From the NCBI GenBank assembly GCA_003990765.1, contig RBNJ01000235.1, positions 1 through 35,879 of the forward strand: 35,879 bases of DNA. Reading direction: 5' to 3'. Made by a program: the position numbers and the translations under genes. The notes below the pieces were generated by a model, which saw nothing but the letters and a program-made list of their open reading frames with translations, made no database searches and was not told the DNA's origin. This DNA comes from Jimgerdemannia flammicorona. Taxonomy: Eukaryota. Shown here one piece after another: positions 1 through 35,879 of this stretch (its first letter is position 1; each line of letters opens with the position of its first letter).

Positions 1-22
1 AAAAAAAAAAAAAAAAAAAAAA
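1..22 (+). repeat. poly(A) run truncating the A1 5' LTR (possible 3' tail of a non-LTR retroelement)
   Basis: 22 A's at the window edge, followed directly by sequence matching the interior of the A1 3' LTR (~8597 onward). Confidence 0.6.
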
Positions 23-893
23 GTTAGAAGAGTTCTAGAATCTCATTCTCCAGGATAATTCAGATCAATTTCTGCAAAGATTAATCTTGATATTCTAAGG
101 CCCCAGTATTTAGGTCAGATCCCCTCAAGATCTCACCTTTGTCTTCTACTTTGTAGAGAAAAATATCATAGATTGATCTTCTTTCTGCTACTGTCAAATA
201 TATATGATAATATTACTAGTAATGATATTATCTTGCTAATTGATATGTATGAAATATATAAAATGAATAAAATGCTTACATAAATGTTCACTGATCTTAT
301 TTCCTTTGAAAACATCTCATTACTGATCTTTAGCCTTAATGATAGCAATGAAGACAAAGCCCTCAGAATTTTGAACATTTTACTTTAATTTGTTTATATG
401 ACTATTTGTTTGAATACTTGAATATTCTGATATTCTGATCTCATATAACTGTCAGAAATTATTTCAGCATTCTGATCTTATATAACCAATTGTATGAGCA
501 CTCAAATTTATACTTATAACCTAAAGTTTTCTGTATTCAAATATCTTATTTAGTTATCAAATTTTATATTTAGCTTTATATCTTAGTATTTATTGAATTA
601 TATTCTATATAAATACCCCTCTTATTTCCTTTGAAATAAAGTCAGTATTAAAACACTTAAGTATTCAAGTACCCAACTACTCAAGAGTATAAAAGTTCCA
701 GTTCTCTACTAAATTTTATACAAATAAATCTAAGAGATAATAGAATAGTTTAAAGATAAGAAGTTTAAGGACTATAAGACCTTAGAAAGGCACTTTAATA
801 GAACTTGCTTATAAGAAACTTATTATTGGTCTAAGAGATATATCTTGAAGAGAATCTGATATACTTGGAGAACTCAGCACCCACTATATAACA
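23..893 (+). repeat. A1 5' LTR (5'-truncated)
   Basis: Colinear with 8597-9480; ends ...CTATATAACA immediately before the PBS. Confidence 0.9.
608..640 (+). promoter_or_regulatory. LTR TATA box (TATAAATA 608-615) and AATAAA (635-640)
   Basis: The same pair recurs in every family A LTR (e.g. 11446-11478). Confidence 0.6.
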
Positions 894-896
894 ACT

Positions 897-914
897 TAGT
901 ACCTATTGACTGGT
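897..914 (+). other. Primer-binding site of A1 (degenerate)
   Basis: 3 nt after the LTR end; TAGTACCTATTGACTGGT vs TGGTACCTGTTGGCTGGT (A2) and TGGTGCCCATTGGCTGGT (A3). Confidence 0.75.
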
Positions 915-964
915 GATACTATTAGGATCCCTTACTTTTAAGCTAAATAATGAACAACTATCAC

Positions 965-3900
965 AATAACTACCCTGACTACAAGAGTCACCCCTGTAAG
1001 AATTCAAGACAAAATATAAATACATCTACCTATATTCTATGGATTTACTATTAAAGAGTCAATCCTGATCTTTATTGAAGACTTTGAATAATTTGTCACT
1101 ATATGAGCTCTCAATATTGAAGTATAATTAGTTCTCCTATCTATCAGCCTCAGAAAACCTATCAGAGGCAAGTTCAATGTAGCTACTATTGTTGACAATA
1201 ATACAGCCAAACTAACCAATATGAAGAACTTTCTCAGAACTACATACTATACTGAAGTGATCAAGTAAGCTCTCAAAGATCAACTCAATACTATCTGCTA
1301 AGAACTCAACAAAGATCCCAACTCATTCTATACTTAAATCTGCCACCAGATTGTCTTAACTAGCTATAATGATGTCCTCAAGAAATAGATAGCTGATTCA
1401 ATCTTCCTAAAAAGAGTCTACTATGAAATTGCTCTAATAATCTGGTCTGCCCTAGCTACTCTAACTCTTGATCAGAAAGTGGTCTTTGTACAGAGATATT
1501 AGACTACTAGATACTTTGCCAAATACTCAATGGAAAGGATAACTAGTATCAAGATAGAGCCACCAAAGCTAATTAGTATCATACCCACCACAGCCCTTAA
1601 CAGACAATCATCCCTACCTACCCCCAAGATAGCCAAAGCTGACTCTATCCAGCAGTTTGCCAAGATGACTGCACATCTTAGTAATATTGTTAGAGAAGTA
1701 CAAAGTACCAATAGGAGACCAGTATAGAGGTTTGTAGCTACTATAGATAAATGTACTATTATATACTTCAAATATAGAGAAGAAGGCCACTATGTAAAGA
1801 ATTGTATAACTGAAATAAGGTATAAAGCCCAACTAAGTGATACTATCAGAATTAAAGAACAAACCAATACAGTAGTCATTGAAGAGATTAGTGATACTGA
1901 TGATGAAGAATACTATAAGGAGTCTGAATTCTACTCTATTACTGAAGATACCAAAACCTAGTCTAAGCTCTATGATAAGAAGAGCAACAGCAAGCCAGTT
2001 AGAAGACCAAAAAAGATCCCAACTATCACTATTCAAAGTAAGACCCAATCTGAGGAGATTGATCAAGATATAAGTTAGATGAAGCTGTCTGCTAAATTAT
2101 TAAAGATACTACTCCAGTCTTAGAAGTAAAAGCAAGAAAGAACAGAAGCTGTATAAGACCAAGGTCCATCAGTATGATATCTACAAGGACCTCAAGGAAC
2201 AGAAGGTCAATGCTACTTTTGGACAACTAGCAGAAGTCCTCACCTTCAGATAGTATTTGAGAGCAGAACTTACAACTATTGTTAAGAACCAAGAGTACAA
2301 GATCATAGAAGCTCACAATGTACAAGAAGATGAACAAGAAGACTTAGATAAATAATCTGAAGATCAGTATAAGACCTCAACCTATACTCAATGTCAGATT
2401 GAAGATTATATCTTTGATGCTATCATTAATACTAGTACTGGAGAATACCTTATGAGTAAGAAGACAATTGACTGCCTAGGCTGGGATATTGAAGAATCTA
2501 TCAAAATAGTCTATATTACAGCAGATAGTATATGAGTTACTCCTCTAGGCAAGATCTGAGAAGTCTCTATCAAGATCAGAGGAGCTACTATTTTAGTAGA
2601 TGTGATCATTATAAGTGCTACCAACTATGACATCCTCATTAGTAATCAATAACTTCACAAGGCCTAAGCTGTCATTGATCTCAATGTCCAGAAGATGCAG
2701 ATCAACTATAGAGAAAGAAAGATATGAGTCTCTATCAATGTCCAAAAGAGTACTATCAAACATAGAGAAAGGAGATGAAGAGAATACAGAAGTCATCATA
2801 TACTCAGTATATAAGAATAAAAATAAGACAACTAAGCTCACAGATGAGCAGTAATACAATAAGATCATCAATGGCTATACCTCTCAAGAAAGATGTCCCT
2901 ATAGTGCTAAGATGTACTACTCCAAACACCTAAACGACTACTGGTTCTGTATCAATAAAGTTAGAAAAATCTATCAACAAAGGTGTAAGTAAGAAGTAGC
3001 TAAAGTAAAAAAGAAAGCTAAAAAAGATGACTAGCCCTCAGAGCTTCAAGCTGATAGTGATGATGAGGAGAAATAAGAATCAGACATCACTCTTAAGGTT
3101 AAGAAGTTTTACCCCAAAGCTAAGATCCCAGAATACAAGAATAAAGAAGCTATAGAAATAGACCTTACTAGCACCTAAGATGCTATCCTTGAACCATAGA
3201 CCACCACTCTACTTGGTACTGGAATTGGAGTCAAGTTACCAGAGAACTAAACTAGAATTATCAAGACCAGGAGCAGTCTGGCCAAGAGTAAAATCTCAGT
3301 TGAAAGAGGAGTCATTGACTTTGATTACACTGGTGAGATCTTTTTTATAATCAGAAATCACAACTCTACTACTCTATTTGAAGTCAAGCAGCATGACAGA
3401 ATTGGCCAGATGCTGATCCATGAAGTCAAGAAGTCTAAGATCACTGAAGCCATCAAACTCATCAAGACTAAAAGAGAAGAACAAGGCTTTGGATCTACTG
3501 AAAGAGAAGCCTATACTGATACCAAGATTACTGAACTCAAGTACAAAAATGACAAGAACCAGAATAAGTACATATATACTATTGGAGAAAACTTTCTTCT
3601 AGAAGAACAACTTCTTAAGATCCTATATCAGATAAAGGAGTACTCACTACAGACTTTAGAGATATCTACAATTAAGAACCCAAGTACTATTATAAAGTTG
3701 ACACTAGTGATACCAAGCCTATCTACCAGAAAGCCAGACCCATACCACCTGTCTACAGAGAATGGCTGTAAGCAGAACTCAAGAAAATAGAAGAAGCTAG
3801 TATCATTAAACAAGCTATCAGCCCCTGGGCTTCACTCATTGTCCTCACCCTAAAGAAAGGAAACAAGCCTGGAGAGTTTGCTTCAAGACTCTATATTGAT

Positions 3901-4989
3901 TACAGAAAGCTCAATATAATTATCAAGAAGGATAGACAGTCCTTACCAAATATTCAAGAAATCTTTACTACTCTTAGAAGTAAAGCCAAATACTACACTA
4001 CCTTAGATCTGTTCTCAGGCTTCTATCAGATTGATCTCACTCAAGATACTAGTGAGAAATCAACCTTCATTACACCTGATGTCACCTATGTCTATCTGTG
4101 AATGTCATTTGGAATATATAATATCTCTGCAAGTTTTCAGTAAATTATAAATAGAGTCTTCAGTAATGAAATTGGAAAATAGCTCTTTGTCTATATTGAT
4201 GATGTGATTATCTTCAGCAATACTGTATGGAAACATATCAACCATATATAGCTAGCTCTCAAGAAGCTCAGAAAGCATGGCCTCTATATAAAGCCCAAGA
4301 AGTATAAGTTTGTAGCTCAAGAAATTACCTATCTAGGATACATCATCAATTAGACTGGAATTCAAATAGATTTTATGAAGATTGCAGCTGTTGTAGTCTA
4401 CTCAAGACTCCAAACAACTACAGAAGTCCATGTCTTCCTTAGACTGGCCTCCTATACAGAAGATTTATCAAAGAATACTCCAACATTATAGTACCTATCT
4501 ATGAGCTACTAAAGAAGAAGATCAAATTCAAATAGATCAAAGAATGTCAAGAAATCTTCAATAAACTCAAGATCAGATTGGAATCTAGAATTCATCCTGC
4601 AGACAGATGCAAGTGCTATAGGACTTAGAGCAGTGCTAGCTCAGAAGAAAGATGGACATAAATATGTCATCTCTTATGCAAGCTAAGATACCCATAAAGT
4701 AGAATAGAACTACAAGTCATATAAGCTTAAATACTTAGTAGTAGTCTGGGTAGTAGATAAGTTCCACTACTATCTAGTCAAGAAATACTTCACTATTCAA
4801 ACAGACCATTCTGCTCTTGTCTAGCTATTCTATATTCTGAACTTTAAAGGAATATATATCAGATGGATCTACAGACTGCAAGAGTATAACTGTACTATCA
4901 AATACTACCCAGAAAGAACTAATATCAATACTGATGTACTCTTAAGGACACTCCAAAATATCTCCATCAAGACTATTTGATATGAATAA
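965..4989 (+). pseudogene. A1 Gag-protease-dUTPase-RT-RNase H polyprotein pseudogene (start approximate)
   Basis: Degenerate zinc knuckle ~1765, PR AIINTS ~2420, RT IDYRKLN / LDLFSGF / VYIDDVIIFS ~4190, RH QTDASAIGL ~4600, TDHSAL ~4800; many stops. Confidence 0.9.
3088..3502 (+). pseudogene. dut: dUTPase domain within A1 pol
   Basis: RSSLAK, GVIDFDYTGEI, DRIGQML, REEQGFGST match trimeric dUTPase motifs II-V. Confidence 0.9.
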
Positions 4990-5772
4990 AGAGCTATACC
5001 ATAGATTAATCAGCTATCTTGAGCAGTAGAAGATGCTCAACAACCTCAAACTCTGGACTATTACTATCATTAACTGAACTTGGAAATATTTGAACTAGAT
5101 AACACCATACTCAGAAAAGGAGGAAAGTTCATTATATCTAAATATAAGAAGTATCAAGTAATGAAAGAAGTATACTAACAATGATACCTAAAAGGAACTA
5201 ATATATATAACAAGGTAAGAAGAACTATGTGGTGATCTAAGATAGAAGAAAATCTATACCAATTTGTCAAAGAGTATGATAAGTACTAAAAACAGAAACA
5301 AGATCAGCAAGACCAGGTACCTGGATTATCAAGAATTGAACCTATCCCCTTCTACTACATTACAATGGACATCATTGGACCACTATCAGTAACTCTATCA
5401 GAAAACTACTATATTATAGTTATTATAGATCTCTTTACTAAATAGATAGAAGTAGACATATTACAAGAAGTTAATATTCTCTCTATTGCTGACTTTAAAT
5501 CATCTGCCACTATAAGATACCAAGACAAATTAATACAGACCATAGCACAGAATTTATCAATAGATTTTATAAAATAATATATCAGAAATACAAAATTCAG
5601 TATATCAAGACTACTATATTACTCTCAAGAAAATGGATAGATAGAAAGAACAAACAAGACCCTCAAGAACATTCTGGCCAAGATCTCAGACATATATAAA
5701 AATTAGGATAACTATCTCCCAACTACTCTCTCTGTTCTATGAGATATATAGTCACATAGTATATACTTTATC

Positions 5773-7779
5773 TGTAAGCACACAACCTCTAAGCCACTGA
5801 AATCATACATCACTCTCTGAACAAGCCATTGAAATTACATGTGACCTCTGAACAAATCTAGAAATCACCTGCAAGATCATGAAGCTGAGTGAAACTGAAG
5901 TCACAGCATATAAAGCTAAGTTAATATGAAGTTATAGAATACAAAAATTATACAAATAGGATCTTATCAATTAGGACCAAATGCCTATATCAAGCACTAA
6001 GATATGTTGAAATAGAGAACTACAACAAACCAAACAAACAATTCCAACTTCTAAACATATATACAAACATGACCACTGATATCTACAACTGCATCCATAC
6101 TGACATTTGAAATGCCATTGTCAACTGAGCCACACCTCCTCTGCCCCTCATGAATATCTATAGCTTAGCACCCCTCTACATCATGGAAGCCTGATAGAAT
6201 ATTCTGAATATACTTAGCAAAGTCCACTGAATCAGACAAATCTCAAGCTACTACCAGATCAGCTGTCTCCTAGAAGACATGGTTGAATATTACTACAATA
6301 TAGACATTTTCCAGATATCTCAATATCAGAAGCTTATTACTTGCAAATACCAAGAACTCTTTTATGAGTATAGCACTATTATTTCCTATCTCTGAGTTAC
6401 TACTACCAATATAGTTGCTACTCTATTCTATGGCCAAATTGATAATATGATATAAGAACTCAACCACAAGTATATTGAGTATATTCAAACCACAGACAGA
6501 ACCTTCTCATACCCCAATGACTATATCTTGCAAATGCTCTAAGTTGGATATACCATGAAGGACATTTATGATATAATCCAGTTCGATAACAATGAAGCAG
6601 AAGACAACAATCTCTCCAACACTGACATAATCTCAAGCCAAGGATCTCTGCTAATCCTGATCACCCTACCAATTTTGCTGATGAACTTACAATAGTTTAT
6701 AATCACCTATGAGACTTATTGGAACAATGATCACTAGTATAAGTATCAACTAATATTTATCTCTAATTACTTTAACTATAATGAAGAGACCAGAGAATAT
6801 AATCTATATCTTCAGACAACCCTCAAGATCAAACCAACAACTCCACCACTCAAGTATAAGCAATATGAAGTACAACTGCCAGTATACTACAACTCTGCAA
6901 CTCATAGCACTATAACTTATAGAAGGTATGCAGACAGCAAATCTGATGAAAGTGAAGATGATACACTCTTTCTTCACCCACCAACTCCTTATCCAGTATA
7001 TGAGACAGATGATACTATCCTATGAGATAGTGATGAAGTTTCAATATATTATTACCTCAACATATAAGGAAAAGTAATCCATAAATAACTCTTTTTAGAT
7101 AACTACTTCATCAGAGATAATATCATCAATAGTGATATCATCAAAGACTACCCAGATAGTGTTTAAATCTATAGATAGTCTAGCAGTCATAGTATAGTTA
7201 GATTAGCCTTATACTATATGACTGCATTCCAACTTAGCAAGGCACTAAGTGCTATATCTATATCTAGCCTAGTCTAGATAGCCTCTCACTAGTATAAATA
7301 TCCCCTCCCCCAGACCTCAGAATCTCAGACTTGAATACATAAGAACATTTCTAAGCACTTCTCCACAATATTCCTTCATATAACTACTACTAGTATAGCA
7401 ATATTATAAATAGCAAATAAACCTATTTAATAACCCACAAACCACTCTTAAGTAAATCTACTCTCCATTAGATCCTACTCCTAACCCTATCATGGAATTT
7501 CCTAATTGGGTATTGTCTATAGCGATATATCAATTCAACTAAGCTAGTCTTAGTTTCTTAAACTTCCTGAAATATGGAAAATCCTGAACATCCAGAACTA
7601 GTCTGAAAAAAGACTTTGGTTGAGACATTAATTTGATCTTGAAATCAATAAGTATAGAGGATGTACTCTATATGAAATTGATCTTGACCTTAAGAAAATA
7701 GTCTTCCAGAATATCCAGAACTTCCAGAAAATCTTTACAGAACTATGTAATAGTTACCCTAACAAGTAACCCTCTTATA
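5773..7779 (+). mobile_element. Solo LTR of a third family (C), ~2.0 kb
   Basis: Absent from the colinear A3 integrase; termini TGTAAG...CTTATA (= CTTACA with C>T); flanks TTATC/TTACT fit a 5-bp TSD of TTACC in the empty site; TATAAATA 7293-7300 and AATAAA 7416-7421. Confidence 0.8.
6069..7167 (+). pseudogene. Accessory ORF3 homolog inside solo LTR C (3' end approximate)
   Basis: Reads MTTDIYNCIHTDI(R)NAIVN(R)ATPPLPL...SYYQISCLL...QKLITCKYQELF when transition-derived stops are reverted; aligns with the family A LTR ORF. Confidence 0.7.
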
Positions 7780-8179
7780 TTACTCCAAGAGAACTACTCT
7801 TTAGAGAAGATTCTGATTGATAGATTGACTTAGAAATCTGAAGACTATACTAAATTAGGAAGAAGACAGAAGATTATATTATCAAGTTATAAGAATTAAT
7901 AAGAAAGAATGCAGAAAAGAATCACAAGACCCTAGAACCCATTCAAATTGGAGAAAAGGTCCTACTGTATTAAAATATAGTAGAAGCCTTATAATTATAA
8001 AAACTGAAACCCAAATAGAAAGAACTCTTCTATATATAAGATATCAAAAGAACTACCTTCTGACTTAGAAAACTCTCAGAGACCATACTATCTACTATGA
8101 TATACAGAAACAGACTCAAGAAGTATCATGAATCTATATAAGGTCCAGGAATCACCAAGACTTCTCAGTTCAAGAAAGG

Positions 8180-8968
8180 ATGTTCCAAGATATCAGGAGA
8201 GCTATGAGAACCTATATTAGAAGGATTTCTAGTCTTAATATAGGTATTAGTAATTCTTACTACTTTACTCTCTACTGCTATAAAATAGAGATAAGAATTA
8301 CTACTGCTACCAAATATCTCTGAATGTAGTAGAAATATAAAATATAAAACCTCCTCTATTGGGAATTCTCTCAGGCCAGCCTCCAAGAGATATAAGATAA
8401 TACCTCTATAGATATATATAAATTGAGGATAGCCAAAAAGATTCATCAGGTCTTCAGATATGCACCTTGGTCACTCTCCAACTTGGAGTATATCAGAGTC
8501 TCAGACTTTAAGAAATTATCAGCCTACTATACAGATGTACCTGAAGTCATGATAGCTATAGAAGTCCAATCTACCATCACTCTCAAAAGTGATAAGGTAG
8601 AAGAATTCTGAAATTCCATTCTTTAGGACAATCTAGATCAATTTCTGCAAGAATTAATCTCAGTATTTCAAGGCTCCAGTATTCAGGTCAGACCTCCTCA
8701 AGATTCTACCTTTATTCTCTACTTTATAGAAGAAAACATTATAGATTGAAGAGCTCCTGATCTCCTTCCTACTACTATTGAACATGATGACATCACTGGC
8801 AATTATGTTATCCTGTTAATTGATATGTACAAAATATATGAAACAAATGAAATACTTACAGAAACATTTACTGACCTTATTTTCTTTGAAGACATCCTAT
8901 CTTTGATCTCTAGTCTTAATGACAGTAATGAAGATGAAGCCTATAGGATTTTGAACATTCTACTCTAA
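8180..8968 (+). pseudogene. Accessory ORF3 in the A1 3' LTR (~262 codons)
   Basis: Same frame at start, middle and end: MFQDIRRAMR...RIAKKIHQVFRYAPWSLSNLEYIRVSDFKKL...ILNILL*; internal stops are transition-type. Confidence 0.78.
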
Positions 8969-9480
8969 TTTATATATATATAACTATTTATTTGAATACT
9001 TGAATATTCCAGTATTCTGACCTTATATAACTTTCAGAAATTATTCCAGCATTCTGATCTTGTATAACTAATTATATAGGCACTCAAATTTGTACTTATA
9101 ATCTGAAGTTTTCTGTATTCAAATATCTTATTTAGGTATTAAATTTTATATTTAGCTTTATATCTTAGCAATTATTGATTTATATTCTATATAAATATCT
9201 CTTTCATTTCCTTTGAAATAAAGTCAATATTAAAACACTCAAGTATTTAAGTACTCAACTACTCAAGAGTATAAAAGTTCTAGTCCTCTACTCAATTCCA
9301 TATAAGTAAATCTAAGAGATAACAAAACAGTTTAAAGATAAGAAGTTTGAGGACTATAAGATCTTGAAAAGGTACTCCAATAAGAACTTACTTATAAGAA
9401 ACTTATAGTTGGTCTAAGAGATATATATATCTTGAAGAGAATCTAATATACTTAAAGATCTCAGTACCCACTATATAATA
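8181..9480 (+). repeat. A1 3' LTR (start inferred at TGTT after purine tract AAGAAAGGA)
   Basis: Matches 23-893 over its 3' part and ends CTATATAATA; 5' boundary is inference. Confidence 0.7.
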
Positions 9481-10179
9481 ATATATATATTTGAGTAGTT
9501 ATAATAGTTTTAGTTTCTATATAAGGAAATAATAAATCTAAAATTTTCTAATAGATCTAAAGTAGCTTAAAGAGATATATACTTAAAGGTTTAAGTAATC
9601 TTTCTGAGCTTTATTTAAGTAGATAAAGGAGATATTTATATAAGATCTAAAGAAGAATTCAGATTAATCTTAAAAATAAAAATAAAAAAATAAAAAAAAG
9701 ATAGTTTTAATAAAAGATAATTAATATAATTTTATAATATTTTAAGAAGTTTTATAACTGATACTTAGTGCTAAAAAAAGACAAAAATATTTTAGTAAAG
9801 TTTTAGTATTAAGAAAGAATTTTTAAATATTTAAAAAATACTAAAACATTATAAAAATAGACTATAACTAAGATATAACTAAGAAATTATTAAATCTCTC
9901 TTTTTTTAAAAATTAATATTCTTATTAAATTCTAAAATTATATAAAAATAACTATACCTAACTAAAATTTCTCAAACTTATATAAAATATCACTATAAAG
10001 AGTTAGTTACTTCATTAAAATAAAACTAAAAGCTTAGTAACTAGAAGTTTGAACTTTATAAAGAGTAATTTTTATATATTATAATAAGTATACACTATAG
10101 TATAGCTAGATAATATATATATAAAGAATACTTAATATATATAGTTATCTTATATAGTTACTTATATATTACAATTTAT
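9481..10179. other. Extremely AT-rich spacer between A1 and A2, probably a heavily deaminated repeat relic
   Basis: Very few C/G, TA-rich, no ORF in the track. Confidence 0.5.
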
Positions 10180-11684
10180 TATAATAGTGACCTCAGAATG
10201 ATGACATCAGTACAAGAGTCAGCCTTTCCTTATAAGTCACCAGATTGGAATACAAGAAGATCATATGGCATAACTCAGGCTATAAGATGAGTAATGGTGA
10301 CCAACTATGAGTCATTGTGACCACAGTTTAGGCATTTTGAGAAATATAAAAGAAGGATCAAGAAACTACAGTAGTAGCAACCAATAAGACCCACTAATTC
10401 CAAAATAGCTCAAAGACTTACCACAAATGAAATATCTGCTACTTGCTAAACCTTAAGGTCAAGGAACTACCAAGGTATCTCAGTTGAAGAAAGAATGTTC
10501 CAAGATATCAGAGGAGCCATGAGGACCCATATAAGAAGAACTCCTAGCCTCAACCTGAGTACTGTAGATCCTTATCACTTTATCCTCTACTGCTATAAAA
10601 TGGAAACAAGGATCACCATTGCTACCAAATATCTCCAAATATGGCAGGAGTATGAAATAGAAAACCTTCTCTGCTGGGAGTTCTCACAGGCCAGCCCCTA
10701 AGAATTACAAGACATCACTCTCATGGATATACAAGAAGCAAGGATAGCTAAGAAGATTCATCAGATCTTCAGACATATACCATGGTTGATCTCTAACTTG
10801 GAGTATATTAGAGTCTCAGATTTCAGAGATCTGTCAGTCTATTATATCAATGTACTAGAAGCCAGAGTGACTACAGAAGCCCAGTCCACTATCACCCTCA
10901 ATAGTGATAAAGTAGAAGACTTCTGGCATCTCATCCTCTAGAACAACTCAGATCAATTTCTGTAAGGATTAATCTCAGTATTCTAAGGCCCAAGCATCTA
11001 GGTTAGATCTCTTCAAGACCCTACATTTATTACTTATTTTGTATAAGAGAACCTCATAGATTGGAGAGCCCCTGATTTTCCCACTGCCAAACATAATGAT
11101 GTCATTGGTAATAATGTCATCTTATGCAATATACATAAAGCATACAAAATGCACAATCTATGTGATAAGACTAAAATGTTCATGGATCTTATCTTCTTTG
11201 AGGACAGTGATGATGAGGATGAAGCCCCTATGGTCCTGAACATTCTGCTCTAAGTCTCTTAGTTACACTGAATTATGCCAGCATCCTTTTCCTATATAAT
11301 AGCTATTTCTCCATTAGCATTCTGAATCTGTGCAATCATCTATACTGACCCTGAAACTTGGCGGTTTTCTGTGTTCCAGCATTTTATTTGATTATTGGAA
11401 TTTATATTTAGCTTTATATCTTAGCAACTATTGAATTATATTTTGTATAAATATTCTTCTTATTTCCTCTGAAATAAAGTCAGTTTTAGTTCACTTATAC
11501 ACAATCTCTTGCAAGCAATATAAAGAGATAATAAGACAGTTTAAAGATAAGAAGTTTGAGGACTATAAGACCTTAAGAAGACACTCTAATAAGAACTTGC
11601 TTATAACAAACTTGAGTTAGTCTAAGAGATATACCTTAAAGAGAATCTGATATATTTGAAGGACTCAGCAACTACTATATGACA
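10180..11684 (+). repeat. A2 5' LTR (1505 bp)
   Basis: Starts TATAATAGTGACCTCAGAATG (= TGTAACAGTGACCCCAGAATG of A3); ends ATGACA. Confidence 0.9.
10495..11253 (+). pseudogene. Accessory ORF3 in the A2 LTR
   Basis: Track ORFs 10495-10701 and 10723-10941 share a frame that continues to ...MVLNILL* at 11253. Confidence 0.8.
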
Positions 11685-11687
11685 ACT

Positions 11688-11705
11688 TGGTACCTGTTGG
11701 CTGGT
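11688..11705 (+). other. Primer-binding site of A2
   Basis: TGGTACCTGTTGGCTGGT, 3 nt after the LTR CA. Confidence 0.8.
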
Positions 11706-11756
11706 AATTCAAGATGAATCCCTCACTTTCAAGCTGAAAAACAAACAACTACCACA

Positions 11757-14700
11757 ACAACTACCCTGACTACAAGAGTCACCCCTGCAAGAATTCAAGA
11801 TAAGATAGAAATATGTCCCCCCACATTATATAGATATACTACTAAAGAGTCAATCATTAAAGACTTTGAATAATTTGCTACTATTCAAGCCCTCAACATG
11901 GATACATAATTGGCCCTTCTACCAGTTAGTCTCAGAGGACCTGCCAGAGGTAAGTTTAATATAGCCACTATTGCTGATGCTGGTGCAGCCAAACTTACCA
12001 ACATAAAAGCCTTTCTCAGAACAACATACTATACTGAAGAGATCAAGCAAGCTCTCAAAGATCAACTCAATACTATCTGCCAGGGACTCAGTGAAGATCC
12101 CAACTCATTCTATATCCAAATCTGCTACCAGATTGTCTTGGCTGACTATGATGACTACCTTAAGAAACAAATAGCAGATTCAACCTTCCTCAAAGGAGTT
12201 CACTCTGAAATTGCCCTAGCAATCTAGTCTACCCCAGCTGCACTGACCCTTGATCAGAAAGTGGTCTTTATATAGAGATATTAGACTACCAGACACTCAG
12301 CTAAATACTCAATAGAGAAAATAACTGGCATCAAGATAGAGCAATCAAAGTCAACTAGTATCATACCTACCATAGTTGTAAACAGACAACTATCCCTATC
12401 TATCCCCAAAGCAACCAAAGTTGATCCAGTAGAGAAACTCACCAAGCAGTTTGCTGAGATGGCTGCATATCTTGGTGATATTGTTAGAGAAGTCTGAAGT
12501 ACCAACAGGAGACCAGTGCAGAGATTTATAGCTGCTACAGAAGAATGCAATATTACATGCTTCAGATATGGAGAAGAAGGCCACTATGCAAAGAGTTGCA
12601 TGACTGAAACAAGATACAAAGCCCAGCCAATTAATGCTAGCAGAACTAGAGAACAAATCAATGCAGTAGTCATCAAGGAGATTGATGATACTGATGATGA
12701 AGAATACTATGAGGAGTTTGAATTTTACCCTGCTACTGAAGGTATCAGAACTCAGTCCAAGCCCTATGACAAGAAGAGCAACAGCAAGCCAGTTGGAAGA
12801 CCAAAGAAGACCCCAGCTATCACTATCTAAAGTAATATCCAACCTAAGGAGATTGATCAAGACATAGAGTTAGATGAAGCTATCTGCCAAATTATTGAAG
12901 GTACTACTCCAGTCTCTGGAGAAAGCAAAAGCAAGAAGAAACAGAAGCTATATAAGACTAAGATCCACTAGTATGATATCTATAAGAATCTTAAGAAATA
13001 GAAGATCAATGCTACTTTTGGACAGCTAGCTGAAGTCTCTGCCTTCAGATAGCAGTTAAGAGTAGGACTTGCAACTACTGCCAAGAATAAAGAGTATAAG
13101 ATTGTAGAAGCTTACAATGCACAAGAAGATGATCAAGAAGACTTAGGTAAAGAATCTGAAGACCAGTGTAAGACATCAGCCTATACCCTATGTCAGATTG
13201 AAGATTGTATCTTTGATGCCATTATTGATACCAGTGCTGGAAGATATCTCATGAGCAAGAAAGTCTAGACTGGGACATTGAAGAGTCCACCAAGATGGTC
13301 TATGTTACAGTAGATGGTACACAAGCTACCCCTCTTGGCAAAATCTGAGAAGTCTCCATTAAGATAGAAGGAGCTATCATCCCAGTAGATGTGATTGTTA
13401 TAAGTACTACCAATTATGATATTCTCATTAGTAATCAATGGCTTTACAAGGCCAAGGCCATTATTGATCTCAATGTCTAGAAGATATAGATCAACTATAG
13501 AGAAAGAAAGATACAAGTCTCTATTAATGTCCACAAAGGAGTTCTACCAGACATAGAGAAAGGAGATGAAGAGGATACAGAAGTCTTCATACACTTGGTG
13601 AAAAAAAATAAAAATAAGACACCCAAGCTCACAGATGAGTAGTAGTATAACAAGATCATCAATAACTATACTTCTCAAGAAAGCTGCCCCCATGGTACTA
13701 GGATGTACTGCTCTGAACACCTGAATGACTGCTGGTCCTATATCAGTGAAGTCAGGAAAATCTATCAACAGAAGCATGAGCAAGAAGCTACTGAAGTAAA
13801 AAGGAAAGCTGAAGAAGATGACCAGCCCCCAGAGCTGTAAGCTGACAGTGATGATGAGGAGGAATAAGAACCAGACATCATCCTCAAGGTTAAAAAGTTT
13901 CACCCTGAAGCCAAGATCCCAGAATATAAGACTAAAGGAGCCATAGGAATAGACCTTGCCAGTATTCAAGATACTACTCTTGAACTACAGACCACCACTC
14001 TACTTAGTACCAGAATTGGAGTCAAGCTGCTAGAGAACCATGTTGAAATTATCAAGACCAGAAGCAGTCTGGCCAAAGAGTAATTGACCCTGATTACACT
14101 GGTGAGATCTTCCTCATAGTCAGGAATTACAACCCCACTACCCCATTCAAAGTTAAGAAGTATGACAGGATTGGCCAGATACTGATCTATGAAATTAAGA
14201 AGCCCAAGATCACTGAAGTCATTGAACTCATCAAGATCAAGAAAGGAGAACAAGGCTTTAGATCTACTGAAAGAGGAGTCTATACAGCCACCAAGATTAC
14301 CAAACTTGAGCACAAGAAAGACAAGGACCAGAATAAGTACACATATATCATTGGAGAAAACTTTCCTCTGGAAGAACAACTTCCTAAGATCCTATACTAG
14401 AATGAAAGAGTACTTGCTACAGACTTCAAGAATATCTACAATCAAGAACTCAAGTACTATTATGAAGTTGATACTAGTAATACCAAGCCCATCTACCAGA
14501 AACTCAGACCCATACCACCTACCTATAGAGAATGACTGCAAGCAGAACTCAAGGAAATGGAAGAAGCTGGAATTATCAAGCAAGCTATCAGTCTCTGGGC
14601 TTCACCTATTGTCCTTGCCCCAAAGAAAGGAAGCAAGCCTGGAGAGTTTGTGTTAAGACTCTGCATTGACTACAGAAAGCTCAATACAATCATCAAGAAG

Positions 14701-15568
14701 AATAGACAGTTCTTGCCAAATATTCAAGAAATCCTTACTACTCTTGGAAGCAAAGCCAAATACTACACCACCTTGGATCTGTTCTCAGGCTTCCATCAGA
14801 TTGGTCTCACTCAAGATGCCAGTGAGAAATCAGTCTTCATCACACTTGATGCCACATATCTACCTGTGAATGCCATTTTGGAATATGCAATACCCCAGCA
14901 AGTTTTTAGTAAATAATGAACAGAGTCTTCAGTAATGAGATTGGAAAATAGCTCTTTGTCTATATTGATCATATGATCATCTTCAGCAATACTACACAGA
15001 AATATATCAACCACATACAGCTAGCCCTCAAGAAGCTCAAGGAGCATGGCCTCTACATCAAGTCTAATAAATGTAAGTTTGTGGCTCAGGAAATCGCCTA
15101 CCTAGGACATCTCATCAACCAGACCAGAATCCACACAGACCCCATGAAGATTGAGGCTATTGCAGCCTACCCAAGACCCAGAACAATCACAGAAGTCCAT
15201 GCCTTCCTTGGACTGACCTCCTACTACAGAAGATTCATCAAAGAATACTCTAACATTACAGCACCTATCTATGAGCTACTGAAGAAGGAGGTTAAATTTG
15301 AATGGACCAAAGAACACTAAGAAACCTTCAATGAACTCAAGATCAGATTGACCCAAGCATCTATCCTCAGAAGACCAGATTAGAACCTATAGTTCATCCT
15401 ACAGACAGATGCAAGTGCTATAGAATATAGAGCAGTCCTAGCTCAGAAGAAAGATAGACATGAATATGTCATCTATGCAAGCTGAGATACCTGTAGAGTA
15501 GAACAGAACTATGAGTCATGTAAGTTCAAATGCTTGGCAGTAGTTTGAGCAGTAGACAAGTTTTACTA
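11757..15568 (+). pseudogene. A2 Gag-PR-dUTPase-RT-RNase H(partial) pseudogene
   Basis: CFRYGEEGHYAKSC knuckle, AIIDTSAG, dUTPase ~13880-14272, WASPIVL/RLCIDYRKLN/LDLFSGFHQI, FLGLTSYYRRFI, QTDAS. Confidence 0.92.
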
Positions 15569-16163
15569 AGTAGAAGAGTAATTATAGTAGATCAGTTAAG
15601 TGTCAGACTAGTGATAGTTATTAGGGCTGAGATAAGTACTATATCAGTGAGACCTTCTGATTGGTACAGGACAGTAGATAATAGATATCACTCTTGGCTA
15701 TTCTTGATATATTACAGTATTGCTTAGAGATTATTGAAGAGTCTAAGGCTATCTAGATTAGATGTCTTAACTATACTCAAAAGCTGATATAGTAATATAA
15801 TTGAAATTTACAGACTTGTGTAGTAGGATATTAGAGGTCTCTTCTGATCTTATATATAAGTTCTCTACTTACTTCATTAGAAAGAACTAGATTTTATCAA
15901 CTATTTTGTATTTTTGAGAGAGTTTTTTCTTTATCTATCACTCTTTTTGAGGTAGCAGAGGCTATTCTATTTAGCTTAGATATAGTCTTATATTTGAACT
16001 ATATATATATATAAAATATTATATAATGAACTAAGATTACTTTTTATTTAATTATTTTTATTAATCTTATAAATAATGAAATAATATAAATTTAAAATTA
16101 TTTTACTTTTTTTTTTTATCTTTTATATTTATGTAATTATTTTTAATATAATTATAATAATAC

Positions 16164-16190
16164 TATTATTATTATTATTATTATTATTAT
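16164..16190. repeat. (TAT)9 microsatellite within AT-rich tract ~15990-16285
   Basis: Read directly. Confidence 0.85.
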
Positions 16191-16285
16191 ATTATATTTA
16201 AATTAGAAATATTTTTAATTAATAATAATAATAATATCTTAAAGTTATTAAAATTTATTTATTCTTTATTATATTCTTTATATAT

Positions 16286-16751
16286 TATAATATAGCAGAC
16301 ACTTAATCTTGGAAGTACATCAGATTTCTATATCTTGAAAACTTGATCTTCTTTGACTCTACAGAGTCCTCAGGATATAGGAGTGGGTAAATTAGAAGTA
16401 TATCTGCCCACAGGCTTACTAGTTCCTTTACTTTCTCTTGCTTTGAACTATTTCAATTTGAGGTTTATTCACTCTAAGATACTGGATTATTATATAAGTT
16501 TGCTAGCTATAAGATAGTTAAGTTATAACTATATTTGCTATGAGATATTTTCTGCAAGTATTAAATCATTTAACATCTGTGAAATCTTCAATATTCACAA
16601 AAACTTCAATATTTGTGAAAACTTTTAATAGTTGCAAAATAATAATGACAGCTATTTATAAGACTATACTATATTGGAAATTGGATTCAGATACTATAAT
16701 TAAATATTTAATTCTCCTGATTTATATTTCTAATTTGGATCAGCCATCACA
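16286..16751 (-). repeat. B 3' LTR (~466 bp, inferred)
   Basis: On minus strand starts TGTGAT after a purine tract and ends ATTATA (= ATCACA deaminated); 3' end resembles family A U5 (AATCTGATGTACTT); partner LTR not in window. Confidence 0.65.
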
Positions 16752-17228
16752 ACTTCTTCCTAAATAGGTAATTCATCTCTAAAATATTCTATTCAAACTT
16801 CCAAGCTTCTATGATTTATATCTCCTTGTACTGTGCAATTTGCACCATTATATACTTTCAGTATTATCTCTTGATATATCTGAAGTCTTCTGAAACTACT
16901 TCATAAAGATAGACTAGAGCTGGCTCATTGTCTTTAAACATCTTATTGACTTGTTTGGTAGTTGTGATCTGAGTTTAAGAGAGCTGGTACTCTCTAATCT
17001 AGTCTTCTTTTCCCATATCTGACTATAAGTTTAATAGCTATCCTAACTTGAAGTATTTTTGAAACTTGGTTCAGTTCTAGTAGGTCTTAAAGTGTGAGAT
17101 TTATAACAAGTATGTCTGAACTATACTCTATATACTGTCAAAGGATTCTTCTATAATCAGTGGCTCAGTAGTACACCATTGTCTTTCTATGGCTCACTGT
17201 ATAGTACTGATGATCTTGAGTACTCCAT
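16747..17228 (-). pseudogene. Accessory ORF3 of B, between integrase and PPT (~160 codons)
   Basis: LKIISTIQ(R)AIERQ...KFQKYFKLG(Q)LL...TTKQVNKMFKDNEPALVYLYEVVSEDFRYI; the ATG at 17228 needs a 1-nt indel to be in frame. Confidence 0.65.
16753..16761 (-). other. B polypurine tract
   Basis: AGGAAGAAG one base before TGTGAT. Confidence 0.6.
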
Positions 17229-17231
17229 TAG

Positions 17232-17750
17232 TTAGTCATGATACTTCTTGAGTTGGTTTCAGCAAATAGTAGTAGGGATGATTATTTCTATAAGTTTTCA
17301 TAACCAAAAGGTAGTCTCTTTTATATCTTGCACAAGATAAGGTCCTTCTCACTTAGACTTTAGTTTTCATGACCATGAAGCTTCTACCATGTTCTGATAT
17401 ATCAGGACCTTATCTCCTATCTTGATAATCTCTAGGGGCTTATGGATTTTTTCTGTATTATTCCATTGTAGTGTCTGCATCTTAGTTATGTAATTCTCAG
17501 CCTTCTTTATAATTTGGTATAGTCTCTATATTTCTCTGTCTACACATTTTCATACAGTATTCCTATTAGATAATAGAGTTTCTTGAGAACTTTCTTCTCT
17601 GAACAGCATTTTCCAGAGAGTGAAATGAGTGCTTTGTGATCAAATATTTCAGAGAGCAGATAATACTATTGATAGATAGTGATCTCAGTTTTCATAGTTA
17701 TTACAGATCTTGGCAATAATATTCTTAAGAGTCTTATTGGTCCTTTCTGT
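17232..17750 (-). pseudogene. B integrase, C-terminal part
   Basis: ERTNKTLKNIIAKI ... EGPYLV ... NQLKKYHD*. Confidence 0.85.
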
Positions 17751-19244
17751 TGTCATGTAGTGGTCGCTGAGTCCTTCAAATATACCAGATTCTCTTCAAG
17801 ATGTATCTCTTAGACTAACTCAAGTTTGTTATAAGCAAGTTCTTATTGGAGTGCCTTCCCAAGGTCTTATAGTCCTCAAACTTCTTATCTTTAACTATCT
17901 TGTTATCTCTTAGATTGCTTGCAAGGCAGTGTATATAAGTGAAATCAGAACTGACTTTATTTTAGAGGAAATAAGAGGGGTATTTATACAAAATATAATT
18001 CAATAGTTGCTAAGATATAAAGCTAAATATAAATTCCAATAACTAAAACTACTAAGTTCCAGAGTTGGTACTGATGGTTGTACAGGTTCAGGATACTGGT
18101 ATAATTCAGTATCACATCAGAATACTGATGCTGGAATAATTTCGTGTTATCTCAGAATACCAGTGCTGGTATTATCTAGTGTAATAAAGAACTTAGAGCA
18201 GAAAGTTCAGGACCATGGAGGCTTCATCCTCATCATCAGAGGTCAGGATATCTTTGAAGGAGATGAGGTCCACAAATTTGTCATTTTTGCATACTTCAAT
18301 GTTGTGTGGAGTGACATCATTGCTGATGATGTCATCACATTTAGTGGTAGGAAGGAGGTCTGGGGCTCTCTAGTCCATGAGGTTCTCTTCCACAAAATAG
18401 GGGACAAATGTGGGGTCTTGGGGAGATCTATCTCAGATACTTGGGCCTTGGAATACTAAGATCAATCCTTGCAGAAATTGGTCTGGGTTGTCTTGGAGGA
18501 TGGGGTGTCAGAAGTCTTCTATTTCATCACTATTGAGAGTGATAGTAGACTGGGCTTCTGTAGCCACCCTGGCTTCTAGTGCATTGATATGGCAGGATGA
18601 CAGGTCTCTGAAATCTAAGACTCTAACATACTCCAAGTTGGGGATCGACTATAGTGCATGCCTGAAGATCTAATGGATCTTCTTAGCTATCTTTGTTTTG
18701 CATATATCCATAGGAGTGGCATCTTATAGCTCTTGAGTGCTGGCCTGTAGGAACTCCTGGCAGAGGAGATTTCCTATTTTGTACTCCTGCCACATTTGGA
18801 GGCATTCAGTAGCAATGGTGATCCTTGTTTCCATTTCATAGTAGTAGAGGATAAAGTTATAGGGATCTGCAGTACCCAGGTTGACACTAGGAGTCCTTCT
18901 TGAGCAGGTCCTCATGGCTCTTCTGATGTCTTAGAATATCCTTTCCTCAACTAAGAGGCCTTGGTAATTCCTTGATCTTGAGGTTTGGCAGGCAGTAGGC
19001 ATTTCATTTGTGATAAGTCTTTGAGCTATTTTGGGATTGGTGGTTCTTGTTGGTTGCTGCTACTGCAGTTCCTTGATCCTTCTTTTATATTCTTCAGGAT
19101 GCTTGTACTGTGGTCACAATGACTCACAGTTGGTCATCATTGCTCATCTCATATGCCATATGATCTTCTTGTACTCTGATCTGGTGGCTTGCAAGGAAAG
19201 GCTGTCTCCTGTGCTGATGTCATTATTTTGGGGTTGCTGTTACA
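17751..19244 (-). repeat. A3 3' LTR (1494 bp)
   Basis: TGTAACA...ATGACA on minus strand; colinear with 24940-26418. Confidence 0.95.
18193..19002 (-). pseudogene. Accessory ORF3 in the A3 3' LTR
   Basis: Same frame as track ORF 18724-18915; ends ...MVLNFLL*. Confidence 0.78.
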
Positions 19245-19253
19245 TCTTCCCCT
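19245..19253 (-). other. A3 polypurine tract
   Basis: AGGGGAAGA abutting TGTAACA. Confidence 0.85.
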
Positions 19254-19556
19254 GAATAAGGATCTTCCTGAACATCCTTATTCATTGGTCCAGTCCTGAA
19301 AAATTTGCTGATCCCATAACCTCTGGCAAGGGGTTGAAAAGTGGTATTTATGGGCTGGTGTCTTCCCTTTGTATTTTGGTGTGATGGTGAAGGGTTGCTC
19401 CCTTCATATAGAGCAAGGGCCTGATTCTGATCTTGACCAATCAGTTGATGGTTCAAACTCCTCTAACTTCGAAAGTCTCATGGATAAGTAGTTACCAGTG
19501 CCATATCCCTTAGTGAATGGTCCAGACAGATAGCCTGCTGGTCATGGGACATACTG

Positions 19557-20804
19557 TTATGATTTGCAGACTAGAACCTTATGGGCAGTCATCACATTTT
19601 GCTTCTCTTGTATAGGTTTGTGGTACTTCTTGAGTCTGTTCCTATGTACTGTAGTAGGTAATATGGTCCCTGAGATTTTTTTAAGCCAGATGGTGGTTCC
19701 CTTGATATCTTGTACATAGAAGGGTTCTTCTCATTTGGGCTCCAGTTTTCGCAACCATGAGGCTTCTACCATATTTTGATACAGTAGAATCTTTTCTCTG
19801 ATTCAGATGGATTCTAGGACCTTGTGATTCTTTTCCACATTCTTTCTTGTTAGTGCTTGTGACTTGGTGATGTAATCTTTAGCCTTCTTCCTAATTTGGT
19901 ATAGTCTCTGGATTTCTGCATCAACCCATCTCTAAGTTAGGTTTAGATTTGTGGCTGAGGTTCCATCAGAATCTTCTTCTCTGAAGAGCAGCTCTCTTGG
20001 GGTAAAGTGTGTACTCTGTGACTATATATCTCATAGGATAGAGAGGGCAGTTGGGAGATAGTTATCCCAATTCTCATATGTCTCTGAGATCTTCACTAGG
20101 ATGTTCTTGAGAGTCTTGTTAGTTCTCTCTGTCTATCCATTTCCTTGAGGGTGGTATACAGTGGTCTTGATGTGCTGGATCTTGTATTTCTGATATATTA
20201 TCTCATAAAATCTATTGACAAATTCTGTTCCATAGTCTGTTGTGATTTGTTTTGGTATCTTGTAGCAGCAGATGATTTCTCAGTACAGGAAGTCAGCTAT
20301 AGAGAGGACATTGGCTTCTTGTAATACTCCTACCTCTATTCATTTGGTGAAGAGGTCTACAATAACTATAATATAGCGGTTTTCTGATAGTATTACTGGT
20401 AGTGGTCCAATGATATCCATTGCAATGTGGTGGAAGGAGATAGGCTCAATTCTTGATGACTCAGGTGCCTGGTCTTGCTGATCTTGTTTCTGTTTTTGGC
20501 ACTTGTCACACCCTTTGACAAATTGGTGCAGGTCTTCTTCCATCTTGGATCACCACATAGTTCTTCTTGTCTTATCATATGTGTTAGTTCCTCCTAAGTA
20601 TCCTTGCTTGTGTACTTCCTTTATTACTTGATACTTCTTGTGTTTGGATATTACTAGCTTTTCTCCTTTTCTGAGTGTAGTGTTGTCTAGTTCAAACTGT
20701 TTTCAAGTTTGGTTGATAATAGTGATTATCCAGGGTTTGAGGTGGTTGGTCATCTTCTGCTGCCCAAGATAGCTGATTAATCCATAGTATAGCTCTTTAT
20801 TCAT
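19557..20804 (-). pseudogene. A3 integrase (separate ORF, MNKELYYGLISYL...); 3' end approximate
   Basis: HKQGYLG...CDKC zinc finger, AMDIIGPLP, TDYGTEF, YHPQGNG(Q)TER, KLEPK..EPF, RNRLKKY. Confidence 0.92.
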
Positions 20805-23800
20805 ATTGAATAGTCTTGATGGGGATGTTTTGGGGTATCCTTGAGAGTGCATCGGCATTGGTGTTGGTCTTTCCTGAGTGGTGCTTGACAGTATAGTCAT
20901 ACTCTTGCAGCCTGTAGATCTATCTGGCATATATTCATTTAGAGTTCAGAGTGTGGAATAGCCAGGTAAGAGCAGAGTGGTCTGTTTGAATGGTGAAGTA
21001 TTTCCCAGATAGGTAGTAGTGGAACTTGTCTACTGCCCAAACCACTGCTAAGCATTCAAGCTTATATGACTCATAGTTCTGTTCTGCTCCATAGATACCT
21101 CAGTTTACATAGGAGATGAAATATTCATATCCATCTTTCTTCTGAGCTAGGACTTCTCCAAGTCCTATAGCACTTGCATCTGTCTGCAGGATGAATTCTA
21201 GATTCCAGTCTGGTCTTCTGAGGATAGGTGCTTGGGTCAACCTGGTCTTGAGTTCATTGAAGGTTTCTTGGTGCTCCTTGGTCCATTCAAATTTGGTCTT
21301 CTTCTTCAGTAGCTCATAGATAGGTGCTACAATGTTGAAGTATCCTTTGATAATTCTTCTGTAGTAGCTGGCCAGTCCAAGGAAGGCATGGACTTCTGTA
21401 GTTATTCTGAGTCTTGGGTAGACTGCAACAGCCTCAATCTTCATAAGGTCTGTATAGATTCTGGTCTGGTTGATGAGGTGTCCTAGATAGGCGATTTCTT
21501 GAGCTGCAAACTTAAATTTCTTGGGCTTGATGTAGAGGCCATGCTCCTTGAGCTTCTTGAGGGCTAGCTGTATGTAATTGATATATTCCTATATAGTGTT
21601 GCTGAAGATGATCACATCATCAACATAAACAAAGAGCCATTTTCCAATATCATTGCTGAAGACTCTGTTCATCATTTGCTGGAAACTTGCTAGGGCATTG
21701 TACATTCTAAATGGTATTCGCAGGTAGATATAGGTGGTATCAGGTGTGATGAAGGCTGATTTCTCACTGGCATCTTGAGTGAGACCAATTTGATGGAAGC
21801 CTGAGAACAGATCCAAGGTGGTGTAGTATTTGGCTTTGCTTCTAAGAGTGATAAGGATCTCTTGAATATTTGGCAAGAGCTGTCTATCCTTCTTAGTGAT
21901 GGCATTGAGCTTCCTGTAGTCAATGCAGAGTCTTGGCACAAACTCTCCAGGTTTGCTTCCTTTCTTCAGGGCAAGGACAATGGGTGAGGCCCAGGGGCTG
22001 ATAGCTTGCTTGATGATTCTGACTTCTTCCATTTTCTTGAGTTCTGCTTACAGCCACTCTCTGTAGGCAGGTGGTATGGGTCTGGCTTTCTGGTAGATGG
22101 GCTTGGTATTACCAGTGTCAACTTCATAGTAGTACTTGAGTTCTTGATTGTAGATATCCCTGAAGTCTGTAGCAAGTACTCCTTCATTCTGGTGCAGGAT
22201 CTTGAGAAGTTGTTCCTCCAGGGGAAAGCTTTCTCTAATGGTATATGTGTGCTTGTTCTAATCCTTGTCTTTCTTATGTTCAAGTTTGGTAATCTTGGTG
22301 GTAGCACAGGCTCCTCTTCCAGTAGATCCAAAGCCTTGTTCTCCTCTCTTGGTCTTGATGAGTTTGATGGCTTCAATGATCTTGGGTTTCTTGATTTCAT
22401 AGATCAGCATCTGGCCAATCCTGTCATGCTTCTTGACTTCGAATGGGGTGGTGGGGTTGTGATTCCTGACTATGAGGAAGATCTCACCAGTGTAATTAGG
22501 GTCAATTACTCCTCCTTCAACTGAGATTTCACTTTTGGCCAAACTGCTCCTGGTCTTGATAATTCTGGCATGGTTTTCTGGCAGCTTGACTCCAATTCCA
22601 GTGCCAAGTAGGGTGGTGGTCTGTGGTTCAAGGGTAGCATCTTAAATGCTGGTAAGGTCCATTCCTATGGATCCTTTAGTCTTGTATTCTGGGATCTTGG
22701 CTTCAGGGTGAAACTTCTTGACCTTGAGGGTGATGTCTGATTCTTGTTCCTCCTTATCATCACTGTCAGCTTGAAGCTCTGGGGGCTGGTCATATTCTTT
22801 GGCTTTCCTTTTTGCTTTGGTGGCTTCTTGCTCATGTTTCTGTTGGTGGATTTTCCTGACTTCACTGATACAGGACCAGCAGTCATTCAGGTGTTCAGAG
22901 CAGTACATCCTAGTACCATGGGGGCATCTTCCTTGAGGGGCATACCTATCGATGATCTTGTTGTACCACTGCTCATTTGTGAGCTTGGGTGTTTTGTTCT
23001 TGTTCTTGTTCACCAAGTTCATGAAGACCTCTGTGTTCTCTTCATCTCCTTCCTCCATGTCTGGTAGAACTCTCTTGTGGACATTGATAGAGACTTGTAC
23101 CTTTCTTCCTCTATAGTTGATCTGCATTTTCTGGGCATTGAGGTCAATGATGGCCTTGGCCTTGTGAAGCCATTAGTTGCCAATGAGGATGTCATAGTTG
23201 GTGGTGCTTGTAACAATCACATCTACTGGGATGGTAGCTCCTCTTATCTTAATGGGGACTTCTCGAATTTTGCCAAAGGGGGTAGCTTATGTACCATCTG
23301 CTGTAACATAGACCATCTTGGTGGACTCTTCAATGTCCCAGCCTAGGTGGTTAATTGTCTTCTTGCTCATAAGGTATTCTCCAGCACCAGTATCAATGAT
23401 GGCATCAAAGATACAGTCTTCGATTTGACATAGAGTATAGGCTGATATCTTGCACTAGTCTTCAGATTCTTCACCTAAGTTCTTAGATTCTTCCTGTACA
23501 TTGTGAGCTTCTACAATCTTGTACTCTTGATTCTTAGCAGTAGTTGCAAGTCCTACTCTCAACTGCTATCTGAAGGCAGGGACTTTGACTAGCTATCCAA
23601 AAGTGGCATTGACCTTCTGTTCCTTGAGATTCTTATAGATATCATACTGGTGGATCTTGGTCTTGTGCAGCTTCTGTTCCTTCTTGCTTTCACTTTCTCC
23701 TGAGACTAGAGTAGTATCTTCAATGATTTGGCAGACAGCTTCATCTAACTCTATGTCTTGATCAATCTCCTTGAGTTGGGTCTTGCTTTGAATATTGACA

Positions 23801-24868
23801 GCTGGGGTCTTCTTTGGTCTTCCAACTGGCTTATATTACTCTTCTTATCATAGAGCTTGGACTGGGTTCTGGTACCTTCAGTAGCAGGGTAGAATTCAAG
23901 CTCCTCATAGTATTCTCATCATCAGTGTTACCAATCTCCTTGATGACTACTGTATTGGTTTGTTCTCTGGTTCTGCTAGCATTACTTGGTTGGGCTTTGC
24001 ATCTTGTTTTGGTCATGCAATTCTTTGCATAGTGGCCTTCTTCTCCATATCTGAAGTATGTGATATTGTGTTCTTCTATAGTAGCTGCAAATCTCTGCAC
24101 TGGTCTTCTGTTGGTACTTCAGACTTCTCTAACAACATTACCAAGGTATGCAGTCATCTCAGTGAACTACTTGGCGAGTTCCTCCACTGGGCCAGCTTTG
24201 GCTGTCTTGGGGGTAGGTGGGGTTGGTTGTCTGTTTACAACTATAGCAGGTATGATACTAGTTGGCTTTGATGGCTCTATCTTGATGCTAGTTATTTTCT
24301 CTATTGAGTGTTCAGCAGGGTGTCTGGCAGTCCAATATCTCTGTGCAAAGACTACTTTCTAATCAAGGGTCAGTACAGCTGGGGTAGACTGGATTGCTAG
24401 AGTAATTTCAGGGTGAACTCCTTTGAAGAAGATTGAATCTGCTATTTGTTCTTGAGGTGGTCATCATAGCTAGCCAAGACAATCTGGTGGCAGATTCAGA
24501 TATAGAATGAGTTGGGATCTTCACTAAGTCTCTAGCAGATAGTATTGAGTTGATCCTTGAGAGCTTGCTTGATTTCTTCAGTATAATATGTTGTTCTGAG
24601 GAAGGTCTTTATGTTGGCAAGTGTGGCTGTACCAGCATCAGCAATAGTGGCTGCATTGAACTTATCTCTGGCAGGTCCTCTGAGGCTGACTGGTAGAAGG
24701 GCCAATTGAGCATCCACACCAAGGGCTCATATGGCAGCGAATTGTTCAAAGTCTTCAATGAAGATCAGGATTGACTCTTCAGTAGTATATCCATAGAATG
24801 TGAGGGGGCACATTTCTATCTTATTTTGAATTCTTACAGAAGTGACTCTTGTAGTCAGAGTAGTTGTT
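20797..24868 (-). pseudogene. A3 Gag-PR-dUTPase-RT-RNase H polyprotein pseudogene (start approximate)
   Basis: Track fragments 24717, 23127, 22542, 22032 and 21444 are in one frame; AIIDTGAG, SPWASPIVL, VYVDDVIIFS, QTDASAIGLG, NADALSR. Confidence 0.95.
22318..22730 (-). pseudogene. dut: dUTPase domain within A3 pol
   Basis: GSIGMDL, RSSLAK, GGVIDPNYTGEI, DRIGQML, RGEQGFGSTG = motifs I-V. Confidence 0.95.
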
Positions 24869-24918
24869 GTGGGGGTTGTTCATTTTTTAGCTTGAAAGTG
24901 AGAGATTTGTCTTGAATC

Positions 24919-24936
24919 ACCAGCCAATGGGCACCA
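24919..24936 (-). other. Primer-binding site of A3
   Basis: TGGTGCCCATTGGCTGGT, 3 nt after the 5' LTR. Confidence 0.85.
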
Positions 24937-24939
24937 AGT

Positions 24940-26418
24940 TGTAATGTAGTGGTCACTGAGTCCTTCAAATATACCAGATTCTCTTCAAGGTATATCTCTT
25001 AGACTAACTCAAGTTTGTTATAAGCAAGTTCTTATTGGAGTGCCTTCTCAAGATCTTATAGTCCTCAAACTTCTTATCTTTAACTGTCTTGTTATCTCTT
25101 AGATTGCTTGTAAGGAAGTATGTATAAGTGAAACCAGAACTGACTTTATTTCAGAGGAAATAAGAGGAATATTTATACAAAATATAATTCAATGGTTGCT
25201 AAGATATAAAGCTAAATATAAATTCCAATAACTAAAACTACTAAGTTTCAGGGTCGGTGCTGATGGTTGTACAGGTTCAGGATACTGATATAATTCAGTG
25301 TCACATCAGAATACCAGTATTGAAACAATTTTGTGTCACCTCAGAATACCAGAGCTGGCATTATCTGGTGTAACAAAGAACTTAGAGCAGAAAGTTCAGG
25401 ACCATAGGGGCTTCATCCTCATCATCAGAGGTCAGAATATCTTTGAAGGAGATGAGGTCTGCAAATTTGTTATTTTTATATGCTTCAATGTCACATGGGA
25501 TGATGTCATCACATTCAGTAGCAGGAAGGAGGTCTGGGGCTCTCCAGTCTATGAGGTTCTCTTCTACAAAATAGGGGACAAATGTGGGGTCTTGGGGAGA
25601 TCTAACCTGGATACTTGGGCCTTGGAATACTGAGATCAATCCTTGCAAAAATTGGTCTGAGTTGTCTTGGAGGATGGGGTGCCAGAAGTCTTCTACTTCA
25701 TCACTATTGAGAGTGATAGTGGACTGGGCTTCTGTAGCCACCCTGGCTTCTAGTGCATTGATATGGTGGGATGATAGGTCTCTGAAATCTGAGACTCTAA
25801 CATACTCCAAGTTGGGGATCGACCATGGTGCATGCCTGAAGATCTGATGGATCTTCTTAGCTGTCCTTGTTTTGCATATATCTATAGGAGTGGCATCTTG
25901 TAGCTCTTGAGTGCTGGCCTGTGGGAACTTCTAGCAGAGGAGGTTTCCTATTTCATACTTCTGCCACATTTGGAGATATTCAGTAGCAATGGTGATCCTT
26001 GTTTCTATTTCATAATAGTAGAGGATAAAGTGATAGAGATCTGTAGTACCCAGGTTGACACTAGGAGTTCTTCTTGAGTGGGTCCTTATGGCTCTTCTGA
26101 TGTCTTGGAACATCCTTTCCTCAACTGAGATGCCTTGGTAATTCCTTGACCTTGAGGTTTGGCAGGCAGCAGGCATTTTGTTTGTGATAAGTCTTTGAGC
26201 TATTTTGGGATTAGTGGTTCTTATTGATTGCAGCTACTGTGGTTCCTTAATCCTTCTTTTATATTCTTCAGGATGCTTGTACTGTGGTCATAATGACTCA
26301 CAGTTGGTCACCATTGCTCATCTCATATGCCATATGATCTTCTTGTGCTCTGATCTGGTGGCTTGTAAGGAAAGGCTGTCTCCTGTACTGATGTCATCAT
26401 TCTGGGGTCACTGTTACA
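24940..26418 (-). repeat. A3 5' LTR (1479 bp)
   Basis: TGTAACA...ATTACA on minus strand. Confidence 0.95.
25382..26176 (-). pseudogene. Accessory ORF3 in the A3 5' LTR (264 codons, one premature stop)
   Basis: Track ORFs 25931-26176 and 25382-25810 are in frame; the TAG is TGG/CAG in other copies (ancestral CGG). Confidence 0.85.
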
Positions 26419-27094
26419 CTGTCTATCTATTTTCTTAAGGATGATATGCTGTAGTCTGAATATATTGGATCTTGTACTTCTTATAGAGAATCTCAAAGAA
26501 CTAGTTCACAAATTCTATTTCTCTGTCTATAGTTACTTGTATTGAGGTCTTGAACTGACAGATAATTTCTTTGTGAAAGAAATCAGCAATTAACTATACA
26601 TTAGCTTTCTTGAGGGGTTCTGCCTCTATCCATTTTGTGAAAAGGTTTATGATGATAATGATATATCAGTTACCAGTCAAAGTCAAGGGTAGAGAGCCAA
26701 TTACATCTATTACAATGTAGACAAATAGTACTGGTTCTATGTGTACTGATCTTGGGGCTTAATTTTATTGATCTTGTTTCTGTTTCTAGTATTTTTTACA
26801 GGTCTTGACAAATTGTCTGATATCTTCTTTCATTCCTGGCCACCATATTGTCCTTTTTGCTTTATCATATATGTTCATTTCCCCTAGATGACTAAGTTTA
26901 TATACTGATTTCATTACTTGCTTCTTCTTGTGTTCTGGTATAACTAGTAGCTTTCCTTTCTTCAATATTTCTTCATCAGTTTCAAATTGTTTTCATATTC
27001 TGTTGATAATCATTTATATCTATTCTTCCAAATATTGGGGCATCTTTCACTATCTCAGATAGGTGATCATTCTATAGTAGAGCTCTTTATTCAT
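26419..27094 (-). pseudogene. B integrase, N-terminal part (MNKELYYRMITYL...)
   Basis: HLGEMN...WWPGMKEDIRQFVKT, DVIGSLP, DLFTKWIEAEPL, TTAYHP. Confidence 0.88.
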
Positions 27095-30000
27095 GATTGA
27101 TTTGCTGGTTGGAGGTCCTTCAGAGTATCTATGAGAGGGTATCTACATTGGCATTGGTTCTTCCTGAGTGATGCATAATGGTTATATCATATGCTTGCAA
27201 CTTTATAATCTATCTGGCATAGATTCCTTTGGGTTGTCCAGTGGTCAGTAGCCAAGTGAGAGCTGAGTAGTCTATCTGAATAGTGAAGTATCTTTTGGTG
27301 AGATAGTAGTGGAACTTTTCTATAGTCCAGATAACTATGAGATATTCTAACTTATAAGATTCATATTCTTTTTTGGCTCCTCAGATCCCTCAGCTTAAGT
27401 ATACAATGATATACTCCACTTTGTCATTCTTTTGAGCTAGGACTGCTCCTAGTCTTTGAGTACTTGCATCTGTCTATAGGATAAATTCTTGAGTCCAATT
27501 AGATTTCCTGAGAATAGATGTCTGAATCAATCTGATCTTAAGCTCATTGAATGCTTTTTATTACCTACCAGTCTATTGAAACTTGGTATTCTTCTTGTTG
27601 AGTTCATAGATTTGGCCTACAATATTGGAGAATTCTCTAATAAATCTTCAGTAGTAGGAGGTAAGTCCTATGAAGGCTTGGGCTTCAGTAACTGTGATAG
27701 GCTTTGGGTATGCTGCTACTGCTTGAATCTTGAGAGAGTCTATGTATGTTCTATCTAAATTAATGATATGGCCAAGATAGATAATCTTGATTTCTACAAA
27801 CTTGTACTTCTTGGGCTTAATGTGAAGACCATGCTGTCTCAGCTTCTCTATTATCTGCTAGATGTACTACAGATATTCTTTGGCTGTCTTGCTGTAGATA
27901 ATAATGGCATCTACATAAACTATCATCCATCTTCTCATATTATAGTAGAAGATTTTGTTCATTATTTACTGGAAGCTTACAGGGGTATTGCACATTCTAA
28001 ATAGCATTTGCAGGTAGATATAGATTCCATCTGGAGTGATAAAGGCTGATTTCTCACTTACTATTTCTGTGAGTCCAATTTGGTGGAATCCTGAGTATAG
28101 ATCCAAGATACTATAGTATTGTATTTTATCTTCCAGAGTTATAAGGATGTCATTAATAAGGAGCAGTGATTGGCAATTCTTCTTAGTAACTATGTTGAGC
28201 TTTCTATAATCAACACAGAGTCTTGGGGCAAATTCTCCAGGCTTATTTCCTTTCTTCAGAGTTAGTATAACTGGTAAAGACCAGAGGCTGCCAGTCTCCT
28301 TAATAATACTGGCTTCTTCTATCTATTTGATTTCTTCTCTGAGCCATTCTCAGTAGGCTGGTAGGACAGGTCTTGTCTTCTGGTAAATTAGTTCAGATCT
28401 CCAGTATCTACATCATAATAGTAATGTAGAGTCTTTTCTTTGATATCCTTGAAGTCCATGGTAAGGATATCCTCAAATTTGTAAAGTATTTTCTTGAGCT
28501 CCATCTTGAGTGAGAATTTATTTCCAATAGTATAGCTATACTTATTTGTAGTTTCTTCTTTCTTATGCTTCAGCTTGGTAATCTTAATATAAGTAAATAC
28601 TCTTCTTTCTGTAGATTCAAATCCTTTCTTTCCTCTTTCTGTTTCCTCCAACTTCTTGACTTCTATAATCTTTGGCTAAAGAACTGGGAAGATCAATATC
28701 TATACTAGTCAGTTCTTCTTCTTGATTGGGAATGGAATCATAGAATTGTAGTTCCTAGCAATAAGTAGTATTTCTCCAATATAATCCAAATTGATGACTT
28801 CTTCTTCAATTGTGATTTCACTTCTAGCCAGGTTGCTTCTTATCTTGAGGATCCTGATATAGTCCTTTAGAATGATCACCTCTAGACCAGTTACAAGTAG
28901 AGTGATTGTCTGAGGTTTGAGTACAGTTTTCTCCACTATGGCAATATCTATTCTAGCTATATTTTCTGACTTATATTCTAATAAGACTGTATTAGGATAA
29001 ATCTTCTGAATCTTGATCTTGATTTCTCTTCATTATCACTATCTTTGAAAAGAGCTGATGGTTCATCATCCTCTTCTTCTTTCATTTTCTTTTCTTCTCT
29101 TATCTGTTTCTTGAGGGCCTTCTCTCTTCTTTGGTAATAGATCTCTTTAATTTTACCAGTGCACTGATAATACTCATTGACATGCTTTATACAGTATATT
29201 TAGATCCCATAGAGGCAGACTTCTTGTGGTGCATATCCTTTTATAATCTTCTTGCACCAGTCTTTTTTGCTCATCTATCTGATTTTCTTCTTCTTTTTCT
29301 GAGTTGTTACTATGTAGGCTTTCTCTTGTTCACTCTTTTCTTTCTCTATCTCAGGCAGGACTCTTTTGTTAATATTGATGGAAATTCATATCTTCTATCT
29401 ATAGTAGATAATCTGCATCTTCTGAGTATTTAGATTGATTATTACCTTAGCTTTATGAAGCCACTGGTTACTGATAAGAATGTTATAGTTGGTTGTATTG
29501 ATAATAATTATATCTACTGGAATGATTACTCCTCCAAACTTAATGAAAACATCTCAGATCTTTCCCAGAGGTGTGGCTCTTGTACTATCTGCTGTTATGA
29601 ATACCAATTTGGTTGCTTCTTCAACTTCTCAATCTAGGTAGTCTGCTGCTTTCTTACTGAGGAAGCATTCTTCTATATTGAAGACTCTATCCTCGATTTG
29701 ATAGATTGTATAGACAGAGGTCTTACAGTTATCTTCACTTTCTTCTCCTGAGTCCTTTTGAACATTGTTGGCCTCAGTTATCTTCTATCCTTACTCCTTG
29801 GTTGTTTTAGTAAGTTCAAACCTCATTTGCTATCTGAATGTAGGTATTTCTGCTAGCTGGCTGAAGGTTGCATTGACTTTTTGTTGACTGAGATCCTTGA
29901 AGATATCATACTTAAAGGTCTTGGTTTTGCAAAGCTTCTTCTTCTTTTCTCCTTCACTGGCTGAAGTGGTTCCTCAGATGATATCTTGAATAGCCTGTTC

Positions 30001-30095
30001 TAGCTTCATATCTTGATCTGTTTCTTCATCTTGACTTTCTATAGTAGTCTCTATCTGCTTTTCCACAGGATTCTTCTTGGGTCTCTCTGGTAGTC
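27087..30095 (-). pseudogene. B Gag(C-term)-PR-dUTPase-RT-RNase H pseudogene
   Basis: RPKKNP gag segment, dUTPase RSNLAR/VINLDYIGEI/RGKKGFEST (~28605-29015), RLCVDYRKLN, LDLYSGFHQI, YVDAII, TDASTQ; the PR active-site segment appears deleted (~29675). Confidence 0.88.
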
Positions 30096-30278
30096 TCTTG
30101 TAGAGTTCTTTGCAGATATCCTTCTTACATCTTTCTCTGATAACATTCAGATTATACAACTTTCTGACAATATTCATGACACAGTTTTTGAAGAAAAGAT
30201 ACTAATATTATAGTGACTAATGAGTATTCTAAGAAGCATATTAGACAGGGTGGCTCTGGTGCATTCAACTGACAATAT

Positions 30279-32220
30279 ATGGGGAGGGACCCTGGCTTGG
30301 GGGGAAGCATGAGAGGCCTGCTGATAGGAGGATGTGGAAGGGAAGGGGGCAGTACTGGAGGACAGGGGACTGGGAGAGCAAGCTTCACAGATAAGATAAA
30401 GGGGGGTCAGCAGAGAACTGGACTGGAGGGTTGGCTGAGGAAGGACAAGGAGATAGTAAGGACTGTGGAGCAGTGGCTGCAGGGGGGAGTCTCTCTGGGG
30501 GGCCAGAGTAGTGGGGCTAATAGTGTAGCAGCTGAGGGGGTGACTGCTGATGAGAGCATGATGGGTAATTTGGAAAAAAATCTAGATGGAACTGCTGATG
30601 ATGGACCAAGCTATGGGAAAGACATAAGGCCTAGTGACTTGGCTGATAGTATAATGGGCCTGGCAGTGGCTCCATTACTCAAGAAGTTGATCTTAGAATT
30701 TGTAGTCACTCTGTACTTCTGAGGCTTGACAGTGACAGCAAAGATAGTTTTAGGGCTAATTATAAAGCAGATGGAGGGAGCAGCATTGGTGAAGTTCCTG
30801 AGGGACTTGAAAGAGGTAGAGGTGGGCTTTGAGAAGGCTGAGCTGTTGGAAGCTACACTAAAGATAGAGATAGCTGTTGGAGAGGTATATATTCCAATAG
30901 TATAATACTTGAGATAGGACCCTAGGGTGATACAACTTCTGGTGAAAGGAGTGCTCACAGTGATGGCTATAGAGATGAGGAGAAGAGTAAAGGAGGTCAT
31001 GACTGAGTATAGAGAGGTAGTTGATGTTAGCTTTCAAGTCTGGGAAGAGACTATGTTCAGAACAGGGGATGTTGATGTCCAGCTTTGGCTGGCAGAGAGA
31101 GAGACTACTGGGAAGACTCATGATTGACTATTAGTGATGGTGTGGAGGGCCTTTGTATACAAGGTAATGAGGGTGAAGGAGAGCAAGAAGGAGGAGGAGG
31201 ATTTATTAGAGACATTGGAGGAGATGAGTAGAGTAGTTGAATAGAGGGTGAAGGCTTGAAAGATGTATGTAGAGTTGACATATTTGGAAGTTGTGAATGG
31301 GAAACATATCTACATTGACAAGAAGCTGTGAGAGAGATCTCAAGGGTATAAGAGACAGAAGAAGTTATTGGTGAGCCTGGAAGAAAGGGCAAAGAAGAAT
31401 GCTGGTAGCACTATAGAGTCTGGGGGTTCTGGAGCAAGTGTCTGGGCCAATAAGAGAGAAGAGAATATAGAGAAGAGTCTGGAGGAGGCTGAGAAGATGC
31501 CAAGCAATGATCCATATGTGGATGGTACATTCAAAGTCTGGGAAGACACTCCCTCTCTTATCAGACAGAGTCCAGCTACAAGAGGCTAGGTAGTGGAGGA
31601 TGTACCAATATATGATATCTAGTAGATATATTTTAGAGTTCCTGAGATAGTGAAAGGGGGACAGGTGGTGGTAGTTGACAAGGATGAACTAGTAGATGTC
31701 TCAGAGGAGGAGTGGGATAAGTCTGTGAGTATAGGGGCAGATATATCAATACTGGATACTAGAAGGCCAGCAACTCTAGGGGGGAAGGAGGTGGGAAACC
31801 TTCTTTGGTTGTGCCAGATGATGAACAACTTTGCAGCTAAAGAGTTGAGAGAAGTGGACTTGAGAGTGGTGAGTGATGAGTATTAGGCATGGGTCCTGCA
31901 TAGAGATAGAGTAGTGGAGGCTCTAAAGGCAGAGATACTTGCAATTTTCCTAAAGAAGAAAGGGTATGAGGTTAATAAGGAGAGGGAGGCTGAGCTGACA
32001 GTTGTTGCTGGTGAGCAGGTAGCCTTTTGTTGGGCTGAGCATTATGGATTGTAGCTCTGGCAGAAGGCCTGCCTAGAGTATTATGAGGAATTTGAGGAAA
32101 AAGAGGATGGAGAGATGGCTGAACTTCTGGTTGGATTAGAGGCAAAGACAGCTAAAGAGGAGGAATTGGCTGCAGAACATAACTTAGACTTGACACAAGA
32201 GGAGATAAGTGTGGATTTAT
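30279..32220 (+). pseudogene. Putative LINE ORF1 remnants
   Basis: Series of plus-strand fragments (30279, 30927, 31368, 31650) upstream of ORF2; no diagnostic motif recognised. Confidence 0.5.
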
Positions 32221-32234
32221 AGAAGATAAGCTTA

Positions 32235-35200
32235 ATGATTAATATTATTCCTTATAAATAGTACAACAAACATATTCTCTATGAATGTGAATAGATTACA
32301 GAGATTGGTTCAAAGACAAAACATTTTTACATGGATAAAGGAACTGGGGGCTGATATTTTTCTATTGCAGAATATCAGATATGAGGATGACTTGGATCAA
32401 CTAGAGTGGATGAAGAAATGAGGAGATGTGGTAGTATAGAAGGGCAAGGTTGGGATCTTGGTCAGGAGGGGCAAAGGAGAGATATAGGATGTAGAGGGCT
32501 AGGGGGACTAGTTGGTGTGGGGAGAGTGGTGTTGACCTGGTTGAGAGCTGGTTATCATGAGTTTATACTACTGTCCTACTGTGCAGGGTGAGCAGATGGA
32601 GTGGGTGAAAGGTCTTTGAGAAAGTGGGGTCTTTATGGAGACTAGAGTAGATATTCTTGGAGGGGACTTTAATATGGTCCAGGATATACTGGTGGATAGG
32701 ACTGATGGAGGGAGGGGTGCTGAGAGTCGAAGTGGGGGCCTGAGGGCATAGGAGGATGTGAAAAGGCTGGGCTCTCTGATAGATACTGAGAGGGAATTCT
32801 GGGGAGATAGAAGAATATATGTATATACACTGGGAAAATGGCCTAGAGATGAGGATCAACTGGGTATTGATGGCAGATTGTTGGGGGCTGGATATTTGGA
32901 AGTCACTAGAGGCTGAGTGGTGTCTATGGTCTGATTATTGGAAGCTATTGGGACAGGGACATTTTGGGGGGAGTGGGGATAGACCTGGACATTAGTACCT
33001 AAATTCCTCTTTGTTGGATGAGAAGGCATTGTGGGATAAGTGGGCAGAGGACATTCAGCAGAGAGTGGAGAGTTGGGTATAAGAGGGTGTCACAATTAGT
33101 ATTTGATAAGTAAGGTTGAAGAAGGCTGCTAGAGTTTATTGAAGAGAGGTGGGCAAGATGGTAAGCAGATAGAGGAGACAGAGAGTGAACTGGACCTCTA
33201 CTAGACTGGTATGACTTTTGGAGAATTGGGCTGATCTCTTGGCCCTGGAGGGGGTGGAGGACTGGTGGCTGAGCTGGGCTAGGATAGAGCTATGACAGGT
33301 ATTGAGAGAAGAGGAAGAGATACAGATGTAAAGTCTAGCTGTCTGATTATGCTGGCAGGGGCTAAAGGAGGGGGAGAGGCCATCTAAATACCTTTCAAGG
33401 ATCCTGCAGGTAAGGAGAGTAAGGCAGAGGTGAGAGGGGGTACTGAATTTAGATAGACTACTGGTATATAGTTCACAGGACATTTTGGGCTTACTCAAGG
33501 AGAGGTGGAGCAGTTTGTGGAGTGAGGAGGAGGGGAGGGCTCCAGCTGCTACCATTGCACATACTTTGGAGGATTAGTACTCACTTCAAGTAGATGAGTT
33601 GAACAGTTTGGTGATACTAGTTCAGGAGGAGGAGATCCACTAGATACTTGCCATGACTATACTGGACACAGTATCTAGAGAGGATGGTCTGCCCTAGGAC
33701 TTTTGGAAGAGGATGCTGAGTGTACCTGGAGTGCTGGGAGAGATGATGGTGATGTGTAATTCAGTACTACAGTCAGAGAGGTGGGTGGGAGAGTAGGATC
33801 TGGGGCTGGTGGCACTGCTTTATAAGGACAAGAGTAGAAGGGAGGACTGGAAGAACTGGCAGCCCATCATGCTTCTGAACATGGATAAGAAGTTGGTCAC
33901 TAAGGTAGTGGTGGCAAGGCTGCAAAAGGTGGTCTAGCAAGTTTTGGGTGAGGAGTAGCAAGGCTTCATAGGAGGGCAGCTCATTAGGGATAGTATGGTC
34001 TGAGTATATGGCATTATTGAAGGAGCTCAAGCTTGTAGTCTAGATGAGAGACTGGTCTTCTTAGATCAGGAGAAGGCTTATGACCATGTGTAGTGAGTCT
34101 GGCTAGAGAAGGTTCTGAACAGAATTAGTGTCCCTCTGTAGTTTTGAGTAACTATGATCAGTCTACTGGAAAGGAGTAGAGTGGTGCTCTTGTGTAATAG
34201 GCATAGAGGGGTGGCATTCACTCTGGGGAGAGGTATTCCCCAGAGAGATCCACTGTCTTCTATTTTGTATGTTCTGGCCTTAGAGCTATTAATGGATAAG
34301 ATTTGGTAGAAGATAGTAGGGCTCTCTATATTTGGTATTGTGTGGAAGGTTGGAGCCTTTGTAGCTGACATAGTGGTCAGTTTAGAGTCAGTTGCAGATG
34401 TTGAGGAGCTTCAGAAAACAGTGAAGTGGTATGAGACACACTCTGGAGCTAAACTTAACTGGTATAAGTATAAAACAATGGTGTTAGATAATAGTCTGGT
34501 GGGAGGGAATGTCATTGGAATAATTGTTTCTACTAGAGAGACTTTGAGGTACTTGGACATCTATCTCTCTGTATATGGATCAGTCCTGCTACATACATAC
34601 CTGATGGGAGCAATGAGTGGCCATATAGAGGGAGATCCTGTGAGATTGGAGAGGCTGCCACCTGTCTTTGGCAGGGTGCATTGCAATTTTGAATGTCTAC
34701 TGGCTGCCAAAGTTGTGGTATTTGGCATATCATCTGGACTTTCTGGTCTGGGTAGTGAAGAGGCTATTGAAGCTGGCCAAAGATTGGATCTGAGCTGGGT
34801 GGAGGAGCCAGATTAGCTGAAAAATCTTGTCACTGTCAGTGGCTAGAGGAGGCCTTGGGCTGGTTGACTTCCCAAAGAGGCTATATTGTCTGAGAGCATA
34901 GTGGCTAAAGAGAGCCATGGAACTGAGGGGTGGTAGTTGGATTCCCCTGATGAAGAAGGTCTGAGAGATAAGGTGCTCACCAAGAGGAACTATTGGTGAT
35001 TTACTATTCTTAGTTGGGCTGCCAAACAGGAGACAAATGCAATTCAAGGGCTTCTGGTAGAGAGTAGTTAATGGGGCTCACCACATTGGGATTTGCTGGC
35101 AGAGAGATAAAGGAGAGAAGCTGTGGGATCCAGTAATATGGAGATGAGATTGAGTGTTATTGGGGGGTACTCCTCTTTTGGACTTTGATATTGGCAATAG

Positions 35201-35800
35201 GGTGGAGTGCCAGAGGGGGATGGGACAGAATGTATGGCCTAGTGACTGACAGATGGCAGAAATTGGAGAAGAGTGAGACTGGAATAGAGTCTGGGCCTAG
35301 AGTGCAGCAATAAGGTATTGGTTACTACCTAAGTACTGGGTGGTTTGGTGGTACATGCTGCAGAGGAATATTATGCTCAACTTTCACTCAGGCTATCTTG
35401 TAGAGAAGAGGGACTTTGATTGTGAGGAGTGCTATAATGTAAGACAGAAAGAGGAATTTGAATAGATATCAGAACATTAACTGGGAGAGTGTGAGATACT
35501 TAGAGACTTTTGGTTAGTAGTTGGGAATAGGTTAGATATTGTGTACAGAGAGGATAGCAAGTAGAGTTGATGGGATGATCTGAGAGATAGATTGGTAGAG
35601 GGGGTGGGGAAGGAGTGGCTGACTTTGGGTTAGGTATTAGTGGTGTGGGTGAGACTGACAGGTCACTGGTAGTTTGTGTTTGAGGAGAGAAAGCAGTTGA
35701 GTTTGGAGAAGAGATTGGCAAGGTAGAAATGGCTGATGGAGGACATTTTAACAGACTGGTGACTGGGATGGAGTCTGTAGAGGGGTTAGTGGCACTAATT
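32235..35800 (+). pseudogene. LINE ORF2 (AP endonuclease + reverse transcriptase) pseudogene; ends approximate
   Basis: FSMNVNRL...DIFLLQ, ILGGDFN (~32651), WSDY, EDGLP, NWQPIMLLNMDKK, FLDQEKAYDHV, GIPQRDPLS, AFVADIVV, SGAKLN, RYLDI, RGGLGLVDF, CEEC...H...C. Confidence 0.9.
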
Positions 35801-35879
35801 GATAGAGAAAATCTGTAGATAGAGTGAGAGGAAAGTTGGAGTAGTGGGTAGCAGAGTGGTTTTCAAGTATGAGGGTATA

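Follow-up and report, generated by a model that had tools for sequence, protein, structure and literature searches.

Nested Ty3/gypsy elements in the window

The window, by which we mean the whole stretch of 35,879 nucleotides of Jimgerdemannia flammicorona contig RBNJ01000235.1 that was analysed, is made up of nested Ty3/gypsy retrotransposons that are CpG-depleted and decayed by transitions (Table 1). The pol order in these elements is PR-dUTPase-RT-RNaseH-IN. A domain scan of element A3 finds aspartyl protease, dUTPase, RVT_1, RT_RNaseH, Integrase_H2C2 and rve in this order, and the same scan of element B finds dUTPase, RVT_1, RT_RNaseH, Integrase_H2C2 and rve. No Chromo domain is detected in A3 (E <= 0.01) or in B (E <= 0.001), where the frames are decayed and carry X at stops. 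Judged by their pol genes, which have 65-68% nucleotide identity, A and B are sister gypsy families.

The boundaries of A3 can also be followed in sequencing runs, which cover just 5-22% of sampled words. Empty-site joints for this element occur in three contigs of run X1, and in runs X2, X3 and X4 there are contigs that connect the start of its LTR to the PPT. Depth along B is uneven (it is high at 16379-16491, for example), each contig giving a single figure.

Table 1. Elements, LTRs, genes and signals, in coordinates of the window
Feature	Position	Strand	Remarks
A1 5' LTR	1..894	+	cut by window start; part of gene C-terminal half (18-173)
C insertion, 2007 bp, in A1 integrase	5773..7779	+	claimed frame at 6102-6398
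A1 3' LTR remnant	8139..9478	+	gene remnant 8180-8965
A2 5' LTR	10182..11684	+	gene at 10432-11250, start decayed; A2 ends early at 15568
B putative 3' LTR, 466 nt	16286..16751	-	starts TGTGATGG, ends ...TATTATA; AT-rich flank past it
B purine tract AGGAAGAAG, putative PPT	16753..16761	-	1 nt before TG
B accessory frame, decayed	16789..17228	-	ATG 17228-17226; stop 16791-16789; 11 internal stops
B integrase C-terminal part	17232..17750	-	ends ...LKKYHD, stop 17234-17232; upstream continuation at 26419, past nested A3
Element A3, complete Ty3/gypsy	17751..26418	-	sits within B integrase; TSD ACAG at 26419-26422 and 17747-17750
A3 3' LTR	17751..19244	-	PPT AGGGGAAGA at 19253-19245 directly before
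Accessory gene, A3 3' LTR	18196..19002	-	decay greater than in 5' LTR copy
A3 5' LTR	24940..26418	-	TG...CA ends; 91% identity to 3' LTR
Second TATA (TATAAAT, 25177-25171) and AATAAA (25150-25145)	25145..25177	-	3' of A gene; read by eye
A accessory gene, A3 5' LTR	25382..26176	-	264 codons and stop; 1 internal stop; ATG 242 nt into LTR
TATA box TATAAAAG	26256..26263	-	80-87 nt upstream of gene ATG

An accessory gene within the LTRs of family A

An earlier note on this DNA proposed that three divergent LTR families, here called A, B and C, carry the same accessory protein inside or outside the LTR, which it recognised after reverting stops from twelve short motifs. All twelve motif strings occur in the order that it gave, with at most one or two changes or a stop in each. 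Four copies of the A series are present, at 10504-10833 (+), 8189-8455 (+), 26104-25775 (-) and 18930-18601 (-), compared with a single copy each of the B series at 17205-16873 (-) and the C series at 6102-6398 (+). The first block and the LL pair are 56 residues apart in A, 58 in B and 57 in C, as calculated from the motif coordinates and exactly as had been reported.

In family A, a 264-codon frame is located within each LTR of 1.48-1.5 kb. Both LTRs of A3 contain the gene, 242 nt in, and the 5' LTR of A2 contains it as well, and its placement within a long LTR therefore holds for this family. A conserved middle motif (WNPILQD..PDQ.LQ...F.GP.I....PYF...I.WR.P) characterises the A-type protein, and it is followed by a strongly acidic tail that is studded with hydrophobic residues and has the terminus ..VLNFLL. 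The net charge of the last 60 residues ranges from -6 to -16 in the seven A-type proteins scored and is -8 in P0011, another relative. The TATA box upstream of the gene and the leader that follows it are kept in A2, A3 and L001, a 42%-identical relative. The second TATA and the AATAAA behind the gene fall in the part of the A LTR that is homologous to the B LTR. With a TATA box and leader before the gene and a TATA and AATAAA behind it, each A LTR is a potential small transcription unit.

Substitutions in the frame show a third-position bias between element lineages. Differences at codon positions 1/2/3 number 61/41/93 between A1 and A3 (p = 2.5e-5) and 61/38/91 between A1 and A2 (p = 1.4e-5), whereas they are spread evenly between the two LTRs of A3 itself (21/18/21, p = 0.86). 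This codon-position bias and the existence of intact relatives bear out the claim of a conserved third gene: by these alignments, the accessory frame is a real gene that was once under selection in families A and B.

Relatives of the accessory protein

Intact relatives of the A gene are found in metagenomes. They are 247-342 amino acids long and have 34-80% identity; among them are P0001 (247 aa, 80% identity), P0002 (271 aa) and P0007 (342 aa, 34%). L001 has an open frame of 291 codons, and the metagenome scan gave one locus, of 1535 bp. A profile search of 1.84 billion representative proteins returns nine proteins at E <= 1e-3, six of which we take to be true matches (P0001, P0007, P0008, P0005, P0009 and P0011). 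The other three are long repeat proteins that match in 5-9 short stretches, and they were set aside. With P0017, which came from a word-indexed search and not from the profile search, the relatives total seven. The family as defined comprises P0001, P0002, P0007, P0008/P0015, P0009 and P0011.

A helical N-terminal domain of approximately 105 amino acids is conserved in A and B, while the C-terminal part of P0011 differs from the A-type. A structure model has a helical N-domain (pLDDT 65-91) and an overall mean pLDDT of 61.7 (8 sequences). The earlier note recognised no named domain, and the same holds in database searches. None of the seven intact family proteins matches Pfam at E <= 1, nor do the LTR frames, and the best PDB sequence match has E = 0.19. 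Foldseek searches with the model give no match at E <= 1e-3 (best E = 1.9 in PDB and 0.17 among the viral models of BFVD), and VIA-align over 48,161 chains reaches a best Z of 4.2 with this model of middling confidence. The predicted protein belongs to no named protein family.

Outside the gene, the post-gene region of L001 has no likeness to A or B (z = 0.06 to 0.89). Its pre-gene region scores z = 3.96 against A3 and only 1.66 against A2.

It is very improbable that the frame in the A LTR is a passively carried fragment of a captured host gene. LTR retrotransposons do capture host sequence, this family has no known function, and its first matches in a protein atlas (scores of 0.85-0.86) are weak leads to fungal hypothetical proteins. 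However, all seven relatives come from short metagenome contigs without context (856-4848 bp for the contigs of cluster members), and the gene has stayed intact in relatives at 34-80% identity. The codon-position bias between element lineages, the conserved TATA box and leader that belong to the gene, and the homologous frame that the sister family B has in the corresponding position likewise argue for a gene of the elements themselves.

A decayed member of the family in element B

The interval 16747-17228 on the minus strand corresponds to the B frame, from its ATG to the purine tract and TG at 16761-16750. This ATG shares the reading frame of the integrase, whereas the conserved blocks are read in +2, which implies one frameshift between them. 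The B frame has 60% identity to P0017, an intact protein of 121 amino acids (E = 2.7e-38). Both frames stop at the same place, directly after the N-domain, and B is consequently a short form of the protein. The middle motif and the acidic ..VLNF tail of the A-type are absent from B and from P0017.

P0017 connects this short form to the A-type protein. It scores 15.7 bits against an HMM built from A only (E = 4.2e-7), with none of 2000 shuffles as high, and it aligns to the A-type profile with E = 8e-5 over 80 columns in hhalign. The B frame scores 8.0 bits against a profile made from database sequences only (0/1000 shuffles as high), and when the whole window is scanned in six frames with this profile, the B frame is the sole match beyond the A copies (i-E = 0.41). 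Direct comparisons of A with B are not significant: BLASTP gives E = 45, Smith-Waterman alignment gives z <= 1.8, a score that 27 of 500 shuffles reach, and hhalign gives E = 0.31 and 0.028. P0011 does not align to the window B frame because X positions break the alignment. The B frame of the window itself therefore matches A weakly, and the case for membership leans on P0017, the single intact relative. Taken through this relative, the B frame is a decayed member of the protein family of A, and the part of the earlier claim that joins these two families stands.

The family C insertion

The insertion in the A1 integrase that had been proposed as a third carrier ends with TG...TA and has a 5-bp duplication, TTATC (5768-5772) and TTACT (7780-7784), at its borders. 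At 2007 bp it looks like a solo LTR, and the first motif is found 329 nt inside it, compared with 314 nt in A. It is possible, but unlikely, that C is a true third carrier with a gene that has become too decayed (34% G+C and transition-ridden) for statistics. In addition to its LTR-like form, the best HMM pieces of C are colinear with the register of the earlier note, and the middle of C aligns to the A3 gene, one of the four A copies, at the nucleotide level with z = 3.6 (2/200 shuffles as high). This nucleotide alignment has a different register, however, in which codon 99 of A pairs with codon 125 of C instead of with ISYLRV as had been proposed, and the fit of this second register is about as good; against A2 its z is only 0.28, and with A1 it moves to another place.

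Protein comparisons of C with A or B are at chance level, with E >= 1.2 in BLASTP, z = 0-0.7 in Smith-Waterman alignments and E = 0.73 and 0.25 in hhalign. C is missing from the six-frame HMM scan at E <= 1000. Its frame scores -0.7 bits in one HMM test, where 134 of 1000 shuffles are as high, and -2.3 bits in a second, where 650 of the 673 shuffles that were scored are as high. No relatives of the frame were found in 5.8 billion proteins, and none of 184 candidates scored. It contains 35 stops in 672 codons, which is near the 6.7% expected, and another frame equals it. The ends of C have no likeness to the LTR ends of A or B (z = -0.3 to 1.8). An alignment of the LTRs in a purine/pyrimidine alphabet was uninformative since its scoring is too lax. 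C would be a solo LTR that is either unrelated or decayed beyond recognition, and a true relative could be missed through decay. Its membership in the family is not supported by these comparisons.

The LTR border relative to the gene in A and B

In B the gene begins 3 nt after the integrase stop, and its own stop is 27 nt before the purine tract and TG. This agrees with the earlier placement of the B gene between the integrase and the PPT, and the 466-nt segment beyond has the size that was claimed for the LTR. The A junction TATTCAGGGGAAGA-TGTAAC resembles the B junction TATTTAGGAAGAAGTTGTGAT, with TGTGA following the purine tract in B. By itself, a purine tract with TGTRA is not rarer than chance here (six overlapping matches at three sites, against a shuffle mean of 3.67). 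The putative B LTR also contains TATAAATA at 16660-16653 and AATAAA at 16469-16464, and its end aligns with the LTR end of A, ...CTACATTACA against ...CTATATTATA. A LINE cuts B at about 30280, leaving its 5' LTR outside the window, and the short LTR is consequently inferred from homology and signals instead of from a pair of LTRs.

Global alignment of the 466 nt of B with the part of the LTR that follows the gene is colinear for four of four A copies (z = 3.4-4.6), with 0/300 shuffles as high for each copy. Such colinearity with the post-gene part would be expected if the plus-strand priming site had shifted, and in this respect the alignment agrees with the relocation of the PPT that the earlier note put forward. 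A and B seem to differ in which side of the gene the LTR border falls on.

A deletion in this particular copy offers a different and rather improbable account, in which the true LTR of B is A-like and includes the gene, and the integrase tail, PPT, LTR start and gene leader were lost. The colinearity of the 466 nt fits a deletion equally well, the B 5' LTR is outside the window, and the PPT-like pattern occurs at chance frequency. There is also an example of such a loss in A1, which is without 628 bp that in A3 span the integrase tail, PPT, LTR start, TATA box and ATG. The missing segment extends from the integrase end to codon 7 of the gene and produces the same adjacency of integrase and gene as in B, and in A3 the position of the break is flanked by microhomology (CAAACCT..CAAGA). 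Unlike A1, which has no such in-frame ATG, B retains a start codon 3 nt past the integrase stop, with the conserved SRS motif two codons further on. The stop after the N-domain in B is common to the independent protein P0017, and the purine tract and TG 27 nt beyond it are in a context like that of the real PPT-LTR junction of A. The match to a 222-nt contig of run X1 ends at 16749, with 17 unmatched letters past it, which is a weak further point against a deletion.

We favour, with a probability of roughly 0.6, the explanation that A and B share an unnamed gene, that the LTR border came to be on opposite sides of it by a shift of the priming site, and that C is not a carrier. In this mechanism the plus-strand priming site would have crossed the gene, and one replication cycle would then have put the gene into both LTRs or taken it out of both. 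What the earlier note described as capture into U3 could equally be expulsion from U3. If the borders hold, these families are a clean natural case of a priming-site move that reshapes an LTR and alters both how many copies a gene has and the promoter context in which it is found, and the same logic would apply to sag, nef and tas entering retroviral LTRs. The extra genes that LTR retrotransposons carry are little understood, least of all outside plants and animals. Annotators should be aware that long LTRs can conceal genuine genes and that solo LTRs may code.

Possible function and comparison with known elements

Because the protein has no fold, Pfam or PDB match, any action that is proposed for it is guessed from composition. 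One tentative suggestion, which we consider doubtful, is that it is a nuclear regulator or adaptor encoded by the element. The helical N-domain would bind nucleic acid or protein, and the tail, acidic and hydrophobic, would bring in a host factor, much as retroviral transactivators do. An equally speculative extension, and one that we would not expect to hold in full, is that each A LTR is a gene complete in itself, with a TATA box, a conserved leader, an ORF of 264 codons and a poly(A) signal, that expresses the regulator in trans from hundreds of LTRs and solo LTRs. The tail might then recruit host machinery that activates the LTRs of the family or shields them from silencing. If this were true, the sister family B would be evidence that a single shift of the priming site suffices to bring the gene into the repeat or to remove it, and LTR borders would act as an evolvable switch that sets accessory-gene dosage and autonomy.

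Retroviruses have accessory genes at the 3' LTR. The sag gene of MMTV is in U3, nef of HIV and SIV overlaps U3, and tas/bel of foamy viruses has its own internal promoter and extends into U3. Like sag, nef and tas, the A gene is an extra gene downstream of pol and inside or across an LTR border, and it is consequently copied into both LTRs. It resembles tas in having a promoter-like TATA box of its own, and its acidic-hydrophobic tail is reminiscent of transactivators. Unlike these retroviral genes, it is carried by a Ty3/gypsy element in which no env was seen, and it lies within the LTR over its entire length. Neither the sequence searches nor the Foldseek comparisons described above, made with a model of middling confidence, reveal a resemblance to Sag, Nef or Tas.

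In the literature on ORFs within retrotransposon LTRs that our search covered, which includes few subscription journals, neither this arrangement nor this protein was found described. Bdelloid rotifer LTR retrotransposons have captured additional ORFs beyond gag and pol that are common to diverse elements (PMC5408684). These involve another host group and other proteins. Fungal Gypsy elements include some that bear a dUTPase, for example PosPlaTy3-5 of Postia placenta, and some that are shown with a further frame whose function is not known, labelled 'add. ORF' (PMC2864245). In passages of that paper on these elements, the extra frame is not placed within an LTR and the protein of A and B is not described. 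As presented there, the fungal elements share with those in the window a dUTPase between PR and RT and an extra frame beside gag and pol.

The accessory gene is genuine and unnamed and is common to two sister element families, A and B. It is embedded in the LTR in family A and probably lies outside it in family B. A third carrier, C, is unsupported.

Elements and decay of the window

The element map was built from self-comparison, junction reading and Pfam. Family B has the same domain order as A, dUTPase included (Pfam), and self-comparison finds the A and B pol regions to be 65-68% identical. A LINE interrupts B upstream, so its gag start and 5' LTR lie outside the window. Three contigs from X1, a soil-metagenome run, connect 17748/17749 straight to 26424-26442, which indicates that B copies without the A3 insertion exist.

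Features of the window and their coordinates
Feature	Position	Strand	Description
A1	1 to about 9478	plus	Starts within its own 5' LTR
C	5773-7779		2007-bp insertion within A1 integrase; TG...TA ends, 5-bp duplication; looks like a solo LTR
A2	10182-15568	plus	5' LTR and part of interior
A/T-rich flanks	9480-10180, 15960-16300		~20% G+C, low complexity, flanking elements; ~60% mutually alike; may represent the background of the original insertions or ancient, decayed repeats
B	pol 30270-26419, resumes 17750 to about 16286	minus	A3 nested within its integrase core
B accessory frame	17228-16789	minus	Stop at 16791-16789
B, within putative LTR	16379-16491		X1 contig depth 273-630, versus 15-31 over the B gene region
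B dUTPase	about 28980-28600	minus	Between protease and reverse transcriptase
A3	17751-26418	minus	Complete Ty3/gypsy, PR-dUTPase-RT-RNaseH-IN; PPT AGGGGAAGA; 4-bp target duplication, ACAG
A3 LTRs		minus	1479 and 1494 bp, 91% identical, TG...CA ends
A3 accessory gene	26176-25382	minus	In 5' LTR; best family A copy
A3 TTGGTGCCCATTGG	24925-24939	minus	2 bases past 5' LTR; likely primer-binding site
A3 dUTPase	about 22700-22300	minus	Between protease and reverse transcriptase
LINE	about 30280 to 35879 (window end)	plus	Non-LTR, LINE-like; Exo_endo_phos endonuclease and RT; very strong G-over-C skew (0.34-0.52)

CpG dinucleotides are nearly absent across the whole window (observed/expected = 0.02), and transitions make up 111 of the 118 substitutions that separate the A3 LTRs. 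This CpG loss and transition excess have left all frames full of stops, and all frames were consequently read with X at stops. The pattern fits a methylation-driven or RIP-like decay acting on repeats. Contigs from the metagenome runs mostly have G or C at positions where the window reads A or T.

The accessory gene of family A

Judged by its relatives and its substitution pattern, the family A frame is a real gene. Its best copy has 264 codons with one internal stop. A word-indexed search with this frame recovers seven proteins; intact ones among them are 247, 271 and 342 aa long, the first with 80% and the last with 34% identity. L001, a contig from a metagenome, carries an uninterrupted frame of 291 codons. 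Searching 1.84 billion representatives with a profile gives nine matches at E <= 1e-3, of which six were accepted as true, including P0009 (3e-16) and P0011 (286 aa, 5.4e-5). The latter also matches P0001, another database relative, by BLASTP (E = 4e-8). The remaining three are long repeat proteins that match in 5-9 short stretches, and they were dropped.

Differences between pairs of A copies were counted by codon position (1/2/3). The two LTRs of A3, which record decay after insertion, differ evenly (21/18/21, p = 0.86). Counts between lineages are biased by position for A1 versus A3 (61/41/93, p = 2.5e-5), A1 versus A2 (61/38/91, p = 1.4e-5) and A2 versus the A3 5' LTR (47/23/53, p = 0.002), which shows that purifying selection operated on this frame while the elements were active.

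Membership of B and C

Comparison through a database intermediate identifies the B frame as a decayed member of the A protein family. Direct A-B comparisons are not significant (BLASTP E = 45; Smith-Waterman z <= 1.8; hhalign E = 0.31 and 0.028). A single intact relative of the B frame was recovered, P0017, 121 aa long and 60% identical (E = 2.7e-38); the two share an end point, and P0017 has a sense residue opposite each in-frame stop of B. An HMM restricted to seven A-type proteins from the database gives P0017 15.7 bits (single-comparison E = 4.2e-7), a score that none of 2000 shuffles reaches, and including P0011 in the profile raises this to 20.2 bits. With hhalign, P0017 aligns to the A-type proteins over 80 columns (E = 8e-5) in the register proposed by the earlier note, and joining B to it gives E = 1.4e-4. 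BLASTP pairs it with P0011 (E = 3e-4). For the B frame of the window itself, the database-only profile gives 8.0 bits, which none of 1000 shuffles attains, and this frame is the sole match apart from the A copies in a six-frame scan of the entire window. Of the 17 fetched proteins, 7 or 8 went into these profiles, which exclude fragments P0004-P0006, near-duplicates P0014 and P0016, and the three repeat proteins.

The earlier note had proposed that three divergent LTR families share this protein. Its motif blocks are all present in the order described, and the residue spacings it gives (56, 58 and 57) hold. The interval it cites, 16747-17228, corresponds to the minus-strand B frame. HMM-HMM and shuffle statistics uphold the kinship of A and B by way of P0017, but the direct A-B comparison is not significant and nearly all comparisons with C are at chance. 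For C, chance level is seen in BLASTP, Smith-Waterman, hhalign and HMM tests against the family, and no relative scores among 184 candidates. The C frame has 35 stops in 672 codons, close to the expected 6.7%, and another frame equals it. One nucleotide alignment of the middle of C with the A3 gene reaches z = 3.6; the value is 0.28 with A2, and with A1 the alignment shifts elsewhere. This alignment sets the LEYVRV block of A against a different part of C than was originally proposed, and two registers that fit about equally are the pattern expected of chance. Family membership of C is thus not shown by these sequence comparisons, and we give about one chance in four to C being a true relative hidden by decay.

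LTR borders in A and B

The A gene lies inside the LTR, as had been claimed: the LTR begins directly after the PPT, a junction carried identically by contigs from three other sequencing runs (X2, X3 and X4), and the ATG is 242 nt within it. TATAAAAG occurs 87 nt upstream of the ATG in A and 80 nt upstream in L001. The 25 nt preceding the ATG are nearly identical between A (26177-26200) and L001 (352-375), reading AAAGACTTAYCACAAA..., and since the two proteins are just 42% identical, this stretch points to conservation of a leader or regulatory signal. Downstream of the gene, the A LTR has a second TATA and AATAAA.

The B integrase frame terminates at 17234-17232, and the accessory ATG (17228) follows one codon on. 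AGGAAGAAG occurs 27 nt past the accessory stop, followed by a T and then TGTGATGG. Each of the four A copies has a post-gene LTR part (434-513 nt) that aligns over its full length with the whole 466-nt B segment 16751-16286 (z = 3.4-4.6; none of 300 shuffles reaches the score in any of them), and the terminal bases match up (A ...CTACATTACA, B ...CTATATTATA). The A LTR therefore resembles a B-type LTR plus a putative 5' extension of ~1035 nt that holds a promoter-like box and the gene. If the plus-strand priming site shifted across the gene, then this arrangement could arise in one replication cycle, in either direction.

Deletion could also bring integrase and gene together. The 628 bp with the integrase tail, PPT, LTR start, TATA box and ATG of A3 are missing from A1. 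The gap runs from the integrase end to codon 7 of the LTR gene (8040-8260; A3 minus strand 19700-19540 and 19060-18900), and its break point is flanked in A3 by microhomology (CAAACCT..CAAGA). This loss places the gene directly after integrase, as in B, yet the A1 5' LTR retains part of the gene's C-terminal half (18-173), which identifies A1 as an A-type element that has undergone deletion. The outside position of the B gene might be an artefact of the same kind: the 466-nt colinearity fits both readings, a purine tract plus TG alone occurs at chance frequency, and the single contig that ends its match at 16749 is weak evidence for a border. However, an in-frame ATG of its own directly precedes the conserved SRS motif in B, P0017 shares the B stop, and the purine tract and TG of B occur in a context resembling the true junction of A. 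We consider such a deletion in B unlikely. The layout first proposed for B, with the frame between the integrase stop and a purine tract and with a 466-nt LTR, agrees with the alignments, with the qualification that an A1-type deletion predicts the same colinearity; the B gene probably lies outside the LTR.

Possible role and comparison with known systems

No named domain had been recognized in this protein, and searches concur: none of seven family proteins matches Pfam at E <= 1, and neither a PDB sequence search nor a fold search (Foldseek against PDB and viral models; VIA, best Z 4.2) gives a match. The structure prediction that had been suggested as a check yields a helical domain at residues 25-130 (AlphaFold, 8 sequences, mean pLDDT 61.7; pLDDT 65-91 in the domain) followed by a low-confidence region, but no PDB or viral counterpart. 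Over the last 60 residues, the seven A-type proteins scored have net charges between -6 and -16 (-8 in P0011) and are about one-third hydrophobic, and P0001 and P0002 start with a basic stretch. Composition alone hints at a nuclear regulator or adaptor that might act in trans on the element, a role that we regard as doubtful.

Retroviral genes in or across U3 include sag, nef and tas, the last with an internal promoter. The arrangement in A works like these, although no sequence or fold kinship with them was found. In the literature covered, which is incomplete, we found neither this protein nor any gene within a fungal retrotransposon LTR described. A dUTPase between protease and RT has been reported for some basidiomycete Gypsy elements. 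Published fungal Gypsy elements include ones with a dUTPase at this place and with an "additional ORF" of unknown function (PMC2864245).

Follow-up and report, generated by a model that had tools for sequence, protein, structure and literature searches.

Relics of a Ty3/gypsy-type retrotransposon clade whose integrase very probably occupies a separate reading frame at a conserved stop/start junction

The analysed stretch of DNA (35,879 nt, hereafter the window) contains four retroelement copies, A1, A2, and A3 of one family and B of a diverged family with 65–68% nucleotide identity to A. Copy A3 is a full-length dead element of the Ty3/gypsy type on the minus strand (17751..26418), lying inside the integrase of copy B and flanked by a 4-bp target-site duplication, CTGT, read from the sequence (17747-17750 and 26419-26422). 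Its 5′ LTR of about 1.5 kb (24938..26418, minus strand) and its 3′ LTR (17751..19244, minus strand) were delimited by self-BLAST together with a reading of the termini. The self-BLAST pair (17749-19244 / 24938-26418) shows 91.3% identity, and the LTRs end in TG..CA, the sense ends being TGTAAC...ACA. Inspection by eye suggested a PBS-like stretch, TTGGTGCCC, with TTGGTGCCCATTGG two bases past the 5′ LTR, as well as a PPT-like purine run, GGGGAAGA, ahead of the 3′ LTR. The ORF1 remnant of A3 (20797..24612, minus strand) encodes Gag, protease (PR), dUTPase, reverse transcriptase (RT), and RNase H (RH), as seen from translation, Pfam, and tblastn with the intact ORF1 of the relative L017; the CCHC knuckle of Gag is degenerate in the translation. 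In the same tblastn comparison the N-terminus of gag shares frame -3 with pol, whereas a piece from inside gag falls in frame -2, which is read as a lesion. The ORF2 remnant (19617..20804, minus strand) is an integrase (IN) with an H2C2 zinc finger, an rve core, and a GPF motif; it is in the +1 frame relative to ORF1, contains 12 in-frame stops, and matches the intact IN of L018 with 81.6% identity over one 396-aa HSP (tblastn).

The other copies are less complete. Copy A1, on the plus strand, comprises an ORF1 remnant with several frame-breaking indels (1221..4989) and the first part of the integrase (4982..5778), the remainder of which (7773-8132) is separated from it by about 2 kb of unrelated DNA; all three were located by tblastn. 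Copy B, on the minus strand, retains an ORF1 remnant (27087..30129) and the N-terminal part of the integrase (26429..27094), both identified by self-BLAST and tblastn, and its C-terminal part continues across the A3 insertion (17750-17235). The ORF1 remnant of A2 (12003..15566, plus strand; self-BLAST and tblastn) is truncated at 15568, short of the RH/IN junction, and this copy is therefore uninformative on the junction. Outside the elements, 20 window ORFs and read-throughs gave no Pfam domain; the window yielded no Rfam family and no tRNA, and no tandem repeats were found at 30000-35879. All four copies are dead, with many indels and many stops, the latter of the C>T/G>A type. Nineteen in-frame stops interrupt the translated A3 segment window:20800-24000, where the Pfam domains (residues 191-1034) follow six stops, whereas A1 carries a TGA two codons ahead of the terminal TAA and a 1-nt deletion about 107 nt past the junction (near 5087).

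A sequence-only reading of the window had proposed that the RH frame ends at TAA, that an ATG 5 nt ahead of this stop opens IN in the +1 frame, and that one octamer embodies this overlap in A1, A3, and B. Translation, Pfam, and tblastn bear this out for all three copies that reach the junction: in each, the PR-dUTPase-RT-RNase H frame closes with TAA and IN occupies the +1 frame from an ATG 5 nt upstream of that TAA. The octamer, ATGAATAA, lies exactly at the RH/IN junctions of A1 (4982-4989, plus strand), A3 (20797-20804, minus strand), and B (27087-27094, minus strand). The A3 frame in which Pfam recognises PR, dUTPase, RT, and RNase H ends in NADALSRIPQNIPIKTIQYE followed by TAA (20799-20797), and the +1 frame opens with the ATG at 20804-20802, begins MNKELYYGLISYLG, and bears Integrase_H2C2 and rve. 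With intact relatives as tblastn queries, ORF1 residues 255-1248 give one HSP on A3 in an ungapped frame (23832..20830, frame -3) and IN residues 1-396 give another (20804..19617, frame -1). A1 (frame +1 to +2) and B (frame -1 to -2) make the same +1 step. A three-junction alignment of 312 columns is gap-free within approximately 100 nt of the junction and contains an invariant 14-mer, ATGAATAAAGAGCT; the linker immediately upstream differs between A and B, again as the earlier reading had it. Two further copies of ATGAATAA are unrelated to junctions (263-270, plus strand; 19278-19285, minus strand). Since the total of 5 is not unusual (3.34 expected; 5 or more in 23 of 100 shuffles), it is the position of the octamer, not its number, that counts.

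The comparison set consisted of metagenome loci and contigs, 80 of the 408 confirmed metagenome stretches being kept. In intact relatives from soil metagenomes, one ORF of 1258–1595 aa encodes Gag-PR-dUTPase-RT-RH, and IN has an ORF of its own after it, about 410–430 aa long. In L004 (1595 aa), L009 (1484 aa), and L017 (1258 aa), Pfam places zf-CCHC, aspartic protease, dUTPase, RVT_1, and RT_RNaseH in a single open ORF1 frame, and Integrase_H2C2 and rve in the next ORF. Family A itself is represented by L018, with an IN of 415 aa, and the IN of L004 has 418 aa. All three stop codons are used at the end of ORF1, reading with the standard code leaves the ORFs long and uninterrupted, and the clade integrases have a GPY/F motif and no chromodomain. 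A third conserved ORF is present in some branches of the clade and absent from the window's family. Among the features that define Ty3/gypsy elements, the LTRs with TG..CA ends and a short target-site duplication (A3), the order PR-RT-RNase H-IN, and a CCHC Gag (L004, L009, and L017) are all present; a continuous Pol that includes IN is not, for a stop and a frame change separate RH from IN in 23/23 non-redundant loci and 3/3 window copies. Ten sequencing runs were listed as sharing words with the window, nine of them with a small share and the best with 0.18 of the sampled words; they are soil metagenomes and a run coded 'organism A', and no RNA run is among them. Of the 86 members of the nearest ESM Atlas cluster of stand-alone integrases (about 407 aa), 77 have a known phylum, mostly Rotifera; this is no more than a lead, as is the other ESM Atlas lead, Mucoromycota.

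The decay of the window copies, with many stops and indels in all four, would also fit a frame offset that is a shared lesion of non-autonomous or dead elements. That explanation is scarcely credible, given that the same junction occurs between intact ORF1 and IN frames (L018 IN, 415 aa; L017 ORF1, 1258 aa; L004, 1595 and 418 aa), that at least 337 protein clusters are stand-alone integrases at E ≤ 1e-60, and that no contig fuses the frames. None of 825 contig pieces of at least 80% likeness has an indel between 20784 and 20940, and contigs X1, X2, X6, and X9 show no joints, contig evidence being silent on transcripts. Intact copies with RH and IN fused, which the sequence-only reading had named as its refuting case, were looked for, and fused forms turned up only outside the clade.

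Neither of two database searches recovered a fused RH-IN form inside the split clade; such forms appeared only below its similarity range. In the first search, stand-alone integrases scored 494–691 bits, and none of the longer proteins exceeded 392 bits. In an exhaustive search with per-domain scores, the 24 best hits (at least 326 bits) were all of 635 aa or less, and the first fused protein followed at 323 bits. Proteins of 2000–3600 aa with high whole-protein scores, at first taken for fused in-clade forms, turned out to be chimeric gene models and were rejected, because each contains two to four IN copies of at most 300 bits plus a canonical fused RH-IN. The only named close relative among the longer proteins is P0024 (Rhizophagus clarus gene model RclHR1_06470004), which runs from ...YDYDIKYRK straight into EQLYYDLY, skipping the RNase H C-terminal motif and the junction in the manner of a predicted intron; its junction may be a gene-prediction artefact. 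Taken at face value, the shape of P0024 would fit a real short intron across the junction whose excision, in a fraction of the transcripts, joins RNase H to IN in frame. We consider this very improbable: RNase H would lose its conserved ...GKxNxNADALSR end, inspection by eye showed no splice signals shared throughout the clade, and the conserved AUG with its adjacent stop would go unexplained.

An ATG stands at the homologous codon in 29/29 in-clade loci with junction DNA, as well as in the three window copies (tblastn). At the protein level, 126 relatives were scored for the N-terminus and 15 were left out as N-terminal fragments; the remaining 111, which cover profile positions 1-3, all have Met at position 1, and 106 begin exactly there. 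Protein N-termini are set by gene callers obliged to choose a start codon, and the tblastn check on DNA is independent of such callers. Fused relatives have no Met at the homologous position. The claim that IN is a separate ORF and the offset a conserved design is thus upheld by intact relatives, which keep both the split and the ATG. From the sequence comparison, the separate-IN layout is almost certainly the ancestral gene order of a distinct, widespread Ty3/gypsy-type clade with a two-ORF architecture, and the window copies are inactive relics that keep it.

The stop of ORF1 lies within -5 to +8 nt of the IN ATG in 23/23 non-redundant loci, its first base being at -5 (1 locus), -2 (7), +1 (7), +5 (4), +7 (1), or +8 (3) relative to the A of the ATG, and the ORF1 tail past ADALSR varies between loci from about 9 to 35 codons. 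The junction takes the forms ATGA (7 loci), TAATG/TGATG (7 loci; together 14/23), TGAtcATG, ATGGAAGTAG, ATGnnTAA/TAG, and ATGn6TGA, and the window's family belongs to the ATGnnTAA form. Tight ORF packing alone could favour short overlaps. The IN frame is +1 relative to ORF1 in 7/23 loci and in the window, and -1 in 16/23; because the loci are phylogenetically related, these counts are not independent events. The split clade forms a monophyletic group (99/98) in a tree of IN, at least four state changes are needed on that tree, and a topology that holds the +1 class together was rejected (p-AU 1.2e-7). Inside one well-supported clade, the frame relation changed at least three times. The octamer with its frame offset is kept by part of the clade only, and elsewhere gives way to ATGA, TAATG/TGATG, TGAtcATG, ATGGAAGTAG, and ATGn6TGA, mostly in the -1 frame.

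Motif 1 of the calicivirus TURBS (UGGGA, the complement of 18S rRNA helix 26, 40–90 nt upstream) is not enriched, TGGGA occurring in 1/21 loci against 0.9 expected; the upstream 5-mers that are enriched are those coding ADALSR. Upstream RNA structure, folded without pseudoknots, was not significant in 16/20 loci, including the window's family (L017 and L018, z +1.3 to +1.6). The remaining loci (L016, L022, L028, and L032) belong to one subclade and have a strong hairpin ending 5–6 nt ahead of the stop/start (z -2.9 to -4.9), for which 0/200 shuffles fold as well and in which L028 shows compensatory changes. A consensus fold of 8 sequences from this subclade gave a weak -2.15 kcal/mol, since L016, L026, and L031 are out of register with the others. 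Downstream, each locus has a local hairpin 24–31 nt past the stop, at z between -1.2 and +1.2 in 12/12, RNAalifold gave 0 pairs and no consensus structure for the 23-locus alignment, and this candidate was dropped. With no TURBS enrichment, upstream structure in few loci, and none downstream, no cis-element was found that would hold the ribosome after an ORF of 1258–1595 codons.

Ty1, Ty3, and antizyme are familiar cases of a programmed +1 shift, made where the ribosome meets a stop or slow codon. A frameshift would yield a Gag-Pol-IN fusion, by a +1 shift at the stop (GAA-UAA-A) for the window's family and a -1 shift elsewhere in the clade, and -1 slippery heptamers X_XXY_YYZ do occur in the last 90 nt of ORF1 in 7/16 loci of the -1 class (CCCTTTC in L022, L025, L030, and L032, GGGAAAT in L029, and two in L031), with the IN frame open from those sites. 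The heptamer is nevertheless absent from the entire +1 class (0/7) and from 9/16 loci of the -1 class, and no conserved +1 shift site was found in the +1 class, where the codons before the stop are variable (GAA, CCT, CAC, and GCG). Further, the direction of the shift would differ between close relatives, a fully conserved AUG would be needless, and no significant downstream stimulator was predicted in 12/12 loci. In the +1 class the base after the ORF1 stop is a purine in 7/7 loci, and a stop in such a context terminates strongly. Frameshifting is thus unlikely, and of the mechanisms that the sequence-only reading had listed, the comparative data speak for termination-reinitiation and against a +1 frameshift.

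A second way to express IN as its own cistron would be from its own RNA or entry site: an IRES, or a subgenomic mRNA produced by splicing or from an internal promoter. The overlap would then reflect compact packing only. Retroelements do express downstream genes from spliced RNAs, e.g., gypsy env; the conserved AUG is equally expected under this model, and the P0024 gene model, in which the junction is skipped as by an intron, has a shape that fits a spliced RNA. The model leaves unexplained, however, why the stop stays within -5 to +8 nt of the AUG in 23/23 loci through at least three frame changes and a variable ORF1 tail, and in the loci inspected by eye neither the AUG nor the ELYY codons are preceded by a conserved AG acceptor (it is missing, e.g., in L010, L001, and L009). 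We regard expression from a separate RNA or entry site as possible but rather doubtful.

Coupled termination-reinitiation is the most likely mechanism, with a probability of roughly 0.6 on the sequence comparison. It is favoured because stop/start adjacency has been kept through changing frame relations, because the AUG is conserved, and because the geometries are those of documented termination-reinitiation sites. ORF1 would be translated as a single Gag-PR-dUTPase-RT-RNase H polyprotein, and integrase would be a second cistron with its own conserved AUG overlapping or abutting the ORF1 stop. Ribosomes that end at this stop on the full-length RNA would restart at the AUG next to it, which in the window's family takes a 5-nt step back (AUGnnUAA). 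The product would be free IN, less abundant than Gag-Pol, and it would have to join the particle in trans. The sequences show the two-ORF layout and its conservation, the conserved AUG, and a stop/start adjacency kept across changing frame relations; the translational mechanism, stoichiometry, and packaging we infer. Whether the clade is genuinely polycistronic in the full sense, combining a Gag-PR-dUTPase-RT-RH polyprotein, IN made by TURBS-independent termination-reinitiation, and a third ORF in some branches, and is so far undescribed, we consider evenly balanced. In the searchable full-text literature, from which most subscription journals and Repbase Reports are absent, no Ty3/gypsy element was found to be described as carrying IN in a cistron of its own.

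In retroviruses and LTR retrotransposons, IN normally enters the particle as the C-terminal part of Gag-Pol, its dose being set by gag-pol recoding, and in canonical Ty3/gypsy elements it is part of a continuous Pol from which it is released by the protease. A clade with a split-off IN raises two questions, namely how IN is dosed and how free IN reaches the reverse-transcription complex. If the proposed reading is true, IN would be the sole enzyme of the retroelement not carried to the particle within Gag-Pol, and the clade would offer a natural case, in cellular genomes, of reinitiation after a long ORF and a new solution to IN dose and recruitment in trans. Viral reinitiation efficiencies are given as 4–20% (PMC6631646). 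The natural junction variants (ATGA, TAATG, ATGnnTAA, and ATGn6TGA, with or without the upstream hairpin) are material for the study of TURBS-less reinitiation after very long ORFs. There are consequences for annotation as well: prokaryote-style metagenome pipelines name the clade integrases 'transposase InsO/IS30 family', and eukaryotic gene predictors may bridge the junction by false introns, as in P0024.

Foamy viruses and hepadnaviruses make Pol independently of Gag and recruit it in trans. An enzyme made as a separate protein and recruited in trans, as proposed here, is a likeness to these viruses and to Caulimoviridae; they uncouple the whole Pol or other ORFs, whereas in the present clade only IN is uncoupled and PR-RT-RH is still fused to Gag. 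Cauliflower mosaic virus (CaMV) reinitiates on a polycistronic RNA (PMC10275272, PMC5902531), for which it needs a viral transactivator.

Closer parallels in geometry come from calicivirus VP1/VP2 and influenza B M1/BM2, whose TURBS-dependent termination-reinitiation is described for AUGnnUGA, UAAUG, and AUGA sites (PMC3542737, PMC10275272). On those accounts, three geometries, a start within a few nt of the stop, a long upstream ORF, and offset frames are common to both systems; the downstream viral protein is separate and made in a lower amount, which for the clade IN is a proposal. The differences are that UGGGA is not enriched here and that a DNA-integrated eukaryotic retroelement is compared with RNA viruses. 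Victoriviruses and hypovirus CHV1 (ORF A/B) use AUGA/UAAUG stop-restart sites (PMC6631646), and in HvV190S an RNA structure immediately upstream, of the H-type pseudoknot kind, is required (PMC6631646, PMC2699510). There, too, AUGA/UAAUG junctions decouple an enzyme from the capsid protein (CP/RdRp), and one subclade of our elements has a strong upstream hairpin; the window's family, in contrast, is without predicted upstream structure, and the element classes differ. The non-LTR retrotransposon SART1, in which ORF1/ORF2 coupling at UAAUG is reported to depend on downstream structure (PMC10275272), is likewise a retrotransposon with a stop/start before a downstream enzyme ORF, but couples a Gag-like protein to Pol, whereas the junction here lies inside what is usually Pol and no downstream structure was found.

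Among LTR retrotransposons, Ty1 and Ty3 share the +1 step between two ORFs, which in the yeast elements is a programmed frameshift (PMC5911963) at gag/pol that uses a defined heptamer and no start codon. Here the step is at RH/IN, where the AUG is conserved and a shift site is not, and sister lineages have a -1 relation instead. In bdelloid Vesta/Juno/TelKA, fungal PosPlaTy3-5, and Tuber Tmt1, too, the dUTPase is described as lying between PR and RT (PMC5408684, PMC2864245, PMC6431247). These elements have in common with the window's clade the TG..CA LTRs, a CCHC Gag, the PR-dUTPase-RT-RH-IN order, the GPY/F motif, and the lack of a chromodomain. By their published descriptions, their IN is part of pol, whereas IN in the window's clade is a separate cistron, and the bdelloid elements have LTRs of 159–551 bp and mostly a gag-pol frameshift, as opposed to LTRs of about 1.5 kb and Gag-Pol in one ORF here.

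A two-ORF architecture, with integrase (IN) in a separate second ORF behind a Gag-PR-dUTPase-RT-RNase H ORF (ORF1), is assigned a probability of about 95%. The sequence-only reading had placed an octamer, ATGAATAA, at the overlap of the ORF1 stop and the IN ATG, and it is indeed located at 4982-4989 (plus strand) in A1, 20797-20804 (minus strand) in A3, and 27087-27094 (minus strand) in B, where A1, A2, and A3 are copies of one Ty3/gypsy family (family A) and B is a copy of a diverged family. The polyprotein frame of A3, which includes protease, dUTPase, RVT_1, and RT_RNaseH domains (Pfam), terminates in ...NADALSRIPQNIPIKTIQYE-TAA, whereas IN (Integrase_H2C2 and rve in Pfam) opens with MNKELYYGLISYLG... 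in the +1 frame, at an ATG that precedes the stop by 5 nt. The same +1 step was recovered in A1 and B by tblastn with intact relatives, and a three-copy alignment bears out that the bases directly upstream of the junction are unlike between the two families. The three junctions align gap-free and have an invariant 14-mer, ATGAATAAAGAGCT, in common. When A3 was compared with intact relatives by tblastn, ORF1 was covered by one 1015-residue HSP and IN by one 396-residue HSP in frames one base apart, and the gag N-terminus was found to share one frame with pol. The octamer count in the whole window is unremarkable (5 vs. 3.3 expected); the weight of the octamer is its location, not its number. 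An extra ATGAATAA at 19278-19285 (minus strand), in a short untranslated stretch of A3, with the polypurine run and 3' LTR following approximately 30 nt later, is taken as a chance occurrence.

The window is AT-rich (GC 0.26-0.46) and, by self-BLAST, full of nested copies from two related LTR-retrotransposon families. The full-length copy A3 (17751-26418, minus strand) has 1.5-kb LTRs that are 91.3% identical, with TG..CA ends, and is bordered by a target duplication of 4 bp (CTGT on the plus strand, 17747-17750 and 26419-26422). It is nested in the IN of copy B (minus strand, 30129..26419, resuming at 17750..17235), so that parts of B flank it at 17235-17750 and 26419-30129, with IN carried on beyond A3. 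Copy A1 (about 1221-8132, plus strand) has its IN split by an unrelated and very AT-rich insert of approximately 2 kb (5779-7772), in whose three forward read-through frames Pfam found no match, and copy A2 (12003-15566) ends before the RH/IN junction by tblastn. The region 30001-34000 shows a very strong GC skew, with G exceeding C on the plus strand (+0.42 to +0.49), and a slightly positive AT skew, with no tandem repeats and no Pfam matches in its ORFs; the gag end and 5' LTR of copy B should account for some of this stretch. The window yielded no host gene, tRNA, or Rfam family.

Every window copy is dead; in A3, stops number 19 across the translated interval 20800-24000 and 12 in the IN frame. 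Relative to the intact relatives L018 and L017, C>T and G>A changes account for 156/253 substitutions in A3 (62%), 146/173 in A1 (84%), and 357/696 in B (51%), with the preference CpG > CpA > CpC > CpT, a spectrum that looks like methylation-linked or RIP-like deamination. Contigs of four sequencing runs differ from the window mostly by A>G and T>C, and thus it is the window copy that carries the mutations. Point mutations of this type leave frames unmoved, so the layout of frames can still be read over long stretches.

A search with the X-read IN of A3 yielded stand-alone proteins of 404-433 aa, including an intact family-A IN (P0003, 83% identical) and a family-B-like IN (P0004). JGI metagenome contigs were scanned with an alignment of eleven intact INs; 497 stretches matched, 408 were confirmed, and 80 loci were kept. 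Each of the 29 in-clade loci with junction DNA (duplicates counted) has an ATG at the homologous codon, and in each the RNase H frame, recognized by its ...ADALSR marker, differs from the IN frame and stops beside this ATG. Removal of duplicates (L004=L003, L033=L008, L058~L030, L045=L034), of L034, which is short, and of L037, which is degenerate, left 23 non-redundant loci. In all of them the ORF1 stop begins close to the A of the ATG, its first base being at -5 (1 locus), -2 (7), +1 (7), +5 (4), +7 (1), or +8 (3) nt, the junction forms being TGAtcATG, TAATG/TGATG, ATGA, ATGAATAA/ATGAATAG, ATGGAAGTAG, and ATGn6TGA. IN is in the +1 frame relative to ORF1 in 7/23 loci (L009, L010, L011, L012, L017, L018, and L020), as in the window, and in the -1 frame in 16/23. 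The ORF1 tail, from ADALSR to the stop, is unconserved and ranges from about 9 to 35 codons; therefore, the adjacency of stop and ATG is no by-product of a fixed tail.

Intact relatives retain both ORFs, e.g., ORF1 at 455-5242 (1595 aa) and IN at 5239-6495 (418 aa) in L004, and ORF1 of 1484 aa in L009 and 1258 aa in L017. Since zf-CCHC, aspartic protease, dUTPase, RVT_1, and RT_RNaseH domains (Pfam) fall within one open frame in all three, Gag and Pol are fused and only IN is split off. A variant genetic code was rejected, as all three stop codons terminate ORF1 among the loci and the ORFs are open under the standard code. The earlier claim of a separate IN ORF therefore stands, and the offset is not a shared lesion, because intact relatives keep the split layout and the database searches found no form with RH and IN fused in one ORF inside the clade.

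The clade is broad: a profile search (lengths near 410 aa) returned 337 clusters at E <= 1e-60, and among the matches listed (120 of 337 clusters) scores are 494-691 bits and all sources are metagenomes. Several stand-alone INs are wrongly annotated as InsO/IS30 transposases. Of 126 re-aligned proteins, 15 are N-terminal fragments, and all 111 that cover profile positions 1-3 have Met at position 1 (106 start there; 5 have a longer call with Met still in place). Among longer proteins (759-2165 aa), the best match (392 bits; next <=308) is the Rhizophagus clarus gene model P0024, which passes from ...YDYDIKYRK to EQLYYDLY and lacks the C-terminal RNase H motif as well as the tail and Met-Asn, a gap that we infer to be a predicted intron spanning the stop/start junction. 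In an exhaustive HMMER search of 1.84 billion representatives re-scored by best single domain, none of the best 24 proteins (>=326 bits) is longer than 635 aa; 19 of these 24 cover profile position 1-3, of which 17 begin with Met-Asn/Asp/Glu there, and P0287 and P0325 have a longer call with Met still at position 1. The first fused protein follows at 323 bits, and Pfam detected IN only in four of the longer stand-alone proteins and RH+IN in the fused ones. Proteins of 2000-3600 aa with high total scores were rejected as in-clade fusions, being chimeric models of 2-4 IN copies with ordinary fused RH-IN; several models of this size string 2-4 retroelement copies into one "protein", and eukaryotic gene models near such elements (P0024, P0250-P0258) look unreliable. 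The divergent stand-alone IN P0325 (632 aa), from the wider group, bears a peptidase C48 domain of the Ulp1 type at its C-terminus (Pfam E 1.7e-12).

In outgroup loci at <=37% identity (L050, L051, L061, L064-L066, L068, L069, and L071), IN lies in the same ORF as YxDD and/or DALSR, and there is no Met at the homologous place. Across 825 contig pieces from the four runs (>=80% likeness, 20400-21200), indels were observed only at 20460/20463, 20779/20783 (one contig), and 20941/20943; the interval 20784-20940 has none, so no contig joins the two frames. Leads to the host are the soil-metagenome origin of relatives, the R. clarus gene model, and the ESM Atlas neighbors, which are mostly Rotifera (phylum known for 77/86) and also Mucoromycota; the AT-rich flanks agree with the GC content of both groups.

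In an IN tree of 24 in-clade loci, A3, B, and 7 fused outgroups, which omits A1 since an indel and the insert disrupt its IN, all split forms belong to one clade (99/98). The +1 forms are divided between two positions: L010, L011, and L020 share a clade with L024, a -1 form (100/99), and L009, L012, L017, L018, A3, and B are nested amid ATGA forms. At minimum, four changes among the states fused, +1, and -1 are needed, and a tree uniting the +1 forms, a group defined after the tree was seen, was rejected (p-AU 1.2e-7). Thus, the frame relation has flipped at least three times with the stop still adjoining the ATG.

Any mechanism of IN synthesis has to accommodate an AUG conserved throughout, a stop never more than a few bases away from it, and a variable frame direction. 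Termination-coupled reinitiation, which may well be the route used, is favored because it accounts for all three together; in the window's family, a ribosome ending at UAA would step back 5 nt to the AUG. Such a step back is known in RHDV, at AUGucUGA (PMC3542737), and SART1, a retrotransposon, is cited as an earlier case of stop/start coupling in a mobile element (PMC10275272). Programmed frameshifting at the RH/IN junction requires neither an AUG nor a nearby stop, but does require a fixed direction and site; in the +1 class, an X_XXY_YYZ heptamer is absent from the last 90 nt of ORF1 in all 7 loci, and the codon preceding the stop varies (GAA, CCT, CAC, GCG). The heptamer is present, on the other hand, in 7/16 loci of the -1 class (CCCTTTC in L022, L025, L030, and L032; also in L029 and L031), and -1 shifting may contribute in some branches. 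A separate mRNA or an IRES for IN would account for the AUG but leaves the lasting stop adjacency unexplained.

Weak points of the reinitiation reading lie in the elements that could assist it. UGGGA, motif 1 of the calicivirus termination-reinitiation element TURBS, is no commoner than by chance (1/21 loci, 0.9 expected). Only one subclade (L022:140-172, L032:2759-2795, L028:1797-1835, and L016:1329-1362) has a strong hairpin (z -2.9 to -4.9), which closes 5-6 nt upstream of the TAATG/TGATG junction; the L028 stem is maintained by changes on both sides, in which Gly>Pro and Phe>Trp codon replacements are coupled. The CCCTTTC -1 slippery heptamer of L022, L025, L030, and L032 lies in the hairpin 3' arm, 18 nt before the stop. 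In L017 and L018, relatives of the window's family, the upstream region is if anything unusually unstructured (z +1.3 to +1.6), and no downstream RNA structure at the junction holds up.

A third ORF of approximately 170-230 aa was observed in several relatives (L004:6467-7159, L009:7189-7704, L022:1345-2004, L026:2436-3122, L016:2635-3255, and others), starting 26-131 nt before the IN stop or, in L009, 116 nt after it. Pfam gave no match for this ORF, but its versions in different subclades are homologous (e.g., L004 vs. L009, 30%, E 3e-21), and tblastn detected it in 25/80 loci. The same search gave no match in the window, L017, or L018, and thus the window's family seems to lack it.

By their LTRs, Gag, domain order, and GPY/F integrase, the elements are of the Ty3/gypsy type. 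No Ty3/gypsy element with IN as a separate cistron was found in the part of the full-text literature that was searched. A dUTPase between PR and RT is already known, being described for bdelloid rotifer and some fungal elements (PMC5408684, PMC2864245, PMC6431247). The clade is set apart by the split of IN from Pol: the Ty3/gypsy family description places IN within a continuous Pol, whereas in the present clade it lies outside Pol, the one defining departure.

Follow-up and report, generated by a model that had tools for sequence, protein, structure and literature searches.

Can the long terminal repeat (LTR) of a fungal retrotransposon carry a protein-coding gene of its own? The usual view is that LTRs do not code for proteins and that a fungal Ty3/Gypsy element is simply gag-pol. 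The question is raised by an open reading frame (ORF) lying inside an LTR of the window, the 35,879-nt stretch of Jimgerdemannia flammicorona DNA analysed here. We find that the ORF belongs to a family of accessory genes, so far undescribed, in fungal Ty3/Gypsy elements, that this family is real and selected, and that the ORF copy in question is dead.

The ORF lies in the LTR of a complete Ty3/Gypsy element

Decayed LTR retrotransposons lie nested in the window (CpG observed/expected 0.02), and the genome (231 Mb in 35354 contigs) was searched for further copies. In keeping with a fungal host, the genome encodes chitin-synthase domains of fungal type (5 matches above the Pfam cut-off, as compared to 0 of 14 prokaryote controls). 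A whole Ty3/Gypsy element, called family A here, occupies the minus strand and runs from the 5' LTR and primer-binding site (PBS) through gag, protease, dUTPase, reverse transcriptase (RT), RNase H and integrase to the polypurine tract (PPT) and 3' LTR (Table 1). The gag-protease-RT-RNase H-integrase order, the LTRs, PBS, PPT and target site duplication (TSD) are those of a Ty3/Gypsy LTR retrotransposon, with a dUTPase between protease and RT. The element is flanked by a 4-bp TSD within the integrase of an older family B element, its PBS sequence has 925 exact matches in the genome versus 0 with a reversed control, and its two LTRs differ by 108 transitions and 6 transversions over 1459 sites.

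Table 1. Positions of the accessory ORF, its relatives and the surrounding element features in the window
Feature	Position	Strand	Remarks
5' LTR of family A element	24940..26418	-	1479 nt, TG..CA; holds ORF in U3
TATA-like box TATAAAA	26257..26263	-	~87 nt upstream of ORF ATG; predicted ORF promoter
Family A accessory ORF	25382..26176	-	264 codons plus stop; lone internal TAG at codon 82
Second TATA-like box, 3' of ORF	25170..25179	-	predicted main LTR promoter
AATAAA	25145..25150	-	predicted poly(A) signal
Primer-binding site	24920..24936	-	3 nt past LTR end
Decayed gag-protease-dUTPase-RT-RNase H-integrase	19560..24880 (approximate ends)	-	same element as ORF-bearing 5' LTR
Polypurine tract of family A element	19245..19254	-	
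3' LTR of same element	17753..19244	-	
Second ORF copy	18193..19002	-	in 3' LTR; 7 internal stops
Third ORF copy	10432..11253	+	in 5' LTR (~10180-11684) of other family A element; first codon ATA
Fourth ORF copy	8141..8968	+	in 3' LTR without its first ~265 nt; 8 internal stops
Fifth ORF copy, C-terminal remnant	18..385	+	LTR cut by window start, ends ~894
Family B homologue, decayed	16789..17239	-	~153 codons; integrase-PPT interval, outside short LTR (~16751-16281, ~470 nt)
Family E probable homologue, decayed	6069..7166 (end approximate)	+	~365 codons in 2.0-kb LTR 5773-7777
dUTPase copies	22300-22725 and 28604-29014	-	others at genome loci L144, L148, L202

Two side observations concern the surroundings. 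At family A loci in the genome, the LTR flanks are mostly TAT[AT]/ATA[GT]-like with 4-bp TSDs, which suggests an AT-rich target preference. Besides, a G-rich stretch at about 30150-35879 (plus-strand skew up to 0.5) breaks family B upstream of its protease and is probably another element on the plus strand.

The ORF starts at LTR nucleotide 243, and its product is 72-80% identical to the open metagenome proteins P0002/P0003. It ends about 200 nt ahead of a TATA-like box and an AATAAA motif and is therefore placed in U3, with the U3/R boundary predicted from these motifs; in families B, C and D (see below), a similar TATA-like motif is found in the LTR after the ORF or the PPT. The gene reads in the sense of gag-pol and lies entirely within both LTRs, and also within solo LTRs, upstream of the predicted main promoter. 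Directly after the stop codon, a 35-nt tandem repeat (about 25285-25375, minus strand; 1104-1213 in genome locus L010) varies in copy number among LTRs and may be considered a candidate binding or enhancer array.

The first-pass annotation had described a single frame kept from start to stop in four near-complete LTRs. The frame itself was confirmed, as the four spans (789, 759, 810 and 795 nt) are all multiples of three and end at a common stop. The shared start was not, because 8180-8968 and 10495-11253 begin at the second methionine (about codon 23), and one of the LTRs, that of the copy at 8141, lacks its first ~265 nt. In this copy the integrase is joined straight to LTR nucleotide ~266, and the PPT, the upstream TATA and the first ATG are absent. 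The deletion (~8114-8141, plus strand) puts a family A ORF at the position that the ORF has in family B and could be one route by which such a gene switches the side of the PPT. The family A integrase frame also seems to continue for about 110 codons to the PPT (~19245-19560, minus strand), the site of family B's ORF.

Copies across the genome and their decay

All four copies are dead through C>T/G>A decay, and open copies occur elsewhere in the genome. Their internal stops differ, as reported before, with 8 in 8180-8968, 6 in 10495-11253 plus one earlier in that copy, 7 in 19002-18193 and 1 in 26176-25382. The proposed transition origin also holds for a larger set of 71 copies (67 DNA-picked genome copies and the 4 from the window), where, for 313 of 359 internal stops, C>T/G>A is the sole difference from the sense codons found in other copies; the affected codons are mostly TGG, CAA and CAG and not, as had been assumed, CGG only. 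Stop number goes up as CpG count goes down (Spearman -0.85, 101 copies). In family A LTR copies, T replaces C at a rate of 0.47 where G follows, 0.20-0.21 where A or C follows and 0.10 where T follows. Since C>T is strong before A and C too, the repeat mutation of the host is not CpG-only.

A first look at the genome gave 6972 family A candidates, which is not a copy number. All 68 family A loci picked by DNA or protein similarity align to the LTR around the ORF, and so do 29 of 29 loci of a second subfamily. Sorting of 67 complete LTRs yielded 31 3' LTRs, 26 5' LTRs, 3 unclassed and 7 solo LTRs, the latter called from a 4-bp TSD without PPT or PBS, in agreement with the earlier expectation that the gene would persist in solo LTRs.

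Selection acts on inherited changes

Open frames are present in 18 of 30 loci picked by protein similarity, a choice biased toward open copies, and in 1 of 38 and 0 of 29 loci picked by DNA. This scarcity, together with the neutral behaviour of private changes, would suit a frame that is open by chance, or a fragment captured and carried passively, with no function. However, the inherited changes bear signals of selection. Among indels shared by at least two of 70 DNA-picked copies, 20 of 21 in the ORF have lengths in multiples of three vs 10 of 38 in the remaining LTR, the shared in-frame events of the ORF being confined to the acidic tail and not independent; counted by distinct length, the shares are 14/15 and 12/36. 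For private indels the corresponding values are 14/42 and 26/93, and the ORF core has 24 indels, 2 of them in-frame.

For shared changes, the ratio dN/dS, computed from transversions only, amounts to 0.39 in codons 1-215 (p 0.005-0.008) and 0.43-0.51 over the whole ORF, as compared to 1.1-1.5 for private changes. Control frames are also low (0.40 in one non-coding frame, 0.50-0.60 in frame +1), and therefore this test alone is of moderate weight. Among 8 full elements, dN/dS is 0.71 for the ORF core and 0.24 for RT-RNase H, neither being significant. Shared changes in the homologues of families B and E (see below) give 0.20 and 0.11, with 0.8-3.7 in shifted frames; for families C and D, the shared sites are too few for dN/dS. 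The outcome that would have spoken against a gene in these dN/dS and indel checks, a ratio near 1 with frame-breaking indels as common as in non-coding U3, is thus absent for inherited changes. Taken together, the data show that purifying selection acted in those lineages that spread, and that the C>T/G>A decay after insertion was neutral.

We regard the deeper conservation between families as stronger evidence for a gene than dN/dS: the protein is conserved although third codon positions are near saturation, and start, stop and the spacing of the upstream TATA are conserved as well. A non-functional frame is accordingly very improbable, and the ORF is almost certainly a real gene.

Homologues in four other families

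Relatives of the ORF protein in metagenomes have 31-80% identity, and two of them, used as queries on the genome, led to further high-copy families. Families B and E were traced from a faint profile match in the window and a long decayed frame spotted by eye, after which better copies were examined. RT identity among the five families is 34-58%, and 35-58% between family A and the other four. Homology of the proteins of families A, C and D is firm by profile comparison (probability 98-99.8), that of family B is well supported (94%) and that of family E probable (58%), and 15 of 15 family E loci match the same profile range. The gene, first described from the family A LTR, is accordingly not confined to that family.

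The position of the ORF varies. It lies in U3 in families A, D and E, namely about 210 nt inside a long LTR in D and within a 2-kb LTR in E (365 aa), and in the integrase-PPT interval in B and C. The family B protein (153 aa), encoded by the older element that is host of the family A insertion, consists of the core only. In family C, the integrase that precedes the ORF contains a chromodomain, identified by eye, and the stop of the ORF adjoins the PPT. The family E LTR in the window (5773-7777, plus strand) inserted alone within an integrase gene. All five families have a dUTPase in pol; in A, B and D it follows the protease, and in C it precedes it.

In the RT tree, C and E group together (99/97) and A with B stands apart from D, C and E (100/99). 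In both pairs, A/B and C/E, one member has the gene within its LTR and the other has it elsewhere; therefore, the LTR boundary was crossed at least twice, or the gene was exchanged, and AU tests do not demand exchange between families. The U3 location is no fixed property of the gene, a point that the earlier description had missed. The B and C ORFs hold the place of env, oriented in sense and lying between pol and PPT. Nevertheless, an env-like infectivity gene is hardly credible for a protein which lacks a transmembrane segment, is modelled as small, soluble and helical, and gave no viral fold match.

Protein architecture and proposed function

The common core comprises about 130 aa and is a helical domain in the predicted fold, for which searches of Pfam, PDB and BFVD gave no significant match; a Pfam search with the ORF protein was equally negative. 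The lack of a transmembrane segment noted before is supported by the best 19-residue Kyte-Doolittle means (0.49-0.82 in three open copies), and the acidic tail was likewise found in the family A protein. Such a tail with hydrophobic patches is present in A, C, D and E, and not in B. It is predicted to be disordered (pLDDT <50 from residue 218) and varies in length in steps of three nucleotides, and FADLISF/FADLIDF-like and terminal LNF motifs are kept in A and C. At its N-terminus the protein is polar and basic; the first 45 residues are Arg-rich (7-9 K+R vs 2-3 D+E) in families A, C and D, and the B and E proteins have no basic arm.

The basic arm of A, C and D could point to a protein that binds the RNA of the element for export, translation or packaging, like Rev or the CERV of C. 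elegans, which provides a precedent in a Ty3/Gypsy element (PMC10309623). Among the Atlas feature matches of the family B protein are a translation repressor from a phage and the coat protein of a closterovirus (0.92), but these rows share just 141-146 of 256 features, while true family members typically share 170. As nothing of this kind came out of the viral fold search and the arm is missing in B and E, we consider a role in RNA handling quite unlikely. The tail motifs, which may resemble clathrin-box or Atg8-binding motifs, would be in line with an adaptor acting on host proteins or rival elements, either Nef-like or for copy-number control: they are retained despite the variation in tail length, and the U3 site doubles the gene dose and persists in solo LTRs. 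This reading is also doubtful, because the conservation across five families sits in the folded core and not in the tail, and such short motifs are frequent by chance.

Core residues ~60-150 have a weak likeness, below every significance threshold, to DUF3102 (PF11300) and ParB/SopB/VirB cores: a long helix closing in Y/E-I-G-x-x-L is followed by a helix-turn-helix and a small bundle. A direct profile match to ParB was not found. In all five families (one copy each) a TATA-like box lies about 62-86 nt upstream of the ATG, with an A at -3, a pattern which was defined after inspection and occurs in 4 of 402 background windows. In family B this box falls within the integrase coding sequence.

The weak helix-turn-helix likeness and the acidic tail suggest a trans-activator similar to foamy-virus Tas. 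We tentatively favour, with somewhat less than even confidence, that the window holds a dead copy of a conserved U3 gene encoding a DNA-binding trans-activator with a predicted TATA promoter of its own. In the five families, transcription from the upstream TATA would yield a short mRNA that terminates at the poly(A) site of the LTR, and each LTR, solo LTRs included, would form a self-contained expression unit. The helical core might contact DNA via its DUF3102/ParB-like helix-turn-helix, and the acidic tail might, as in Tas, attract coactivators of the host to the main promoter of the LTR, which lies just downstream.

A sequence-specific anti-silencing factor that binds its own repeats and wards off cytosine methylation would fit a host which erases elements by C>T/G>A, as seen in the CpG depletion of the window and its correlation with stop number, and it could use the variable tandem repeat next to the ORF stop. 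VANC proteins are reported to bind their own transposons in regions that are non-coding (PMC10398659, PMC5735166). Against this reading, no Pfam family matched the protein, and gene-bearing copies are as deaminated as their surroundings. We hold this explanation to be unlikely; it overlaps with the trans-activator, as both require DNA binding. The choice between these two, both suggested in the first-pass annotation, is still a guess, with the anatomy leaning toward the trans-activator.

Comparison with known systems

Placement in U3 means that each insertion deposits two gene copies and each solo LTR keeps one. Elsewhere, a layout of this kind is known chiefly from complex retroviruses. Should the protein prove to be a trans-activator or anti-silencing factor, it would offer a testable cause for the thousands of candidate copies despite heavy repeat deamination. 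Moreover, the gene is an alignable marker for LTR evolution, and the A/B and C/E pairs illustrate how a gene enters or leaves an LTR. A broader idea, which we regard as speculative and improbable, is that fungal Ty3/Gypsy elements independently evolved regulation in the style of complex retroviruses. Self-promoted ParB/DUF3102-like trans-activators, possibly of bacterial or phage origin, would have entered the LTR at least twice, and LTRs and solo LTRs would be cassettes acting in trans on elements and host chromatin. DUF3102/ParB-type proteins are bacterial or phage proteins, and the likeness of the fungal core to them is weak.

The closest parallel in layout is MMTV sag. Sag sits in the membrane and acts on T cells. 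The fungal protein gave no sequence or fold match to it, lacks a transmembrane segment and belongs to a Ty3/Gypsy element of a fungal host. Nevertheless, the two genes are alike in U3 placement, retention in solo LTRs and neutrality after insertion: according to PMC4667437, sag lies mostly inside U3, has promoters including one in U3, is kept in solo LTRs and is neutral after insertion.

The parallel with foamy-virus Tas/Bel1 concerns the proposed function. The Tas gene is not known to lie entirely within the LTR. The family B TATA inside the integrase coding sequence resembles an internal promoter, and Tas/Bel1 is described as the product of a 3' accessory gene with an internal promoter, a nuclear trans-activator that binds DNA and has an acidic activation domain at its C-terminus (PMC517496). 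In contrast, DNA binding and activation are only predicted for the fungal protein, and Tas/Bel1 homology was not found among the Pfam, PDB and BFVD matches listed.

The literature searches made here found no description of this ORF family or of U3 genes in fungal retrotransposons, and the available portion of a survey of fungal LTR elements mentions no such gene (PMC3248453). Additional ORFs of plant and bdelloid rotifer elements (aORF/ORF3) are found in the majority of copies, as a rule in the interval from pol to the 3' LTR; some have a promoter of their own, and some are common to distant lineages (PMC7264820, PMC5408684). Families B and C match this layout, and the fungal protein differs from the env-like, GDSL and DEDDy types of aORF. 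The aORFs in the relevant passages are internal only, and the phrases 'within the LTR' and 'in the LTR' do not occur in PMC7264820, whereas three of the five fungal families have the gene inside U3.
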